This document shows, piece by piece, positions 1 through 64,000 of a DNA stretch of 64,000 bases. The translations under genes were made by a program, and so were the position numbers. The notes beneath the pieces were generated by a model. That model had not been told where the DNA came from, did no database searches, and saw nothing but the letters and a program-made list of their open reading frames with translations. Each line of letters begins with the position of its first letter. Within the stretch, counting starts at the first letter, position 1. The DNA comes from Anaerolineae bacterium. GTDB taxonomy: Bacteria; Chloroflexota; Anaerolineae; UBA1429. The DNA lies in contig OY776562.1 of NCBI GenBank assembly GCA_963675785.1, positions 2,720,001 to 2,784,000 of the forward strand, in the 5' to 3' direction.

Positions 1-384
1 GTCTTTTTGTGTACCCATAACCTGGATGTTGCCCAAAAACTGTGTGACCGCATTGGTGTCATCGATCACGGTATTCTGCAAGCTGTAGGCACACCAAAAG
101 AACTAGCAAGCGAACTCTGGAGACAATGCCAGGTTGAACTTGTGCTGGGTAATGTAAACGACAGTCGTCTGGACGCGCTCAGAGAGGCCCCGTTCATGCT
201 GAATCTTGCAGTCCATGGCGACCAAGTCTCTGTCACTCTATCAGATGATGAAAAGATACCCGAATTGACCCGCTGGCTTGTACAAAACGAACTGGATGTT
301 TATTCAGTCACGCCACAACAGCACACACTCGAAGATATCTATTTCAAGATCCAGGGAAACGATGAGAGCGAGGCAGGCGAATGA
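1..384 (+). CDS. ABC transporter ATP-binding protein, C-terminal part (5' end outside window)
   Basis: H-loop/switch region 'LCTHNLDVAQKLCDRIGVIDHG' and C-terminal 'TLEDIYFKI' typical of ABC-2 exporter ATPases; stop overlaps permease start (ATGA). Confidence 0.9.
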   Translation, partial: VFLCTHNLDVAQKLCDRIGVIDHGILQAVGTPKELASELWRQCQVELVLGNVNDSRLDALREAPFMLNLAVHGDQVSVTLSDDEKIPELTRWLVQNELDVYSVTPQQHTLEDIYFKIQGNDESEAGE

Positions 385-1205
385 TGAAATTCGAATGGCG
401 CACCATCAAAGCAATCGCCCGCAAAGACCTTAGGCTAGCTCTGCAGAATAAGAACATTCTGGTGCCGACAATCCTCGTCCCCGCTATCATTCTAGTCATC
501 ATCCCCGCTATCATGGTTTCTGTGCCACGTTGGGCCTCGTTGGATGAAATGTCTTATGACGATATCGAGCCCTTTATTCGCATGATAACCGCTGCTGGGC
601 TAAACATCGACATGAGCGATTACGTTGAGGCTTGGATCATTGGGAGCGCAAGCTATATGTTTGCCCCCATGTTCCTCATTATTCCGCTTATGACTTCATC
701 AATCCTGGCATCAGACTCGTTCGTGGGAGAAAGGGAAAGACACACCATGGAGGGTCTGCTGTATACGCCGGTTAGCACGCGAGATTTGTTTATCGGCAAA
801 GTACTCTCGGCCTTTGTACCAGCCCTCATTATTGAGGCTGTCTCTTTTGTCGCCTATGCCGTCGTGGTCAACGCGGCGGGATACTATGCCATGCAGCGAA
901 TCTTTTTCCCGCCGACTTTTTGGTGGGTGCTGCTTCTGTGGCTTGGCCCTGGCGTATCTCTCTCCGGCATCGGTATCACGGTTATGATCTCTTCCAAAAC
1001 ACAGACCTTTGTAGAGGCCCAACAATGGAGCGGCATTCTTGTGCTGCCCATTGTGCTCGTCATGGTCGGCCAACTCGCTGGTGTATTTGTTTTGGGAACG
1101 GGCATCGTCTTTTTGATCGGCGCCATATTCTGGGCTGTAGGCATAGCCGCCACCTTGTACGGAGCCAAAACGTTTCACCGCTCCGAACTCATTAGCCAGG
1201 TATAG
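381..1205 (+). CDS. ABC-2 type exporter permease
   Basis: About 6 TM segments; 'SFVGERERHTMEGLLYTPVSTRDLFIGK' ABC-2 permease signature. Confidence 0.9.
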   Translation: MMKFEWRTIKAIARKDLRLALQNKNILVPTILVPAIILVIIPAIMVSVPRWASLDEMSYDDIEPFIRMITAAGLNIDMSDYVEAWIIGSASYMFAPMFLIIPLMTSSILASDSFVGERERHTMEGLLYTPVSTRDLFIGKVLSAFVPALIIEAVSFVAYAVVVNAAGYYAMQRIFFPPTFWWVLLLWLGPGVSLSGIGITVMISSKTQTFVEAQQWSGILVLPIVLVMVGQLAGVFVLGTGIVFLIGAIFWAVGIAATLYGAKTFHRSELISQV

Positions 1206-1220
1206 CCAAAGGAATGCTAT

Positions 1221-2231
1221 ATGCTCAGTAATCTGCATCAGCAAAAACGCTTTCTGAGGCAACGCGAGAGCAGTTACAATCGCAACGGCGGAAATCGCGA
1301 TTACATCGTCATCGAGGCTGGAACATCCTATGCGGCGCCTCAACTCCTAGGGGCAGGCATCATTCGCCATTTGTGGTTTACAGTGGTTCCTGGCTCTGAA
1401 GATGCCTACCGAAAATTAGTTTTGCAAATCACCTTTGATGAGGTTGGTGAACCTCAAGTCAACGTACCCCTTGCTGACTTGTTCATGTTCGGTCACGGCC
1501 ATCTCGTCGATATAAATAATGCTGCTGTGCAGGTGAGCCGCCAGCCCCATCTCACGGAGCCTCCCTACCGCGGATCGCTCAACTGTATGTTCCCCATGCC
1601 TTTTGAGCATTCAGCCAAGGTAGTGCTCACTAACCATTCAACTGTAGATGCCAACGTTTTTTACTATGTCGATTGGGAAGCACACGAGTTGTTAGAAGAA
1701 CCCGTGCTCTACTTTCATGCTACGTTGAATCAGGAACACACTACACCACCTATGAATCAGCCCGTGCAACCTCACGGCAACTTTGATGCCAACATCACAA
1801 ATCTGGGCTGGGATGAGAATTATTGCCTTTTGGATGCCCGAGGCTATCTGGGGCATTATGTGGGGACAAGTCTTTCCATCTACTGCCAACCGGGAGAATC
1901 AGGCAAGTGGTGGGAGGGTGATGATATGTTCATCATCGATGGCGAGCCATGGCCGCCCCGTTTACATGGTACCGGCACAGAGGATTATTTCAACCTCGCC
2001 TGGGGATTCAGAAAAGTAGATTGCCGCCCCGAGTACGGCGTGACTTATCTTGATAAAGGCCCCGGCGATACTAACCAAATAGACGGCAAGTTTTCCATGT
2101 ACCGTCTACATATCAGCGACTCAATACCTTTTAAAACGTCTTTGTTGGCGACACTAGAGCATGGCCATGCGAATGATTGCAGCGCCGAGTACCGGTCTGT
2201 CGCCTATTGGTATGGCAGAAAGCTAGTGTGA
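1221..2231 (+). CDS. DUF2961 / glycoside hydrolase family 172-like protein
   Basis: 'GIIRHLWFT', 'SLNCMFPMPF', 'WWEGDDMFIIDGE..LHGTGTEDYFN', 'EHGHAN' motifs; RBS AAGGA; no signal peptide. Confidence 0.85.
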   Translation: MLSNLHQQKRFLRQRESSYNRNGGNRDYIVIEAGTSYAAPQLLGAGIIRHLWFTVVPGSEDAYRKLVLQITFDEVGEPQVNVPLADLFMFGHGHLVDINNAAVQVSRQPHLTEPPYRGSLNCMFPMPFEHSAKVVLTNHSTVDANVFYYVDWEAHELLEEPVLYFHATLNQEHTTPPMNQPVQPHGNFDANITNLGWDENYCLLDARGYLGHYVGTSLSIYCQPGESGKWWEGDDMFIIDGEPWPPRLHGTGTEDYFNLAWGFRKVDCRPEYGVTYLDKGPGDTNQIDGKFSMYRLHISDSIPFKTSLLATLEHGHANDCSAEYRSVAYWYGRKLV

Positions 2232-2239
2232 GAACAGTC

Positions 2240-3628
2240 ATGTCATTGAATCAAACCCATCTGACCGAAACACTCTATGCACAATACCGGGCAAGGTTTC
2301 CCAAATCGGCTCAGGCCCATGAGCGTTCATTGAACAGCCTGGTCGACGGCGTAAGCCACACTGCCCGCCTGGTCGAGCCTTATCCTATTCGAATTGAAAA
2401 TGCTCGCGGTGCTATCGTCGAGGATATTGATGGGCACGAAATTGTCGATCTGTGGCAGGGCCACTATGCTAACATCATCGGTCATAACCCCGAGCCAGTA
2501 CGCCGCGCACTGATAGAGGCCCTTGAGGCAGGAAATGGCCTGCAAACAGGTCATGTGGAAGAAGCCCAGGCCACCTTTGCCGAAATGCTGCTCAAGGATA
2601 CCGGAGATGACCGTGTTAGGATGACAACCGCCGGTACTCTGGCCACTATGTATGCCATGATGCTGGCAAGGGGCTATACTGGACGCCAAATCGTAGTCAA
2701 GACCGCCGGTGGCTGGCACGGCGCCAGTCCGTCGGGCTTGCGCGGAGTACAGCGAAACCGCGATGGCTATAACCATACCGATTCGCAGGGCATTACAGCA
2801 CAAGATAATGAGACCACCCTGGTCATCGCTTTTAACGACAGCCAGGCGCTGATTGATCTGTTTGAAACACGGGGAAACGAGATCGCCTGCTTTATCTGCG
2901 AGCCTGTGCTGGGATCTGCAGGGTTTATCCCCGCCACCCGCGAATATCTTCAGACTGCACGCCAACTCACCGAGCGTTTTGGCTCACTCTTGATTTTGGA
3001 CGAGATCATCACTGGTTATCGCTATTGTTTGGGTGGCGTCCAGCAGATGTACAACGTAAAAGCCGACCTCACAACCTACGGCAAAGTCATCGGCGGGGGT
3101 ATGCCTATGGCAGCTATCACTGGTCGAGCGGATATTATGGATCTTATGAGCGTCAAGAGCCCCAGACGCGTTTGGGGTAGCGGCGGCACCTTCTCTGCTC
3201 ATCCTTCAAGCCTGATTGCTGGCACAGCCATGATCTCGTACCTTCATGAACACAAAGCTGAAGTCTACCCTGTATTGGCAAACACCACCGAAATACTGCG
3301 CAACCGCATCGAAGAGACTTTTGCCAGACACAACATTATCGCCAGATGCACGGGCCACAGTGATGGGCCACTCGATGGCTCACTCGTATCCGTATATTTT
3401 CCAAAAGAGGTGAATTGGGTGCCGTCGTCGGCAGAAGAGATGCTCAATCCGCTCTATTGCAATGCAGCCTTGCGCGAAAATCTGCTGCGCTTGGGCATGT
3501 TGATCAACGATGTAAACGTGGTACATGGCTTTGGCGCGCTTTCTACAACACACACTCTGCAGCATATCGACCGTATCGTTCAAGCTTATGATGCTTTTGC
3601 CCAAATGATCGAGGATCACACCGACTAG
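2240..3628 (+). CDS. Class III PLP aminotransferase (glutamate-1-semialdehyde aminomutase-like)
   Basis: 'LILDEIITGYR', PLP lysine in 'TTYGKVIGGGMP', 'GGTFSAHP'. Start is ATG 2240 or GTG 2228 (overlapping the upstream stop). Confidence 0.85.
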   Translation: MSLNQTHLTETLYAQYRARFPKSAQAHERSLNSLVDGVSHTARLVEPYPIRIENARGAIVEDIDGHEIVDLWQGHYANIIGHNPEPVRRALIEALEAGNGLQTGHVEEAQATFAEMLLKDTGDDRVRMTTAGTLATMYAMMLARGYTGRQIVVKTAGGWHGASPSGLRGVQRNRDGYNHTDSQGITAQDNETTLVIAFNDSQALIDLFETRGNEIACFICEPVLGSAGFIPATREYLQTARQLTERFGSLLILDEIITGYRYCLGGVQQMYNVKADLTTYGKVIGGGMPMAAITGRADIMDLMSVKSPRRVWGSGGTFSAHPSSLIAGTAMISYLHEHKAEVYPVLANTTEILRNRIEETFARHNIIARCTGHSDGPLDGSLVSVYFPKEVNWVPSSAEEMLNPLYCNAALRENLLRLGMLINDVNVVHGFGALSTTHTLQHIDRIVQAYDAFAQMIEDHTD

Positions 3629-3640
3629 TCGGAGAATACT

Positions 3641-4624
3641 ATGAGCGACGTAGAGAATCACGACGATAAAAAGAATGCCAAAAAAGATTTACTATGGGCC
3701 TTTATTGCCCTGGTAATTTTTATAGCGATCTGTCTGGCCGTGCTCATCTCTCATAATCCAACTGCTGGACGTTCTGTGCAGGCGGACGGGCTAGAGCTAA
3801 CGGTTTTGCACACCAACGACACTTTGGGGTACTTGACCGGCTGTGGTTGAGCGCACGACACCGGAGGAGTTGCCCGTCGGGCAACTTTAATTCAAGAGAC
3901 CCAGGCGACCTATACGAACACGCTCGTACTGGATGCAGGTAATTCACTGCTCTATGACACATCGCCTGCCACCACAACTTACGGTAGAACTAGCATCGAG
4001 GCTATGAACCTACTGGGATATGATGTTCTCAACCTAGGGCTGAGCGACATCACCTTTTTGACGCAAACCCAACTGGAAGCGCGTATCACTGAGGCAGAAT
4101 TCGCCGTCATCAGCGCTAACGCTTATTCACTTGCCACGGGCGATCTCATCACCGATCCCTATGTAGTTCTGGAGAGAGGTGGCTATAGCATCGGCATCAT
4201 CGGCCTCAGTGAGCCGGGAGATGGCGAGGAGATGGCGGCAAGCGATCCGGAAGAAGCCTTGGAAAGATGGTTGCCAGAAGTAGCCAAGCAAGCAGATATC
4301 GTCATCCTTCTTTCTCACACAGGTGTGGATACCGACGCTGCTCTGGGTGAAGAGTTCGAGGATATTGATCTCGTTGTGAGCGGCAGGAACAGAGTGCTGG
4401 ACGCTCCCATGACCCTTTCAACAGGAGCAGTGCTCATTCATGCTGACTATGCCAGTTCGGGAAGCGCTGGGGAACGCGTCGGCATTGCCCAGCTGAGTTT
4501 TTCGTCCAAGGGCGAGCTAGCTGATATCAGCTGGGAAAAAATCTTGCTGGATGAGGACGTGCCTGTTGATGAGGAAATGAGTGCCTGGGTCGACGAGGTA
4601 TTGGCAGATAGTAGCAATTACTAG
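3641..4624 (+). CDS. Membrane-anchored UshA-like (metallophosphoesterase-fold) selenoprotein, 327 aa, Sec at residue 70
   Basis: Track ORFs 3641..3850 and 4004..4624 are in the same frame, separated only by TGA 3848-3850. Readthrough gives HTNDTLGYLTGCG-U-AHDTGGVARRATLI...VLDAGN...AMNLLGYD, a continuous 5'-nucleotidase-type N-domain. SECIS-like hairpin follows. Confidence 0.85.
3866..3888 (+). promoter_or_regulatory. Bacterial SECIS-like hairpin
   Basis: GGAGTTGCCC-GTC-GGGCAACTTT: 8 Watson-Crick plus 2 G-U pairs; loop begins with G 26 nt after the in-frame UGA. Confidence 0.75.
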
Positions 4625-6018
4625 TAGGCGTTCTTTCTGTCGCGGAATATGCTAAAGACAGTGCGAAGAATGATCTTGATATCAAAGAGGATCGACCAGT
4701 TCTCGATGTAATACAGATCGTATTTGGTCCGTTCGATGATCGAAGTTTCGCCGCGCAGCCCATTGACCTGAGCCCATCCAGTCATACCACCCTTTTCCAT
4801 GTGGCGTTCCATGTATCGGGGAACCACCTGCTTGAACTGTTCTACAAAAACCGGCCTCTCTGGACGTGGCCCCACAAGGCTCATATCACCCATGAGTACA
4901 TTGATGAGCTGGGGTAGTTCATCCAGGGAGGTTTTGCGTAAAAAAGCCCCCAACCGCGTTTTTCTGGGGTCATCCTTGGTCGCCCACACTGGCCCCGTAT
5001 CCGATTCAGCCCCCACTCGCATAGAACGGAACTTGAGCATGCCAAAGGGCTTGCCATCCAGCCCCACACGCACCTGGGTATATAGAACCGAACCGGGCGA
5101 ATCAAGTTTGATAGCCAGTGCTATGGCAAAAAGCAGCGGAGAGATAACAACTAGGCCAGTAGCGCTAACGATGATATCCATGGCTCGCTTAACAGCCAAT
5201 TTCCAGCCATCCAAAGCAATATCCCGCACCATTAGCATAGGCAGGCCGTCCAAGTCTCCAATAGAAACCTGTGATGCCATAATCTGGAACATATCAGGCA
5301 AAATGCGTACCGAAGCCTTGGCAGCAGCGCAATCCGCAATCATATCCAAGAGATCGGCATGTGTCGGTTCCAGCAGAGCGATGATCACTTCGGTCACTTT
5401 TTGTTCCCGAATGATTCGCTCCAGGTCTTTGGGTGTGCCGAGCACAGGTACACCAGCTACATCCTTCAGTGTCGTATTCGCATCGACAAACCCCACGACC
5501 TCATAGCCAAGATGAGCAGACTGGATGGTCTTTTGTAGAATTACTCGGGCCAGTTCGCCAGTGCCCACAAGAATCAGTCGCTCGGGATGCCTACGGCGTA
5601 GCGTCGAGGCCAGTTTGGAAACCAACGCACGGTCGATGATGACAAAGATGATTGTCAGCGCCCAGGTATAGAGAATAATGCCACGGCTCACCAGTTGTAT
5701 ACCGCTAGAAACAAGCATACTCGCTGCTGTATCCACAACGGTAGCGACACTCACAGCAGAGACGACACTGGAAAAAAGATCAATACGAGATTGATTATGG
5801 TTGCGGTGATAAAGCTGTGTAAAGAAAAAAGTCACCACAACGACCATCACATGCACAATACCCAAAGCTATATAGCCGCTAAAAGATCCCAGCTTGATAG
5901 GCGTAGGAAGTGGAATAGCGAGGCGTAAAACATAGGCACCATAAAACGCTAGTGCTGCGGCAATAGAATCCGCCAGCACGGTTATTGCTGTAATCAAAGT
6001 ACGCTGTTGCTTGCTCAC
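4621..6018 (-). CDS. Undecaprenyl-phosphate glucose phosphotransferase (WcaJ/WbaP family)
   Basis: N-terminal TMs; 'KRAMDII', 'KFRSM', 'SLDELPQLINVLMGDMSLVGPRPE', 'GMTGWAQVNG'; GTG start behind GAGGTG. Confidence 0.92.
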   Translation of the reverse strand: MSKQQRTLITAITVLADSIAAALAFYGAYVLRLAIPLPTPIKLGSFSGYIALGIVHVMVVVVTFFFTQLYHRNHNQSRIDLFSSVVSAVSVATVVDTAASMLVSSGIQLVSRGIILYTWALTIIFVIIDRALVSKLASTLRRRHPERLILVGTGELARVILQKTIQSAHLGYEVVGFVDANTTLKDVAGVPVLGTPKDLERIIREQKVTEVIIALLEPTHADLLDMIADCAAAKASVRILPDMFQIMASQVSIGDLDGLPMLMVRDIALDGWKLAVKRAMDIIVSATGLVVISPLLFAIALAIKLDSPGSVLYTQVRVGLDGKPFGMLKFRSMRVGAESDTGPVWATKDDPRKTRLGAFLRKTSLDELPQLINVLMGDMSLVGPRPERPVFVEQFKQVVPRYMERHMEKGGMTGWAQVNGLRGETSIIERTKYDLYYIENWSILFDIKIILRTVFSIFRDRKNAY

Positions 6019-6025
6019 ATTCACC

Positions 6026-6940
6026 TCAGGCCGATGCAACGTGTTTGCGATCATCCGGACGCAGGGCATTTTGCGCCAGTGAAAAATGGTGCTTGAGCCA
6101 GATACCAGCATCGATAAGCCAATTCAAGAGAAAGAACGTTTGCTGGCGGTAATATTTGCGATGAAAGATGCGCATTGCCTCGTAAAAAGCGTCGATAGAT
6201 CTGGTGCTGCGCTTTGAACTGGCCGCCCCTTTGATGTGGGTCACAACAGTGCGGGGATAATACACAACGCGCCAACCAGCCTCTTTGATGCGATAACAGA
6301 GATCCAAGTCCTCACCGTACATAAAAAAGGCTTCATCAAGCAATCCCACATCCTGCAGGGCTTCCCGACGCATGAACATAAAAGCGCCAACCACTGAATC
6401 CACATCCACTTGCTCATCGACATCCAAAAACGACAGATTATAGCGAGCAAATATCTTACTCTGCGGGAACAAGCGATCCAGGTAGAGCATGTGAAAAGCT
6501 GATACCCTGGGCGTAGGAAAGCTGCGCCGACAAGCTTTGTCCAGGCTGCCATCAAGCCGTACTAGTTTAGGACCTACCACACCCACATCCGGGTTCGCCT
6601 CGGCAAACTCGAAAACGTGTTGCAGTGCATCGGGCGGCAGCAGCGTATCTGGGTTCAATAGCAGTGCGTAGCACGGGCTCTCAACAGCGTCATTCTCAAA
6701 GCCCATCGCGCGAAGGCCAATGTTATTGGCATAAGCATACCCGCCATTACGTTCTGCCGCAATGACCTGCACCCAGGGGTGCCGTTCCCGAACCATCTCA
6801 ATGCTGGCATCCGTAGAATGATTATCAACGACGACCACCCGCAACTCAAAACTGTATACACTGGCGGCCAACGTACAAAGGCAATCATCCAGTTCATCTT
6901 TTGTATTATAGTTTACTATAACGATTGCCAAGTCGGCCAT
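6026..6940 (-). CDS. Glycosyltransferase family 2 (WbbL/rhamnosyltransferase-like)
   Basis: 'IVIVNYN', 'VVDNHSTD', 'LLNPD', 'FFMYGEDLDLCYR'; RBS AGGAG. Confidence 0.9.
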   Translation of the reverse strand: MADLAIVIVNYNTKDELDDCLCTLAASVYSFELRVVVVDNHSTDASIEMVRERHPWVQVIAAERNGGYAYANNIGLRAMGFENDAVESPCYALLLNPDTLLPPDALQHVFEFAEANPDVGVVGPKLVRLDGSLDKACRRSFPTPRVSAFHMLYLDRLFPQSKIFARYNLSFLDVDEQVDVDSVVGAFMFMRREALQDVGLLDEAFFMYGEDLDLCYRIKEAGWRVVYYPRTVVTHIKGAASSKRSTRSIDAFYEAMRIFHRKYYRQQTFFLLNWLIDAGIWLKHHFSLAQNALRPDDRKHVASA

Positions 6941-6988
6941 CAAGTCTCCTGCTCTAGATTTCTCTCGGCCCGAACGGAATCAGATGCG

Positions 6989-7966
6989 CTAGAATCGTCT
7001 ACGAGCCCAAGGGCTCTTGGGCGCATTCCCCCGCAAACGCCACGCCAGACCTGCCGGATAACCGCACATCTTGGCGACATCGCCAATGATGCGCAAGCCG
7101 ATAGCGCCCAAGTAATCTACTATCCTCGCATCTTTTAAACCAGAAGCGAGCCGGCGCGTGGGTTCTAAGGATAAAAAGGCCAGAACTGACAGACATAGCA
7201 GCATCCAGCTAGGGCCGACTGTGAAGGTCAAAATCAACCCGGCAAGCAAAGCGCAGTAGGTGCCATATCGCAGCAGATGCCGAAATACGTAAAGGCCAGC
7301 CTTGCCATCTCCCCGGGCATAACGGTAATACTGCCGCCAAAAAGAGCGCACACTGAGCCTAGGCCGAAAATGAACCAATGCATTAGGTACAAATACAAAC
7401 TTGAGCCCAGCATCATAGAGGCTGAAATCAAAGATCAAATCTTCGCAGTAATCGAGCCATTCGGGATATCCGCCCACACTCTCCCACGCAGATCGGGTAA
7501 ATGCCACCGAACGCGATGAAGGGCAAAAATGGGCAGCATCAATCTCTTGCAGTGTCGGTAGTGTGATGGCCCCGAGCACAGCCTCAAAGCGCGTCTGCGG
7601 AGCCGCCATAAAAAAGCCGCTCACGATATCCGGAGGATTATCACTCTCAAAGGGAGCAGTGAGCGCCTCGATCCAATGAGGATCGAGGGAGACGCCAGCA
7701 TCCGTAACGGCCACGACCGCATAGGTGGCACTAGCAATGGCCTTGTTCCTCCCCTGAGCGATATTCAGCCCTGGTGCAGAGATTATCCGCAGCAGAAAAG
7801 GCAATTCAGGTATAAGACGCTGCATCAAAGCCACAGTTCCATCGGTCGAGCCTCCATCGACAATGACCATCTCATCAGGTAGCCTTGTCTGCTCGCTAAT
7901 GGATTTCAGCAGCGCCTGAATGGAACCTGCTTCATTGTAGACGGTTGCTACAAGGGATATTTGCAT
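6989..7966 (-). CDS. Glycosyltransferase family 2
   Basis: 'VIVDGGSTDGT', 'VTDAG', 'GGYPEWLDYCEDLIFD', 'RQYYRYARGDG'; C-terminal TMs; RBS GGAGG. Confidence 0.9.
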   Translation of the reverse strand: MQISLVATVYNEAGSIQALLKSISEQTRLPDEMVIVDGGSTDGTVALMQRLIPELPFLLRIISAPGLNIAQGRNKAIASATYAVVAVTDAGVSLDPHWIEALTAPFESDNPPDIVSGFFMAAPQTRFEAVLGAITLPTLQEIDAAHFCPSSRSVAFTRSAWESVGGYPEWLDYCEDLIFDFSLYDAGLKFVFVPNALVHFRPRLSVRSFWRQYYRYARGDGKAGLYVFRHLLRYGTYCALLAGLILTFTVGPSWMLLCLSVLAFLSLEPTRRLASGLKDARIVDYLGAIGLRIIGDVAKMCGYPAGLAWRLRGNAPKSPWARRRF

Positions 7967-8090
7967 CCTGCCTCCAGAGTTGAATTATACGAGCCCCTGC
8001 GCAGCCCGGCAAAGCAAACCGTTAAACAGGCGTTGTCTGAATGCACAGCGAATGCTATACTCCACACAACAGCTCTTTTGGGAGAAACCC

Positions 8091-9746
8091 ATGCCATCAT
8101 CCACATCCGAACAGATTATCGCCGGGAGATACCGAATCATCGAGACCCACCAAGTAGGGGGCGGCCTCGTTGTTTATCTCGCTCATGACGAATTGACCGG
8201 CAAGATGGTTCGTGTTCGTGAGTTGGTTGCCAGTGAGGTCACCGAATCCTTCTGGAATGAGACGCTCAAGGGCTGGCAAAAGAGCCTCAAGGTCTCACGG
8301 CAGTGCAGTAGTAGCGAGCATATCATCAAGTCGTTGACCATAGAGCAAAATCAACTCAACGGCAACATCTATCTCATCACCGAAAACATAACTGGCACTT
8401 GCCTGCCTGACCCTATAACTACCAAACCAGCCGATATCGAGCAGGTGTTGTTGGTGATGCGTTCCGCAGCAATGGCCATTCAGGACCTTGCCGAGGCTGG
8501 CATCACCCACCGCGATATCAAACCTGCCAATATCATCATTTGCGAGGACGGAATCCGGCTTGGTGGTCTGGATATCGCTCAGATAGCTTCAGATACAGCC
8601 ATATTGCAAGCCTCAGAAGCGCATCCGGGCACGCCAGCCTATAAATCGCCTGAACAGGCCATGTTCACTGGACTGCTCGACCAGCGTTCGGACATCTATG
8701 CCCTTGGCCTGGTCGCTTATGAGATGCTGACCGGTAGGCGTTACACGCAGGATCACCTCCCTGCTCATGTTCATCGGCCTGATATGCCCCGTCCGCTGAG
8801 TAATATTGTGATGCGCTGCCTGGAAAAAGACCCCGAAACGCGCTACCAAACGGCACAGACTCTCATCCATGACCTTGGCCAGGTAGAACAAGAAAGTGTG
8901 TCTGGTCAACTCAAGATTGCCGCTCGCCCGATTTCAGGCCCGCGTTTTTGGCAAACCTCGGCAATACTAGCCGTCGTCATTCTTGCTGCATTATTGATAC
9001 GCGCTAGCACAACCCGTGCCCTTTTGCCTCAAACTGGAGAGGGTACTCCTACATTAGCCAGTCAGGCGACGGCAGAGTCGACATCGGAGTCCGCGGGTAT
9101 CCAAACCGTCAACATAGAAAGCGGAGATGCCTTTGAACCTGATGAGACAGAACCTGCGCCTCTAGCGATTGGTGAACTACAGGCACATACCTTTTCCTAC
9201 AATGGCGATATTGACCGGGCTACCATTCAGGTTAACCAGGGGTGGACTTATACCATTGCGGCAAGCAACCTCTCTGCTGGTGTGGATACCGTCTTGGAAG
9301 TGTTGGTAGATGGCCAAAGCTATGTGAACGACAACAGCGTCGCCGACTCGCTGGCATCTCGCGTCGAATTTACTGCCATGAACAACAGTGTAGCTCTGAT
9401 CACTATCACCAACCTCGGCACCTATGGCGAGGAACAGGGTTATTATCTCAGTGCCCAACAGGTGGCCTCGGCCACAATAACCCCCAACTATACACAGGTA
9501 GGGACAACACCCAGCCGCACACCGCGCCCAACCTATACAGCGACACCTATCGCAACAGCTACCTCAACCACAGGCGCCACGCGCACACCAACGCGGACGA
9601 TAGCTCCCACCTCTACCAGAACACCGACGATCACCTCGACGCCCTCTGTAACGCCGACACCAAGCAACACGCCCACCGTTACAGCAACAGCCACGCCCTA
9701 CCGCACGCCGCTGCCCGCACGGACTGTCGGCCCCGTCCAAGAATAA
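8091..9746 (+). CDS. Hanks-type Ser/Thr kinase-fold membrane protein, probable pseudokinase, with extracellular domain and Thr/Pro-rich tail
   Basis: 'HRDIKPANII', 'GTPAYKSPEQ', 'DQRSDIYALG', 'RCLEKDPETRYQ'; one TM; RBS GGGAG. Beta-3 Lys and DFG are not conserved. Confidence 0.85.
   Translation: MPSSTSEQIIAGRYRIIETHQVGGGLVVYLAHDELTGKMVRVRELVASEVTESFWNETLKGWQKSLKVSRQCSSSEHIIKSLTIEQNQLNGNIYLITENITGTCLPDPITTKPADIEQVLLVMRSAAMAIQDLAEAGITHRDIKPANIIICEDGIRLGGLDIAQIASDTAILQASEAHPGTPAYKSPEQAMFTGLLDQRSDIYALGLVAYEMLTGRRYTQDHLPAHVHRPDMPRPLSNIVMRCLEKDPETRYQTAQTLIHDLGQVEQESVSGQLKIAARPISGPRFWQTSAILAVVILAALLIRASTTRALLPQTGEGTPTLASQATAESTSESAGIQTVNIESGDAFEPDETEPAPLAIGELQAHTFSYNGDIDRATIQVNQGWTYTIAASNLSAGVDTVLEVLVDGQSYVNDNSVADSLASRVEFTAMNNSVALITITNLGTYGEEQGYYLSAQQVASATITPNYTQVGTTPSRTPRPTYTATPIATATSTTGATRTPTRTIAPTSTRTPTITSTPSVTPTPSNTPTVTATATPYRTPLPARTVGPVQE
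9478..9722 (+). repeat. Low-complexity Thr/Pro-rich coding repeats
   Basis: Encodes TPSRTPRPTYTATPIATATSTT...TPTPSNTPTVTATATP. Confidence 0.7.
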
Positions 9747-9802
9747 TCTGGCTCGCAAATGAATTCTGGAATAGGCCTACCTTAACCTTACACTCCTACT
9801 AA

Positions 9803-9843
9803 TGAAAAACTAGCGTTGCGTTCATCCGAACGCAACGCTAGTT
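9803..9843 (-). terminator. Intrinsic terminator with a 16-bp perfect stem
   Basis: AACTAGCGTTGCGTTC-ATCC-GAACGCAACGCTAGTT (9808-9843), ending in a T-run on the minus strand. Confidence 0.75.
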
Positions 9844-10024
9844 ACATAGATATGGCCTGTTCAAAATATTCTGTTCGTACCAAGCCAATCAGGCAAACAA
9901 GCCGGCTCAATAGAATATATAACCGTAATGGAAGGCAAAAAAATCGGCATGCTCAGGTTATTACCGGTTTGTCTGAATCAGTGGCTCGAAATCACCCAAG
10001 AACGTCAGAGCAACAGTACCCTTG

Positions 10025-10246
10025 TTAACCAGCATCGACCTCGTGCTCGGCATCCGACAAAAGCTGCGATACCCTAAGCTCTGCCTGTTCCAGTTGTTGT
10101 TCGCAGTGCCTTACCAGTGAGATACCCTTTTCGTATAGAGCAACCGACTCATCCAAGGGTAGCTCACCCTCTTCAAGCTTTTGAATGACCTGTTCAAGCA
10201 TTTTGTAGCTTTCTTCAAAAGCCCGGGCCTTATTATCTGTCATCAT
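10025..10246 (-). CDS. xseB: Exodeoxyribonuclease VII small subunit
   Basis: 'FEESYKMLEQVIQKLEEGELPLDESVALYEKGISL'; overlaps the end of xseA. Confidence 0.95.
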   Translation of the reverse strand: MMTDNKARAFEESYKMLEQVIQKLEEGELPLDESVALYEKGISLVRHCEQQLEQAELRVSQLLSDAEHEVDAG

Positions 10247-11462
10247 TCTTGCCTTCCTCATCTTTGTTGTCAGCAATTGAAACTATTGCAACCTCCATGT
10301 CCCCATCAGCAAACCGAACCTCTAGTACTTGTCCTTTGACCACCATCCATCGTCGGGTGATCAGTTTACCCGTCATATCAGAAACAAGCGCATAACCTCT
10401 CTCCAAAACCCGACGGGGGTTCAAGGCCTCTAAGCGCAACTTCTCTCTGGCTATCAGCGATTCCTTACGTTCCAGAATCCCCATTATGACTGTGTTCAAA
10501 CGCAGGGCATTCTCGGCCAATCTGCGCCCGTATTCGGTCAACCGTTGAACCGGTGTCTGCCGCTCCAGACGCATGCCAGCGCGATCTAGCATCTCCCATC
10601 GCTGCTCGATTGCACGCTGCATGGCCTCATCCAGGGCAAAGGTCAGGCCGTTCAGCCGCTCTACGATCTCGACACGATCGGGCACAGCTGCTGCTGCCGC
10701 AGCAGAAGGCGTTGGTTCACGACGGTCCGCACAAAAGTCTGCCAGCGTGAAATCCGTTTCATGGCCAACACCAGTTATTATAGGGATTGGACAATCAAAG
10801 ATCGTTCGAGCGACACCTTCGTCATTAAAAGCCCATAGATCTTCGAGGGAACCGCCGCCCCTTGCAACAAGAATCACGTCAATGCTGGGCTGCTTCTCTA
10901 ACTGCCGGATGGCATCAACAATACTGGCCGGAGCCTCTACGCCCTGCACCAGAGTGGGTGAGATAATCAGTTCGACAAGGGGATATCGGGCCTCAATGAC
11001 GTTTTGTATATCGCGCAATGCCGCCCCTGTTGGCGAAGTCACCACACCAATGCGCCGCGGCCACTCGGGGATATTCTTTTTGTGCTCAGCATCAAACAAG
11101 CCCTCACGTTCAAGCTTGTCTTTGAGTTCCAGAAACCGCTGCCACAAATCCCCAGCACCAACGCTCGATAGTCTATTTACATAGAGTTGGTAATTGCCGC
11201 CGCGCTCATAAACAGAAACATAACCGCGTACCTGCACCAGTTCGCCTTGTTCGGGCAGCCTGTGCATATAGGCCGCCAGCGTCTTCCACATCACACAACG
11301 AATCTCTGAAGACGCGTCTTTGAGTGTGAAATAACAATGTCCCGAAGAAGCCTGCTTGAAATTGGAAACTTCGCCTTCAACCAGCACATCTTGGAGTATC
11401 TCACTACTATCAAAAAGTTCTTTGATGTACTGGGTTACCTGACTGACCGAGTAAAGAATCAT
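10233..11462 (-). CDS. xseA: Exodeoxyribonuclease VII large subunit
   Basis: 'GEVSNFK..SSGHCYFTLKD', 'VARGGGSLEDLWAFNDE', 'GVGHETDFTLAD'. Confidence 0.97.
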   Translation of the reverse strand: MILYSVSQVTQYIKELFDSSEILQDVLVEGEVSNFKQASSGHCYFTLKDASSEIRCVMWKTLAAYMHRLPEQGELVQVRGYVSVYERGGNYQLYVNRLSSVGAGDLWQRFLELKDKLEREGLFDAEHKKNIPEWPRRIGVVTSPTGAALRDIQNVIEARYPLVELIISPTLVQGVEAPASIVDAIRQLEKQPSIDVILVARGGGSLEDLWAFNDEGVARTIFDCPIPIITGVGHETDFTLADFCADRREPTPSAAAAAAVPDRVEIVERLNGLTFALDEAMQRAIEQRWEMLDRAGMRLERQTPVQRLTEYGRRLAENALRLNTVIMGILERKESLIAREKLRLEALNPRRVLERGYALVSDMTGKLITRRWMVVKGQVLEVRFADGDMEVAIVSIADNKDEEGKNDDR

Positions 11463-11522
11463 GCGCCTATTATAGCAAACCTTTCGCGGTTTGTGTGCGT
11501 ATATCTTTTAGCATCTTTATCC

Positions 11523-11551
11523 TTGACGCTCTACCAGGGGGAGGTTAGAAT
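11523..11551 (+). promoter_or_regulatory. Sigma70-type promoter for the 11651 gene
   Basis: TTGACG-17 nt-TAGAAT. Confidence 0.6.
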
Positions 11552-11650
11552 AAATCCAGAGAGACAAATACCCAAGTCTCGTTTCTTTGTCAATGTCGAG
11601 GGTTACCGCGTTAACAATATGCCAGAGTACTCGCAAGAAAGGTCGGGAAC

Positions 11651-12469
11651 ATGAAAGTTCAAGTCGCCCAAGTGCGTATTTTCACGTTTATCGAACAGCA
11701 ATCAATGGATCGCGCCGAAGGCCTCGCCTGGGCTCGAAAAGCAGATGCTTTCGGCACTTTGAGCAAACTCTTTTCACGCCCCAAGGATGAGGAGTTTGAG
11801 CTGCTCTACAAAGAGCGCCGCTACATTCCCTTCTGGCACGCCACCGCCAAGTCCCTCATCACTTTTGATCGTTCGGCCCAATATCCTATTCCCGTCAAAG
11901 GGGCTGAGATCAAGTCAGTAACCATTGAAGGTAACGATTACGGCATCGTTGATGGCAAAGCCATTATTACAGGCATTGAGCACTGCGAACTCGCTGACAG
12001 TGTCCAAGTCTATGTGGATGCCCTGACCGGAGCCAAGAATGCCAAGTTGGCCGAATACCTGGCATTGCAGGCCACCGAAGTCAGCCCCGAGGAGATCGAT
12101 CAGTTGGTGACAGACGGGGCCATCGTCGTCCCGCCCGTTATGGCTGCTCCCAGCATCGCTCGTGAGGCTGTGGCAGGCCTGCCCAAAAAGATCAACGCAG
12201 ACGTGGTCAACGAGGAAACTCTTGAACTCGAAACACTGGACATCTATTTTAGGCCGGTGTACGCCTTCCAGTATCGTTGGCTGACCAAAGAACGCGAAGC
12301 CGTGATCGAGTATGACGGACTGACTGGCAAGCTGGAGATGGATGGACGTGTCTATCCTGAAGCGGCCGATCAGGCAGTGCCAGCAGATATGTTCAAGGGT
12401 GTGAATGAGGAGACCATTCTGGGTCTCTTGCCAGAGGGGCGACTGGCCATTCTTGAGGTTAAAGAATAG
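11651..12469 (+). CDS. Hypothetical protein (272 aa)
   Basis: Clean ORF with RBS (GAAAGG), its own promoter and terminator; no function recognised. Confidence 0.8.
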   Translation: MKVQVAQVRIFTFIEQQSMDRAEGLAWARKADAFGTLSKLFSRPKDEEFELLYKERRYIPFWHATAKSLITFDRSAQYPIPVKGAEIKSVTIEGNDYGIVDGKAIITGIEHCELADSVQVYVDALTGAKNAKLAEYLALQATEVSPEEIDQLVTDGAIVVPPVMAAPSIAREAVAGLPKKINADVVNEETLELETLDIYFRPVYAFQYRWLTKEREAVIEYDGLTGKLEMDGRVYPEAADQAVPADMFKGVNEETILGLLPEGRLAILEVKE

Positions 12470-12481
12470 TTTGAGTCAATT

Positions 12482-12515
12482 AAAGAGAGAACCCGTAATG
12501 GGTTCTCTCTTTTTT
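12482..12515. terminator. Intrinsic terminator between convergent genes
   Basis: AAAGAGAGAACCC-GTAAT-GGGTTCTCTCTTTTTT. Confidence 0.85.
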
Positions 12516-12516
12516 G

Positions 12517-13857
12517 TTAGTATTCGTAACAGCTTCCACCAATAAATTCGCGCAGCAGCGAATCGGGCGGAATGGGCGAATCATCCTCAATAGGGGTAAT
12601 CTCGCGGAACAACTTGGCAACCCGTTCGGCACGGGTAAAGGCGTCCTGACGAAGAGGATCACCACGATATTCATCTGCCCACTGCTTGAATTGTTCACCC
12701 AGCCTGGCTTTGAAAATGGGCAGTTCGTAGGGCAGTGCACTATTGACCACATAATCCACCGTGCTCACATAGGGGATGATGTTACGAAGCTCGCTGCTCC
12801 TCACATAATGCCAATGTTCCAGGGTCTGTTTGGGGTTATAGGCCCTATGCGTAGCATCGCGCAGCATCCTACGCATCAGGCGGATATCCGTCCAGTGCGC
12901 GTAATCCCCTTGCGAATCTTTGACCTGCATGAGTGGCTCGATGTACAGCCTAAAGCAGGACTCTGCTGGAATCCCCTCCAACATGGGGGGATACAACCCA
13001 TGCAGACTGTCGATAAGAATCGCCTCGTTGGACGCCAGCTTCATAGGCGTTTGCGCCAAATGCCGCTTGCCCGTTTTGAAATCATAAAAAGGAATCATTA
13101 CCTCTTTGCCAGCAATGAGCTGACTGAGTTGGGTGTTGATCAGCTCCAGGTCCAAAGCTTGGGGTGTCTCATAATCGTAATCACCAAACTCGTCACGCGG
13201 GTGCATCTCCAGGTCAAAGAAGTAGTTATCTACCGTGAGCGGCACCAAGGAAAGCCCCATCTTGGTCAAAAGGTGACTCAATTTGGTGGTTGTTGTCGTC
13301 TTACCAGATGAAGAAGGTCCGGCTATAATAACAATGCGTATTTGATCCTGTCGTTCGCGAACCAGCTCGGAGGCACAAGTAATATCTTCGTTATAGGCGT
13401 GATCAGTCTCACGAACGATATCAGGGAACTCACCGCGGGCAATGCGCTCGTTCAATCCCTCTGTGGTATTGACGCCGTGCTCTACGGCCCAATCTAGCAC
13501 ATGCCAGAGCTTGTGCCAGGGAATATTGCTGCTCTCTTCAGAGAATTTGCGTGCCGCTCTCTGACGTGAACGGGCTCGCTCATCACGATAGAGGATGTAG
13601 GCCTTGGCCGTACGTGCGTGGCCGTTCTCAATGAGAACCTTTTCGACGACATCCTGAATCTCTTCAACCGAAGGTATATGCCCTTCAGAAGCCTGCTGCT
13701 CCAGCATCTGCACAACTAGATCGGATAGTTCCTCGGCAGTGCTGCGATCACGGCCTCCTACGGCTACGGCAGCCCTATAGATTGCATTGGTGATGCGATC
13801 CTGGTTAAAGGGCACCACAGCGCCAGTTCGTTTGACGACATGTGTAATTTTGGCCAT
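12517..13857 (-). CDS. ATP-cone domain fused to a uridine kinase/phosphoribulokinase-family P-loop kinase
   Basis: N-terminal 'VVKRTGAVVPFNQDRITNAI...SVEEIQDVVEKVLI...AKAYILYR'; Walker A 'AGPSSSGKTT', 'TVDNYF', 'DYDYETPQALD', 'RRMLRD'; RBS AGGAGG. Confidence 0.85.
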   Translation of the reverse strand: MAKITHVVKRTGAVVPFNQDRITNAIYRAAVAVGGRDRSTAEELSDLVVQMLEQQASEGHIPSVEEIQDVVEKVLIENGHARTAKAYILYRDERARSRQRAARKFSEESSNIPWHKLWHVLDWAVEHGVNTTEGLNERIARGEFPDIVRETDHAYNEDITCASELVRERQDQIRIVIIAGPSSSGKTTTTTKLSHLLTKMGLSLVPLTVDNYFFDLEMHPRDEFGDYDYETPQALDLELINTQLSQLIAGKEVMIPFYDFKTGKRHLAQTPMKLASNEAILIDSLHGLYPPMLEGIPAESCFRLYIEPLMQVKDSQGDYAHWTDIRLMRRMLRDATHRAYNPKQTLEHWHYVRSSELRNIIPYVSTVDYVVNSALPYELPIFKARLGEQFKQWADEYRGDPLRQDAFTRAERVAKLFREITPIEDDSPIPPDSLLREFIGGSCYEY

Positions 13858-13931
13858 GGTTCCTCCTGATGTAAAACCTTTATGGCTCGAATATACATGA
13901 CATAAACAGAAAAGTACAGAGGAGTCGCCCG

Positions 13932-15353
13932 ATGGCGAAACGCACCAAGATCGTATGCACACTCGGTCCAGCTACCAGTTCTCCGGATATCATTCGCCAA
14001 CTCATTCAAGCCGGTATGGATGTCGCCCGTCTGAATTTGTCGCATGGTTCTCATGAGGAACATGCCGAACGTATTCGGGTGCTCCGTGATGAGGCCAAAC
14101 TCGCCGGAAGGCCCATTGCCATACTTCTCGATTTGCAGGGACCCAAGATCAGGACGAGCTCCCTTGTAGACGGCAAGCCAGTTGAACTCATTGACGGGCA
14201 GGAGCTGATCATCACCACGGATTGCTGTGATGGCACTGCCGAGCGCGTTGGCACAAGCTATGAGAACCTAGCCCAGGACGTAAAACCGGGGGACAAGATT
14301 CTCGTATCTGATGGGCTTATTGAACTGCGCGTTCAAGAGGTGCGCGGACACGAAGTCATTACCACGGTGACCAACGGCGGTGAGCTTCGCGAACATCAGG
14401 GCATCAACCTGCCGGGTATTCGGATCAGTACGCCGGCCATCACCGAAAAAGATATGGAAGACCTGATCTTTGGCATCGAACAAGGTGTCGACTATGTGGG
14501 GCTTTCCTTTGTACGTAACCCCAGCGATATCATCGAGCTCAAAGAACTCATCAAACAGCACAGTGCCGAAACCAAGGTCATTGCCAAGTTAGAAAAGCCA
14601 GAAGCAATTGAGCATCTTGAGGCCATTGCCCACGTTTCTGACGGATTGATGGTGGCTCGGGGCGATCTGGGCGTCGAAATGTCGCCCGAAAAGGTCCCCG
14701 GTATTCAAAAAGAGATCATCCGTGTGGCTAATTCGTTGGCTTTACCGGTGATTACAGCCACCCAAATGCTAGAATCCATGATCCACAATCCCCAGCCTAC
14801 GCGTGCCGAAGTGAGCGACGTGGCCAACGCCATTTTTGATGGTACGGATGCGGTTATGCTGAGTGGAGAAACGGCTGTAGGCAAGTACCCGGTGAATGCC
14901 GTACGCATGATGAACCGAATTGCTAGCACATGCGACGCACAGGCGGCCAGCCTTGGGACACACAGGCCAAAGGACGAGTTTGAAGCGTTGGGTACTAGAC
15001 CGCAAGCCATCGGTGCAGCCGTAAGTGCCGTGGTGAACAGCATCCCTGTTAAGGCTCTTTGCGTTGTTACCAAAACCGGCAACAGCGCCCGTATGGCTGC
15101 TCATTATAGGCCAAACGTGCCCATCCTGGCTGTAACGCCTGATGAGGTTACTTCTAGAGAACTCTGTCTGTTCTGGGGGGTTGAGCCAGTGCTTTCTACT
15201 TATGCCCGCACCGAGCAAGAATATTATAACAAAGTGAGGCGACTAGTCATTGATCTAGGTTACTGTAAGACCGGCGACTATGTGGTGCTTACTGGGGGGC
15301 GCCCCATTGGCGATGGTGGGCCAACCAACTTTTTGGAGATTATGGGCATCTAG
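13932..15353 (+). CDS. pyk: Pyruvate kinase
   Basis: 'TKIVCTLGPA', 'DLQGPKIRT', 'MVARGDLG', 'ATQMLESM', 'VMLSGETA'. Confidence 0.98.
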   Translation: MAKRTKIVCTLGPATSSPDIIRQLIQAGMDVARLNLSHGSHEEHAERIRVLRDEAKLAGRPIAILLDLQGPKIRTSSLVDGKPVELIDGQELIITTDCCDGTAERVGTSYENLAQDVKPGDKILVSDGLIELRVQEVRGHEVITTVTNGGELREHQGINLPGIRISTPAITEKDMEDLIFGIEQGVDYVGLSFVRNPSDIIELKELIKQHSAETKVIAKLEKPEAIEHLEAIAHVSDGLMVARGDLGVEMSPEKVPGIQKEIIRVANSLALPVITATQMLESMIHNPQPTRAEVSDVANAIFDGTDAVMLSGETAVGKYPVNAVRMMNRIASTCDAQAASLGTHRPKDEFEALGTRPQAIGAAVSAVVNSIPVKALCVVTKTGNSARMAAHYRPNVPILAVTPDEVTSRELCLFWGVEPVLSTYARTEQEYYNKVRRLVIDLGYCKTGDYVVLTGGRPIGDGGPTNFLEIMGI

Positions 15354-16051
15354 TTGGCCCAATCCGGAACAAGACGGGATGCTTGTTGCAGATCCCGCCG
15401 ACAACTATTGGCATCAGGTACAAAACGCCGTACGAGTTGCCAAAAAGCTTGGGAATGATTCAATTCGACTGTATGGCACAGCTCATGAACCAGTACATAG
15501 CGTACCAGCCGAGGGGGTAAAAACAACAGCTTGTAATTGAGACTGACCGTGCCTGACGAGGAATAGCTTCCCCAGCGGGTCTTTTGCCCGCGAATGACCA
15601 CGCGCGAATAACCAAAGCCGCACTGAGCAGCTAGACGATCGAGTGCGGCGGTAAACGAGCGCTTGGCCCGTCGCTTTAACCAACGAATCAGAGCCTCTCG
15701 GCACGCCTGCTGATCACTCACGTTGCCACTGACAAGCAACACCCCTGGTTTTTGTTCCCGCACAGCGACGCTGTCCTGCTCTGCTGTGCGATAGATCACA
15801 CGCCACGTCTCACCAACCACCGGCAGCTTGATCTCGTGGGGTAGCCGGGCCTCTGCCGCACTCGCTGGCGCCTGATTGAGCCGTGTTAGATGCTTTTCCA
15901 CCCAATCGCGCTTTTGCTCAACAATCTCTGGAATGAGACTATGATCAAAACCAGGCGGCACAACTACTACAAGACCAACCTGCGGGGATATCGTCAAAGA
16001 GATATTCCGTGCCCGTTTGCTCTCGCGAACCGAATACTCGATTGGACTCAA
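15350..16051 (-). CDS. YgjP/SprT-like (DUF45) zinc metallohydrolase
   Basis: 'QKTRWGSYS', 'YVLVHELCH...NHSQAFW'; TTG start after GGAGG. Confidence 0.88.
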   Translation of the reverse strand: MSPIEYSVRESKRARNISLTISPQVGLVVVVPPGFDHSLIPEIVEQKRDWVEKHLTRLNQAPASAAEARLPHEIKLPVVGETWRVIYRTAEQDSVAVREQKPGVLLVSGNVSDQQACREALIRWLKRRAKRSFTAALDRLAAQCGFGYSRVVIRGQKTRWGSYSSSGTVSLNYKLLFLPPRLVRYVLVHELCHTVELNHSQAFWQLVRRFVPDANSCRRDLQQASRLVPDWAN

Positions 16052-16105
16052 CCGAACCTCCAATTAGGCCTAGTTCTTGTATTCTATCGTACAAGGGCAA
16101 GATAT

Positions 16106-16135
16106 GAAAAGGGCCCTCGCTAAGCGAGGGCCCTT
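16106..16135 (-). terminator. Intrinsic terminator of the glutamate synthase family gene
   Basis: AAGGGCCCTCGC-loop-GCGAGGGCCCTT, ending in a T-run on the minus strand. Confidence 0.8.
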
Positions 16136-16146
16136 GGGTTCATCAC

Positions 16147-17739
16147 CTAGCCGGCAATGATGCCGTATGCCTCATCACGATAAGCATCCATCACATAAGC
16201 AATACCGGTCACATCTTCAGCTTCACGCGTAAGGGACATGATGTCCTTACGGGCGATGCTCGGCAGAGAGAAATTGCGGCTGCCGGCCATGAGCTGCTGT
16301 AAACCGACTTGGAGTTTGTCAACATAGGTGTACCAGCCCACAGCACCGAGCGGCAGTTCATTCACCTCATCGCCAAAACGCTCCTTGAGGGTCTCATAGG
16401 TCACAAATATCTCTTCAACCGAATCGCCAAACTGGCTCACAGTGCGCGGAAGTTTGCCTTCTTTCAGCCACATACCAATATTTTTGCCGACCATACCAGG
16501 GATCATGATGGCCCGACCGAGACACACGGCGGTCACATACGGTGCTCCCATAGCCAACACCTTAAACATGTGATCCTCTGTAGAGAGACCACCGCCTATC
16601 GCCAGATCGGGGATATAGGCACCACGTTCGGCTAGCTTGTTGCAGAGGTCATAGGTCATGGCTTCGAGGTAAACGGTGGGCACACCCCACTCTACCATCA
16701 TCCGCCAGGGGCTCATGCCCGTGCCGCCAGAGGCGCCGTCGATGGTGAGCAGGTCGATGCCAGCATCCGACGACCACTTGAGTGCCATGGCCAGTTCGCG
16801 CATGGGGTAGGCACCAGTCTTGAGAGTAACGCGCTTAGCCCCCAGGCCACGAAGGCGCTCTACCTCTCGGGCAAACGAGTCTTCATCGACAAAACCAAGG
16901 CGTGAATGACGCTCAAACTGTTTGAGGGCGCCATCCTTGTAGGCCTGCTGAATGGCCAGATTCGAAGGATCTGGCGTTACCAGGTAACCACGCCGTTGTA
17001 GTTCGAGTGCCCGCTCCAGCGAATTCACTTTGATCTCGCCGCCGATACACTTGGCGCCCTGGCCCCATTTGAGCTCGATCGTCTCGACGCCCAGCTTTTC
17101 GATGGCGTATTCAGCCACACCAAAACGCGTATCTTCAACGTTCATCTGCACATGAATATCGCCGCGGCCATCATACCAGCGCCGATAAGTCTCTACTCTA
17201 CGTTTGAGCTCGGGTGAGTTGACCACCTTGCCATCAGCATTTAGCTCCAAACCAGGGTCAATGCCGCACACATTCTCACCGCAAGTTAGCACTACACCCG
17301 AGATAGCCGCACCGGCAGCAAAATGCTCCCAGTTAGCCCGCGCCACCTCAGTTGAACCTAATGCGCCCGAAATAATGGGCATGGTGAGGAGCTCTTTGTT
17401 GGTATTGCCAATCTCACGCTCAGTAGAGACCATGGTGAACAGGGTGTTATCCGGCGTCCCCTCTACACCATCGGGCAATCCCTCAGCACCCAGTGCATAG
17501 CCCTGCACGTTGAAATGCGAGAAATCTACGGGATAGTCTTTATTGCCACCAGCCGTAATCTCACCAAACGGGCCGGGGTAAATCACCTCACGTCCGCGGA
17601 ACGTGGACTTGAAAACTTCACAGTTTCCCGTGCAGCCGTCCACGCAGCGTGTGCATAGGCCAGATTGCGGGACAACGTCCCTGGATCGGTTAGAAGTCTG
17701 GGATATTTCGCTGGAATTGGGACGGGCCAAGTTTGCCAT
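16147..17739 (-). CDS. Stand-alone FMN-binding glutamate synthase family protein with N-terminal Cys cluster
   Basis: 'CTRCVDGCTGNC', 'IELKWGQGAKCIGGE', 'TIDGASGGTGMSP'; RBS AAGGAG. Confidence 0.88.
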   Translation of the reverse strand: MANLARPNSSEISQTSNRSRDVVPQSGLCTRCVDGCTGNCEVFKSTFRGREVIYPGPFGEITAGGNKDYPVDFSHFNVQGYALGAEGLPDGVEGTPDNTLFTMVSTEREIGNTNKELLTMPIISGALGSTEVARANWEHFAAGAAISGVVLTCGENVCGIDPGLELNADGKVVNSPELKRRVETYRRWYDGRGDIHVQMNVEDTRFGVAEYAIEKLGVETIELKWGQGAKCIGGEIKVNSLERALELQRRGYLVTPDPSNLAIQQAYKDGALKQFERHSRLGFVDEDSFAREVERLRGLGAKRVTLKTGAYPMRELAMALKWSSDAGIDLLTIDGASGGTGMSPWRMMVEWGVPTVYLEAMTYDLCNKLAERGAYIPDLAIGGGLSTEDHMFKVLAMGAPYVTAVCLGRAIMIPGMVGKNIGMWLKEGKLPRTVSQFGDSVEEIFVTYETLKERFGDEVNELPLGAVGWYTYVDKLQVGLQQLMAGSRNFSLPSIARKDIMSLTREAEDVTGIAYVMDAYRDEAYGIIAG

Positions 17740-17905
17740 GGTATTACTCCTTCTGAATGACGGAAACACAAATAACGTGACGAAAACCAACACCTGTCAC
17801 TTTTTCCGCCACAACGGGGAATCAGACGGGGACACTCCACAGCTCTGTGGCCGCCTCGCTGGCCGAGGTAAGAGTATTGTCGGAAATGCACAATCTCTAT
17901 AGGTC

Positions 17906-17944
17906 AACATGACTAATTTTAGTCGGGTTCCCTTGCTATTTCAA
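17906..17944 (-). promoter_or_regulatory. Sigma70 promoter overlapped by a palindromic operator
   Basis: TTGAAA(17944-17939)-17 nt-TAAAAT(17921-17916); palindrome AACnnGACTAA-nn-TTAGTCnnGTT (17906-17929) covers the -10 box and start site. Confidence 0.6.
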
Positions 17945-17987
17945 CTTGTAGAGTTCAAGAAGAGCTTTTGAACATTCCAAAGATGGG

Positions 17988-18026
17988 AAAAAGAAAAACA
18001 GAGCACATACAAAGCGCTCTGTTTTT
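17988..18026 (-). terminator. Intrinsic terminator downstream of corA
   Basis: AAAAACAGAGC-11 nt-GCTCTGTTTTTCTTTTT on the minus strand. Confidence 0.75.
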
Positions 18027-18053
18027 ATGAAAGGGAATGACCATTCTTTAGGA

Positions 18054-19040
18054 CTATATCCAGCCCCGCTTTCGCATCCAACTGAACATACTGACCGGCA
18101 AAGCCACGATGGCAACAAGCCCAACAATAAACACTGGCTGACTGGTCCACGCAGAAAAGTCAACCGTCGGTTGAAAAAAGTTCATCCCCCAAAAACCCGT
18201 CAAAAAGGAAAGGGGCATGAATAGTGTGGTGATGATGGTCAATACTTTCATCACATCGTTCATACGATTGTTGATGACGGAAAGATACGTCTCTAGTACG
18301 CCGCCTAATAGATCACGCAAGCTTTCGGTGATGTCATAGAGGCGCACCAGGTGATCATAAATATCGCGAAAGAACACGCGATCCTTATCTCCGACAAGAG
18401 CATAATCGCCACGGGCCAGCTTGTTGATAACCTCTCGCTGAGGCGCAATCATTCGCCTGAGGCGAAGCAGCGAGCGCTTGAGTGTAAACACTTGCTCCAA
18501 CAACTCGTTGGCGGGGTTATTAAAAACATCATCCTCGATATCGTCGATAGCCTGATCGAGGGATTCTATTACCGGCATATAGTCAGCTACCAGCTCATCT
18601 GCAATCCTATACATTAAATAAGCTGCATTGTTACTGCGCAGATGATGATCGCTTTGTGTAACAACTCCCCAGATACGTTCCACAGCCTCCAGAGGGCGAG
18701 GCTGGTAAGTCACAATATAGTTGGCACCCCAGAATACGTCGAGCTCTTCAGTGGTGATTTGCCAAGCGTTCTCAGGATCAAGAACGACTGCGTGCAACGT
18801 AAGATAAAGATACTCGCCCCAGTCATTCAGCCTGGGGGTGTGTGTTTCCTGTAATGCATCTTCAACAGAAAGTGGGTGAAAACCGAAAACATCCAACAAA
18901 ATAGGCTGGCACTCGTTGACATCCTCAGAGACAATGTGAACCCACAGCATCCCCTCTTTATCCTGCAATGCGGCAGAGATTTTATCTGCGTCGAGATTCA
19001 ATGTACCAGAAATGCTCGACCAATAGGCAGAACGAATCAT
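18054..19040 (-). CDS. corA: Magnesium/cobalt transporter CorA
   Basis: 'FGFHPLSVED', 'NNRMNDVMKVLTIITTLFMPLSFLTGFWGMNF' (GMN motif), C-terminal 'KRGWI'. Confidence 0.95.
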   Translation of the reverse strand: MIRSAYWSSISGTLNLDADKISAALQDKEGMLWVHIVSEDVNECQPILLDVFGFHPLSVEDALQETHTPRLNDWGEYLYLTLHAVVLDPENAWQITTEELDVFWGANYIVTYQPRPLEAVERIWGVVTQSDHHLRSNNAAYLMYRIADELVADYMPVIESLDQAIDDIEDDVFNNPANELLEQVFTLKRSLLRLRRMIAPQREVINKLARGDYALVGDKDRVFFRDIYDHLVRLYDITESLRDLLGGVLETYLSVINNRMNDVMKVLTIITTLFMPLSFLTGFWGMNFFQPTVDFSAWTSQPVFIVGLVAIVALPVSMFSWMRKRGWI

Positions 19041-19153
19041 GTCCCCCTCCCCACTATAGGATGGCAAGCTACTGATTCATTATGAGGCGCACATCCATAT
19101 GCGATCGACCAAAGTATACGTCTAGAATCAAAGACGTACAGAAGCAAGTGTGG

Positions 19154-20680
19154 CTAGGAGAATTCCTGTCGCCTATATTGAAGAGCTTCTGCCAGATGCG
19201 TCACCTCGATTTGAACAGAGCCAGCCAGATCGGCGATAGTGCGAGCGAGTTTGAGCACGCGGTGATAGCCACGTGCAGAAAGGCCGAGTTGAATGGTGGC
19301 TGCCCGAATGATCGCCCGCCCCTGCTCGTCCAACACACACTGTTTGCGTATTTCGCCAGGTCCCATATCAGCATTACTCTGAAGCGCTGTGCCCTTGAAG
19401 CGTTCACGTTGGATCTCGCGAGCCTTTTCCACGCGCTCGCGAATCGCAAGAGAGGATTCTCCCGGCTCCAGCCCAGAGATTTTTTCATAGGGAACACGTG
19501 GTACGGCCATATGAATATCGATGCGATCAAGTAACGGCCCTGAAACTCGCTTTTGATAGCCCTCGATCTGGCCACGCGAACAGGTGCACTCGTGGGTTTC
19601 ATCGCCGTAATAGCCGCATGGACAGGGATTCATGGCGGCAATAAGCATACAGTTCGCCGGAAAACTCAACGACCCTGAAGCTCGCGAAATGGTGACCACG
19701 TGATCTTCCAATGGTTGCCGTAGCACTTCGAGCGTCCGTTGGCCGAATTCGGGCAGCTCATCCAAAAAGAGCACGCCACGATGTGCTAGCGAAATCTCAC
19801 CGGGGCGAGGCCAATTGCCGCCGCCAACCAATCCCGCCTGCGAGATGGTGTGGTGCGGAGCGCGGAAAGGCCGGCGGGTAAGCAGCGGCTCGTCAGAGGG
19901 AAGCAAACCCGCAACAGAGTATATTCGCGTCACATCCAAAGCCTCGTTGATGTCCAGCCTCGGTAGAATAGAGGGCATCGACCGGGCCAGAAGCGTTTTA
20001 CCCGACCCGGGAGGTCCCACCATCAGTGCACAATGCCCCCCTGCTGCGGCAACCTCCAGAGCGCGCTTGACGTGTTCCTGGCCTCGAATTTCGGAAAAAT
20101 CGCTGGCATATTCTGGCTTGAGTAGATTCAAGTCGGCAGACGCCCCATCATCACAGGGTTCAATCAACATCAGGTTGTTCAGGTGCATAGCCAACTCTGC
20201 GAGAGAGGTAACTGGAATCACCTCAAGGCCAGGCACCAATGCAGCCTCAGGCGCATCCACTGCCGGCACATAAGCCACCTTGATGCCCTGTTCGCAGGCG
20301 TGCGAAGCCATGGAGATGACGCCGTTGACATGCCGCAATGAGCCATCTAGTGAAAGTTCGCCAATAAAGATGGATTCGGCAAATTCCAAAGGAAGTTGAT
20401 TCGCTCCAGCCAGAATACCCACAGCAATGGGCAGATCAAAAGCCGGACCGTTCTTGCGCAAATCGGCCGGTGCAAGATTCACCGTCACCCGCTGTTGCGG
20501 AAATTGCAGACCCGAATTGACGATGGCCGAGCGAACTCGCTCACGCGATTCCTGAACGGCCGCTCCGGGCAGCCCCACCATATCAAAGCGGCCAATCTGT
20601 CCACGGTGTACATCGACTTCGACATCAATCAAAACACCCTCGAGTCCAATGAGGGCGCAGCTTTTGATTCTAGCCAGCAT
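19154..20680 (-). CDS. comM: YifB/ComM family Mg-chelatase-like AAA ATPase
   Basis: 'VNLAPADLRKNG', 'GPPGSGKT', 'RPFRAPHHT', 'LFLDELPEF', 'AAMNPCPCG'. Confidence 0.93.
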   Translation of the reverse strand: MLARIKSCALIGLEGVLIDVEVDVHRGQIGRFDMVGLPGAAVQESRERVRSAIVNSGLQFPQQRVTVNLAPADLRKNGPAFDLPIAVGILAGANQLPLEFAESIFIGELSLDGSLRHVNGVISMASHACEQGIKVAYVPAVDAPEAALVPGLEVIPVTSLAELAMHLNNLMLIEPCDDGASADLNLLKPEYASDFSEIRGQEHVKRALEVAAAGGHCALMVGPPGSGKTLLARSMPSILPRLDINEALDVTRIYSVAGLLPSDEPLLTRRPFRAPHHTISQAGLVGGGNWPRPGEISLAHRGVLFLDELPEFGQRTLEVLRQPLEDHVVTISRASGSLSFPANCMLIAAMNPCPCGYYGDETHECTCSRGQIEGYQKRVSGPLLDRIDIHMAVPRVPYEKISGLEPGESSLAIRERVEKAREIQRERFKGTALQSNADMGPGEIRKQCVLDEQGRAIIRAATIQLGLSARGYHRVLKLARTIADLAGSVQIEVTHLAEALQYRRQEFS

Positions 20681-20774
20681 GTCTTGCTCCTTGTTATCAC
20701 AGCCTATGCCACTCTACCACGCCAAAGCTATGTTTTCCAACTCATTTTGTTCTCTTACATGACAAGAAGGGATA

Positions 20775-20803
20775 TTGACAGGCTATGGGCCCAAATCTAG
20801 ACT
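20775..20803 (+). promoter_or_regulatory. Sigma70-type promoter for nnr
   Basis: TTGACA-17 nt-TAGACT. Confidence 0.65.
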
Positions 20804-20832
20804 GGTAATAATCCTATGATGAGGAGTACCTA

Positions 20833-22476
20833 ATGAAGATCGTCTCGATTGAACAAATGCGTGCTCTTGAGGCTGAAACAAATAACAGAGGCGTAAGCTA
20901 TGCTCAAATGATGGAATGTGCAGGTCGCGCTGTGGCCGATGAAACTATAAAAAGAACCCAACTTGATAGCCCAGTCCTCGTGTTAGTTGGCCCTGGCAAC
21001 AATGGCGGCGATGGATTGGTCGCCGCACGATACCTCGCCTTGCGAGGCTATGACACAGCCATTTACATCTGGAACCGTGCCCCGCAACAGGATCCCAACC
21101 TGGATGCAGCACAAGAGCTCAACATTCCCATCTTTTACGCGACTGACGACCCTGGCTTTACTGAGCTCAGTCGCCTGGCCAGTGAGTGTCTGATCATTGA
21201 TGCCTTGTTGGGAACAGGGGCTCAAGGCGAGTTACGCCCAGCACTGCGTGAACTCATCAAGACAGTCCGACGAGCTCGGACAGCGGAGACCAAGAGTATT
21301 TTTACCATCATGCCCCAAGCTCACTGCTGCCGCACCGGCAACAAGCCCCTCGTCATCGCTGTGGACGTACCAACAGGTTTGGACGCCGATAGCGGTTGGG
21401 CTGACCCTGATACATTGCCAGCGGATGTAACGGTCACCTTTGTCGCTCCAAAGAGCGGTCATCTAGGGGCAAACAGTCATCTACTGGGCGAATTGCTTGT
21501 CGCCGATATCGGCGTCCCTCAAGACCTGCTAGAGGACATTCCGCTGCGTCTGGCAGATACAGCACTTATTGCCGGTCTTTTACCAGCACGCCCCGAGGAT
21601 TCGCACAAAGGGACGTTTGGACGGGTGCTTATCATTGGCGGCTCTGCCAATTATGTGGGGGCTCCCTGTCTTTCCGCTCAAGCAGCCTATCGCGCTGGCG
21701 CCGGATTGGTCACGCTAGCCGTACCAAGCTCCGTTGCTGGCAGTGTCAGCCGCGTCACCGAAGCTACCCTGCTACACCTGCCCAGCGATATGGGGGCCAT
21801 CATTCCCCGCGCCCTCGGGATTGTGGCAGAGGTAATCTCGACAGTCAAAGCTTTGTTGGTTGGCCCCGGCCTGGGCACTGATCCCCAGACAAGCGAATTC
21901 GTTAAAAGCCTAGTAGCAGGGCATCTCAATGGAATTGACAAGCCCGTGGGCTTTGTGTCCGGGCAGTCTACGAGAGCGCCTTTCGATTTACCTCCTATGG
22001 TGCTAGATGCCGATGCGCTTAACCATTTAGCAAACACGCCCAGCTGGTGGGAAAACACAGCCGCGCCACTAATCCTCACCCCACACCCTGGCGAGATGGC
22101 CCGATTGCTGAATACAACGACCGCCGAGATACAAGCCCACAGGCAAGACTATGCCACCCGTGCCGCCGAAAAGTGGAATGTCATGGTAGTGCTCAAGGGG
22201 GCTCATACCGTCATTGCTTCGCCGCAGGGACATATCACACTGCTTCCCTTTGCCAATCCCGCCCTGGCAACGGCTGGCACTGGTGATGTACTGGCCGGAA
22301 CCATTGCTTCCTTTTTGGCGCAAGGCCTATCCTGTGAAGATGCCGCCCTATGCGGTAGTTACATCCACGGCTTGGCGGGCGAGTTGCGCAGAAAGGAAAT
22401 CGGCGAGGCGGGTCTTTTGGCGGGCGACCTTTTGCCATTGATTCCTCAGGCGCTACGCCTAACCAAACAAGCATAG
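20833..22476 (+). CDS. nnr: Bifunctional NAD(P)H-hydrate epimerase/dehydratase (NnrE-NnrD)
   Basis: 'GPGNNGGDG', 'IDALLGTG', 'HKGTFG', 'DADAL', 'TPHPGEMARL', 'LATAGTGDVLAG'. Confidence 0.95.
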   Translation: MKIVSIEQMRALEAETNNRGVSYAQMMECAGRAVADETIKRTQLDSPVLVLVGPGNNGGDGLVAARYLALRGYDTAIYIWNRAPQQDPNLDAAQELNIPIFYATDDPGFTELSRLASECLIIDALLGTGAQGELRPALRELIKTVRRARTAETKSIFTIMPQAHCCRTGNKPLVIAVDVPTGLDADSGWADPDTLPADVTVTFVAPKSGHLGANSHLLGELLVADIGVPQDLLEDIPLRLADTALIAGLLPARPEDSHKGTFGRVLIIGGSANYVGAPCLSAQAAYRAGAGLVTLAVPSSVAGSVSRVTEATLLHLPSDMGAIIPRALGIVAEVISTVKALLVGPGLGTDPQTSEFVKSLVAGHLNGIDKPVGFVSGQSTRAPFDLPPMVLDADALNHLANTPSWWENTAAPLILTPHPGEMARLLNTTTAEIQAHRQDYATRAAEKWNVMVVLKGAHTVIASPQGHITLLPFANPALATAGTGDVLAGTIASFLAQGLSCEDAALCGSYIHGLAGELRRKEIGEAGLLAGDLLPLIPQALRLTKQA

Positions 22477-22505
22477 AAAAACGGGCCGCCCAAAGGCGGC
22501 CCGTT
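22477..22505. terminator. Intrinsic terminator between convergent genes
   Basis: AAAAACGGGCCGCC-CAAA-GGCGGCCCGTT. Confidence 0.8.
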
Positions 22506-22524
22506 AAGCAATCTTGTAGAAAAG

Positions 22525-22884
22525 CTAGAGCTCTATTTCGGCAACTTCGATCGAGCCGTCATCCTCTTTGCCCATATCTGGGTTTTCGATCTGCTGCAAC
22601 AGCTCTTCTTTGCGACGGGCAGCTGCCTCTTTGCCCTCCTGAATGGCCACTTGAATGCGACCGCGCTGTTCCTCAACGAAACCACGCCCACGAGAAGCAA
22701 AGCTGTGAACCGCTTCTGGATCACCGGAAATTTCTGCAGCGCGCTGCTCCAGCTCAATGCCCTTTTCCTTGATCTGCTCTCGGAGCTCGGATCCGCTAGA
22801 AGGTGCAAACATCAAGGCCGCCGCGGCGCCAGATACTGCCCCCAGGATAAAACCAATAACAAAACCCCCAGATCTGTTGCTCAT
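22525..22884 (-). CDS. YtxH domain-containing protein
   Basis: 'GFVIGFILGAVSGAAAALMFAPSSGSELREQI'; RBS GGAGG. Confidence 0.88.
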   Translation of the reverse strand: MSNRSGGFVIGFILGAVSGAAAALMFAPSSGSELREQIKEKGIELEQRAAEISGDPEAVHSFASRGRGFVEEQRGRIQVAIQEGKEAAARRKEELLQQIENPDMGKEDDGSIEVAEIEL

Positions 22885-23280
22885 TTACAGTACCTCCTCA
22901 TCCTTCAAAGCCGAGGTTCTCTTATTCACCTGGCCGTTATCTGGCACATCGATTTCAATTTCTTCATCCACAACAGGTTCTGAACGAACGGGGCCGACCT
23001 TGCGGCCTATCGCAAAAAGCGTGTGCAGCGCCTGCATAGTGCCAGCATAATAACTCTTGATCTTGATCAAGGGGGTAACTACCGTCTCACTCACGAATTG
23101 AGTAGTTCCCTTGACGTTCTTAACCGTATCATTGGCCGATTCGAGCATCGGTTTGATTTCTTCCTGAAGCATACGGATCAGTTTTCGAATCTGGATCAGC
23201 AGCACCGTCAACAGGACGCCGATGACGATGGATTCGACTGCTAAAAGGATGATTGCCACATCTCTGGTTCCGGCAAGCAA
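22885..23280 (-). CDS. Single-TM coiled-coil protein (YtxG/DUF948-like)
   Basis: N-terminal TM followed by amphipathic helices; adjacent to ytxH; RBS AAGGAGG with TTG start. Confidence 0.7.
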   Translation of the reverse strand: MLAGTRDVAIILLAVESIVIGVLLTVLLIQIRKLIRMLQEEIKPMLESANDTVKNVKGTTQFVSETVVTPLIKIKSYYAGTMQALHTLFAIGRKVGPVRSEPVVDEEIEIDVPDNGQVNKRTSALKDEEVL

Positions 23281-23322
23281 CTTACTAGACCTCCTTGACT
23301 GGTCTGCCTACGCCACAGTATA

Positions 23323-23577
23323 TCACAAGCCCAGCCAGCGAACAATGAACATCGCCAACCAGCTTCCAACCGTTCCTTCAACAGCATGAACATCGCCCAA
23401 TTGAAGAAAAGAAAGCCCCAAAAGATCTGCGACATAATGGCCAATAAAGAAGCCTGCCAGTGAGGCAATCCAGTAGAGAAAGAGATCCGGCAATTTTTTG
23501 CCGCATAGGGCATAACAGATGCCTGCCCACAATGTCGCCAACACCGATCCAATCAGGAAAATGGGTGAGCTAAACAC
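23323..23577 (-). CDS. Small 3-TM membrane protein
   Basis: 84 aa, hydrophobic and Gly-rich; GGAGG RBS, GTG start; in operon. Confidence 0.75.
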   Translation of the reverse strand: MFSSPIFLIGSVLATLWAGICYALCGKKLPDLFLYWIASLAGFFIGHYVADLLGLSFLQLGDVHAVEGTVGSWLAMFIVRWLGL

Positions 23578-23598
23578 CTCGCCTGACCTCCTGAGTAC

Positions 23599-24672
23599 CT
23601 ACGTGGATTGTGCAATTATACCGCCCCCGATGACGCGACTGCCTTCATAAAGGACGACAGCCTGACCGGGGGTAATATCGCGAAGAGATGTATCAAACTC
23701 GATCCGTGCTGCCTCAGCTCCGAGCGCATAATAGGTGCAACCTGTCGGCTTGCCCTGATAACGAATCTGAGCTTCAAAGCGGCTGCCGTCTTGAGGGGTT
23801 ATACCCTCTATATAGGCCATGTTTTCTGCCACAAGGCCTGAACGTCCCAACTCTTCTATATATCCTACGATAACAGCGTTTTGTAAAGGGTCAAGCTCCA
23901 AAACATACAGGGCCGCAGGAGCAGAAACGCCCAAGCCACCTCGCTGGCCAATGGTATACGCGGCTAGCCCCTGATGAGTGCCTAACCGATTGCCCCACTT
24001 GTCCAGAATAGGGCCAGGATTAAAGGCCTGTGGCGCATGTTCGGCTACAAAACGACGATAGTCGCCATCACAAGAAAAGCACAAGTCCTGGCTCTCGGCT
24101 TTTTCTGCGTTGGGCAAAGACAACTCGGTGGCCAAAATACGCACACGGTCCTTGGCCAACTCTCCAAGGGGGAATAGAATCCTCCCCAGTTGTCTTTGGT
24201 TCAGGCGGTGCAAGAAATAAGATTGATCCTTGCGCTCATCCATACCACGATGTAGTTCCCAGCCTGTCTCACTCTGCAAAATCTTGGCGTAATGGCCGGT
24301 GGCAAGGTAATTCAAGCCCAAATCATCAAGTGCTGCCAGCAATACGCCGAATTTTGTTGTGGGGTTGCAATAGACGCAGGGATTTGGTGTTCGGCCTTGT
24401 GCATATTCACTTATAAATGGCGTAACCACCTGATTATAGAACTGTTGTCTGGCATCCAGTGTGATATGAGGAATGCCAAGATGAATACAAACATCCCGGG
24501 CTTCGTGCGCGGGCGAATAGCCGCACTCGTGCCAAAACTCGAGTGTTGCGCCGGTAACCTCATAGCCTTGTTGAACCAGCAACGCCGCCGTAACAGCGCT
24601 GTCCAGCCCCCCACTCATGGCTACAAGCACCCGAGGGTGCTTGGAATCCTTTCTAGCTCTCTGCCGGGGCAT
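23599..24672 (-). CDS. mnmA: tRNA 2-thiouridine(34) synthase MnmA
   Basis: 'VAMSGGLDS', 'GRTPNPCVYCN', 'ATGHYA', 'KDQSYFL', 'SQDLCF', 'YTIGQR', 'TPGQA'. Confidence 0.97.
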   Translation of the reverse strand: MPRQRARKDSKHPRVLVAMSGGLDSAVTAALLVQQGYEVTGATLEFWHECGYSPAHEARDVCIHLGIPHITLDARQQFYNQVVTPFISEYAQGRTPNPCVYCNPTTKFGVLLAALDDLGLNYLATGHYAKILQSETGWELHRGMDERKDQSYFLHRLNQRQLGRILFPLGELAKDRVRILATELSLPNAEKAESQDLCFSCDGDYRRFVAEHAPQAFNPGPILDKWGNRLGTHQGLAAYTIGQRGGLGVSAPAALYVLELDPLQNAVIVGYIEELGRSGLVAENMAYIEGITPQDGSRFEAQIRYQGKPTGCTYYALGAEAARIEFDTSLRDITPGQAVVLYEGSRVIGGGIIAQST

Positions 24673-25045
24673 CAGCAACCGCATGTTCTGCTATATACTT
24701 TTCAACGGCTTTGTGTATGGCCGAGGCAGCCAAATTTGAGCAATGAAGCTTGGGATCGGGCAATCCGCCAAGGGCGGCTACTACATCATCGTCCGTCAAA
24801 GCCATCGCTTCGTCAAGAGTCATCCCCTTGACCATCTCAGTGGCGATAGAGCTAGAAGCAATCGCCGCGCCGCACCCAAAGGTGCGGAAACTAATATTCT
24901 GAATGCGACCATCCTCAACCATGAGATAAACTTCCATAAAATCGCCACAAACAGGGCTGCCCACCCGGCTGTAGGCATCCGGGGTATCCATCACGCCCAC
25001 ATTACGTGGATTCTGAAAGTGCTCGATAAATTTGTCTGTATACAT
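24653..25045 (-). CDS. iscU: Fe-S cluster scaffold IscU/NifU-N
   Basis: 'EHFQNPRNVG', 'PVCGD', 'FGCGAAIASSS', 'KLHCSNLA'. Confidence 0.95.
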   Translation of the reverse strand: MYTDKFIEHFQNPRNVGVMDTPDAYSRVGSPVCGDFMEVYLMVEDGRIQNISFRTFGCGAAIASSSIATEMVKGMTLDEAMALTDDDVVAALGGLPDPKLHCSNLAASAIHKAVEKYIAEHAVADAPAES

Positions 25046-25059
25046 TCTCTAACCTCTTG

Positions 25060-26244
25060 TTATGACAGCATGCCGACGCTATAAATTGGCGAAAGATCAC
25101 GGATACCTTGCACAATTGGCGGCAATACCTCGATAACGCGATCCACATCCTCTTCTGTATTCTCTCTGCCTAAGGTAAGCCGAATGCTGGCTCGGGCAAG
25201 TAATTTTTTAATGCCGCAAGCTACCAGCACATGCGAAGGTTCAGCCTCTTCCGAAGCACAGGCCGAGCCAGTGCTGCAAGCGATACCTGCCCAATCTAGC
25301 TTCATCTGCACGGCCTCACCCTCAATACCGGCAAATATGAAATTGGCATTATTCGCCAGACGCCGCATGGGGTGCCCGTTCAAGCACGAATCTGGTACCA
25401 AGGTAAGCACGCCTTTGATTAGTCTGTCGCGCAGGGCAACCAAACGCGCTTGCTCTTGCTCGCGATCCTGATGGGCTAATACCAAAGCCTCGCCAAGCCC
25501 CACGATGTAAGGCACGTTCGATGTGCCAGCACGCATTCCCCGCTCTTGGCCACCGCCGGTTTGAATGGGCACGATCGGCGTCCCCCTACGAATATAGAGC
25601 ACACCTACTCCCTTGGGGGCATAGAACTTGTGACCAGAAAGGGACAGCAAATCGACATTGAGTTGATCGACGTCCAACGGCAGGCTTCCGCCAGCTTGAA
25701 CGGCATCTGTATGAAAAACTACACCCGCTTTACGAGCAATAGCACCAATTTCGGCGATTGGCTGAATGGTGCCGATTTCGTTGTTCGCATACATCACACT
25801 GATGAGCACCGTATCAGGTCGGATAGCTTTGCGCACATCATCGGGGTCAACCATGCCCATAGCATCCACAGGCAAATAGGTCACCTTATAGCCATCCAAT
25901 TGCTCGAGCTGTTCGCAGGTTCGCAAAATGGCATGGTGTTCAATGGTCGTGGTGATGATATGCTTACCCTTGCTCCGCAAAGCCGTGGTTACACCGCGAA
26001 TCGCGAGGTTATCGCTCTCGGTGCCGCAACTGGTAAACACAGTTTCATTATCGTTGCAGCCCAGGATACCGGCTACCTGCTTGCGGGCACGATTCAACCC
26101 CTCAGCAGCACCACGTCCCTGGTCATAAAGGCTGGCAGGATTGCCATAATGTTCCGTCCAATAAGGCAGCATGGCTTTGAGAACCCGGGGGTCCACCGCC
26201 GTCGTTGCTGCATGGTCAAGGTATATCCTGGTTAGTTGGGGCAT
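25060..26244 (-). CDS. iscS: Cysteine desulfurase IscS/NifS
   Basis: 'YLDHAATT', 'HTDAVQ', 'SGHKFYAPKG', 'STGSACAS'. Confidence 0.96.
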   Translation of the reverse strand: MPQLTRIYLDHAATTAVDPRVLKAMLPYWTEHYGNPASLYDQGRGAAEGLNRARKQVAGILGCNDNETVFTSCGTESDNLAIRGVTTALRSKGKHIITTTIEHHAILRTCEQLEQLDGYKVTYLPVDAMGMVDPDDVRKAIRPDTVLISVMYANNEIGTIQPIAEIGAIARKAGVVFHTDAVQAGGSLPLDVDQLNVDLLSLSGHKFYAPKGVGVLYIRRGTPIVPIQTGGGQERGMRAGTSNVPYIVGLGEALVLAHQDREQEQARLVALRDRLIKGVLTLVPDSCLNGHPMRRLANNANFIFAGIEGEAVQMKLDWAGIACSTGSACASEEAEPSHVLVACGIKKLLARASIRLTLGRENTEEDVDRVIEVLPPIVQGIRDLSPIYSVGMLS

Positions 26245-26256
26245 CTTACTCCAATA

Positions 26257-26961
26257 CTATGCTGGCTTGGCCGAACCAAGGGCGGCCGTGCTCGAAACCA
26301 ATGCTTCTGTCTGCTCAAGCAATCGGGCCATCTCGAACAGACGCGTTTCCAATTCGTCTACACGGCCGATAAGCCGTTGGCAAGTATCGCACACAGGATC
26401 AGGGAGCTTGCCGTGTTCCATCGTTTCCTCTAGCGTGTGCTCCAAATGCGGCCCACGCACCACACGTGCTGGCACACCCACTGCCGTCGAATCTCGCGGT
26501 ATCGGCTTGACCACTACGGCACCCGAGCCGATGCGAGCATAATCATCCACCAAAATGGGGCCCAGTACAATGGCGTTTGAGCCCAAAATTACGCCCTTGC
26601 CAATTGTTGGGTGGCGCTTGCCCTTTTCCAGTGACGTACCGCCCAACACCACACCTTTGTACATGAGCACATCATCACCAACTTCGGCCGTCTCACCAAT
26701 CACACAGCCCATGCCGTGATCGATAAACACCCTGCGACCGATGGTAGCGCCGGGATGAATCTCGATTCCCGTTCTTCGCCGCGTCAAGTGCGAGATGAGC
26801 CTCGCCAAATAATGAAAATTGTGCGTCCACAGCCAATGGGCAATGCGGTACATCCATATGGCACGCAAACCCGGATAGCAAGTCAAAGCCTCAAACGTGC
26901 TGCGTACAGCCGGGTCTTTTTCAAATATAGTGGCAACATCTTCACGAATTCTATCTAACAT
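26257..26961 (-). CDS. cysE: Serine O-acetyltransferase
   Basis: 'DPAVRS', 'TGIEIHPGA', 'FIDHGMG', 'KRHPTIG', 'VGVPAR'. Confidence 0.96.
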
Positions 26962-27407
26962 GCCAGTATCTCCCGGTTTCCTGTAAACATTGCCTCCCCG
27001 CTCGATTCATCAGTGAGCACATCAGCAATTGTCAGATTATCAAGGGCGTCAGAAATACGCAGAGCCAACGTCGCAAAAACACTTTTGGTAACACAATGAG
27101 GATCCATACAACATCCCGGTGACGCGTGGGCGCAATCGACATTGAGCAGCGTTCCCTCGACTGCACGAATCACATCGCCCACGGAAATCGAATCGGGAGG
27201 CAGAGCCAGCATATAACCACCCTGGGCACCACGAACGCTCTGCAGCACACCCTCTCGCTTAAGGCGCACGGCAATACGCGCGAGGTAGGCCTGGGGCATC
27301 TCGCTGTCGTCCGCCAAAGCGGTCAACGATATTGGGCCCTCGCCATATCGGCGGCCCAGCTCGACAGTCAAACGCAAAGCTAAACGCTCTTTTGATGAAA
27401 GTCTCAT
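26955..27407 (-). CDS. Rrf2 family regulator (IscR-like, Cys-ligated)
   Basis: wHTH '[12 protein letters not shown]...[12 protein letters not shown]'; '[14 protein letters not shown]'. Confidence 0.92.
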
Positions 27408-27439
27408 AAAGCATCAATCCTTACTTGCAAATCAGGATT

Positions 27440-27468
27440 AGAATACCACGAATGCCTAGTATGGTCAA
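27440..27468 (-). promoter_or_regulatory. Sigma70 promoter of the rrf2-cysE-iscS operon
   Basis: TTGACC-17 nt-TATTCT. Confidence 0.6.
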
Positions 27469-27561
27469 AGAGAATACGTGTGACTTTGCACGAATGATTT
27501 GCGCCGCATATCCAATCGTTGTAAACTTGCCGTGGTCGTTATGCCATCAAGGGAGATCGCT

Positions 27562-29652
27562 ATGTTGGATATGTTTTCAAACCCTCGCAGTGTCGCCATC
27601 ATTGGTGCCTCTGCTAACCCAAGTAAGATCGGTTACGATGTCCTTCATAACTTGATTACATCTGGTTATGAAGGCGATGTTTATCCCATCAACCCTAGCT
27701 CGGATGAGATTCTGGGGCTCAAAGCCTACAAGAGCGTAACGGATGTTCCAGGGTCTATCGATCTGGTAGTCATTGTTGTGCCTGCGCGCTTTGTTCCTCA
27801 GCTCATGGTTGAATGTGGGGAAAAGGGTGTCAAAGGCGTCATCGTCATTACGGCGGGCTTTAAGGAGATGGGTCTCGAAGGCGCCGAGATGGAGAAGCAG
27901 CTCGTTGAGATCGCCAAGCAGTATGGTATGCGTGTTATTGGCCCCAACTGCCTGGGCATTATCGAAACCCCCATCAAAATGAACGCTTCATTCGCCCCGG
28001 CCACGCCAGAACCCGGTTCAATCGCCTTTATGTCACAGTCTGGCGCCCTTTGCGGTTCTATTCTCGACTATGCTCTGGCAGAAGACATCGGCTTTTCGCA
28101 TTTCTACAGCCTGGGCAACAAAGCTGATATCGACGAAGTCTCCCTCCTGGAAGACTGGGCCAATGATCCTAACACCAATGTAGTCATTGCCTACATCGAA
28201 GGCCTAAAGGACGGCAAAGCTTTTATCGAAACAGCCTCCAAGGCCACCCGCAAACTTCCCATCGTCGCTCTCAAATCGGGCCGTACCGCCTCTGGTTCCA
28301 AGGCCGTCTCTTCTCACACTGGGAGCCTAGCTGGTTCGGATGCAGCCTATGACGCAGCCTTTGCCCAGAGTGGCGTGCTTCGTGCCGACACGGTGCAAGA
28401 CCTCTTTGACTTTTCAACGGCATTTGCCTACCAGCCCAACATCAAGGGCAACCGCATCTGCCTGATTACCAATGCTGGTGGCCCTGGCGTTATGGCCACC
28501 GACGCCCTTGAGCAGAATGACCTGGTACTGGCCGAACTCAAGCCAGAGACCCAGCAGGCCCTCGAAGCTGTGTTGCCCGCTGCAGCCAACACGCACAACC
28601 CTGTCGATGTGCTGGGTGATGCTCGCGCTGATCGTTACGGCCAAGCTATTGAGATCGTCCTCAAAGATGAGGGTGTGGATGGCGTCATCGTCATTCTTAC
28701 ACCGCAGTCCAGCACCGAAATCGTTCGTACAGCCGAAGTCCTCGTCGAAAAGGTTGCCGAGATCGACAAACCTGTAATGGGCTGTTGGATGGGCAAAAAA
28801 GAAATCGACCATGGCATTCGTGTTCTCTCGCAGAACAAGCTTCCGAACTATCCCTTCCCCTCTCGCGCTGTTCGTGCTATGGGCGCCATGTGGAAGTATG
28901 CCCAGTACCTGGCCAAGCCGATTGAAGAGCCCGTCGTCTTTGACGTCGACAAAAAGGCTGTCGCTGACCTCTTTGCGGAAATTCGCACCGAAGGCCGCAA
29001 TGGCATTGGCGACTCTGAAGCCCAGGCCATCATGAAGGCTTACGGTATCACTATTCCGCAATCTACCGTAGCCGCCACGGCAGATGAAGCAGTCGCTTTC
29101 TGCAAAAAGATCGGTTATCCCGTGGTGATGAAAATTGCCTCTCCCGATATTCTCCACAAATCGGATGCGGGCGGCATCGCCGTGGGTGTATCGGGTGATG
29201 ATGAAGTCCGCGCCACTTTTGCCAAGATCGTTGCAAACGCCAAGGCTTACAAAGCTGACGCCGAAATCTGGGGCACCCAGATCCAGGAAATGGTCACAGG
29301 CGCCAAAGAGATCATCATCGGCATGAACCGCGACCCACAGTTCGGCCCCCTGGTGATGTTCGGTCTTGGGGGTATCTATGTTGAAGTCCTCAAAGATGTC
29401 AAGTTCCGCGTAGCCCCAATGACCCGTACACAGGCTTACGAGATGGTCCAGTCCATTCGTTCCTACGCATTGCTCAAGGGTGTTCGCGGTCAGGCGCCTT
29501 CTGATATCGAAGCAACAGTAGACGTGCTCTTGCGCGTCGCACAGCTCGTGACCGATTTCCCTGAAATCGCCGAGCTCGACATTAACCCGCTGTTGGTGCG
29601 TGAAGCTGGCAAGGGAGCCGTCGGTGTTGACATGCGGCTCATCCTCAAGTAG
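27562..29652 (+). CDS. Acetate--CoA ligase (ADP-forming), fused alpha/beta
   Basis: 'PRSVAIIGAS', 'GPNCLG', 'SQSGAL', phospho-His 'SHTGSLAG', 'TNAGGPG', ATP-grasp 'HKSDAGG', 'ELDINPL'; no GNAT domain. Confidence 0.93.
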   Translation: MLDMFSNPRSVAIIGASANPSKIGYDVLHNLITSGYEGDVYPINPSSDEILGLKAYKSVTDVPGSIDLVVIVVPARFVPQLMVECGEKGVKGVIVITAGFKEMGLEGAEMEKQLVEIAKQYGMRVIGPNCLGIIETPIKMNASFAPATPEPGSIAFMSQSGALCGSILDYALAEDIGFSHFYSLGNKADIDEVSLLEDWANDPNTNVVIAYIEGLKDGKAFIETASKATRKLPIVALKSGRTASGSKAVSSHTGSLAGSDAAYDAAFAQSGVLRADTVQDLFDFSTAFAYQPNIKGNRICLITNAGGPGVMATDALEQNDLVLAELKPETQQALEAVLPAAANTHNPVDVLGDARADRYGQAIEIVLKDEGVDGVIVILTPQSSTEIVRTAEVLVEKVAEIDKPVMGCWMGKKEIDHGIRVLSQNKLPNYPFPSRAVRAMGAMWKYAQYLAKPIEEPVVFDVDKKAVADLFAEIRTEGRNGIGDSEAQAIMKAYGITIPQSTVAATADEAVAFCKKIGYPVVMKIASPDILHKSDAGGIAVGVSGDDEVRATFAKIVANAKAYKADAEIWGTQIQEMVTGAKEIIIGMNRDPQFGPLVMFGLGGIYVEVLKDVKFRVAPMTRTQAYEMVQSIRSYALLKGVRGQAPSDIEATVDVLLRVAQLVTDFPEIAELDINPLLVREAGKGAVGVDMRLILK

Positions 29653-29704
29653 GCTTAGCTTAGAGGTTCTAGGAGTTATTTCTGCATTTCTGTTGCAAGA
29701 ACAT

Positions 29705-29733
29705 AGAGCCCCTCACATAGAGGGGCTCTTCTT
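29705..29733 (+). terminator. Intrinsic terminator
   Basis: AGAGCCCCTC-ACATA-GAGGGGCTCT-TCTT. Confidence 0.7.
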
Positions 29734-29735
29734 GA

Positions 29736-31070
<1,335 letters not shown>

Positions 31071-31083
31071 GCCATGTTATACC

Positions 31084-31111
31084 AGAGGGCGGGGAATCCC
31101 CGCCCTCTTTT
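31084..31111 (+). terminator. Intrinsic terminator after eno
   Basis: AGAGGGCGGGG-AAT-CCCCGCCCTCT-TTT. Confidence 0.85.
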
Positions 31112-31130
31112 CATATGAAAGGCAGAGCAA

Positions 31131-33749
31131 GTGATGCAGGCATTGCTCTGGTGGGCTCTATTAACGATCAGTGGGTGGGCCGCTTTACCGCTGATGTCGC
31201 ACATCCTCAAGACACCAGACAACAGCCTTGCGCTTGCGCATGTCCTCGGGCTAGCCCTGACCACTTTCACTATATGGCTCATCACTGTCGTCAGCCCAAT
31301 CCCCTTTTCGCAAGCTACCGTCCTGATCGTCATTGCCCTGTTGCTAGCAGTTTCTTTCTGGGCGTGGTTCAGGGATAAATCACTCACTCAGCAAGTCAAA
31401 CAGTCTTTTAAAAGCCTTCTCGTTGTTGAACTGCTTTTCGCGGCCTCTTTTGTGGCCTGTTTAGCGTTCCGCGCCAGCCTTCCGGCTGCAACCCATACGG
31501 AACAGCCCATGGATATGGCTATGCTCAGCTCGCTACTGCGCTCCTCGGCAATGCCCCCGGCCGATCCTTGGCTTTCTGGTCATACCATCAACTATTATTA
31601 TGGTGGATACCTGCAAATTGCCCTCGTTGCCAAAGCAACGGGCGCCAGTGCTGGTGCCGCCTACAACCTCGGCCTAGCCCAAGTCTTTGCTTTAGCGGTT
31701 ACAAGCTTGTACGGCCTCATCAAGCAGCTTTTACCAGCAAGACAATCCACAAAAACAAGAATCGCCCTAGCAGCCTTGGGCAGCCTGTCGATTATGCTAT
31801 CGGGCAATCTGGCCAGCCTGCTGCAATTAGCCGAGTCAGTCGGCATTTTCCCCACAGTCATCGTGAACTGGCTCTCACTGCCGAGTATTGGTAGTACTGG
31901 CGATTACTGGTGGTGGTTCAACGCTTCACGCATTGCCCAGGACACAAACGTCTTTGGCAGGCTGGCCACACTCATCACCGAATTTCCCTCTTTTGGTTTT
32001 ATTCTGGGGGATCTTCATCCGCATCTTGTGGACCTGCCGCTCTTTACGGCTGGCCTAGCGCTTTGCCTTCAAATAGGAAGCCGTCCCCATAAATCGTTCA
32101 AAGCGCTCGTTTGCAGCGTCGGCTTTTGGGTAGCTGCGGTTTTACTAGCGCTTGTCGCCATCACCAATAGTTGGGATCTGCCCACGCTGCTCTTCGTCTA
32201 TGCCCTCGTTGTGTTGCCACAAGAACGGCAAAAACATCCCTTTTGGAGAGCTCTCTGGCAAACTACCAAAGCATGTGCTCTACTTGGCATAACAGCGTCG
32301 GTACTGGCATCGCCCTTTTTTGTCCAGTTCGAAGCGCCTACGGGCGGCATTGGTATCAGCTACTATGCCTTTTCGGATATCGCCCTCTATGTACTCATGT
32401 TTGGTGTATGGCTATTACCTATTGCCCTACTCTTTGCCAGACGCCGGGCAGCATCCCGGACGAGCCTTACCTTGGCTCTCATCATCCTAGGTACCATCGT
32501 ACTGGGGGTTATCCTCTTGGGCGGGTGGGCGGATATTCTGCTTTCAGCCATTGGCATGTCCAGCGGAGGCTTGCTCTGGATTGCACTACTGCTGTGTCTG
32601 GCATCATTACTGGCGAACAGCCTACAGCCTCAACAGCCTAATGGCACCACCCTGATACGCAGCCTCTTGACCGTGGCACTGGCCATCTCTCTATTCGCCG
32701 AATGGTTCTACTTGCAGGATTCCTTTAACACCCGCATGAACACGCTATTCAAGGTATATGAGCAGGTTTGGATCATTTTGGGTGTAGTAGGGATCGCCTC
32801 TTTGGCTCAACTGATAGCACAGCACGGTTGGAAGCGCACCTTTGCCTGGGTGGCAGCCTCGCTCATGCTGCTCTCTTGCACATATACTTGGCAAGCGGTG
32901 GAAACCAGACTAGCTCAAGAAAGCGTCTCGCCCTCAATAGATGGAACTGCCTGGCTCCAAAATGCCAACGCTCAGGAATACGAGGCTCTGGTGTGGCTAG
33001 ATGAACATGCCGGAGAGGGCGATGTTCTCATCGAAGCTTGGGGCGATGAGTATGCTGCCAATGAATCCCGTTTTGCCGCCATAACCGGTGTATCCTCTGT
33101 ATTAGGCTGGTACGGCCATGAGGTGCAGTGGCGGGGGCAAACGACCGAACTTTTACAGCGTAAGAACGATATTGATGGTTTTTATGGCGAAAAGACGTCA
33201 GTAGACAAACTGCGAGACATCATCGAGGGTTACAGCATTGATTGGATCATTTATGGCCCGGCAGAGAGACAACAATACGCAATCGAAGAAGTGAATCCAC
33301 ATCTAGAGGAATTGACCCAAGTCGTCTTTGAAAACGATCAGGTGATCATTCTTCAAGTCGTTCCCCAAAAACGGATACGAGACAAAACAAAGAGCAGCTC
33401 TGATCAGAGCTGCTCTTTTACTTGGGGGTTCCCCCAATTACATTGCGTTAAAGCTGCGCATCAGGGAGGACTTTTTCCTGCCCACGCTATTCGCGTGCAG
33501 AACACCCTTTTGGGATGCCATATCCAGAGCACTCACTGCTTCACGTACTGCAAGCTCAGCTGCAGTCTTGTCGCCAGCCGCGATAGACTCGTTAGCCTTT
33601 TTCACGGCGGTCTTGGTCTGAGACATTACCATTCGATTGTGCATACGCCGCTTTTCGTTCTGGCGAACGCGCTTGAGCGCGGATATCGTGTGTGCCAAGG
33701 TAAATCCTCCATATGTAAATTAGAGCATACGCCATTTACAGATAAATAG
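31131..33749 (+). CDS. DUF2298 (YYY) polytopic membrane protein, putative GT-C glycosyltransferase; recognisable part ends near 33365
   Basis: 'TEQPMDMAML', 'DPWLSGHTINYYYGG', 'ITEFPSFGFILGDLHPH', 'NSWD', 'RMNTLFKVY', 'GWYGHEVQWR'. The last ~127 codons cross a terminator and rpsT. Confidence 0.85.
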   Translation: MMQALLWWALLTISGWAALPLMSHILKTPDNSLALAHVLGLALTTFTIWLITVVSPIPFSQATVLIVIALLLAVSFWAWFRDKSLTQQVKQSFKSLLVVELLFAASFVACLAFRASLPAATHTEQPMDMAMLSSLLRSSAMPPADPWLSGHTINYYYGGYLQIALVAKATGASAGAAYNLGLAQVFALAVTSLYGLIKQLLPARQSTKTRIALAALGSLSIMLSGNLASLLQLAESVGIFPTVIVNWLSLPSIGSTGDYWWWFNASRIAQDTNVFGRLATLITEFPSFGFILGDLHPHLVDLPLFTAGLALCLQIGSRPHKSFKALVCSVGFWVAAVLLALVAITNSWDLPTLLFVYALVVLPQERQKHPFWRALWQTTKACALLGITASVLASPFFVQFEAPTGGIGISYYAFSDIALYVLMFGVWLLPIALLFARRRAASRTSLTLALIILGTIVLGVILLGGWADILLSAIGMSSGGLLWIALLLCLASLLANSLQPQQPNGTTLIRSLLTVALAISLFAEWFYLQDSFNTRMNTLFKVYEQVWIILGVVGIASLAQLIAQHGWKRTFAWVAASLMLLSCTYTWQAVETRLAQESVSPSIDGTAWLQNANAQEYEALVWLDEHAGEGDVLIEAWGDEYAANESRFAAITGVSSVLGWYGHEVQWRGQTTELLQRKNDIDGFYGEKTSVDKLRDIIEGYSIDWIIYGPAERQQYAIEEVNPHLEELTQVVFENDQVIILQVVPQKRIRDKTKSSSDQSCSFTWGFPQLHCVKAAHQGGLFPAHAIRVQNTLLGCHIQSTHCFTYCKLSCSLVASRDRLVSLFHGGLGLRHYHSIVHTPLFVLANALERGYRVCQGKSSICKLEHTPFTDK
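33389..33437. terminator. 30-bp perfect palindrome (bidirectional terminator) plus a second short hairpin
   Basis: AAAGAGCAGCTCTGA|TCAGAGCTGCTCTTT (33389-33418) and TTGGGGG-TT-CCCCCAA (33422-33437). Confidence 0.8.
33438..33698 (-). CDS. rpsT: 30S ribosomal protein S20
   Basis: 'MAHTISALKRVRQNEKRRMHNR...KTAVKK...LDMASQKGVLHANSVGRKKSSL'; GGAGGA RBS, TTG start. Confidence 0.97.
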   Translation of the reverse strand: MAHTISALKRVRQNEKRRMHNRMVMSQTKTAVKKANESIAAGDKTAAELAVREAVSALDMASQKGVLHANSVGRKKSSLMRSFNAM

Positions 33750-33806
33750 TATATACAAACTTGTCCGGTCTGTCGAATTGGACAATAAGAGATGTGTTTC
33801 TGTTAG

Positions 33807-34589
33807 TTAGTTAGCTGGTTCGCGCAACGAGAAAACCACGTAAAGGCTAAAGGCAGCAAAGAGGGCATTGACCAACTCGGCCAGGGGCAGCCCCACCAGA
33901 CCCGCCAGCCCGGGGATGATTACCGCGATCGAAGCGTGATAGATAAAGGCAAAACCAAACCACCGCTTTTGCTTTGAAGCAATGCTTTGCAGAACCAGCA
34001 ATGACCAGGCTAATTGATGTGGTAACGTAAGCACGCGCTCCACGGCAACGAGAAGCGGTTGTTCCCACGAGGTGCTGGCAATTGTGGTGAGCACCTCCTT
34101 GAGGCCTTCGCTTGCCCCTGCACCCAATGCATCCATCACCGTGCTTGGGCCAACAAAACTAATCATCACATAACCCAAAAGATACACAAAGGTCAGACCT
34201 GCGATAAGAATCATCGTCTCGACTGAAGCATGCCCCAAGCCATACATGATGCCATTTTCCCAGTTGAGATCGGCCTCAAGTCGGGGAAACAAAACCTTGT
34301 ATCCCCAAAAACGTCCGCCTTCCTCTATGAGGCTTGTCAAGGCCGCCATGGCCAAAAGCCAGAGAAAGGCTGCGGTTTCGCCACCATAGGTGGCGCCGAA
34401 CACTATATCCAGGTAGGCACTTAATGGCAGCCAGGTAACCAGTTGAAATAGAGCGAATACAAAAGCTCCAGCAAAAAAAACGTGCCAGCTAACATGTGCG
34501 CGCCGACGAAACCGGAGCGTTATGCCCAGAGGAAAACCCACCTGAACGATCAATGACACAATAAATGCGATAATAGTCGGTCCGCTCAA
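33807..34589 (-). CDS. YhfC family intramembrane glutamic-type metalloprotease
   Basis: 'LIEEGGRF', 'GIMYGLGHASVE', 'ERVLTLPHQ', 'FIYHA'; multi-TM. Confidence 0.85.
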   Translation of the reverse strand: MSGPTIIAFIVSLIVQVGFPLGITLRFRRRAHVSWHVFFAGAFVFALFQLVTWLPLSAYLDIVFGATYGGETAAFLWLLAMAALTSLIEEGGRFWGYKVLFPRLEADLNWENGIMYGLGHASVETMILIAGLTFVYLLGYVMISFVGPSTVMDALGAGASEGLKEVLTTIASTSWEQPLLVAVERVLTLPHQLAWSLLVLQSIASKQKRWFGFAFIYHASIAVIIPGLAGLVGLPLAELVNALFAAFSLYVVFSLREPAN

Positions 34590-34728
34590 GTCATCCCCCC
34601 ATGATCGGATCGCAAGGATTCATTCTGTCCATTATATGCCGCCTCAGCGTCCTGACAACCTAAAGTTTAGCTCGCACGGAATCAGCAGACCTGCTATACT
34701 CTGAACATTCGCTGTAAATGGAAAGAGG

Positions 34729-34887
34729 GTGAGTACGAAGACGCGTCCGATCTTTTGGCTTGATCTCTTTATTCTCATCGTCGTGATGTTTCTGGTCATT
34801 GCTCAACAGTGGGATTATGTGTTGGCGTTACTTATTGCGTTGGTGGTTATGAACTATTTCCACCGCACGATAAATGATCGAGAATAG
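34729..34887 (+). CDS. Small two-helix membrane protein (52 aa), absent from the ORF track
   Basis: GTG...TAG; MSTKTRPIFWLDLFILIVVMFLVIAQQWDYVLALLIALVVMNYFHRTINDRE; purine-rich RBS and TGCTATACT extended -10 at 34692-34700. Confidence 0.65.
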   Translation: MSTKTRPIFWLDLFILIVVMFLVIAQQWDYVLALLIALVVMNYFHRTINDRE

Positions 34888-34912
34888 AATAATATGATAT
34901 TATGTATAATAA

Positions 34913-34941
34913 TTGTAACAAGCCCTCGGCTTGGCTATACT
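34913..34941 (+). promoter_or_regulatory. relA promoter (leaderless arrangement)
   Basis: TTGTAA-17 nt-TATACT, 6 nt before ATG 34948; no SD. Confidence 0.6.
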
Positions 34942-34947
34942 TGAGTT

Positions 34948-37095
34948 ATGGAAGAACAAACGGTCCTCTTACAATCAAAAGAGCTTCTTGATCGGGTACG
35001 CGCCTATTACCCTGAAGATGTAGAGCGTGTGCAGCACGCCATCGATTACGCCATCCAGGCGCATGATGGGCAGTTTCGCGTGTCTGGCGATCCTTATATC
35101 GTACACCCGCTTGAGGTAGCCATCATCCTTGCAGATTTGCAAATGGATGTCTCTACCGTCATTGCCGGCATATTGCACGATGTTGTTGAGGATACCGGGG
35201 TCACTCTGGAGGAACTATCCGAGCAGTTCGGATCCACAGTGGCTCAACTAGTAGATGGTGTTACCAAGCTGTTGCGTGTCAAACGAAAGAGCAAGGTAGA
35301 TACCGACGATCTGGACGACGAGCAGGCTGAAAATCTTCGCAAGATGATATTGGCCATGGTGGATGATATTCGAGTTGTCATCATCAAACTGGCCGATCGC
35401 CTGCATAACATGCGCACACTGAGTGCGCTACCCCGAGAGAAACAGATACGCAAAGCCCGTGAGACCCTTGAAGTGTACGCTCCCCTGGCCAACCGCATGG
35501 GTATCTGGCAGCTCAAATGGCAACTCGAGGATCTTTCTTTTCGTTATCTGAACGAAGAAAAGTATTACGAGATTGCACAATTGCTGGCCGAACGCCGTAG
35601 CGACCGCTCTGGCTACCTTGAGCGCGTCATCAACAGTATCAGAGATAACCTTGCTGCACAGGGCATCCAAGCCCGCATTACGGGCCGCCCCAAGCACATC
35701 TATAGCATTTACCGCAAGATGATGACTAAAGCACGCGTTTTTGACCATATCTATGACGTACGCGGTATTCGCATCATCGTTGATCAGGTGCAAGATTGCT
35801 ACCACGTGCTGGGCATAGTCCATACCATGTGGCGGCCTATCCCCGGCGAATTTGACGATTACATCGCCATGCCCAAAGACAATGGCTACCAATCGCTGCA
35901 TACGGCAGTGGTAGCCCTGGATGGTCGCCCTCTTGAAGTGCAAATCCGCACCGAAGAGATGCATCAGGTTGCCGAGTTCGGTATCGCCGCCCACTGGCGG
36001 TACAAAGAGGGAGTTAAACGGGATAAATCCATCGAAGACAAGATAGCCTGGCTGCGACAGGTGACTGACTGGCGCGAAGAAGTAGAAGATGCTGGCCAGT
36101 TTGTTGATTCGATGAAGAGCGATGTCTTTGTCGATCGTATCTATGTCTTTACCCCCAAAGGCGAGATCATTGACCTCCCCCAGGGGGCCACCCCCGTTGA
36201 TTTTGCATATCAGATCCACTCTGAGATTGGCCACCGCTGCCGCGGGGCCAAGATCGATGGCCGCCTTGTCGCGCTCGATTACAAACTCAAGACGGGCGAC
36301 CAGGTAGAGATCATCACTGCCAAACAGGGCAAGCCCAGTCGTGACTGGCTCAACTCCAGCCTGGGCTATGTTGCCACACAACGTGCACGTCAAAAGATTC
36401 GCCAGTGGTTTAGGCGGCAAGAGCGCGAACAGAACATCTCCGCAGGCCGCGAAATACTTGAGCGTGAATTACACCGTCTGGGGTTCGAACAGCAATCTTT
36501 TACCGAGATAGCTCACCTTTTCAAGTACGACCGTGTCGAAGACTTTATGGCCGCGCTTGGTTATGGCGATGTCAGCCGAACCCAAATCGCTGCCAAGATC
36601 GATGCGGCTGAGCAGAAAACCGACGGCCTCAAACTCAAGGATCTCACTTTTAGCAGCGATACCGAGGTTCAGGTCGATGGTGTTGGTGATCTGCTCACAA
36701 AATTCGGGCAATGCTGCAGCCCCGTGCCTGGTGATGCTATCGTGGGGTACATTACACGTGGCAAAGGTATTACCATTCACCGTGCCGATTGCCCCAACAT
36801 CGTCAACTTGGACGACAGCGAACGCCTGATTAATGTATCCTGGTCGCAAGGGGAAAAGATTTATGCCGTTCAGCTGCGCATAGACGCATTTGATCGACCA
36901 GGCATGTTAAGGGATATTGCTTCTATTGTTGCAGATGCAGGTATCAGTATGTCTTCCGTCAATGTGACTTCCAACCCTGATAGTACCACTACCATCAAAG
37001 CAAGCATGGGGGTTCATAGTGTTACTGAGTTAGCTTCCCTCATCAACAAGCTACAAGGCATTCGAGACATTCTGGATGTCACCAGAATGGCATAA
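34948..37095 (+). CDS. relA: Bifunctional (p)ppGpp synthetase/hydrolase Rel
   Basis: Intact 'LHDVVEDT', 'KLADRLHNMRTL', 'GRPKHIYSI', 'NGYQSLHT', 'EVQIRT', TGS and ACT domains. Confidence 0.97.
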   Translation: MEEQTVLLQSKELLDRVRAYYPEDVERVQHAIDYAIQAHDGQFRVSGDPYIVHPLEVAIILADLQMDVSTVIAGILHDVVEDTGVTLEELSEQFGSTVAQLVDGVTKLLRVKRKSKVDTDDLDDEQAENLRKMILAMVDDIRVVIIKLADRLHNMRTLSALPREKQIRKARETLEVYAPLANRMGIWQLKWQLEDLSFRYLNEEKYYEIAQLLAERRSDRSGYLERVINSIRDNLAAQGIQARITGRPKHIYSIYRKMMTKARVFDHIYDVRGIRIIVDQVQDCYHVLGIVHTMWRPIPGEFDDYIAMPKDNGYQSLHTAVVALDGRPLEVQIRTEEMHQVAEFGIAAHWRYKEGVKRDKSIEDKIAWLRQVTDWREEVEDAGQFVDSMKSDVFVDRIYVFTPKGEIIDLPQGATPVDFAYQIHSEIGHRCRGAKIDGRLVALDYKLKTGDQVEIITAKQGKPSRDWLNSSLGYVATQRARQKIRQWFRRQEREQNISAGREILERELHRLGFEQQSFTEIAHLFKYDRVEDFMAALGYGDVSRTQIAAKIDAAEQKTDGLKLKDLTFSSDTEVQVDGVGDLLTKFGQCCSPVPGDAIVGYITRGKGITIHRADCPNIVNLDDSERLINVSWSQGEKIYAVQLRIDAFDRPGMLRDIASIVADAGISMSSVNVTSNPDSTTTIKASMGVHSVTELASLINKLQGIRDILDVTRMA

Positions 37096-37128
37096 AAAAA
37101 CAACCCTCTGCAAGCAGGGGGTTGTTTT
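37094..37128. terminator. Bidirectional intrinsic terminator
   Basis: AAAACAACCCTCTGC-AA-GCAGGGGGTTGTTTT. Confidence 0.8.
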
Positions 37129-37149
37129 CACAAGTTCTAATGAATCGAT

Positions 37150-38388
37150 CTAGAGATCAGGGATCATGGAAGATGTCCAATAACTCTTGACGTCATCCGC
37201 AGCACGTTGTTCTGCGAACCACGCATCCGCGGCATCCTCTTGCACAAGGCTAAGTGAGTATTCGTCCAATTCCATATCCTCAGCCTGGTCGGTCACTTTG
37301 AGCAATTCCCAACCATTCGACGTCTCAACCGGTTCGCTGGTCTCGCCAACTTCAAGTGCAAAGGCCACTTCAGCTAGCGCATCAGACATCTGCGCCGCAG
37401 GAACCCAACCAACTTCGGCACTCACGCTCATATCGAGATTCTCTTCACGCTCCTGAGCCATCTCCTCAAAGCTGGCCCCCGCGAGTACCAGTTCGCGTGC
37501 AGTCTGAGCTTCTTCCTCAGTATCAAAAGCCATTCGCCACAAATAGATCTGCTCGGCAGTAGTCGGGGCCTCTGCCATAATAGCATTCTGGACGGCCTCT
37601 AAATACAAAGAGTTTTCTACAAGCTTGTATAGATCCTCTTTGGTATACCCGGAGGCCGCCTCAATACTGGTGAAATAAGAGTCGGCTGTCGTCTCGTATT
37701 CTTCTTGTGTCATGGGTACTTCAGTAGGTGTTGCAGTAGCCTCAACTGTGGCGGTAACCGTCTCAGTTGTCGTAATAGAATCCGTCACTATTGCTGTAGG
37801 TACCGTAGTTGCTGTGGGAACAAGTGTCGCCGTAATAGTCTCAGCAGCAGCTATAGCAGTTGCCGAAGCTGCATCGGCTTCACGGTCATAGCCAAAGGTG
37901 CTCTCGACCTCAAGCTGAACCTCTTCATCCGTGATGACAATACCGCGAGCCTCTGCCTCGCGTCGAGCGATGGCATAGTTCAAGAGCTCGTCCAACACAG
38001 TTGTTGGCAGTTCCTGAATCTCTTGTTGAACAGTTTCAATCTCTGACTCGTACGTCGAGACAAGGAAGGACAAATCCTCACTCGAGTTAAAATAGTCAAC
38101 ATAGTCGTTCAGCGTCGAAAGCTCATCCCACAATGTTACAGCACGATAAGCATATAAACCTTGATAATCGGCCAATGTGATCTTTTGGTCGCCTACTCTG
38201 GCAACTGCCTTGTTTGGCTTCCATGAATACTCGTAAAGGGCACCAAAAACAAGAATCGACACAACCAAACCGATTACGCCGTAGGTGCTAATCTTGGCAA
38301 TGCGATCCATACGTTCCTGTCGAGCACGGTGTGACTTGTGCTTGGGGCTCAGGAACTCGTCAGAGGGTCTAACTGACTTTTTAGACAT
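37150..38388 (-). CDS. SurA/PrsA-like membrane-anchored peptidylprolyl isomerase (parvulin)
   Basis: N-terminal TM, 'VARVGDQKIT', T/P linker, rotamase 'FEEMAQE...VGWV...AFALEVGETSEPVETSNGWELLKV'; RBS AGGAG. Confidence 0.85.
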   Translation of the reverse strand: MSKKSVRPSDEFLSPKHKSHRARQERMDRIAKISTYGVIGLVVSILVFGALYEYSWKPNKAVARVGDQKITLADYQGLYAYRAVTLWDELSTLNDYVDYFNSSEDLSFLVSTYESEIETVQQEIQELPTTVLDELLNYAIARREAEARGIVITDEEVQLEVESTFGYDREADAASATAIAAAETITATLVPTATTVPTAIVTDSITTTETVTATVEATATPTEVPMTQEEYETTADSYFTSIEAASGYTKEDLYKLVENSLYLEAVQNAIMAEAPTTAEQIYLWRMAFDTEEEAQTARELVLAGASFEEMAQEREENLDMSVSAEVGWVPAAQMSDALAEVAFALEVGETSEPVETSNGWELLKVTDQAEDMELDEYSLSLVQEDAADAWFAEQRAADDVKSYWTSSMIPDL

Positions 38389-38400
38389 ATCGTCTCCTAG

Positions 38401-38437
38401 AAACAAAAGAGGGGCACTGGCCAACGCCCATGCCCCT
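38401..38437 (-). terminator. Intrinsic terminator after the S6-S18 fusion gene
   Basis: AGGGGCA...TGCCCCT followed by CTTTTGTTT on the minus strand. Confidence 0.65.
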
Positions 38438-38489
38438 ACCAAAGACCCCTGCAATCATTTCAGCTCTTGCCGCAAAGCGGTGCGAATGA

Positions 38490-39086
38490 CTAGTCGTTCT
38501 CACGCACGTGCGCAGGCGCATAAGGCAACAGAGCCATATAGCGAGATCGCTTGATGGCGTTAGAGAGCATGCGCTGGTGCTTGGCGCAGGAATTCGTCCG
38601 GCGTCGCGGCAGAATACGCCCACGCTGATTGACATAGCGTCGTAGAGTAGCTACATCCTTATAGTCGATCTCATCGATATTCTCAACACAAAAGTTGCAA
38701 ACCTTTTGATGATGACGGTGCGAACGCTGCTGATCTCCACCAGAGCGAGATCCACCCTCTTCATCCTGTTCTGCATCTTGGACTTCTTCGACGACAACTA
38801 CTGGCTCAACCCTGAGCATAATGTCGCGAAGTATGTCTTCAGACAGTCGCAGTGCTCGCTTGACAGCTTCAAGTGCGGGGTTACTCATCTCAGCAAGAAC
38901 CAAGACATAGTGCCCGTCCCGATATCGACCGATAGGATACGCCAGCTGCCTCTTGCCCATATCCGTCACTTTGGTTATAACACCCTCGTTCGAGGTAATG
39001 GTTTCTTTTACCTGCTCGACGAGAGCGTTGAGCTGCTCCTCTTCCAAAGTGGGCTGCACAACAAACAATAATTCGTAACTACGCAA
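38490..39086 (-). CDS. rpsF-rpsR: Fused 30S ribosomal proteins bS6-bS18 (198 aa)
   Basis: N-half '[12 protein letters not shown]...[10 protein letters not shown]...GHYVL...LRLSEDILR' is S6; C-half 'KVCNFC...[50 protein letters not shown]' is S18; no stop between; TTG start behind GGAGGAGG. Confidence 0.93.
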
Positions 39087-39093
39087 GATGGTG

Positions 39094-39163
39094 CCTCCTC
39101 CCTGCGGATTCGCCCCACTCCTTTTTACGACGTTGGCCACGTCGTTACGGTGGGGCAGAAAGG
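39094..39163 (-). promoter_or_regulatory. S6:S18-type ribosomal protein leader RNA
   Basis: Minus strand: CCUUUCUGC can pair with GCAGGGAGG (overlapping the SD); inner stems CCCAC/GUGGG and ACGACGU/ACGUCGU; a CCG at the junction 5' of the SD-containing strand. Confidence 0.7.
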
Positions 39164-39195
39164 TAACTATCGATGCGCCAAGCGCATCATCATAG

Positions 39196-39224
39196 ATTAT
39201 ACGTGCTAGCGCACGACCTGCCAA
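39196..39224 (-). promoter_or_regulatory. Sigma70 promoter of the rpsF-rpsR fusion
   Basis: TTGGCA-17 nt-TATAAT. Confidence 0.7.
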
Positions 39225-39230
39225 AATGAG

Positions 39231-39908
39231 CTATGTTCTAGTCTCTCGGGCTTGTTCTAGTATAGCTGCAGACCATTCACAGCCACCTTTTTGCAAAGCA
39301 TAGGGGCATGCTTGTAACGGATGCACGGGGATATCCAATTCAAGGCTTGCAAGCGCATTATACAGATGGCAAAGCGGCAACCCCATTACGTTGGCATAGC
39401 ATTGTTGAATGCTCTCAACGGGCTGAAACGCATTGGACTGGATGGCATAAGCGCCCGCTTTGTCCATAGGGTTCCCCGTTGCGACATATTGGAATATCTC
39501 AGCATTTGTGTACTCTCGCATCTGCACAGGCGTAGTGGCCAGTTGTATGTTCGCAATGCCTCGCACTTGACAAATAACGGCCAAGCCCGTATGAACAAGG
39601 TGTTCTCGACCACGCAAACGCTGCAGCATTTCAACCGCTTGAGCCTCATCTGCGGGCTTACCCAAAACCGCATTATCGATGACAACCAGGGTATCCGCAG
39701 CAATAATGACCGATTCATGATACTCTTGGCTAACTACACAAGCCTTGGATTCAGCCAGGCGAAGAGCTAACGCCTCAGGGACTTCACAGTCATGGGGATT
39801 CTCGTCGACATCAGAAACAATTATATCGAAATGCAGACCTAAACTACCGAGTAGCTCGCTCCGCCGAGGTGAACCTGATGCCAATACAATCTGAATGACA
39901 TGATCCAA
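39231..39908 (-). CDS. maf: Maf family nucleoside triphosphate pyrophosphatase
   Basis: 'LASGSPRRSELL', 'IIAADTLV', 'LGKP', 'DKAGAYAIQ', 'NVMGLP'. Confidence 0.94.
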   Translation of the reverse strand: MDHVIQIVLASGSPRRSELLGSLGLHFDIIVSDVDENPHDCEVPEALALRLAESKACVVSQEYHESVIIAADTLVVIDNAVLGKPADEAQAVEMLQRLRGREHLVHTGLAVICQVRGIANIQLATTPVQMREYTNAEIFQYVATGNPMDKAGAYAIQSNAFQPVESIQQCYANVMGLPLCHLYNALASLELDIPVHPLQACPYALQKGGCEWSAAILEQARETRT

Positions 39909-40097
39909 AATAGTTACCTACCTCTGTCTCTTTTACTATCGATTATATGGACAGTCCACTGGAGCTTCAAATAGATTAAATGCCTATTGTAACTTTTATG
40001 CTGCTTTCCTTTACTTTGTGTTAACCATGCACTACAATGGGTTGGACATTGTGACCCAGCCATAGTCTGCATTTCAGAGACGGATGGGGAGGAAAAG

Positions 40098-40808
40098 ATG
40101 GACCCCAAGGCAAAATTACTCATTATTGATGATGATACAACACTGATCAAAGCCTTGGAGATGTATCTCACGCGAGAGGGCTATGAGGTACACCTTGCTA
40201 ATAATGGTATGGACGGCCTCAAGAGCTTTTACACATTGAGGCCGGAACTTGTTGTGCTTGATGTAATGATGCCCGAAATGGACGGCTGGGAGGCTTGCCG
40301 ACGTATACGTGAACTCTCGACCGTACCGATCATCATGCTCACCGCCAAAGGCCAAGAGAATGATCGGGTTATGGGTTTGAGGCTTGGCGCAGATGATTAC
40401 GTGCCTAAACCCTTTAGCCTTAAAGAACTCGTTGCCCGTGTTGAGGCTATCCTCCGCCGCACGAAAATGCAGGAATCTAGTACAAGCACGAATAATGTAT
40501 TGTATGTTACCGAGAACATCCTGATCGATTCGGAAAACTGGGAAGTTCGCCGTGATGGCGACCGCGTTGAGCTGACTTCGACAGAAATGCGCCTACTCTT
40601 TTACCTTGCCGAGAACGCCGGGCATGTCCTCTCGCATCAACAGCTCCTCCAAAAAGTGTGGGGACCCGAATACGTTGATAACATGGACTATACCAAACTG
40701 TATATCTGGCGACTCAGGCAAAAGATCGAGGAAGACCCCAAGAATCCCCGTTACATCCTCACTGCCAGGGGAATTGGATACAGAATGCAAAGAGCTGACG
40801 CGGTCTAG
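40098..40808 (+). CDS. OmpR/PhoB family response regulator (no adjacent kinase)
   Basis: 'IIDDD', 'LDVMMPEMDG', 'IMLTAK', 'GADDYVPKPF', wHTH 'YIWRLRQKIE...TARGIGY'. Confidence 0.95.
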   Translation: MDPKAKLLIIDDDTTLIKALEMYLTREGYEVHLANNGMDGLKSFYTLRPELVVLDVMMPEMDGWEACRRIRELSTVPIIMLTAKGQENDRVMGLRLGADDYVPKPFSLKELVARVEAILRRTKMQESSTSTNNVLYVTENILIDSENWEVRRDGDRVELTSTEMRLLFYLAENAGHVLSHQQLLQKVWGPEYVDNMDYTKLYIWRLRQKIEEDPKNPRYILTARGIGYRMQRADAV

Positions 40809-40857
40809 GCCGCGTCTTTTTTTGCCCTATACACATGAATCCGCGACAGAGCTTGTC

Positions 40858-40886
40858 TTGACACACCCTAGCGGCTGTGTCATACT
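40858..40886 (+). promoter_or_regulatory. Sigma70 promoter of the tsaE operon with an embedded inverted repeat
   Basis: TTGACA-17 nt-CATACT; TGACACA-10 nt-TGTGTCA. Confidence 0.55.
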
Positions 40887-40976
40887 TGCGAATACTGTGC
40901 CTGGTCAAACACTCTGGTGTCTACTGATAATCCTCTGCCAGAGCCTTAAACACCCCAATCGGGGAAAGGACGTCAC

Positions 40977-41510
40977 TTGCTAGAACCGGTGACTACCCTC
41001 AGAACGCGAACCCACAACCCAAATGAGACACGAATCCTGGGTGCTGCCTTGGGCAAAGAGCTTCAGGCTGGTTTTGTCGTCTGTTTGAATGGCGATTTGG
41101 GCTCAGGGAAAACATGCCTGACACAGGGCATCGCCAAGGGATTGTGTGTAAGCGGTGTCGTCAATAGCCCCACCTTTGTTTTTATCAACGAATACACTAC
41201 GCGAGAAAACGGCCTTTGTCTTTACCATGTTGACCTCTATCGCATCCAAAACTCTCTGGATGCACTGGCTCTCGGCCTAGAGGACTATATGTATGGCAAT
41301 GGCGTAACAGTTATAGAATGGCCCGAAAGGGCAATCGACCTCCTGCCGGAAGAATGTCTTTGGGTGCACCTAACTTATGTGGATGATCAGGAGCGCCAGT
41401 TTGTCATCAAAGCAGTAGGTGAGCGCTATATAAAGGCACTCAAGGCATTCCTTGATTCATCTCAAGATCTCGGCTTGACCCTGGAGACCCTCGATGCTGA
41501 TAGCAATTGA
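40977..41510 (+). CDS. tsaE: t6A biosynthesis ATPase TsaE
   Basis: 'GDLGSGKT', 'VNSPTF', 'YHVDLYRI', 'VIEWPE'. Confidence 0.95.
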   Translation: MLEPVTTLRTRTHNPNETRILGAALGKELQAGFVVCLNGDLGSGKTCLTQGIAKGLCVSGVVNSPTFVFINEYTTRENGLCLYHVDLYRIQNSLDALALGLEDYMYGNGVTVIEWPERAIDLLPEECLWVHLTYVDDQERQFVIKAVGERYIKALKAFLDSSQDLGLTLETLDADSN

Positions 41511-42177
41511 TACAGCAACCCGCTTTGCAAGCGTATGCCTCTATGATGAGCAGGGCATTGTCGAAGAACATGCCTGGCGATCCAACAACAACCACTCGGT
41601 AGAGACACTACCGGTCATACACAACATGCTTACTCGTCAGGGCATAGTTTCTTCAGATATTGCTGCTATCGCCGTCGTTACGGGTCCCGGCTCCTTTACC
41701 GGCCTTCGCATTGGCATGAGCATTGGCAAAGGATTAGCCTTAGCGCTGGGCATTCCCATTTTAGGTATCCCAACGCTTGACGTAACCGCTTATGCAGCTG
41801 GAGATCCCGGCATGCCCGTTCTTGCTGTCCTCGAAATAGGAAGAAATCGGATATGCGTAGGCCGCTATACTTTTCAGGAAGGCTTGCCTGTCCTTGATCA
41901 AGACACTCTTCTCGTTTCTACCCAAGAATGGGTAGCTGATGCCTCTGAACCGGTCTTTGTTACCGGAGAGATAAGCGAAAAGTTGGCCACCAGATTGTTG
42001 GCTCAGGATAATGCCGAAAATATCTCGCTCTCTTCCATGGCAGGATCGATCCGTCGCTCTGGCTATCTGGCAGAACTTGCTTGGGAGCGCTTTTCTGCCG
42101 GGGAAAGCGATAACCTGGATACGCTAAGCCCGGTTTATGCTCATCATCCTCAATCTGGTACGGGATCAGAGGCATGA
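41494..42177 (+). CDS. tsaB: t6A biosynthesis protein TsaB
   Basis: 'LIAIDTAT', 'HSVETLP', 'GPGSFTGLRIG'. Confidence 0.95.
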   Translation: MLIAIDTATRFASVCLYDEQGIVEEHAWRSNNNHSVETLPVIHNMLTRQGIVSSDIAAIAVVTGPGSFTGLRIGMSIGKGLALALGIPILGIPTLDVTAYAAGDPGMPVLAVLEIGRNRICVGRYTFQEGLPVLDQDTLLVSTQEWVADASEPVFVTGEISEKLATRLLAQDNAENISLSSMAGSIRRSGYLAELAWERFSAGESDNLDTLSPVYAHHPQSGTGSEA

Positions 42178-42800
42178 AGCCCCTGGTGCTGGCTTCTCTG
42201 CCGTTTCGCATTCAAACCATGACTCCCGCACACATCCCTACAGTGGCAGCCATTGAAAAGGATACCTTTGGTGCCCCTTGGCCCGAAAGTGCCTTTGTGC
42301 AAGAAGTTTCTCATAACCCCTATTCAACCTATCTGATCCTTCAATACCTACCACCAACCAAACGAAAAAACTTGAATCTGACAAGCCCTTTCAGAAAGGG
42401 CAGAGTAGATCCATCTATTATTGGTTACGGCGGATTCTGGCAGATGGTCGATGAAGCACACATTTGCACGCTGGCCATGCGCCAGGACTGGAGAAGCCGA
42501 GGCCTTGGCGAGCTTTTGCTGCTCGCTCTCATCCGCCAGGCCATGGAACTCGATATTGAGCGGCTTTCCCTCGAAGTCCGTCTATCTAATACGATCGCCC
42601 AATCCTTATATCGCAAGTACGGCTTTGAGGTAGTGGGGGATCGGCCCAGATACTATTCTGATAATCAAGAAGATGCACTCATCATGACAACATCAGATGT
42701 ACGTACGCCAAACTACAAACAGACAGTGGTAGACTTGAGCAATGCATTGCTTGAGCAGCTCAATACGCTCGATTTAGAATCCCTGCCAACAGACAATTAG
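42174..42800 (+). CDS. rimI: Ribosomal-protein-alanine N-acetyltransferase RimI
   Basis: 'IEKDTFGAPW', 'DEAHICTLA', 'LEVRLSNTIAQSLY', 'YYSDNQEDALIM'. Confidence 0.93.
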   Translation: MKPLVLASLPFRIQTMTPAHIPTVAAIEKDTFGAPWPESAFVQEVSHNPYSTYLILQYLPPTKRKNLNLTSPFRKGRVDPSIIGYGGFWQMVDEAHICTLAMRQDWRSRGLGELLLLALIRQAMELDIERLSLEVRLSNTIAQSLYRKYGFEVVGDRPRYYSDNQEDALIMTTSDVRTPNYKQTVVDLSNALLEQLNTLDLESLPTDN

Positions 42801-42823
42801 CCACTATGAAAAAGGAAAAAGCC

Positions 42824-43597
42824 ATGAGCGACGGCGCCCCGCTTGTTCTGCTGGCAAACGATGACGGTATTGCTGCTCCTGGTATTGCTGCTTTGTACGA
42901 ACAAATATCGCAGATTGCAGAAACCGTCGTTATTGCACCAGAGCGCAACTGGTCGGCATCGGGCCACAGCAAAACCATGCATAAACCTCTTAGGCTGTAC
43001 CAAGCACCTCTGATGAATGGCGCAATGGGCTGGGCCTGTAGTGGTTCTCCTTCAGACTGTGTGGCTGTTGCGCTACTTGGCGCGTTGGAAAGACGCCCCA
43101 CCATGGTCATTTCTGGCATCAACCAAGGGGCCAATGTTGCTCAGGACCTGACGTATTCTGGCACTGTATCCGCTGCCATGGAAGCCGTGATTGGCGGCGT
43201 TCCTGGGATTGCTATCTCTCTTAATAGCTATACCTCAACGCGCTTTGACATCGCTGCCGAATTTGCTGCATTGCTGACAAAACGCCTCTTGAGCGAGCCC
43301 AATGAACCGCCTCTGCTGCTCAACGTCAATGTCCCTGCTCTTGAACGGGATGAGATCAATGGCATTGAAATCACACGCCTTGGCAGGCGCATCTATCGTG
43401 ACGCGCTCATCAAAAGAGTGGACCCCAGAGGCAGACCCTATTTCTGGATCGGTGGGGAAGAACCTGATGGCGTCATAGAGGATAAAACCGATATTGGCGC
43501 GCTTGCTAACCAGCGTATTTCCATCACACCGCTCCATCTGGATATGACCGATGTGGAAAACTTGCAAACAGTTGCTGATCTCAAGCTAGATTGGTGA
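42824..43597 (+). CDS. surE: 5'/3'-nucleotidase SurE
   Basis: 'LANDDGIAAPGI', 'GSPSDCV', 'SGINQGAN', 'YSGTVSAA', 'LNVNVP'. Confidence 0.96.
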   Translation: MSDGAPLVLLANDDGIAAPGIAALYEQISQIAETVVIAPERNWSASGHSKTMHKPLRLYQAPLMNGAMGWACSGSPSDCVAVALLGALERRPTMVISGINQGANVAQDLTYSGTVSAAMEAVIGGVPGIAISLNSYTSTRFDIAAEFAALLTKRLLSEPNEPPLLLNVNVPALERDEINGIEITRLGRRIYRDALIKRVDPRGRPYFWIGGEEPDGVIEDKTDIGALANQRISITPLHLDMTDVENLQTVADLKLDW

Positions 43598-43723
43598 TTC
43601 CAATCTAAATAAACTGGCACGAAACTATTCAATTCTAAAAGGGTTGTAAAAGTGACGAGTACTGCCGTAGCCTGAGTTCATCTAGGTGATAACGGCTCTG
43701 ATAACAGAGACTGAGGAGAAATC

Positions 43724-44587
43724 ATGGCTTCAATAGTTTTCGTGACAGACAGTACCGCCGGTCTCAAAGCCAGTTTTGCCCAGGAGAACAACATTCAGGT
43801 CGTACCACTCTACATGCAAACTGAAGACAGCATCTATCGCGACGGTGTTGATCTCACTGCCAAAGACTTTTACGAGTTACTACCCAGCCTGAACAAACTC
43901 CCCACCACCTCGCAGCCCTCAGTAGGCGATTTCGTTTCTGTCTATTCTGAACTCATTGAAAAGGGTGCTGAAGCCATCGTCTCGGTGCATATTCCCTCGG
44001 GCATCAGCGGAACGACAAACTCGGCACGCTTGGCCGCCGAACAGTTTCCCAAAACGCGTATCGAGATTATCGACATGACCTGCCCTTGTGCAGCTGCTCA
44101 GCTGGCTATTGAAGCCGGAGTCCGTGCAAACTTGGCCGGCGAGTCCGTAGATGCCGTGGTCAAGGCTGTCGAGGCTGTATCTGAATCCCACGGCACTGTC
44201 TTTATGGTGGATACGCTTGAGTATCTTCATAAAGGTGGGCGTATTGGTGGCGCATCGGCCTTGGTTGGTTCAGTGCTCAAATTCAAGCCCCTTCTCTATT
44301 TCAATGACCGGAAAATAGACGCCATTGGTCGAGAGCGGGGCGCGGAAAAAGCCTTGGATGCTATGCTCAGAATTATGGACGGCTGGATGCCCAAAGACGA
44401 ACCGCTCAAAGCCGTCATGATGGTCGCCCAATCTGAAGATCGAGCCGAGCGTATCCTACAAAAAGCCAGCGGCATACTGAATATCGTTGAAGTTGACACA
44501 GCCTGGCTAAGCCCGGTTATCGGGGCACACGTAGGCCCCGGCTGCCTGGGCATGTGCTGCTGTCCAATGGACAAACTGCACATCTAG
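43724..44587 (+). CDS. DegV family fatty-acid binding protein
   Basis: 'VTDSTA', 'PTTSQPS', 'SGISGT', 'LEYLHKGGRIG', 'IGAHVGPG'. Confidence 0.95.
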   Translation: MASIVFVTDSTAGLKASFAQENNIQVVPLYMQTEDSIYRDGVDLTAKDFYELLPSLNKLPTTSQPSVGDFVSVYSELIEKGAEAIVSVHIPSGISGTTNSARLAAEQFPKTRIEIIDMTCPCAAAQLAIEAGVRANLAGESVDAVVKAVEAVSESHGTVFMVDTLEYLHKGGRIGGASALVGSVLKFKPLLYFNDRKIDAIGRERGAEKALDAMLRIMDGWMPKDEPLKAVMMVAQSEDRAERILQKASGILNIVEVDTAWLSPVIGAHVGPGCLGMCCCPMDKLHI

Positions 44588-44907
44588 GCATCTTTTTCAA
44601 GTTTGATATGAACGGCAGCAGGCAGGGCTAGGCCTGCTGCCACTTCTATTGCCTTGATCACAGCGCAGGGCACTGGGCAGGCCGCATGCAGCTTTGCCCT
44701 CGATGCGGCTTGATAGATTGCCGTTTCAGTAATGCGCTTGGTGATAATCTCCATCGCGTCTACCTCGCCCAACTCTTCTGCCAGTTTTTGCACGTGATTG
44801 CATCGGCTGGATATCACGATCTCAGCTTTATAGGTTGCCGAATCGACCTGCACCTCGACCACCGTCTCAAACCCACAAATACCCGGATTAACAGTCGCTC
44901 TTGCCAT
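44584..44907 (-). CDS. Small Cys-containing protein (DUF6951-like, putative metal/Fe-S binding)
   Basis: 'VNPGICGF...SRCNHV...HAACPVPCAVIKAIEVAAGLALP'; RBS AGGAGG. Confidence 0.7.
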   Translation of the reverse strand: MARATVNPGICGFETVVEVQVDSATYKAEIVISSRCNHVQKLAEELGEVDAMEIITKRITETAIYQAASRAKLHAACPVPCAVIKAIEVAAGLALPAAVHIKLEKDA

Positions 44908-44962
44908 CATGCCTCCTATAGATGACTTAATGATACCACATTCCCCACTGCGCATAGATTGT

Positions 44963-44991
44963 TTGACACGCCAATGCCGATATGCTACGAT
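44963..44991 (+). promoter_or_regulatory. his operon promoter
   Basis: TTGACA-17 nt-TACGAT with extended -10 TG. Confidence 0.75.
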
Positions 44992-45017
44992 GACACGCAA
45001 TGGAGGGATTGATCGAC

Positions 45018-45116
45018 ATGAACCGATACAACCCTGTACAAGTCAGCAGAAATGGCCAGTGCACAAGCATCTGGTGTTGTTTGTTTTCATCTCTTCATCA
45101 TCATAAGAACAGGTGA
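45018..45116 (+). CDS. hisL: his operon leader peptide (32 aa, tandem His-His-His)
   Basis: GGAGG RBS, ATG 45018; MNRYNPVQVSRNGQCTSIWCCLFSSLHHHKNR*; CAT CAT CAT at 45096-45104. Confidence 0.75.
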   Translation: MNRYNPVQVSRNGQCTSIWCCLFSSLHHHKNR

Positions 45117-45160
45117 TCGACTCGGCAGCCAAGGGAGGTTGCCCGGGACGCTCACCGCTG

Positions 45161-45192
45161 GAGACTAGTTCGCAGGAACTGGTCTTTTTTAT
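45161..45192 (+). terminator. his attenuator terminator
   Basis: GAGACTAGTTC-GCAG-GAACTGGTCTT-TTTT between the leader ORF and hisZ. Confidence 0.8.
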
Positions 45193-45224
45193 TTGTAATG
45201 GGGCAAATCTTGCGAGGACAAGCC

Positions 45225-46484
45225 ATGGGAGATTCGAATCTGAGAGCTAGATTGCCGCACGGCCTCTCGGACGTATTCTTTGAACAAGCGGCACTAAAAG
45301 AAAAGCTAGAAGCTGCTGCCGGGCACGTATTTGCCCAATGGGGTTATGGCCGTATTTATGTGCCTACGTTCGAGTATTACGACAGCCTGACAACCGAAGC
45401 CAGTGCGCGCACCCGTAGTGAGATGTATCGCTTTTTTGACCGTGACGGCCACGTAATGGCTCTGCGCCCCGATATGACCGTAGCTACCGCGCGTGTAGCC
45501 GGCACGAAACTGTACGATCAGCCGCTACCCCTGCGTTTTTACTACATTGGCAATGTCTTTCGCCATGTGGCCCCGCAAGCAGGACGTCAACATGAATTCA
45601 CCCAGGCAGGCATCGAATTGCTAGGAGTTTCTACGCCCGAAGCAGATGCAGAAGTAGTCTCAGTAACAGTGGCCACCTTGGTAGCCATGGGCCTGACTGA
45701 TTTTCAGATCAATTTGGGGCAGGTAGCCTTTCTCAAGGGGCTTCTGGACAATACCAGTATCAGCACCGAGGATATTGTCTCTCTGGAAGATGCCATCGAG
45801 CGCAAGAACCCGGTAGAGATCAATCAAACGATCTCCCGACTCGGGTTGGATCAATCCACCGAGAACGCCATCAGGGCCATTCCTTCACTTTGCGGCCGTG
45901 ATGGCGTTCTTGATAGTGCTCGCAAGCTGGCTACCACTCGGGCATCGCAAGAGGCTATCGAAAGACTGGTTCAGGTCTACAAGCTGCTTCAAGATGCTGG
46001 GATGGGCGACCATGTCATTCTCGATCTGGGCGAAGCCCGTAGCATGGGCTATTACACCGGCACTACCTATCACGTCTATGCCGCTGGTCTGGGATTCCCT
46101 ATTTGTAGTGGTGGACGTTATGACAACCTCGTCGCTCATTACGGCAAGATCATGCCAGCCATGGGTTTTGCTCTAGGCATCGAACGGGTGATGCTGCTGA
46201 TGGACGAGCCCGAACCATTGGGGCCCGATGTACTCTTTGCCACCGGTGGCTATGCCGAATGTTATCCCCTCATCACCGCCATGCGCCAGAGTGGCCTAAT
46301 TGTGGAACAAGAAATCAGCGGACGAACAGGGCAAGAATTGACCAACTATGCCTGCCAAAGCCATGCCCGCCGTTGGATTACCTGCCAGGCCGGCAGCAAG
46401 TTCATCGTTCACATCGGCGATGATACCAAGACCTATTCGCCCACAGAACTCGCTGAGGAGATTGCCATATGGGCCCGCTCATAA
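45225..46484 (+). CDS. hisZ: ATP phosphoribosyltransferase regulatory subunit
   Basis: HisRS-like 'PTFEYYD', 'LRPDMT', 'EFTQAGIEL', 'YYTG', 'GGRYDNL'; precedes short hisG. Confidence 0.93.
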   Translation: MGDSNLRARLPHGLSDVFFEQAALKEKLEAAAGHVFAQWGYGRIYVPTFEYYDSLTTEASARTRSEMYRFFDRDGHVMALRPDMTVATARVAGTKLYDQPLPLRFYYIGNVFRHVAPQAGRQHEFTQAGIELLGVSTPEADAEVVSVTVATLVAMGLTDFQINLGQVAFLKGLLDNTSISTEDIVSLEDAIERKNPVEINQTISRLGLDQSTENAIRAIPSLCGRDGVLDSARKLATTRASQEAIERLVQVYKLLQDAGMGDHVILDLGEARSMGYYTGTTYHVYAAGLGFPICSGGRYDNLVAHYGKIMPAMGFALGIERVMLLMDEPEPLGPDVLFATGGYAECYPLITAMRQSGLIVEQEISGRTGQELTNYACQSHARRWITCQAGSKFIVHIGDDTKTYSPTELAEEIAIWARS

Positions 46485-47122
46485 TTGCCTTGCCAAAAGG
46501 GCGTATGCAAATTGATGCTCTGGAGCTGTTTGCCGAGATTGGCTATCCCACCGATGAATCCGATATCGGCCGTAAACTCGTTTTTGACGATGAAACCGGA
46601 CGGCTGCGCTTTATCCTAGCAAAACCTTCTGATGTGCCTACCTATGTGGAATACGGCGCCGCCGATCTCGGCATCGTCGGACAGGATACCCTGCACGAAT
46701 CCGAATGGGACCTTTATGAGCCGCTGGCGCTGAACTTTGCTCATTGTCACTTGGCCCTGGCCGGCCCGCCCGAAATGAGAGAGGCCAACTTGCGCCTGCG
46801 ATCGGGCGTTAGAGTTGCCAGTAAATACCCAAATTTGGCCAACCAATATTTCGAGTCGTTGGGCATCTCAGCAGAGGTGATCTACCTCAGCGGCTCGGTG
46901 GAGCTGGGTCCTGCCACTGGCCTAGCTGACCTACTCGTAGACCTCGTACAAACGGGGCGTACCTTGGTGGAAAACGGCCTAGTCGAGTTGGACACCATCA
47001 TGGAATCACAGGCCGTATTGGTCGTCAATCGCGCCAGCCACAAGCTGCGCTTTGAAGCAATCCAAGAGATCATCAACCAGCTAGCTCTGCGTGTCGAGGA
47101 AAGAAGGCCCAAGAATGACTAG
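46469..47122 (+). CDS. hisG: ATP phosphoribosyltransferase (short form)
   Basis: 'IALPKGRM', 'DVPTYVEYGAADLGIVGQD', 'ASKYP', 'GSVELGP', 'VQTGRTL'. Confidence 0.96.
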   Translation: MGPLIIALPKGRMQIDALELFAEIGYPTDESDIGRKLVFDDETGRLRFILAKPSDVPTYVEYGAADLGIVGQDTLHESEWDLYEPLALNFAHCHLALAGPPEMREANLRLRSGVRVASKYPNLANQYFESLGISAEVIYLSGSVELGPATGLADLLVDLVQTGRTLVENGLVELDTIMESQAVLVVNRASHKLRFEAIQEIINQLALRVEERRPKND

Positions 47123-48473
47123 CATGGTCAAAATAGTTCGCGGGGCAAATGAGGCCCGTCGTACACTGCTCAAGCGCCGTGCGCTGGCCGATATGGAAGC
47201 CTCCAGCGATGTACAGCAAGGTACACAAGAGCTCTTTGGCGAGCCTTTGACGCCCGATCAAGTCGTCAGCCGTATTCTTGGTGAAGTGCGTGATAACGGT
47301 GACCAGGCTGTGTTCAAATACACCGAGCTATTGGATCACACCAAGCTTGATAGTCTGCGCGTACCTCAAAAGCGCATTCTACAAGCCTGGGAGAATACCT
47401 CCACCGAACTACAAGAGGCCCTTCAACTCTGTGCAAAGCGCATCAGTTCCTTTTACGAAAAGCAACCTTGGTCATCCTGGCTAGATTGGGATGGTAAGGG
47501 CGGTGCTCTGGGGCAAATGCTTCGCCCGCTGGAGCGTGTGGGCATTTATGCCCCCAATGGCCGCGCGCCTTATCCTTCTTCGGTGCTCATGGGGGCAATA
47601 CCGGCCCGTGTGGCCGGCGTACCCGAAATCGTGTTGGCCACGCCACCACACAATGGTGAATTGAATGACACCATCCTGGCGGCCGCTTATGTGGCCGGCG
47701 TGCAAGAGGTCTATGCCATGGGCGGTGCACAAGCTATTGGCGCTCTGGCTTATGGCACCGAAACAGTAGGCCGCGTCGACAAGATTCTGGGCCCTGGCAA
47801 CATTTTTGTGGTGTTGGCTAAGCGTCAAGTGTTTGGTTTGGTGGATATCGACCAACTGCCTGGCCCCACTGAGACGCTGCTGGTAGCCGATGACTCTGCC
47901 AATCCGCGCTATTGCGCCGCAGATATGTTGGCCCAGGCCGAGCACGATCCCATGGCTTCGGCACTGCTCATCACCCCCTCTGAGGCTTTGGCCCTGGCCG
48001 TTGCCCAAGAGTTGGAAGAACAAGTCAAACTGCTCTCTCGTCAGGAGATCATCCGCGAGTCATTCAGTAGGCAAAGCGGCATTGTCGTTTGCGCTTCCAT
48101 TGACGAGGCCATTGACCTAGCCAATGAATACGCGGCGGAACACCTCTGTCTGATCACCCGTGACCCCTATTCGCAACTCGGTCGCATCAAGAATGCTGGC
48201 GGCGTGTTCCTCGGCGAGCTCTCTTGCGAAGCCCTGGGGGATTATGCCATCGGCCCCAGCCATGTCATGCCCACCGGCCAAACTGCACGATTCTCTTCGC
48301 CGCTCAATGTCTGGGATTTTCTCAAGATCACCAGCGTGTTCGGCATCGACGAGGAGATGGTACGCACCACCGGTCCGGCCGGCATGCGTGTTGCTGAAGA
48401 AGAAGGGCTCACCGCCCACGCTCAGGCCATTCGTGTACGCTATCAAGACATCCTAGGAAAGGACGCTGAATGA
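47115..48473 (+). CDS. hisD: Histidinol dehydrogenase
   Basis: 'GGAQAIGALAYGTE', 'GPGNIFV', 'PGPTE', 'QAEHD', 'GDYAIGPSHVMPT'. Confidence 0.97.
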   Translation: MTSMVKIVRGANEARRTLLKRRALADMEASSDVQQGTQELFGEPLTPDQVVSRILGEVRDNGDQAVFKYTELLDHTKLDSLRVPQKRILQAWENTSTELQEALQLCAKRISSFYEKQPWSSWLDWDGKGGALGQMLRPLERVGIYAPNGRAPYPSSVLMGAIPARVAGVPEIVLATPPHNGELNDTILAAAYVAGVQEVYAMGGAQAIGALAYGTETVGRVDKILGPGNIFVVLAKRQVFGLVDIDQLPGPTETLLVADDSANPRYCAADMLAQAEHDPMASALLITPSEALALAVAQELEEQVKLLSRQEIIRESFSRQSGIVVCASIDEAIDLANEYAAEHLCLITRDPYSQLGRIKNAGGVFLGELSCEALGDYAIGPSHVMPTGQTARFSSPLNVWDFLKITSVFGIDEEMVRTTGPAGMRVAEEEGLTAHAQAIRVRYQDILGKDAE

Positions 48474-49576
48474 AATCCGCCTTTGCGCCACAACAGTTTA
48501 TTGCCTCCCGCGTGGCCAATCTGCAAGAATATGCGCCTGAACCCTTGGAAGCCGTGGCCGAACGTCTGGGTATGCCGCTAGAACAGTTGATCAAGTTGGA
48601 TGCCAACGAGAACCCCTACGGGCCCACCCCCGCGGCGCTCACAGCGCTCAAGGCCTACGACTATTATCATCAGTACCCAGACGCCATCAGCCGCAAGCTG
48701 CGCGCCGCGCTGGCCGATTACGTCGGCGTGCCTATGGAGAACATTCTCGTCGGCAACGGCTCTGATGAGCTCATTGATATGACCGTCCGCTTGTTCAGGC
48801 CAGGGGAAGATGAGCACGGCATTGCCCGTCTTATCACCTGCCCACCGACCTTCGGCATGTATGATATATATGCCTCAGCCAACGACTTGGAGATCATCAC
48901 AATCCCCAGAAAGACCGATTTCTCGCTCGATCTGGAGAGCGTCGAGGCGCTATTTGAGATAGATAGCACACCAGCTATTCTCTTTGTAGCCTCGCCGAAC
49001 AACCCGGACGGCAAACTGCTGCCCGAGAGTGATCTACTGCGCCTATTGGCTCTGCCTGCATTAGTAGTGATCGATGAGGCCTATATCGAATTCGCCGGCA
49101 CGTCATACGCGCCGCTTGTTCTAGAGTATGAAAACTTGATAGTGTTGCGCACCTTTTCCAAGTGGGCCGGCCTGGCCGGGCTCCGCGTAGGCTATGGTGT
49201 CTATCCAGCAGAGCTCATGCCCTCGCTCTGGCGCCAAAAGGCACCCTACAATGTCAATTGCGCCGCGCAGGTGGCCGCACTGGCTACGCTGGAGCACGTC
49301 GATGAAGCACTCAAACGCCTCGACCTCATCAAGACAGAGCGAGATCGCTTGATTGCCGCTCTGAATGCCCTCGACGGCATCAAGGTGCTGCCCAGTGATA
49401 CCAACTTTGTGCTCGTTGAACCGACCAAGCTGTCCATCAATGAAGTTCGGGAGCGTATGGAAGCCCGTGGCATCATGATCCGCTATTACGGCAGTCCAGA
49501 CTTGAAGGATTATGTCCGCGTCTCTGTGGGGACGCCTGAACAAAACGCCTTGCTTATCGCGGCATTTACTGCTTAG
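48470..49576 (+). CDS. hisC: Histidinol-phosphate aminotransferase
   Basis: 'KLDANENPYG', 'GNGSDELI', 'SPNNPDG', 'DEAYIEF', 'RTFSKWAGLAGLRVGY'. Confidence 0.96.
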   Translation: MKSAFAPQQFIASRVANLQEYAPEPLEAVAERLGMPLEQLIKLDANENPYGPTPAALTALKAYDYYHQYPDAISRKLRAALADYVGVPMENILVGNGSDELIDMTVRLFRPGEDEHGIARLITCPPTFGMYDIYASANDLEIITIPRKTDFSLDLESVEALFEIDSTPAILFVASPNNPDGKLLPESDLLRLLALPALVVIDEAYIEFAGTSYAPLVLEYENLIVLRTFSKWAGLAGLRVGYGVYPAELMPSLWRQKAPYNVNCAAQVAALATLEHVDEALKRLDLIKTERDRLIAALNALDGIKVLPSDTNFVLVEPTKLSINEVRERMEARGIMIRYYGSPDLKDYVRVSVGTPEQNALLIAAFTA

Positions 49577-49585
49577 GAGACGCCC

Positions 49586-50179
49586 ATGAGCGAAATCAGA
49601 AGAGTCCTGCTCGAACGCAAAACGCGAGAAACCGATATCAAGCTATCCCTAGATCTGGATGGCACCGGCCAATCTCAAATCGATAGCGGTGTACCCTTTA
49701 TGGACCATATGCTCACCCATGTGGCCATGCACAGCCTTTTTGATCTCGACATAACCTGCCAAGGCGATACCGAGATCGACGATCATCATTCCATCGAGGA
49801 TATAGGCATTGTGCTGGGCACAGCGATCAAAGAGACCCTCGGCTCCAAGGTAGGCATCCAGCGCTATGGCCAAATGCTTATGCCCATGGATGAAGCTCTG
49901 GTGATGGTCGCTCTCGACTTTTCGGGGCGCGGCATGCTGGTTTACGACGTGAACCTGCCTACGCCTCGCGTGGGCACTTTTGATACTGAGCTAACCCGCG
50001 AATTTCTGCAGGCTCTAGCAGTCAATGCAGGCCTGACGCTGCATGTCAGGCTCATTACGGGAATCAACACACATCACATCATCGAAGCCATTTTCAAGGG
50101 CCTAGGACGGGCCCTCGGCAGCGCTGCCGCAAGAGATCCAAGGAGGTCTGGAGTGGCCTCAACTAAAGGAGTCTTGTAG
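49586..50179 (+). CDS. hisB: Imidazoleglycerol-phosphate dehydratase (monofunctional)
   Basis: 'FMDHML', 'DDHHSIED', 'PMDEAL', 'NTHHIIEAIFKG', 'STKGVL'. Confidence 0.97.
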   Translation: MSEIRRVLLERKTRETDIKLSLDLDGTGQSQIDSGVPFMDHMLTHVAMHSLFDLDITCQGDTEIDDHHSIEDIGIVLGTAIKETLGSKVGIQRYGQMLMPMDEALVMVALDFSGRGMLVYDVNLPTPRVGTFDTELTREFLQALAVNAGLTLHVRLITGINTHHIIEAIFKGLGRALGSAAARDPRRSGVASTKGVL

Positions 50180-50180
50180 C

Positions 50181-50798
50181 ATGCTGACGATCGTCGATTA
50201 TGGCGTTGGCAACCTGCGTAACGTCTATATGGCGTTCCAACGCTTGGGCCTGGAGGCAGATGTCACCTCCAAGCCCAAGGATATTCGTAAAGCGCAGGCG
50301 ATTGTACTTCCCGGTGTAGGAGCTTTTGGCGATGCCATGGAACAGATCCGTTCACTGGGCCTTGAAGAAGACCTCGTCGCCGCCGCCAAAGATGACAAAC
50401 CCTTTTTGGGCATCTGTGTAGGACTTCAGGTACTTTTTGAGGTTAGTGAAGAGATGGGCGAGCATCGCGGTCTGGGTATTCTAGGTGGGCGTGTGCGTCG
50501 CTTTGGTAACGAACTGCTTGTGCCGCACATGGGTTGGAACCAAGTGCACCAGCAGAACGAATCATCCATGTGGAACAAGGTACCCAACCATGGCTATGCT
50601 TACTTTGTCCATTCCTATTACTGCGACCCATCGGATAAGGCGGTTGTAGCTGGCACAACGGATTACGGCATATACTATGCTTCGGCCGTTGAGCAGGGCA
50701 ATTTGTTCGCCATCCAGTTCCATCCAGAAAAGTCCCAGGACTTGGGCGCACAGATTTTGCGCAATTTCTGCGTTCGCGCCGACCTGCTGGAGGACTGA
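50181..50798 (+). CDS. hisH: IGP synthase glutamine amidotransferase subunit
   Basis: 'DYGVGNL', 'LPGVGAF', 'GICVGLQ', 'PHMGWN', 'YFVHSY', 'QFHPEKS'. Confidence 0.97.
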   Translation: MLTIVDYGVGNLRNVYMAFQRLGLEADVTSKPKDIRKAQAIVLPGVGAFGDAMEQIRSLGLEEDLVAAAKDDKPFLGICVGLQVLFEVSEEMGEHRGLGILGGRVRRFGNELLVPHMGWNQVHQQNESSMWNKVPNHGYAYFVHSYYCDPSDKAVVAGTTDYGIYYASAVEQGNLFAIQFHPEKSQDLGAQILRNFCVRADLLED

Positions 50799-50799
50799 T

Positions 50800-51537
50800 A
50801 TGATCGTCTATCCGGCAATTGATCTTCGCCAAGGTCGCTGTGTCCGCTTGCGGCAAGGTGACTTTGGCGCAGAAACTGTTTTCAACGACGACCCGGCCAG
50901 CGCCGCAGCCCGCTGGGTTGACGAAGGTGCCGAATGGCTGCATGTGGTAAATCTCGATGGGGCACTGGGCGTCAACGGCGAAAGCAACCTTGCAGCCATC
51001 GAACGTATTCGACGCACTGTGAATATCCCCATTCAAGTTGGCGGAGGCATTCGCTCACTGAAAGACGTGCAGCAACTTTTTAATGCAGGTATCAACCGCA
51101 TCATCTTGGGCACGGTGGCCGCCGATGATCCCGACTTGGTGCAAGAATTTGTAGAGACCTTTGGTCCAGAATCTGTCGTCATCGGTATTGACGCACGAGA
51201 TGGCATTGTCACCACTCATGGCTGGACCCAATCCGCGGGTATCCAGGCCATTGATCTTGCTTTGCGTATGGGGCAGTTAGGCATCAAGCGCCTAATCTAC
51301 ACCGATATCAGCAGAGACGGTATGCTGACCGGCCCCAACGTTCTGGCCACTGTAGAACTGGCAGAACGCACCGGGCTTTCTGTCATCGCCTCGGGCGGCG
51401 TCTCTTCTATCGAGGATGTCCAGATACTTGCTCAGCAACAAGCCGAAGGCATTGACGGCGTCATCATCGGCATGGCTCTCTATCGAGGTCGAATTGACCT
51501 CAGAGAAGCTATCGCATGCGCCCAGGAGGTAAACTAG
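50800..51537 (+). CDS. hisA: ProFAR isomerase
   Basis: 'YPAIDLRQGRCVRL', 'QVGGGIR', 'YTDISRDGML', 'IASGGV'. Confidence 0.97.
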   Translation: MIVYPAIDLRQGRCVRLRQGDFGAETVFNDDPASAAARWVDEGAEWLHVVNLDGALGVNGESNLAAIERIRRTVNIPIQVGGGIRSLKDVQQLFNAGINRIILGTVAADDPDLVQEFVETFGPESVVIGIDARDGIVTTHGWTQSAGIQAIDLALRMGQLGIKRLIYTDISRDGMLTGPNVLATVELAERTGLSVIASGGVSSIEDVQILAQQQAEGIDGVIIGMALYRGRIDLREAIACAQEVN

Positions 51538-52296
51538 ATGTTAGCCAAACGAATCATACCCTGCCTGGATGTCATGAACGGGCGCGTCGTCAAAGGGATT
51601 AATTTTATCGAGCTGCGTGATGCCGGTGACCCGGTAGAACAAGCAGCCATTTATAGCGATGAGCGTGCGGATGAACTGGTCTTTCTCGACATAACTGCCT
51701 CGCACGAACAACGCAACATCGTTGCCAACATGGTTCGCAAGGTGGCCGACACCATCAACATCCCCTTTACTGTGGGCGGCGGATTGCGCACCGTCGATGA
51801 CTTACGGGCCATTCTGCTAGCAGGCGCCGACAAGACCTCCATCAATAGCTCTGCCGTCAAAACACCTGAACTCATCACCGACGGAGCCAAGCGCTTTGGT
51901 TCGCAGTGTATCGTCGTGGCCATCGATTGCCGCCGAGAGACCGATGGCAGCTATCAGGTCTATGTCAACGGCGGCCGCATTCCTACTGGGCTAGAAGCCG
52001 TAGCCTGGGCCAAAGAGGTGGAAAGTCGCGGCGCTGGCGAAATCCTACTCACCTCGATGGACAAAGACGGCACTCAAAACGGCTACGAGTTGGCTATCAC
52101 CCGCCGTATCGCCGATGCCGTACGCATTCCGGTGATTGCTTCGGGCGGGGCCGGCAAGCTGGAGGATTTCAGCGATGTACTCACCGAGGGGCACGCCAGC
52201 GCAGCATTAGCGGCCTCGTTGTTCCATTTCAAACAGCTTTCCGTGGGGCAGGTCAAGGCTTATTTAAGAGAACAGCTCATTCCCGTTCGCAACTAA
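51538..52296 (+). CDS. hisF: IGP synthase cyclase subunit
   Basis: '[12 protein letters not shown]', 'FLDITAS', '[15 protein letters not shown]'. Confidence 0.98.
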
Positions 52297-52312
52297 TGCT
52301 TGGAGTCAATTT

Positions 52313-52669
52313 ATGAAGACAGTGCTGTCTGGTGATCTCGATGTCGATCAACTCAAATGGGATGCCGTCGGCCTCATTCCGGCCATCGTTCAAAATGTTC
52401 ATTCAGGGCTTGTCCTAAGCCTGGCCTATGTCAACAAAGAGTCCTTGAAACTTTGCTTTCAAGAGGGAGAGACCTGGTTCTGGAGTCGGAGCCGCGGCTG
52501 TCTCTGGCACAAAGGAGAGACATCGGGAAATATCCAGACCATCTGCGAAATACGCTATGATTGTGATGCAGACGCCTTGTTGATGCTCGTAGAACCTGCG
52601 GGTCCGGCCTGTCACACAGGGGCCGAGAGCTGCTTTTACCGTACACTTGGCAAACAGGAGACACTGTGA
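52313..52669 (+). CDS. hisI: Phosphoribosyl-AMP cyclohydrolase
   Basis: '[16 protein letters not shown]', 'DCDADALL', '[10 protein letters not shown]'. Confidence 0.96.
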
Positions 52670-52947
52670 GCGATACTATCAGCGCCTTGAACGCAACTAT
52701 CAGAGAACGCAAAGAGAACCCTAAAGAAGGCTCGTATACCAGCCATCTTTTCTCTGAGGGATTGATTGAAATCAGCAAAAAAGTAGGTGAAGAGGCTGTC
52801 GAAGTAGTGGTGGCAAGTCATGCTCAATCCGATGACCGCGTCATCTATGAAAGCGCTGACCTGATTTATCACTTGTTGGTCTTACTCACCGAGAGGGGAC
52901 TAACCTGGGAACAGGTTGAAGAAGAACTGCGCAATCGTTTCAAGTAA
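52666..52947 (+). CDS. hisE: Phosphoribosyl-ATP diphosphatase
   Basis: 'SYTSHL', 'KKVGEEAVE', '[11 protein letters not shown]'. Confidence 0.96.
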
Positions 52948-52950
52948 CGG

Positions 52951-52978
52951 AAAAGAGGCCGGCTGTGCCGGCCCCTTT
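52951..52978. terminator. Intrinsic terminator between hisE and def
   Basis: AAAAGAGGCCGGC-TGT-GCCGGCCCCTTT. Confidence 0.75.
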
Positions 52979-52996
52979 GAATTAATCCCTACTCTG

Positions 52997-53512
52997 CTAT
53001 TCCTCTGGCTCTAGATCATAACGATAAAGCTTGTCTGCACTTTCGATTCGGTCCACGAACAAAACGCCCTCCAGATGGTCAATCTCATGCTGAAGTACTT
53101 CAGCAAAATAGCCTGTGGCGCGTATGCGTAAAGGTTTGCCATCCAGATCCTGGGCCTTGACCTTGACGCTTGTCGCTCTCTTGACCCAGCCCCTATAGCC
53201 AGGTACCGACAAGCAACCTTCTTCCATCTCTTCTTCGCCGTATGCTTTGACGATCTCGGGGTTGACCAGAGCGTATTCCTCAGCCGGGGCAATCTCATCG
53301 CCCTCTTCGTCAATCTCGGCCGGTATGCCAATGACGATGAACCGTTGCATCAAGCCGATCTGCGGAGCGGCCAGGCCAACACCGGGCGCGTCGTACATCG
53401 TTTCAAACATATCCTCAGCCAAACGCTTGAGGTCATCGTCGAACTTGACCACTTTGTGTGACTTGGTTCGCAGAAGCGGGTCTTCGGCTGTCACAATGTC
53501 GAGAATAGCCAT
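52997..53512 (-). CDS. def: Peptide deformylase
   Basis: 'GVGLAAPQIG', 'EGCLSVP', 'QHEIDHLEG'. Confidence 0.97.
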   Translation of the reverse strand: MAILDIVTAEDPLLRTKSHKVVKFDDDLKRLAEDMFETMYDAPGVGLAAPQIGLMQRFIVIGIPAEIDEEGDEIAPAEEYALVNPEIVKAYGEEEMEEGCLSVPGYRGWVKRATSVKVKAQDLDGKPLRIRATGYFAEVLQHEIDHLEGVLFVDRIESADKLYRYDLEPEE

Positions 53513-53601
53513 GAAAATTGCTTTTCCTTTTATATGCTGTCTACTCAACCAGACAAATTATAGGAAGCCTTGGTTATCGCTGTCAAAATATGCCTGTGCT
53601 G

Positions 53602-55671
53602 CTAGAGAATCAGAGAGCCCAGCTGATAAGCAAGTATCCCTGCAACAAGCGTCAGAAGGGTCAAAAAGAGAATGTTGAGCAAAGTCCACTTCCACGAGCC
53701 GGTCTCTTGTTTAATGACGGCCACCGTGGACGCGCAGGGAATAAACAACATCTGTGCTACTAAATAAGCTAGTCCGGCAGCCGTGCTCATATCGGCCCTC
53801 AATGCTTGAGACAACATCGCCGGGTCTTGGCTTACGTTATAGAGCACACTCATCGAAGAAATAGCATTCTCTTTGGCCACAAAGCTAGAAAGTAAGGCCA
53901 CCATTGGACGCCAACCGAGACCCATAAGCCGCCCAATAGGTTCGAGAAGGCGGCCAAACTGTGCCAAATAACTCGTCTCGATGTCCCCGGAGGGCAACGT
54001 CGAGAGAGCCCAAATTACTATCGACATGGCTAGAATCGTTGTGCCCGCCTTTTGCAAAAAGCCGAGTAGCTGGTTCCACACAAAGAGGGCAATCGTGCGC
54101 GCATTAGGCACATGGTAGAGCGGCATCTCCATGATAAAGATGTTGTCTTCATCCTTGAGATAGATCCGTTTGAGCACCATACCCATGAGGGCCAAGACAA
54201 CCAGCGGCAATCCCGTCAACAGCCAGGAAACCAGTGTCGCGTGCTGAGGGAAGAAAACAGGCACCAAAATGGTGAGTACGCCCAGGCGGGCCGCACAGGG
54301 CACCAGCGGAGCCAGCATAATGGTAGCAATGCGGCTGCGCTTATCCTCGATGACACGCGCTCCCATGATAGCGGGCACGTTGCATCCAAAACCCAAAAAG
54401 AGGGGCAGGAAACTCTTGCCGTGCAGACCGATCACGTGCATAAAACGATCGACCACATAGGCCGCGCGAGCCATATAGCCCACATCCTCCAGAATGCCCA
54501 TCACGATAAAAAAGATAAGCAAAATGGGCAAAAAGCTAATCATCAGCCCGGCGCCGCCGATAAGGCCATCAACCACGAGGCCCGACATCCAGGTGGGAGC
54601 AGAGGATAGAACAACAGCAAACCAGCGCGCCAAGCCTCCAACAACGTTTTCAGCCAACCATGATTGGAGAGGGCCACCGATAGAATAAGTAAGGTAAAAA
54701 GTAATCCCCAACACGGCTGCCAAAATGAGCAATCCCCAGAAAGGATGCGTTGCATATCGATCCAGGCGCGAAGTCAGAGTTACCTGCCCCGATCGTGGGC
54801 GTTTGAGAGCAGCTCGTGTCATTCGGCTGATCCACTCGTAACGACCGCTGGCTACGGCGAGCATGGCGTCTTCGTGGGCCTGCAAAATACTCTGCACCGG
54901 CTCCCATGAATCTGCCGGTAGTTGTAGCCGCATCATATCAATAACTTCACGGTCGCCCTCAAAAAGCTTGAGCGCCACCCAGTCCTGCGGATAAGGATCG
55001 GGAACATAGCCTTTGATGAGGGATTCGAGTTCTGCCAGAACTTGACGGTGATCCTCACGCACCTCGGGACGGTTTGGCTCCCCGGAAGGGCCGTGCAGGG
55101 CCACATCAATAGCCGCATCAATGAGTTCGTGGACTCCTATGCCTTTGGTAGCAATCATGGGAATAACAGGAACTCCGATGGCAGCTGCCAGCACTTCAGG
55201 ATTGACCTCAAAGCCCTCTTGCTTGGCAACGTCGATCATATTCAAACCGATGACAATAGGGGCAGGCAAAGCAAGTAATTCAGCAACGAGGTAGAGATTA
55301 CGCTCGATGCAGGCGGCGTTAATGACCACCATGACCACATCGGGGCGCTCGTGAATGATGTAATCACGCGTTACCGTCTCTTCGGGTGAAGAACAGGTGA
55401 GGCTATAAGCGCCAGGTAAATCGATGAGGTCGAGCACCAACCCATGATGATCCAAGGTTCCTGTACGTTGTTCGACTGTTTTTCCGGGCCAATTGCCCAC
55501 ATGTTGGTTGAGACCGGTGAGAATATTGAATACCGTACTCTTACCAACATTTGGCTGGCCGGCGAGGGCAATAGATAAGCGCTTGCGAGGCTCTCTCGGA
55601 GAAGATTGCTCCAGAGAATGCTCGGGGGGTCTATGATGTGGATGTGCTCGAAGGTGGTTATGCATGTGCAC
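53602..55671 (-). CDS. feoB: Ferrous iron transporter FeoB with His-rich N-terminal extension
   Basis: 'GQPNVGKST', 'VGNWPGKTVE', 'DLPGAYSL', 'NMID', 'GFGCNVPA', 'FIMEMPLY'. Start is GTG 55671 or ATG 55665. Confidence 0.95.
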   Translation of the reverse strand: MHMHNHLRAHPHHRPPEHSLEQSSPREPRKRLSIALAGQPNVGKSTVFNILTGLNQHVGNWPGKTVEQRTGTLDHHGLVLDLIDLPGAYSLTCSSPEETVTRDYIIHERPDVVMVVINAACIERNLYLVAELLALPAPIVIGLNMIDVAKQEGFEVNPEVLAAAIGVPVIPMIATKGIGVHELIDAAIDVALHGPSGEPNRPEVREDHRQVLAELESLIKGYVPDPYPQDWVALKLFEGDREVIDMMRLQLPADSWEPVQSILQAHEDAMLAVASGRYEWISRMTRAALKRPRSGQVTLTSRLDRYATHPFWGLLILAAVLGITFYLTYSIGGPLQSWLAENVVGGLARWFAVVLSSAPTWMSGLVVDGLIGGAGLMISFLPILLIFFIVMGILEDVGYMARAAYVVDRFMHVIGLHGKSFLPLFLGFGCNVPAIMGARVIEDKRSRIATIMLAPLVPCAARLGVLTILVPVFFPQHATLVSWLLTGLPLVVLALMGMVLKRIYLKDEDNIFIMEMPLYHVPNARTIALFVWNQLLGFLQKAGTTILAMSIVIWALSTLPSGDIETSYLAQFGRLLEPIGRLMGLGWRPMVALLSSFVAKENAISSMSVLYNVSQDPAMLSQALRADMSTAAGLAYLVAQMLFIPCASTVAVIKQETGSWKWTLLNILFLTLLTLVAGILAYQLGSLIL

Positions 55672-55684
55672 CTTCGTGGCCTTT

Positions 55685-55924
55685 CTAAGCCGATTTGCGG
55701 ATAATAACACGCTCGGCCTGGCCTCGACCGAGCGCAACTTGAGTATCAAGAACGCGCACAATGACAGGGCTGGCCCCATGGTTGCGCACCATAATAACGC
55801 GCGCACCAGGGGTAAAACCAAGAGCAGCCAGACGCGCTACAAAACGTCGGCCGCCCTTCAAGGCAACAACCAAGCCACTATCATCGGGTAACAGATTAAG
55901 AAGCGTTAATTCAATTGCGTCCAA
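55685..55924 (-). CDS. feoA: FeoA family protein
   Basis: 'RLAALGFTPGARV...PVIVRVLDTQVALGRGQAERV'; TTG start inferred. Confidence 0.9.
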   Translation of the reverse strand: MDAIELTLLNLLPDDSGLVVALKGGRRFVARLAALGFTPGARVIMVRNHGASPVIVRVLDTQVALGRGQAERVIIRKSA

Positions 55925-55959
55925 AAAAACTTCCGTTCTAAGGGCCTTTCGGCGGCCTC

Positions 55960-56005
55960 TGGCATAAACCAAACACACTCTAGCCCTAGCAGAGCCTGCT
56001 GTCAA
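55960..56005 (-). promoter_or_regulatory. feoAB promoter with an imperfect palindrome at the start site
   Basis: TTGACA-17 nt-TAGAGT, then TTTGGTTTATGCCAGA. Confidence 0.5.
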
Positions 56006-56096
56006 GAAGACATTAGGCTTTACATATACTTTCATTGTTGGATGAACTGGCGAGCCTTGTTATAATCTCATAAATCCCTGATAGTAGGAGGAACCC

Positions 56097-58331
56097 GTGA
56101 GAAAAGCACTCAGTCTGGTTCTAGTCTGTCTGCTGGCTTGCGTTTTATTGACATCTTGTGGTGGAGCCGAGGTGCCCGTAAGCGGCAAAATCATCAACGC
56201 TTTGGATAATACACCCGTCGTCGGAGCCGAGATTGTGATCAAAGGTTCCTCTGTTCAAACCGATTCTGATGGTGCCTTTGAACTGGTGGTTCGTGGCAAT
56301 CACGAATATCAGCTCACGGTATCAGCCGTCGGCTATGAATTTGCCCAAGTGAGTCTCGAGGTAAAAGATCAAGCCATCGCGTTGGATACCATCTCACTCG
56401 AACCGCGCATGTTGCAAGGCACTGTGCAAGATAGCGCAACAAGCTCACCCATCGCAGGCGCCCTCCTATCTCTGGGAGACGAATCGACGATCTCTAATGA
56501 AGCTGGCTTTTTCGAATTCCTGTCAGCCTCTCAAGAGGGTATCACTATCAACGCCTCTGGGTTTACAGCAGAGGTCATCAATCGCGAGACCATTGACGCC
56601 CTCTATGATGAAAATGGACTACAAAAAGAAACTGTCATTTTTGAACTGTCTCCTCGCACTGTTTCCATCACCCTAAAAGACGAACAGGGTGCAGCAGTCT
56701 CTGGCGCAGAGGTAACCGCCGGCAACCAAACCGTTCTTTCTGGTGTCGACGGCACTTGCGAAATCAAGTATATCGATCCGAATACGCCCATCGTCATAAC
56801 GGCAGATGGCTTGCGAACTATCGAGACGCAGAGCGGAGATAAGACTTTTCTCGATTTATCGATGGATACTTGGCAAGCACAGGTCATTGTTGTAGATGCG
56901 GCCAGCGGCGAGCCCCTTGAGGCGACCCTCGTTCTCGATGGCAACGAGATGAGCGTGCCCGTAGAGGGACTCAGCTTGGCTATTGAGCCCGGGACCTTGG
57001 TTACCGCATCCTGTGATCGCTATACTTCTGCAGAGACAACTTTTTCAGGCGAGCCCGTTTGGGAGATTAGCCTGAGCTCGGTTGATCTGACTGGCAGCCT
57101 TACCGATGGAGAAACCGGCGAGCCCATTGTTGGCGCATTGGTGCAGGTTTACACCGGCGATGAAGAAAATGACCCCGTGATGCAGCGCACCGCTGATGAT
57201 GGTTCGTTTACTGTGCAGAACGTGCCCACAGCCAATGAGGTTTACATCAAAGCGCCGGGGTATCGCACAGTTTCGGTGCCAGTGACCGATACCACCGAGT
57301 TGGATCTCAATCTGGAGCCCTTTGAGGCCCAGGCCATCTACGTGCCCTTTGCCCTGCTCACCGTGCCCGAAGTGATCACCGATTTGCTTGATATGGTAGA
57401 CCGTACGGCTCTAAACAGTATCGTGGTGGATGTACGCGGCGATTATTCCTACATCGCTTGGCAAAGCGACAATCCCATTGCCCAGCAAGTTGATAACTAT
57501 TACGAAGGCGTTATGGACCTCAACGATCTCGTAGAAGAATGTCACGAGCGGGGTATCTATGTCATTGCCCGTATGGTCATGTTCAAGGATGACATTGTGG
57601 CCACTACCATCACCGACTGGGCTATCAAAGCGCCTGCAGATGAAGGCGGCCTCTATTACGATTATGAGGGCCTCACATGGTTGGATCCTTATCTCCCTGA
57701 AGTAGTTGAGTATGAGGCCGATCTCATGTCCGAGGTTCTAGAGTTCGGTTTTGACGAGATACAGATGGACTATTTACGCTTTCCTTCGGATGGCCGTGCT
57801 TTTAGCCTGATCTACTCGCAAGAAAGTGAATACGAAACACGTATTGCCGCCATCGAGAGCTTTACGGCAGCCATGTATGATGTCGTCGAACCTTCGCGAG
57901 CTTTTCTCTCAGCAGACGTCTTTGGCATGACCCCCTGGACGGATGTTGATTTTGATATGGGTATCGGCCAGCGTGTTGAGGATATTGCCCCTCACGTCGA
58001 CTATATCTCACCCATGCTGTACCCGACGACCTTTGCCAATGGTTCGATCGGCTATGCTGATCCATCTCTTTATCCATATGAGGTGGTGTACTATAGCGTG
58101 GTAGAAATGCAGACCAGGACCTTGACCAAAGTGCGCCCATGGTTGCAGCATTATTCGATCTATGACTATGTGTACGGCACCAACGAACTGCTCGAGGAAC
58201 GCAAAGGCGCTGAAGATGGCGGCAGTTGCGGGTGGATGTTCTGGAATTCGGGCGCCCTGTATAACGAAACCGTCATGGGTTATGACCCTTATTCAGCCTA
58301 TCCCAATTTGCCCAACCCACCTACAGAATAA
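56097..58331 (+). CDS. Lipoprotein with repeated carboxypeptidase-regulatory-like domains and a C-terminal DUF4015 putative glycoside hydrolase
   Basis: Lipobox 'LLTSC'; repeated 'PIAGA/PIVGA...TDSDG.F' modules; 'NSIVVDVRGD', 'IARMVMFKD', 'GFDEIQMDYLRFP', 'SPMLYP', 'VRPWLQ'. Confidence 0.85.
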   Translation: MRKALSLVLVCLLACVLLTSCGGAEVPVSGKIINALDNTPVVGAEIVIKGSSVQTDSDGAFELVVRGNHEYQLTVSAVGYEFAQVSLEVKDQAIALDTISLEPRMLQGTVQDSATSSPIAGALLSLGDESTISNEAGFFEFLSASQEGITINASGFTAEVINRETIDALYDENGLQKETVIFELSPRTVSITLKDEQGAAVSGAEVTAGNQTVLSGVDGTCEIKYIDPNTPIVITADGLRTIETQSGDKTFLDLSMDTWQAQVIVVDAASGEPLEATLVLDGNEMSVPVEGLSLAIEPGTLVTASCDRYTSAETTFSGEPVWEISLSSVDLTGSLTDGETGEPIVGALVQVYTGDEENDPVMQRTADDGSFTVQNVPTANEVYIKAPGYRTVSVPVTDTTELDLNLEPFEAQAIYVPFALLTVPEVITDLLDMVDRTALNSIVVDVRGDYSYIAWQSDNPIAQQVDNYYEGVMDLNDLVEECHERGIYVIARMVMFKDDIVATTITDWAIKAPADEGGLYYDYEGLTWLDPYLPEVVEYEADLMSEVLEFGFDEIQMDYLRFPSDGRAFSLIYSQESEYETRIAAIESFTAAMYDVVEPSRAFLSADVFGMTPWTDVDFDMGIGQRVEDIAPHVDYISPMLYPTTFANGSIGYADPSLYPYEVVYYSVVEMQTRTLTKVRPWLQHYSIYDYVYGTNELLEERKGAEDGGSCGWMFWNSGALYNETVMGYDPYSAYPNLPNPPTE

Positions 58332-58341
58332 GCTGCTCAAC

Positions 58342-58385
58342 AAAAAAAACGGTCAGGTCGAATAAACGACCTGACCGTTTTCTTT
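58342..58385. terminator. Bidirectional intrinsic terminator
   Basis: AAAACGGTCAGGTCG-AATAAA-CGACCTGACCGTTTT. Confidence 0.85.
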
Positions 58386-58388
58386 ATT

Positions 58389-59507
58389 CTAGATGACAGA
58401 ATTGCCGTAAATCTTCATCACAGTACGATGAATGGGCTCATTTCCCTCTAGCGCCAACTCTGGAGTTGGGGTTGAGGCCTCATCGGGCTTGTCACTAATG
58501 CCAAAAACCAGCACTCCCTGCTCTTTGAGGTGCAGCGCCAAACTAGCCACCTCGCCCGTAATGACAATTTCACTATTGAGGACCTCTTTTTCAGAAGCAT
58601 CCCCGCCTAGCACGTTCATGCGGGCTACTGTTTCCAGATACTCGCCGCGTCGAAACTCTTTGAATGGCGTTGGGTCGTTTTGGGCAATGCCTTCTTGAAC
58701 CTGCTCATGCGCAGCCAACAGGGGCAAAGACATGGCGCTGCGCCGCCCATCACACAGAGCAACCACATCGTCAATGGAGGCTATTGCCCCCTCGCCGATC
58801 CGTTTCCACAATTCGTCGACAGGGATGACATCCCCCGCCACCATGAGGCATACATAGGCCAAGTAATCCTGATTGTCGGCCGTTACATGGTGATTTGTCG
58901 GTTGATTCAGAGGATTGTAAACCGCCAGAAAGGCTTGCTTATCAAAGGTATCGCCAAGCGCAGCACGCATGGTTCGTTCCACCGCAGAAACGCGGGCACC
59001 ATCGATAACCTGATCATTACGGCCACGTGCGCCTAGTGAGGTTTTGTCGAGGTCGATGAGTAAAGCAGTACGCTCATCGCAAGGCACATTTTCTTCAAGC
59101 AAACTCTGCCAAAAATCTGCTAGCATCCCCCAACGGTTGGCCACCATGAGCACATCTTTTATCTCACAAATAGCAGGTTCCTTGAGCCGATCTGCACCGA
59201 TAAAGCCACGCACTGGCCAGTAACTACCCACGTTCCGCGCAGCACCGCCATCATTGAGCATGGTATCACCAATGAACAAAATATTCCGCAACGGAGCCAA
59301 GCCACGCTGTTCCTGCGCTATCCTCAAAAAGTGAGCAAGTGTGCGTGCATACTCGGGTGATGTCTTGCGGGGTACCGCGCTGTCCAATAATCCAATCTGC
59401 TGCCAGCTGGCACTCAACCCCGGGATATCCTGTGTTTGCGGTTCGAGATTACGATAGACAACATAATCCTCAAAAAAGTCGGCCAATCTCCCTGTGCACC
59501 AAACCAC
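58389..59507 (-). CDS. Hypothetical protein; predicted circularly permuted HAD-superfamily phosphatase/phosphotransferase
   Basis: GTG start overlaps the asd stop (TAGTG). HAD-like motifs in order III (K48), IV (FIGDTMLND), I (LIDLDKT), II (VFGISDKP). Confidence 0.7.
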   Translation of the reverse strand: MVWCTGRLADFFEDYVVYRNLEPQTQDIPGLSASWQQIGLLDSAVPRKTSPEYARTLAHFLRIAQEQRGLAPLRNILFIGDTMLNDGGAARNVGSYWPVRGFIGADRLKEPAICEIKDVLMVANRWGMLADFWQSLLEENVPCDERTALLIDLDKTSLGARGRNDQVIDGARVSAVERTMRAALGDTFDKQAFLAVYNPLNQPTNHHVTADNQDYLAYVCLMVAGDVIPVDELWKRIGEGAIASIDDVVALCDGRRSAMSLPLLAAHEQVQEGIAQNDPTPFKEFRRGEYLETVARMNVLGGDASEKEVLNSEIVITGEVASLALHLKEQGVLVFGISDKPDEASTPTPELALEGNEPIHRTVMKIYGNSVI

Positions 59508-60562
59508 TAGATCAACCCCTTTGCCACCATGATTTCGGCATTCAGGATCGAACCACCAGCGGCACCTCGGATGGTATTATGCGATAGCACGACGAACTTG
59601 TAATCCAGTAACTCACAAGGGCGAACGCGGCCCACAGATATCGCCATGCCTGCGCCTTGATTCCGGTCAAGATAAGGTTGTGGACGGTCGTTTTCCTCGC
59701 GCACAATAATGGTTGGATCAACCGCCGAAGGACACCCCAGTGCAGCAGGAATGCTCTTAAACTCTTTAAAGGCGGCAACGACCTCTGCAAGTTCTGCCTT
59801 GCGCCCCAACGCCACCGAAACCACTTCCATGTGGCCATCGCGAGTGGCTACCCGATTACATGAAGGGCTAACGCGAATTTGGGCCATATCGATACATCCG
59901 GCAGTCTCATTCAAAGATCCGAGGAGTTTGCAGGGCTCTGAGACTAATTTATCCTCTTCATTGCCGATGTAGGGAACAACATTATCCAGGCTATCCAGAG
60001 CAGGCACGCCCGGATACCCCGCCCCTGAAAGGGCCTGCATGGTAGTGACAAAGACCTTTTCCACACCAAAAGCATCGTGCAAGGGCTTGAGAGCCAGGGT
60101 CATGCCCACTGTGGAACAATTGGGGTCGGTTACAATAAAGCCTTTGTCCCAACCACGATTCTTGCGTTGTACCGCAAGCAAACCAAGATGATCAGAGTTC
60201 ACTTCGGGAATCAAGAGGGGGACGTCCACATCCATTCTGTGGGTACTGGCATTGCTCAAAACACCGTATCCGGCCGCAGCAAAAGCCTCCTCGATGGGCC
60301 CCGCACTGCTGGATGGCAGCGCAGAGAATACCAGGTCGCAATCGAGGGGCGGTTCGCAGGGCTGTACAATCAAGTTGCGCACACTGGCCGGGCAATCCGC
60401 CGATACACGCCATACACAGGCCTCGGCATAAGGTTTACCCACCGATCGCTCAGAGGCGGCCACAGCAGTGATCTCAAACCACGGGTTTTTGTCCAGCAAT
60501 TCAATAAAGCGCTGACCTACAGCTCCTGTAGCGCCAAGTATGCCGACTCGCCTGGGTTCCAT
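59507..60562 (-). CDS. asd: Aspartate-semialdehyde dehydrogenase (archaeal/eukaryotic-like type)
   Basis: 'GILGATGAVGQRF', 'AASERSVGK', 'PNCST', 'TMQALSGAGYPG', 'SHNTIRGAAGG'. Confidence 0.96.
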   Translation of the reverse strand: MEPRRVGILGATGAVGQRFIELLDKNPWFEITAVAASERSVGKPYAEACVWRVSADCPASVRNLIVQPCEPPLDCDLVFSALPSSSAGPIEEAFAAAGYGVLSNASTHRMDVDVPLLIPEVNSDHLGLLAVQRKNRGWDKGFIVTDPNCSTVGMTLALKPLHDAFGVEKVFVTTMQALSGAGYPGVPALDSLDNVVPYIGNEEDKLVSEPCKLLGSLNETAGCIDMAQIRVSPSCNRVATRDGHMEVVSVALGRKAELAEVVAAFKEFKSIPAALGCPSAVDPTIIVREENDRPQPYLDRNQGAGMAISVGRVRPCELLDYKFVVLSHNTIRGAAGGSILNAEIMVAKGLI

Positions 60563-60579
60563 ATCTCGTCTCCTCGAGT

Positions 60580-61983
60580 TCACTCTTTATTCATCTCAAA
60601 TTGATGATGGATAGCACGAACGGCCTCATCAACTTGATCCTGCTTGATGACCAGGGACATGTTATAGTCCGAACCGCCCTGAGCGATAGAGAGAATATTG
60701 ATCTCGCTATCGGCCAAAGCCGCAAAAACGCGCGCTGCTATGCCCGGCACACGCCGCATACCAGCCCCAACAATGGCCACAATGGCAGCACCTTCCGTCT
60801 TTTTCACGCTGGCCACATCGTTGCGCAGCATATCAAAACGGAGCTCTTGTTCCACCGAGTTTTGCGCAGCCAAAGCGTCAGAGGCGGGCACCACAATGCA
60901 GATGCCCTGTTCAGAAGAGGATTGAGTAAACATCAAAGCGCTTGCCCCACTGCGCGCCAAAGCGCTAAATACCCTGCCAGCCACACCTGGCACACCTTGC
61001 ATGCCTCGTCCTGCTATTGTTACCAGAGAAAGATTCCTGATAGCCGTAATACCCTTGACGAGCGGTTCATCAGTGACTTCAGCACAGATCAAAGTGCCTG
61101 GGTGCTCTGACTTGAAAGAGTTGAGCACACGCACAGGAATATCTTGATCAACCACAGGTTGTATTGTTTTGGGATGGAGAACTTTGGCGCCAAAGAAGGA
61201 AAGGTCGGCTGCCTCGCCATAAGAGATGGTTTTAAGGGTGCGGGCGCCGGGGACAATACGCGGATCGGCCGTCATCACGCCATCAACATCTGTCCAAACC
61301 CAAACCTCTTCGGCATCCAGACAGCTGCCCAAAATGGTGGCGCTGTAATCACTGCCGCCTCGGCCTAGCGTCGTAGGAACGCCGTCTTCCGTCGCACCGA
61401 TAAAACCTGTAACAACAGGAACAATCCCTTGAGATACCAATTCTCGCAAATGCTTGGCTCGTTCACGAGTCTGATCGAGCAAGGGTTTGGCATCGCCAAA
61501 ATTACTGCTCGTCACGATGATCTCGGTTGCCTCGATGGATTGCGCAGCAATCCCCATGGACATCATTGTAGCCGCAGTGATACGGGCCGAGATACGCTCG
61601 CCTAAACCAGAAACAACATCCAGGCCACGCGGAGTGAGTTCGCCAAGTGTGTAAATGCTCTGGCAAAGTGTTTCGAGCCAGTCCAGCAGGGTGTTGATTT
61701 CGCTATTGAGAGGGCGGGAGATGGCTTCTTCGATCTGACAGTCCATCACGGCTTGCTCATGGCGCTGTTGCAGCTCGTCGCGCAAGAGCCCGTATGATCT
61801 GCGATCGCCATCCGCAGCAGTTCGTGCCGCCCGCACCAGCATGTCTGTTACACCGCTCATTGCCGAAACAACGACAACCGGCGGCACCCCTTTTTCGTCC
61901 TGAACATGTTGGGCGATGCGCGCAACATTGCGGATGCGCTCACCACTACCAACGGAGGTTCCTCCAAACTTCATGACAATCAT
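60580..61983 (-). CDS. lysC: Aspartate kinase (monofunctional, two ACT domains)
   Basis: 'VMKFGGTSV', 'VVSAMSGVTD', 'TTLGRGGSDYSA', 'WTDVDGVMTADPR', 'GAKVLHP'. Confidence 0.95.
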   Translation of the reverse strand: MIVMKFGGTSVGSGERIRNVARIAQHVQDEKGVPPVVVVSAMSGVTDMLVRAARTAADGDRRSYGLLRDELQQRHEQAVMDCQIEEAISRPLNSEINTLLDWLETLCQSIYTLGELTPRGLDVVSGLGERISARITAATMMSMGIAAQSIEATEIIVTSSNFGDAKPLLDQTRERAKHLRELVSQGIVPVVTGFIGATEDGVPTTLGRGGSDYSATILGSCLDAEEVWVWTDVDGVMTADPRIVPGARTLKTISYGEAADLSFFGAKVLHPKTIQPVVDQDIPVRVLNSFKSEHPGTLICAEVTDEPLVKGITAIRNLSLVTIAGRGMQGVPGVAGRVFSALARSGASALMFTQSSSEQGICIVVPASDALAAQNSVEQELRFDMLRNDVASVKKTEGAAIVAIVGAGMRRVPGIAARVFAALADSEINILSIAQGGSDYNMSLVIKQDQVDEAVRAIHHQFEMNKE

Positions 61984-62118
61984 GATACTGGCTCCTGGGG
62001 GAAACTTGCTGAAAAGTTCGCGGGCAACACCCGCAACAAACCACGGGTAGCGGCAATGCAAGGGGAGGCAACGCTGCCTTTTGGGGCCTCGCCAGATGTG
62101 TTCTGACGATTAGCGATT

Positions 62119-62147
62119 ATTATAAATGAAGAACCCCAATAGCTCAA
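62119..62147 (-). promoter_or_regulatory. Promoter of the lysC-asd operon
   Basis: TTGAGC-17 nt-TATAAT. Confidence 0.65.
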
Positions 62148-62158
62148 GCCTATCAAAA

Positions 62159-63133
62159 TTAGGGATTCAGTATCTGATCAAAAGCATATAGAGCAGGGAT
62201 TCCGCCTGTATGCCAAAACAACACCGCCTCGGCAGGGCCGATCTTGCCGGTGCGGATCAAATCGATTAGCCCGCCGAGCGCTCGCCCTGTGTAAACCGGA
62301 TCGACGAGCAGTCCTTCTGTACGGGCCATCAATTTTATCGCCTCACATTCTAGCGAGCCCGGGTGGGCATAGCCCTCACCAAGATAGCTATCGCAGATAG
62401 TAAGGTGCGCATCATCAAACGAACCACCGTAATCCACTGCCGAGGCAACCAGCGGAGCGAGAGCCAGCACGATACGGCGTAAATCGTCGGCAGGCTTGTC
62501 CACGCTGATGCCGAGAATTTCTCCCTCGTAGCCAGATAACCAGGCCCCTACCAACAATCCTGCCTGAGTGCCGCCCGAGCTGGAAGCAAAGATAATGCGA
62601 TCAAACTGCACATGCATGGCCCCCGCTTGAGCCATCATCTCTTCCATCGCATATACATAGCCAGCAGCGCCTATGGGGCTAGAACCCCCATAGGGAATAA
62701 CATAAGGCGTACGGCCAACAGCCGTTTCGGTGCGCACCACATCATCCACCACCTGCGCCACCGAGAGCGAACCCGTCCAGCGAATTTGCGCCCCAAAGAG
62801 TTGATCCAGCCAAATATTGCCTTTTTTTAGGCTGGGGCATAAACCAGAGAGTACTAACACACAGCGCAGCCCGACACGTGCTGCGGCAGCAGCTGTTTGG
62901 CGAGCGTGATTGGACTGCACAGCACCAGAGGTGACAAGTGTATCTGCACCTTGCGCGAGAGCATCCGCCACGAGGTATTCCAGTTTGCGCACCTTGTTAC
63001 CACCGCCACCCAAGCCCGTCAGGTCGTCACGCTTGATAAACAGGCGCGGACCGCCGAGGTTACCCTCAAGGCGAGACAATTCGTAAAGCGGTGTAGGCAA
63101 TTGAGCCAGAGAATAGCGATTCAGGGTCGACAT
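62159..63133 (-). CDS. D-cysteine desulfhydrase family PLP enzyme
   Basis: 'KRDDLTG', 'GGNKVRKLEY', 'QSNHARQ', 'SSGGTQAG', 'DPVYTG' (Thr rather than the ACC-deaminase Glu), 'WHTGG'. Confidence 0.9.
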   Translation of the reverse strand: MSTLNRYSLAQLPTPLYELSRLEGNLGGPRLFIKRDDLTGLGGGGNKVRKLEYLVADALAQGADTLVTSGAVQSNHARQTAAAAARVGLRCVLVLSGLCPSLKKGNIWLDQLFGAQIRWTGSLSVAQVVDDVVRTETAVGRTPYVIPYGGSSPIGAAGYVYAMEEMMAQAGAMHVQFDRIIFASSSGGTQAGLLVGAWLSGYEGEILGISVDKPADDLRRIVLALAPLVASAVDYGGSFDDAHLTICDSYLGEGYAHPGSLECEAIKLMARTEGLLVDPVYTGRALGGLIDLIRTGKIGPAEAVLFWHTGGIPALYAFDQILNP

Positions 63134-63224
63134 TTTGTTCTCTCTTCCTTGGCAATTCTCATGGCCAGTATAACATAGCAGCAGAAAGAAACATATAAGA
63201 CTTGACTTCTTATATGTAGTTCAC

Positions 63225-63258
63225 TTGCGTTTTGAACAGCCGTATAGTAAACTGTTCA
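63225..63258 (+). promoter_or_regulatory. recA promoter with overlapping inverted repeat
   Basis: TTGCGT-17 nt-TAAACT; TGAACAG-12 nt-CTGTTCA. Confidence 0.5.
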
Positions 63259-63287
63259 CATGAGGAGTAACCAGGGGGATTTTACCT

Positions 63288-64000
63288 ATGACCGTTGAGG
63301 GCCGAGACAAAGCGCTCGATACAGCCGTCACTCAAATCAAAAAGCGTTTTGGCGAAGGCTCCATCATGAAGCTTGGCGGTTCCACCAAGCTTTCTGTGGA
63401 AGCAATTCCCACGGGCTGTCTCGCGCTAGACATGGCGCTCGGTATTGGTGGCATTCCCCGAGGTAGGATCACCGAAATCTATGGACCCGAATCATCCGGC
63501 AAGACGACATTGTGTCAGCATGTCATTGCCGAATGCCAAAAGATGGGTGGCGTAGCGGCTTTCATCGATGTTGAACATGCACTTGATCCCGCTTATGCGG
63601 CCCGGTGCGGCGTCAATATTGACGAGTTATACATTTCTCAACCTGATACAGGCGAGCAAGCGTTAGAGATCACCGAGGCCCTGATTCGTAGCGGTGCAGT
63701 TGATATCATCGTTGTGGATTCTGTGGCTGCGCTGGTCCCGCAAGCAGAGATCGAAGGCGATATGGGCGATGCCCATATGGGTCTGCAAGCCAGGCTCATG
63801 TCTCAGGCTCTGCGCAAGCTTACAGGCGCTATCAGTAAAAGTCGTACTGCCCTTATCTTTACCAATCAGCTGCGTATGAAAATTGGCGTGCTCTTTGGCA
63901 ATCCCGAAACGACCAGTGGAGGGAATGCACTAAAGTTTTACGCAGCAGTTCGATTGGACATGCGCCCCATGGAAACCATCAAACAACAAGCCGACATGAT
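63288..64000 (+). CDS. recA: Recombinase RecA (3' end outside window; absent from the ORF track)
   Basis: [30 protein letters not shown]...'[12 protein letters not shown]', 'DVEHALDP', '[12 protein letters not shown]', '[14 protein letters not shown]', '[15 protein letters not shown]'. Confidence 0.98.

Follow-up and report, generated by a model that had tools for sequence, protein, structure and literature searches.

An in-frame rpsF-rpsR fusion encoding ribosomal proteins bS6 and bS18 as a predicted single chain in an Anaerolineae bacterium

Ribosomal proteins S6 and S18 are a textbook pair whose members must join before they can bind rRNA. In the canonical arrangement, known from E. coli, B. 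subtilis and T. thermophilus, they are two chains encoded by rpsF-(ssb or priB)-rpsR. Published accounts of 30S assembly describe dimerisation of S6 and S18 before they bind the complex of rRNA and S15 (passages of PMC4647458), and the bulged CCG of 16S rRNA is read by S18 through Lys71 and Arg74 in T. thermophilus and through K60 and R63 in E. coli (passages of PMC3854524 and PMC4647458). The same passages report that the S6:S18-binding motif in the rpsF leader (S6S18CBM, or rpsF_leader) mimics this CCG bulge. The motif is outlined in PMC3854524 as a hairpin with a bulged loop, in which the Shine-Dalgarno (SD) sequence forms part of the stem on its 3' side and is preceded, at 2-3 nt, by CCR. 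Our full-text search of the literature found no description of a natural S6-S18 fusion. A term search of the prokaryotic ribosomal protein survey by Yutin et al. 2012 (PMC3353972) returned none of the terms 'fusion', 'fused' or 'S18', and PMC2837039 names rpsF and rpsR only in lists of duplicated or non-essential genes.

Here we analyse a locus from an Anaerolineae bacterium (phylum Chloroflexota; assembly GCA_963675785.1, contig OY776562.1) in which both proteins are encoded by one open reading frame. All positions refer to the window, a stretch of 64,000 nucleotides covering positions 2,720,001 to 2,784,000 of that contig. The product has the same two complete domains as the canonical pair, with an S6 fold matching at TMt 0.97 and the K-R-x-R RNA-contact motif of S18 kept. 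However, where the canonical pair consists of two chains, the gene described here encodes one polypeptide with approximately 32 residues, predicted to be disordered, between the domains and no gene between them. The upstream region also resembles the described rpsF leader, being directly upstream of rpsF with the SD in a 3' strand and a CCR bulge (compare PMC3854524 and PMC4647458, in the parts that define the motif); whereas the described regulator is the heterodimer, the presumed regulator here would be a single chain. The S6-S18 fusions that we found in other lineages have the same order, S6 then S18, and linkers unrelated to that of the window protein. We regard the fused S6-S18 as a variation on a known pair, not as a new system.

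The fused reading frame and its leader

The rpsF-rpsR frame comprises 198 codons on the minus strand, running from 39086 to 38490 with the stop codon (38490-38492) included. The first-pass annotation of this DNA had given the position correctly and had left the strand unstated; its description of a full S6 and a full S18 in a single 198-codon frame holds, both domains scoring above curated cut-offs. The bS6 domain (38799..39086, residues 1-96), supported by Pfam, TIGR00166, AlphaFold2 (AF2) and Foldseek, begins at a TTG start codon (39086-39084) that has GGGAGGAGG (39102-39094) 7 nt upstream. It is followed on the same strand by a linker of 32 residues (38703..38798, residues 97-128) and by the bS18 domain (38493..38702, residues 129-198), supported by Pfam and TIGR00165. 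The first part is placed in bS6 by full-length matches over the curated cut-offs of Pfam Ribosomal_S6 (PF01250; residues 4-91, 95.8 bits, cut-off 27, profile positions 2-89 of 90) and of the NCBIfam equivalog TIGR00166 (residues 1-94, 89.2 bits, cut-off 42.9, positions 1-94 of 95). Full-length matches over the curated cut-offs likewise place the second part in bS18, by Pfam Ribosomal_S18 (PF01084; residues 136-187, 88.1 bits, cut-off 21, profile positions 1-52 of 52) and by the equivalog TIGR00165 (residues 126-190, 95.9 bits, cut-off 38.75, positions 4-68 of 70). Pfam recognises no third domain in the protein, only the two ribosomal ones.

The linker is acidic first and rich in Gly, Ser, Arg and His after. 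The string reported for it at first pass corresponds to residues 95-127 and contains no stop, and direct reading of the frame bears out the further claim that the linker lacks an in-frame start, with ATG, GTG and TTG all absent between codons 90 and 173. The CxxC...CxxH pattern defines the zinc-binding class of S18, to which the domain had been assigned; Cys130, Cys133, Cys167 and His170 are present as described, and the pattern is also found in the split relatives of the family. The motif K179-R180-S181-R182 aligns with the KRSR of solved S18 chains, the best of which matches the S18 part of the fused protein at E 2e-22, and across 27 aligned fusions R182 never varies and K179 hardly does. 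We infer that K179 and R182 match Lys71 and Arg74 of T. thermophilus and K60 and R63 of E. coli, the E. coli numbering being transferred via the motif. One member of the protein's sequence cluster has 244 residues and matches the long frame that starts at TTG 39224, a TTG that also opens the promoter-like hexamer TTGGCA discussed below. This start is probably 46 codons too long, because S6 starts at the downstream TTG after a GGAGG-type site in 20/20 aligned family relatives.

The gene had been credited with a promoter, a leader and a terminator of its own; the first two are supported, but the terminator hairpin is weak. A sigma-70-like promoter match on the minus strand (39196..39224; TTGGCA-17 nt-TATAAT, 11/12 positions) is the only one in the region, where shuffles average 1.3, and it is suggestive only. 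The terminator-like hairpin (38412..38429, minus strand) is followed by CTCTTTTGTT; it starts 60 nt past the stop codon, before the gene for a PpiC-type rotamase, and the region contains two such hairpins, where chance alone would give 1.2.

The leader (39087..39165, minus strand) resembles S6S18CBM, with stems P1 and P2, a hairpin and a 3' bulge with CCG. Upstream of rpsF, all 21 of the 21 aligned family genomes, fused and split alike, carry the block ACCUUUCUGCUCC, then a variable hairpin and then GGGGCAAACCCAGAGGAAGGAGG. P1 pairs CCUUUCU with the Shine-Dalgarno region (columns 4-10 with 78-84 of the alignment), P2 closes the hairpin (columns 11-17 with 60-66), and the 3' bulge between P1 and P2, as read from the alignment, is CCA or CCG in 21/21 leaders. 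In the window it is CCG at 39107-39105, 2 nt before the SD. The RNAalifold consensus comprises 14 pairs, 5 of them with compensatory changes. Leader cells were paired in 95.5% of cases, against 47-73% for slid controls, and 14 were changed on both sides, against 3.1 in shuffles. None of 500 shuffles reached the observed paired cells, both-side changes or covariation score, although the pairs were counted on the very alignment that had yielded the structure, which flatters this support. The minimum free energy (MFE) fold of the window leader contains the hairpin and lacks P1 (z = -1.88), and an Rfam scan of 38000-39700 gave no match for the leader at E<=1. In the family consensus, as distinct from the window MFE fold, the hairpin and bulge directly precede rpsF and the SD forms part of the 3' side of the stem, and all 21 leaders have CCR in the bulge. 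Judged from the alignment, the gene keeps the family-wide rpsF leader with the defining features of the S6:S18-binding motif.

Misassembly across the junction had been named as a possible source of error, and the contigs from three studies that span it agree base for base. Over 38350-39250 (901 bases) each of these contigs is in one piece, with 0 differences and 0 gaps; they were built independently from three runs (depths 59, 239 and 12), one of which may be the source of the genome itself. In a fourth run (metagenome X10) 21 of 30 bins were covered, with the junction outside the coverage. The host genome is a single contig of 3,217,757 bases, estimated to be 94.8% complete. A profile search found no match to a second S6 or S18 gene elsewhere in these 3,217,757 bases; the separate rpsF and rpsR copies that the first pass had proposed to look for were not found, and the fused frame is the sole S6 and the sole S18 match. 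Close relatives, to which it had also pointed, are fused in the same frame at 98% identity (P0002, from another assembly) and at 80% identity (P0003, from a metagenome contig). The linker of P0003 differs from that of the window protein by insertions and deletions of whole residues, which means that the frame has survived the divergence.

A structure of the fused protein was modelled with AF2 from the alignment of 27 fusions (mean pLDDT 84.3, pTM 0.76). pLDDT falls below 50 only at residues 97-123 and 196-198, and block means are 94-97 over residues 1-90. The beta-alpha-beta-beta-alpha-beta fold of S6 is present in the model (E2-10, H16-32, E36-52, E55-67, H69-81, E85-93), and the best Foldseek match is 9fy1_f, an S6 chain of B. 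subtilis (TMt 0.97, rmsd 0.8 Å). Each of the 50 listed Foldseek matches is a lone S6 chain, and none of the best 60 of 126 PDB sequence matches is a solved structure with both domains. The model points to a packing of the two domains against one another, since a pTM of 0.76, itself an indirect sign of ribosome-like domain packing, is high for a protein whose larger domain makes up less than half of its length. At about 3.5 Å per residue of extended chain, the thirty-odd residues modelled as disordered could span about 100 Å, which is expected to exceed the size of the heterodimer. Much shorter joins occur naturally: in P0079, Pfam places the end of S6 at 94 and the start of S18 at 101, and the corresponding positions are 90 and 110 in P0119. 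Such very short joins suggest that the S6 C-terminus and the S18 N-terminus lie close together, provided that P0079 and P0119 are genuine.

Gene order and fusion events in the family

The neighbours of the fusion in the window (34948-42177) are housekeeping genes, and rplI is not adjacent to it. Just upstream lies Maf (39231-39908, minus strand) and just downstream a PpiC/SurA-like rotamase (37153-38391, minus strand). Further out are a RelA/SpoT-type (p)ppGpp enzyme (34948-37095), an OmpR-type response regulator (40098-40808) and TsaE (40977-41510), all three on the plus strand.

The absence of ssb between the two domains had been taken at first pass to mean that ssb had moved elsewhere in the genome, and this is where we found it. 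A standard SSB is encoded at G000:C1:2200464-2200778 (104.6 bits, 142 aa, C-terminal end ...EEEIPF), adjoining an unrelated gene. A weaker second SSB-domain match (G000:C1:1388434-1388736, 40.3 bits) lies inside a 263-aa open frame and may be a divergent or fused SSB paralogue. Among family genomes with both rpsF and rpsR on one stretch, ssb lies between the two in 0/26, compared with 14/16 genomes from other families of the class. The distance between the S6 and S18 domain matches in the family is 81-397 nt. One of the two exceptions in other families has S6 and ssb together with S18 on another contig, and the other has an 824-nt gap without a match to the SSB query. Because ssb lies between the genes in none of the 26 family genomes, its departure is, by comparison of gene order, a family trait older than the fusion.

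In the split members of the family, S18 has approximately 40-60 residues before CxxC, acidic first and Arg/Gly-rich after, a composition matched by the linker of the fused protein. This extension makes the family's S18 far longer than solved S18 chains, which have 54-98 residues in total. Some of the extensions (L019, L024, L033, L034 and others) contain runs such as GGGGGGGDRRGGFRRGGRRG. Start codons are weak family-wide in both genes: rpsF starts with TTG in 20/20 aligned relatives (L017-L040), and rpsR starts with TTG after a strong GGAGG in 15/20 split relatives.

An uninterrupted full-length match to the fused protein was found in 3 of the 42 family genomes (24 genera), namely the window genome, G002 and G041. 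Several further candidates were rejected. G007 (L023) gives a strong match read through '1 TAG' and is easily mistaken for a fusion; its S6 ends in TAG and its S18 begins in the same frame about 19 codons on with a TTG start, which makes it split. In G001, G004, G012, G015, G017, G018 and G022 translation showed 1-5 stops between the domains, and these are also split. The two other fused genomes, G002 and G041, belong to genus g3, in which G043 and G044 are split, with S6 stopping after ...VRMDxxEE and S18 in another frame behind AGGAGG and a GTG start. The junction of G042 contains unknown bases, and no match was obtained in G024.

We built a tree from the concatenated S6 and S18 domains (32 rows). 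The window protein groups with its 80% relative (support 100), and the four species of genus g3 form a group of their own (support 100) with the fused pair nested inside (support 92). The fewest state changes on this tree are two, with 17 of 29 inner branches open and the backbone poorly resolved. The two fused lineages share 44-47% identity. This low identity, the mixed state of genus g3 and the differing junctions together argue, at the level of sequence, that the family holds two independent fusion events.

Beyond the family, a sample of the phylum (401 genomes, 218 genera) gave no further uninterrupted match at E<=1e-33 with the window protein as query, a threshold that a distant fused gene could escape. 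A search of named genomes, with the window genome excluded, returned 33 loci, none of them an uninterrupted full-length match; 32 covered the S18 part only, and in the remaining one residues 64-189 of the query matched across 830 bases. In a second family of the class, f20 (G240, G258, G298 and G449), rpsF and rpsR lie in one frame with no ssb between them. These pairs resemble the fused gene in lacking an intervening ssb and in the shared frame, but they keep a stop codon and a separate ATG for S18, and two proteins are encoded. The spacer in these loci (L097-L100) consists of the stop codon and approximately 12-30 nt that hold an SD, for instance TAA TCAGGAGTAAAA ATG. This layout suggests tight translational coupling, and on paper the f20 pairs are one step, a single substitution, short of fusion.

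S6-S18 fusions outside the family

A HMMER scan of 1.84 billion cluster representatives gave 12,885 matches at E<=0.001, and 25 S6-S18 fusions were found among the best 150 of these, all 25 passing both Pfam cut-offs. S6 is N-terminal and both domains lie in one frame in 27/27 proteins tested, as in the window. The 25 distant fusions share 28-40% identity with the window protein, have unrelated linkers and mostly lack the S18 cysteines; several of them begin like S6 proteins that we take to be proteobacterial. Eight clusters that are not close kin of the window protein were looked up, and seven of them are singletons from metagenome assemblies; the eighth has three members from several sources. 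Three of the fusions are doubtful and may stem from frame errors in the assemblies they come from. In P0025 a truncated S6 is joined to S18 by about 100 residues, in P0087 the linker runs to about 115 residues rich in Arg and Ala and the S18 is partial, and in P0049 the S6 match stops at profile position 80.

In the ESM Atlas, three clusters with 61, 55 and 65 members are auto-named S18/S6 domain-containing. Both Pfam families are found on 84-100% of their members; among the few members with a known phylum, Pseudomonadota is commonest in two clusters and Gemmatimonadota in the other. The window lineage is not alone in carrying the fusion, which is present, unremarked, in public collections. 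The 28-40% identity, the unrelated linkers and the absence of the S18 cysteines from most of them argue for separate origins of the distant fusions. With two origins within the family and these differences elsewhere, common descent of all fused proteins is not what the comparison indicates; on sequence criteria the S6-S18 architecture is rare yet recurrent, with separate origins, and not a single family.

A probable tethered heterodimer and its alternatives

At this locus rpsF and rpsR are genuinely fused in frame, as the only source of bS6 and bS18, and the product very probably works as a single-chain, tethered heterodimer. By its sequence, the single-chain S6-S18 most likely acts as a tethered version of the usual heterodimer, and we infer that it stays uncleaved and is seated in the 30S subunit. 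The events that would have led to it begin with the departure of ssb from the rpsF-rpsR interval in the family, before the fusion. The two frames would then have been joined by the loss of three elements: the stop of S6, the start of S18 and, between them, the short spacer carrying the ribosome-binding site. The former N-terminal extension of S18 would have become the flexible tether of approximately 32 residues, a view favoured by the acidic-then-basic make-up that the linker shares with it. The product would fold into the two usual domains and bind the h22/h23 junction of 16S rRNA after S15, and it would probably also bind the CCG bulge of its own leader, repressing its own translation.

Fusion would fix the stoichiometry at 1:1, as the first pass had supposed, and would spare S6 and S18 the step of finding a partner. 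Any advantage from fixed stoichiometry is conjecture. The fusion may instead be a nearly neutral change, tolerated owing to the flexibility of both the C-terminus of S6 and the N-terminus of S18; given that 3 of 42 family genomes are fused, a neutral event fits as well as selection for fixed stoichiometry.

The main rival to this reading is post-translational cleavage, in which the linker is cut after translation and the ribosome still holds a separate S6 and S18, the fusion coupling their synthesis only. The linker is predicted to be disordered (pLDDT <50 over residues 97-123) and would be accessible to proteases, and nothing in the sequence forbids such a cut; however, we recognised no protease site or self-cleaving element in it, Pfam sees only the two ribosomal domains, and the very different and even very short linkers of other fusions (94 to 101 in P0079) are hard to square with dedicated processing. 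We consider cleavage unlikely, with a slim chance of being correct. It is more improbable still that S18 is also made separately, through internal initiation or reinitiation within the fused frame. The lineage does tolerate unusual starts, as the TTG of S18 after a strong GGAGG in 15/20 split relatives attests, but the stretch from codon 90 to codon 173 offers no in-frame ATG, GTG or TTG within it, and the sole candidate, the ATG of codon 90 itself, falls within the final strand of S6 with no GGAGG-like site before it (by eye).

The least probable alternative is that the fusion is an artefact of assembly or sequencing, or a decaying pseudogene backed by intact genes elsewhere. Long-read, single-contig genomes can carry indel errors, and this one is estimated to be only 94.8% complete. 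Against an artefact stand the contigs from three studies, identical base for base, and a frame that is kept at 98% and 80% identity and again in the separate fusion at 44-47%. Against a pseudogene, the genome contains no other S6 or S18 match, and both domains score like those of normal family members. This alternative is close to refuted.

A bolder version of the tethered heterodimer, to which we give only a small chance, would make the linker itself active. S6, S18 and bS21 form a pocket on the 30S platform that holds the 3' tail of 16S rRNA in Bacteroidia (PMC9976891). By this proposal the acidic, His-rich loop of approximately 32 residues, fixed at its two ends, could be placed near the anti-Shine-Dalgarno and the mRNA exit and could tune SD-dependent initiation or alter the order and speed of central-domain assembly. 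If it were true, the repeated, independent appearance of fusions in at least three phyla would point to recurrent selection for covalent coupling of S6 with S18, and the single-chain protein would be the first one-component autoregulator of the rpsF leader.

The fused genes also matter for annotation, as they may carry the name of one domain only or a start that is too long; the only name that we saw for a fused cluster is 'small subunit ribosomal protein S6'. Pipelines that rely on marker genes and assume S6 and S18 to be separate could count them wrongly. The fusion itself is here represented by a clean, verifiable example in a one-contig genome with a graded series of relatives. These relatives provide a comparison series for studies of assembly and autoregulation, passing from genes with ssb between them to adjacent genes, to genes separated by little more than a stop codon, and to the fusion. 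The fusion implies that the C-terminus of S6 and the N-terminus of S18 are near enough to be joined. That a free-living bacterium has a natural single-chain S6-S18 as its sole copy suggests that a permanent tether is tolerable for the pair.

What the first reader, a model, noticed from the sequence alone, without database searches (positions are those of the whole stretch)
58389..59507. Circularly permuted HAD-fold enzyme translationally coupled to lysC-asd
Seen: all four HAD motifs are recognisable but rotated. The N-terminal part resembles a HAD C-terminus: PRK48TSPEY (motif III), ILFIG-D81-TMLN-D86-GGAARNVG (motif IV) and a terminal 'VANRWGMLADFW' segment. Then comes ALLI-D152-L-D154-KT (motif I), a ~160-aa region where a cap would sit, and 'GEVASLALHLKEQGVLVFGI-S338-DKP' (motif II). 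Known: the canonical order is I-II-III-IV, so linear HMMs would probably leave this as hypothetical. The start overlaps the asd stop by 1 nt. Inference: a possibly undescribed phosphatase/phosphotransferase family in aspartate-family amino acid metabolism, e.g. a ThrH-like phosphoserine:homoserine phosphotransferase, or the missing histidinol-phosphate phosphatase.
Basis: partly seen in the sequence, partly recalled or inferred. Interest (0 to 1): 0.8.

Follow-up and report, generated by a model that had tools for sequence, protein, structure and literature searches.

The report
Rearranged HAD enzyme in threonine operon
A conserved, unnamed Chloroflexota gene at the end of the lysC-asd operon encodes a HAD-type phosphoryl-transfer enzyme whose catalytic motifs are in rotated order, and it is a good candidate for the homoserine kinase these threonine operons lack.

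Summary
The ORF at 58389-59507 (-) encodes 372 aa, and its GTG start overlaps the asd stop by 1 nt. All four HAD motifs are present in the order III-IV-I-II and are near-invariant in 269 relatives. AlphaFold2 gives pLDDT 97.5, with a strand/helix order that matches a HAD core cut between S3 and the motif-III helix, plus a ~150-aa helical cap. Coevolution pairs strand S4 with S1 in register. Weak HAD profile matches fall in permuted order. Of the six orders of the three core segments, only the canonical one aligns well to an E. coli HAD-IA profile (probability 78-80% against 7-9% for the native order). Foldseek found no HAD, and the model's coordinates could not be inspected.

Context is strong. 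asd lies directly upstream in 60 of 73 loci, lysC in 47 of 66, and threonine synthase is in the cluster in 27 of 81. Seven aspartokinase-X fusion clusters exist. A standard thrB was found in 0 of 81 loci.

The best reading is a circularly permuted HAD phosphotransferase that makes O-phosphohomoserine, so it works like ThrH but belongs to a different family. The function is inferred, not shown. The histidinol-phosphatase idea has no support.

The parts
58389..59507 (-). Gene X: 372-aa circularly permuted HAD-like protein (stop codon included)
   Evidence: ORF and translation. At least 1999 relatives of about 372 aa. AF2 pLDDT 97.5, pTM 0.93.
59250..59372 (-). Residues 46-86: motif III (P-R-K48) and motif IV (G80-D81-T-M-L-N-D86) at the end of strand 75-80 (S4)
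   Evidence: Conservation 266-268 of 269. PF13242 hit at residues 60-94. D81 aligns to D172 of the HAD-IA profile.
59040..59069 (-). Residues 147-156: strand S1 and motif I (D152-L-D154-K-T156)
   Evidence: Strand 147-152. D152 and D154 each 268 of 269. They align to D9 and D11 of the HAD-IA profile.
58572..59015 (-). Residues 165-312: all-helical cap of nine helices, inserted at the C1 position between motifs I and II. It carries near-invariant T209, D211, N212, Q213, D214, T280, K283, F285, R286, E289 and T293
   Evidence: DSSP and conservation. No structural or sequence relative was found.
58473..58511 (-). Residues 333-345: strand S2 and motif II (S338), followed by the invariant D-K-P-D-E-A
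   Evidence: Strand 333-337. S/T at 338 in 267 of 269. S338 aligns to S116 of the HAD-IA profile.
58407..58418 (-). Residues 364-367: last strand (S3). It coevolves with the N-terminal strand (residue 6 with 366), so the new termini lie side by side
   Evidence: DCA pair 6-366 has z 7.8 and rank 7 of 67161, above the shuffle maximum.
59516..59522 (-). SD-like AAAGGGG, 8 nt upstream of the GTG and inside the 3' end of asd
   Evidence: Read from the sequence. No test of function was made.
59507..60583 (-). asd, aspartate-semialdehyde dehydrogenase. Its stop overlaps the X start by 1 nt
   Evidence: TIGR00978 430 bits and NF006416 468 bits, both above cut-off. Pfam.
60580..61983 (-). lysC, aspartate kinase with two ACT domains. 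The likely start is M27 of the longest ORF, which runs to 62061
   Evidence: Pfam and NCBIfam. Homologues begin at residue 27 of the ORF.
62119..62147 (-). Promoter-like site TTGAGC-17-TATAAT (10 of 12) upstream of lysC
   Evidence: Consensus scan only. It found 5 sites against 4.6 expected, so on its own this is no evidence.
58346..58381 (.). 15-bp hairpin between the convergent gene X and the DUF4015 gene, with A/T runs on both sides: a likely bidirectional terminator that ends the lysC-asd-X unit
   Evidence: Terminator scan, + strand hit. The T-run on the minus strand was read.

Best explanation
Gene X encodes a Mg2+-dependent phosphoaspartyl-transfer enzyme of the HAD superfamily whose chain is circularly permuted.

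Topology. The chain starts at the motif-III lysine (K48). It then runs through S4 with motif IV (D81, D86), S5, a hairpin and a crossover helix. Next come S1 with motif I (D152 nucleophile, D154 acid/base), a 150-aa helical cap, S2 with motif II (S338), and finally S3. The new termini sit where canonical HADs carry C2 caps.

Operon. X is made as the last gene of a lysC-asd-X operon, translationally coupled to asd.

Role. Its most likely role is the one step missing from these threonine clusters: transfer of a phosphoryl group to L-homoserine to give O-phosphohomoserine for threonine synthase. It would then replace ThrB non-orthologously, working like ThrH without belonging to the ThrH/SerB family.

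Shown: the motifs, their order and their conservation; the predicted topology; the synteny; the fusions.

Inferred: the residue roles (by analogy with HAD enzymes, recalled), the substrate, the donor and the physiological role.
For: Fold and permutation
- AF2 on 81 sequences gives pLDDT 97.5 and pTM 0.93. The elements run E75-80, H83-93, E99-104, hairpin, H126-138, E147-152, nine cap helices, H318-329, E333-337, H349-353, E364-367.
- Mean-field DCA on 269 sequences (Meff 192) ranks pairs 74-146 and 79-151 as 2nd and 4th of 67161 (z 12.0 and 10.1), and pair 6-366 as 7th. All three exceed the maximum of a column-shuffled control, 1.33, as do 17 pairs in all.
- The A2 profile against PDB sequences finds a HAD hydrolase, 2hcf_A, as best hit (E 0.075). 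It matches in three pieces in swapped order: query 150-175 to target 4-29, 311-337 to 85-111, and 62-99 to 157-193.
- Pfam on the family: PF13242 in 8 of 81 members and PF00702 in 4 of 81.
  - P0201 reaches the PF00702 cut-off (26.6 against 26.4 bits), with residues 145-353 on profile positions 3-142 of 191.
  - P0250 matches HAD_2 positions 139-171 with residues 54-86, and PF00702 positions 44-127 with residues 247-327.
- hhalign against a profile of six E. coli HAD-IA paralogues aligns residues 148-158 to template 5-15 (E 0.011) and residues 23-128 to template 119-218 (E 0.026).
- With caps removed, order B-C-A is the best of 6: local probability 78.1%, E 1.8e-5, 121 columns; global 80.3%, E 1.6e-6. 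The native order A-B-C gives 9.2% and 7.1%.
- In that alignment D152 pairs with D9, D154 with D11, S338 with S116 and D81 with D172. K48 falls one position from K147.
- In the ESM Atlas the nearest named clusters are all HAD, at score 0.77, which is a lead only.

Context (80 loci plus the window)
- asd lies directly upstream on the same strand in 60 of 73 loci that have at least 1.2 kb upstream.
- lysC lies upstream in 47 of 66.
- thrC (TIGR00260 above cut-off) is present in 27 of 81, on the same strand in 26, arranged as thrC-asd-X or lysC-asd-X-thrC.
- hom lies between lysC and asd in 4.
- The asd stop and the X start overlap in 35 of 61 loci.
- An E. coli-type thrB was found in 0 of 81. The only GHMP kinase among 133 neighbouring ORFs of 16 loci is a mevalonate kinase.
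- Seven 90%-identity clusters of aspartokinase-ACT-X fusions of 841-896 aa exist.

Literature (passages read)
- thrB is still missing in 16 of 208 prototrophs.
- ThrH, as cited there, is a phosphoserine:homoserine phosphotransferase that can substitute for ThrB. That ThrH is a HAD enzyme is recalled; the passages do not say so (PMC13759103 and bioRxiv 10.1101/2024.10.14.618325).
Against: Fold
- Foldseek found no HAD. There were 0 matches at E <= 1e-3 in PDB and in BFVD, and none of the top 50 is a HAD.
- The window protein itself is below every curated HAD cut-off. Only 1 of 81 members reaches one.
- hhalign against a SerB profile is weak (E 0.044 and 0.16).
- Rotating the whole protein did not raise the score.
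- The segment test used boundaries that I chose knowing the motifs, and its best probability is only about 80%.
- DCA support for the S1-S2 pairing (z 3.9-4.9) and the S4-S5 pairing (z about 3-5) is weak, and it is absent for S2-S3 (z 1.4). The shuffle control does not preserve phylogeny.

Function
- No assay was done.
- Only 8 kb on each side was visible, so absence of thrB or HomK from these genomes is not shown.
- hom is in the cluster in only 4 of 81 loci.
- 8 of 81 loci show no aspartate-family neighbour. Three of them (L043, L055, L069) have long flanks.
- The fusions are about 80% identical to each other, so they count as one evolutionary event.
- The phosphoryl donor is unknown.
Confidence: 0.5

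Rival explanations
1. X is a plain phosphatase of a phospho-amino acid. It could be a phosphoserine phosphatase (SerB replacement), or a bifunctional ThrH-like enzyme whose main job is serine synthesis.
For: - HAD catalytic motifs with a DxD of the phosphatase type.
- serB is missing in 16 of 208 prototrophs (PMC13759103, passage).
- The cap is rich in invariant Arg and Lys, which suits a small anionic amino-acid phosphate.
- One X-JAB fusion exists, P0140. JAB proteins act in sulfur-carrier pathways that use O-phospho-amino acids (recalled).
Against: - Neighbours are lysC, asd, hom and thrC. No serA or serC appears among the recurring neighbour clusters or among the 133 scanned ORFs.
- Fusion to aspartokinase makes no sense for serine synthesis.
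Confidence: 0.15
2. X is a hydrolase that controls or repairs the pathway. It might be a beta-aspartyl-phosphate or O-phosphohomoserine phosphatase acting as a safety valve, or a regulatory partner of aspartokinase.
For: - Tight coupling to lysC and asd, and the fusions to aspartokinase.
- Many HAD enzymes are metabolite-repair phosphatases (recalled).
Against: - An aspartyl-phosphatase fused to the kinase that makes aspartyl phosphate would be a futile cycle.
- Near-invariance of about 50 residues and an operon position like that of a biosynthetic enzyme speak for a main-line step.
Confidence: 0.12
3. X is the missing histidinol-phosphate phosphatase (HisN).
For: - The his operon in the window (45198-52666) has no phosphatase gene, and its hisB is dehydratase only.
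- hisN is the commonest remaining gap, in 42 of 208 prototrophs (PMC13759103, passage).
Against: - X is 6 kb away on the other strand, in another operon.
- No his gene is among the recurring neighbours in the 81 loci, whereas aspartate-family genes are present in 73 of 81.
Confidence: 0.03
4. The HAD resemblance is convergent or spurious. X would then have another Rossmann-like or novel fold with a different chemistry.
For: - Foldseek gives only insignificant generic alpha/beta hits.
- No curated model reaches its threshold for the window protein.
Against: - Four motifs with the right residues sit at the right strand ends and are near-invariant.
- All weak hits are to HAD families and fall in one consistent permuted register.
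Confidence: 0.06

Closest known systems
ThrH, the phosphoserine:homoserine phosphotransferase of Pseudomonas aeruginosa (HAD subfamily IB). Known to me from the citation in PMC13759103 (passage) and from recall.
   Same: - Same catalytic kit of the HAD superfamily.
- Proposed same product, O-phosphohomoserine made without a GHMP kinase.
- It can stand in for ThrB.
   Different: - ThrH has the canonical motif order and a small cap; X is permuted and has a 150-aa nine-helix cap.
- There is no detectable similarity to a SerB-type profile beyond motif I.
- X sits in lysC-asd and thrC operons and is fused to aspartokinase in one lineage.
- The ThrH sequence itself was not at hand.
Canonical HAD-IA enzymes (beta-phosphoglucomutase YcjU, Gph, YigB, YqaB, HxpB, YjjG of E. 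coli; Pfam PF00702, PF13419, PF13242)
   Same: - Motifs I, II and IV align residue for residue, and motif III within one position, once the segments are re-ordered.
- The cap is inserted at the C1 position.
   Different: - The linear order is III-IV-I-II.
- The cap is about twice as long and unrelated.
- There is an extra N-terminal strand next to S3 and a hairpin plus crossover helix that join the old termini.
HomK / ThrB2 (BT2402, TIGR02535): homoserine phosphotransferase related to cofactor-independent phosphoglycerate mutase (PMC13759103 and PMC7311316, passages)
   Same: - A non-orthologous replacement of ThrB found through threonine-gene neighbourhoods.
- It probably uses a donor other than ATP.
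   Different: - Unrelated fold.
- HomK is experimentally confirmed by complementation; X is untested.
ThrB, the GHMP-family homoserine kinase
   Same: The proposed metabolic step and the operon position between the aspartokinase genes and thrC.
   Different: - No sequence relation: no GHMP domain in X.
- ThrB uses ATP directly; X has no recognisable nucleotide-binding domain.
ThrA-type aspartokinase-homoserine dehydrogenase fusions
   Same: Aspartokinase with ACT domains, fused at its C-terminus to a later enzyme of the same pathway. IMG even auto-names the AK-X fusions 'aspartokinase / homoserine dehydrogenase'.
   Different: The C-terminal domain is X, not a homoserine dehydrogenase.

Membership tests
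HAD superfamily | Motif I, DxDx(T/V), at the C-terminal end of a hydrophobic strand (S1) | tested here: met
   A-L-L-I-D152-L-D154-K-T156 follows strand 147-152. D152 and D154 are each present in 268 of 269 sequences. They align to D9 and D11 of the HAD-IA profile.
HAD superfamily | Motif II, S/T at the end of strand S2 | tested here: met
   S338 follows strand 333-337. S in 253 and T in 14 of 269. It aligns to S116 of YcjU.
HAD superfamily | Motif III, Lys/Arg one helix upstream of S4 | tested here: met
   K48 (266 of 269) lies before helix 51-67 and strand 75-80. In the profile alignment it falls one position from K147.
HAD superfamily | Motif IV, acidic (G)DxxxD or DD at the end of S4 | tested here: met
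   G80-D81-T-M-L-N-D86. D81 in 267 and D86 in 268 of 269. PF13242 hit. D81 aligns to D172.
HAD superfamily | Linear order of motifs I-II-III-IV | tested here: not met
   The order is III-IV-I-II in every full-length relative listed. This is the circular permutation. No relative in canonical order was found among the partial hits, which are fragments or chimeras.
HAD superfamily | Rossmannoid three-layer core with sheet order S5-S4-S1-S2-S3 | tested here: inconclusive
   For: alternating strand/helix order, S4 parallel to S1 in register by DCA, and the crossover helix coupling to S4 (pairs 75-141 and 77-136). Against or neutral: S1-S2 and S4-S5 pairings are weak, S2-S3 is absent, Foldseek finds no HAD, and no coordinates were available.
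HAD superfamily | Squiggle and flap directly after S1 | not testable with these tools
   This needs coordinates. The invariant G159-A-R161-G-R163-N-D lies where these elements would be.
HAD superfamily | Score above the curated cut-off of a HAD model | tested here: inconclusive
   The window protein scores 15.7 bits against a cut-off of 22. 1 of 81 members reaches PF00702 (26.6 against 26.4). The re-ordered core gives hhalign probability 78-80%.
ThrH / SerB (HAD-IB phosphoserine phosphatase-like) | Profile similarity to SerB/ThrH and a small four-helix C1 cap | tested here: not met
   hhalign against E. coli SerB and a 32-sequence SerB profile gives only motif I (E 0.077 and 0.044) and a weak cap-to-motif-II stretch (E 0.16). 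The cap has nine helices and about 150 aa. ThrH itself was not available.
ThrH / SerB (HAD-IB phosphoserine phosphatase-like) | Phosphoserine-dependent phosphorylation of homoserine | not testable with these tools
   This needs an enzyme assay.
Threonine-biosynthesis operon member (functional class) | Conserved same-strand clustering with lysC, asd, hom and thrC | tested here: met
   asd in 60 of 73, lysC in 47 of 66, thrC in 27 of 81, hom in 4 of 81. Stop/start overlap with asd in 35 of 61.
Threonine-biosynthesis operon member (functional class) | Genomes with X lack thrB and HomK | not testable with these tools
   Only about 8 kb on each side was held. Within that, thrB was found in 0 of 81 loci.
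ThrB (GHMP kinase) | GHMP kinase N- and C-terminal domains | tested here: not met
   No such Pfam or NCBIfam hit for X, even at E <= 1.

The most novel reading that the evidence does not exclude
X is an aspartyl-phosphate:homoserine phosphotransferase.

Proposed relay. Aspartokinase makes beta-aspartyl phosphate. X takes the phosphoryl group onto D152 and passes it to homoserine. The path is ATP -> Asp-P -> enzyme-Asp-P -> O-phosphohomoserine, with aspartate acting catalytically.

Consequences. One kinase would drive both phosphorylations of the threonine pathway. This would explain the AK-X fusions, the coupled lysC-asd-X operons, and the absence of any nucleotide-binding domain in X. It would be a new reaction, carried out by the first natural circularly permuted HAD enzyme.
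Probability: 0.15. Interest if true: 0.9.

Novelty: new variant of a known kind. Interest (0 to 1): 0.72.

Why it matters
Homoserine kinase is one of four steps that account for most of the remaining unexplained gaps in amino-acid biosynthesis of prototrophic microbes. thrB is missing in 16 of 208 genomes (PMC13759103, passage read).

This family offers a concrete candidate for Chloroflexota that can be tested by complementation.
- It has at least 1999 relatives among the 8000 candidates scored.
- It has 303 representatives at 50% identity.

It would also be a natural circular permutation in one of the largest enzyme superfamilies. My two literature searches found no description of one (two papers checked by passage, the rest by listing only). 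This explains why curated linear models miss the family and why it is filed as 'hypothetical'.

Annotation pipelines currently mislabel the aspartokinase fusions as aspartokinase/homoserine dehydrogenase.

Tried and rejected
- Foldseek of the model against PDB and BFVD found nothing significant and no HAD. Order-dependent alignment and the foreign cap may explain this, but it is not confirmation.
- Sequence search of X against PDB found nothing.
- A SerB-based profile: I wrongly asked search for homologous proteins for 'shorter' proteins. I got mostly N-truncated fragments, so the profile was poor and hhalign weak.
- hmmsearch with that profile over the ORFs of the loci gave 0 hits.
- Rotating the whole alignment in steps of 12 residues gave no gain in hhalign score. 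The long cap blocks joining of the pieces.
- A search for relatives in canonical order among partial or two-stretch hits found 9 sequences, all fragments, frameshifted calls or chimeras.
- N-terminal extensions of the 600-816-aa forms (P0211, P0220) match no family and no PDB entry.
- AF2 of the natural AK-X fusion P0392 gave pLDDT 93.5 but pTM 0.70 with a low-confidence linker. It does not settle whether there is a fixed interface.
The job never ran, so there is no result.
I therefore could not see which genomes lack thrB in the GapMind tables; these may bear on the claim.
- The 401-aa gene upstream of thrC-asd-X in Caldilineae-type loci is a Pro/Thr-rich secreted protein and is not part of the pathway.
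- The GHMP kinase next to X in L055 is a mevalonate kinase, not thrB.
Full report
OBSERVATION. The ORF at 58389..59507 (minus strand) encodes 372 aa from a GTG start. The DNA reads TAGTG, so the asd stop and the X start share base 59507. An SD-like AAAGGGG lies 8 nt upstream. Upstream on the same strand lie asd (TIGR00978, 430 bits) and an aspartate kinase with two ACT domains. A 15-bp hairpin at 58346-58381 separates X from a convergent gene. Curated models leave X unnamed. Pfam gives only PF13242 at 15.7 bits against a cut-off of 22, NCBIfam gives nothing, and PDB sequences give nothing.

FAMILY. The word-indexed search found 1999 relatives among 8000 scored candidates. The 120 listed are nearly all 367-386 aa (two are shorter), 52-63% identical, and called 'hypothetical' where named. 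The exhaustive search found 303 representatives at 50% identity, 106 of them with E <= 1e-30. In the species-representative genomes, at least 474 of 599 pattern-matching stretches encode a relative. Of the 80 loci kept, 77 record titles name Chloroflexota lineages and 3 name others (Acetothermia, Thermotogaceae, Ca. Syntrophoarchaeum). I aligned 81 of the roughly 270 sequences in hand as A2, and 269 for the conservation and coevolution analyses. The motif residues are near-invariant: K48 266, D81 267, D86 268, D152 268, D154 268, and S338 as S 253 plus T 14, all of 269. About 40 further positions, many of them in the cap, are equally conserved.

FOLD. AlphaFold2 on A2 gives pLDDT 97.5 and pTM 0.93. 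The elements in order are:
- strand 4-6;
- helix 51-67, preceded by K48;
- strand 75-80, followed by D81;
- helix 83-93;
- strand 99-104;
- hairpin 114-123;
- helix 126-138;
- strand 147-152, ending in D152;
- nine helices, 165-312;
- helix 318-329;
- strand 333-337, followed by S338;
- helix 349-353;
- strand 364-367.

Read from residue 147 round to residue 142, this is the canonical HAD order: S1, C1 cap, S2, S3, motif-III helix, S4, S5. I could not obtain coordinates, so I tested the topology by coevolution. In mean-field DCA (Meff 192), pairs 74-146 and 79-151 rank 2nd and 4th of 67161 (z 12.0 and 10.1). This puts S4 parallel to S1 and in register, which places D81 beside D152-D154. Pair 6-366 ranks 7th, which puts the two termini side by side. 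A column-shuffled control peaks at 1.33, and 17 real pairs exceed it, these three included. Support for the S1-S2 and S4-S5 pairings is weak, and there is none for S2-S3.

PERMUTATION-AWARE SEQUENCE TESTS.
- The A2 profile's best PDB hit is a HAD hydrolase, 2hcf_A (E 0.075), matched in three pieces in swapped order.
- Of the 81 members, 8 hit PF13242 and 4 hit PF00702.
- P0201 reaches the PF00702 cut-off with residues 145-353 on profile positions 3-142. P0250 matches the C-terminal end of HAD_2 with its N-terminus, and the middle of PF00702 with its C-terminal half.
- Against a profile of six E. coli HAD-IA paralogues, residues 148-158 align to template 5-15 and residues 23-128 to template 119-218.
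- Rotating the whole alignment gave no gain, because the cap blocks joining of the pieces.
- With the caps removed, I compared all six orders of three segments: A (40-142), B (143-166) and C (311-372). B-C-A is best: local probability 78.1%, E 1.8e-5, 121 columns; global probability 80.3%, E 1.6e-6. The native order gives 9.2% and 7.1%, and the other four orders reach at most 42%.
- In that alignment D152, D154, S338 and D81 pair with D9, D11, S116 and D172 of YcjU, and K48 falls one position from K147.

Against all this, Foldseek finds no HAD in PDB or BFVD, and a SerB profile gives only weak matches.

CONTEXT. I examined 81 loci (80 fetched plus the window).
- asd lies directly upstream on the same strand in 60 of 73 loci with enough flank.
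- lysC lies upstream in 47 of 66.
- Threonine synthase is present in 27 of 81, on the same strand in 26, arranged as thrC-asd-X or lysC-asd-X-thrC. Its identity is confirmed by TIGR00260 above cut-off.
- hom lies between lysC and asd in 4 loci.
- proC lies there in 6.
- The asd stop and the X start overlap in 35 of 61 loci.
- No E. coli-type thrB was found (0 of 81). The one GHMP kinase nearby is a mevalonate kinase.
- 8 loci show no aspartate-family neighbour, and 3 of these have long flanks.

Seven fusion clusters carry aspartokinase, ACT domains and X in one chain of 841-896 aa. They are about 80% identical to one another, so they count as one event. An AF2 model of one fusion has pTM 0.70 and does not fix an interface.

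MECHANISM. By analogy with HAD enzymes (recalled), D152 would be phosphorylated and D154 would act as acid/base. S338 and K48 would hold the phosphate, and D81 and D86 the Mg2+. The cap would select a small charged substrate through its invariant R172, K283, R286, E289 and the D211-N-Q-D214 stretch, together with R161 and R163 in the loop just after motif I. lysC, asd, hom and thrC all co-occur with X, and thrB is the only step of Asp -> Thr never seen beside it. I therefore rank homoserine phosphorylation first (0.5 for the whole statement; about 0.9 for the permuted-HAD part). The donor is unknown. Phosphoserine would be the ThrH-like choice. The bold alternative is aspartyl phosphate (probability 0.15).

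LITERATURE.
- GapMind 2026 (PMC13759103 and its preprint; passages read) reports thrB still missing in 16 of 208 prototrophs. It describes HomK, and ThrH as a phosphoserine:homoserine phosphotransferase that can substitute for ThrB. It does not mention Chloroflexota or this family in the passages searched.
- GapMind 2020 (PMC7311316; passages read) agrees with this picture.
- Searches for a circularly permuted HAD gave no description of one. I checked two papers by passage and the rest by listing only.
- Searches on Chloroflexi or Anaerolinea with homoserine kinase, on ThrH, on non-orthologous replacement, on thrB, Chloroflexus and GapMind and on aspartyl phosphate as donor found nothing on this family (listings only).

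VERDICT. X is a new variant of a known kind, and it comes with a directly testable role in a long-standing pathway gap.

Noticed in passing
window 38493-39224 (-): One ORF carries a ribosomal protein S6 domain (residues ~48-140) and an S18 domain (residues ~172-236). They are joined by an acidic, His-rich linker with no stop between them, so this looks like an S6-S18 fusion.
   Followed up: no
window 45198-52666 (+): A his operon (hisZ, G, D, C, B, H, A, F, I). Its hisB is dehydratase only, and the cluster holds no histidinol-phosphate phosphatase gene.
   Followed up: partly
window 56097-58331 (+): A 744-aa protein with four CarboxypepD_reg repeats and a DUF4015 putative glycosyl-hydrolase domain. 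It is convergent with X. The same gene is the downstream neighbour in 19 of 81 loci.
   Followed up: partly
window 62159-63133 (-): A PLP enzyme of the D-cysteine desulfhydrase / ACC-deaminase family, just upstream of lysC. Its best model is CuyA at 351.8 bits, below the 450 cut-off. No link to X was seen in other loci.
   Followed up: no
L046, L051, L057, L059, L070, L073 (between lysC and asd): A proC gene sits between lysC and asd in 6 of 81 loci; in the two checked (L073, L057) it scores above the TIGR00112 cut-off. This is an odd place for a proline gene.
   Followed up: partly
L026:4341-5546 and 6 further loci: A 401-aa Pro/Thr-rich protein with a signal-like N-terminus and a C-terminal anchor. 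It belongs to no family and lies directly upstream of thrC-asd-X in Caldilineae/Ardenticatenia-type loci.
   Followed up: partly
P0140 (528 aa): X carries a C-terminal Prok-JAB (MPN) domain. JAB proteins serve sulfur-carrier pathways that use O-phospho-amino acids (recalled), which may be a second functional hint.
   Followed up: no
P0211, P0221, P0223, P0226, P0248 (~600 aa) and P0220 (816 aa): Divergent X relatives (29-33% identical) with N-terminal extensions of 235-440 aa that match no Pfam family or PDB entry. P0211 and P0220, the two whose sequences I read, keep the core motifs.
   Followed up: partly
window 53602-55821 (-): The longest feoB ORF has about 80 residues upstream of the FeoB model's start, so the true start is probably internal.
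   Followed up: no
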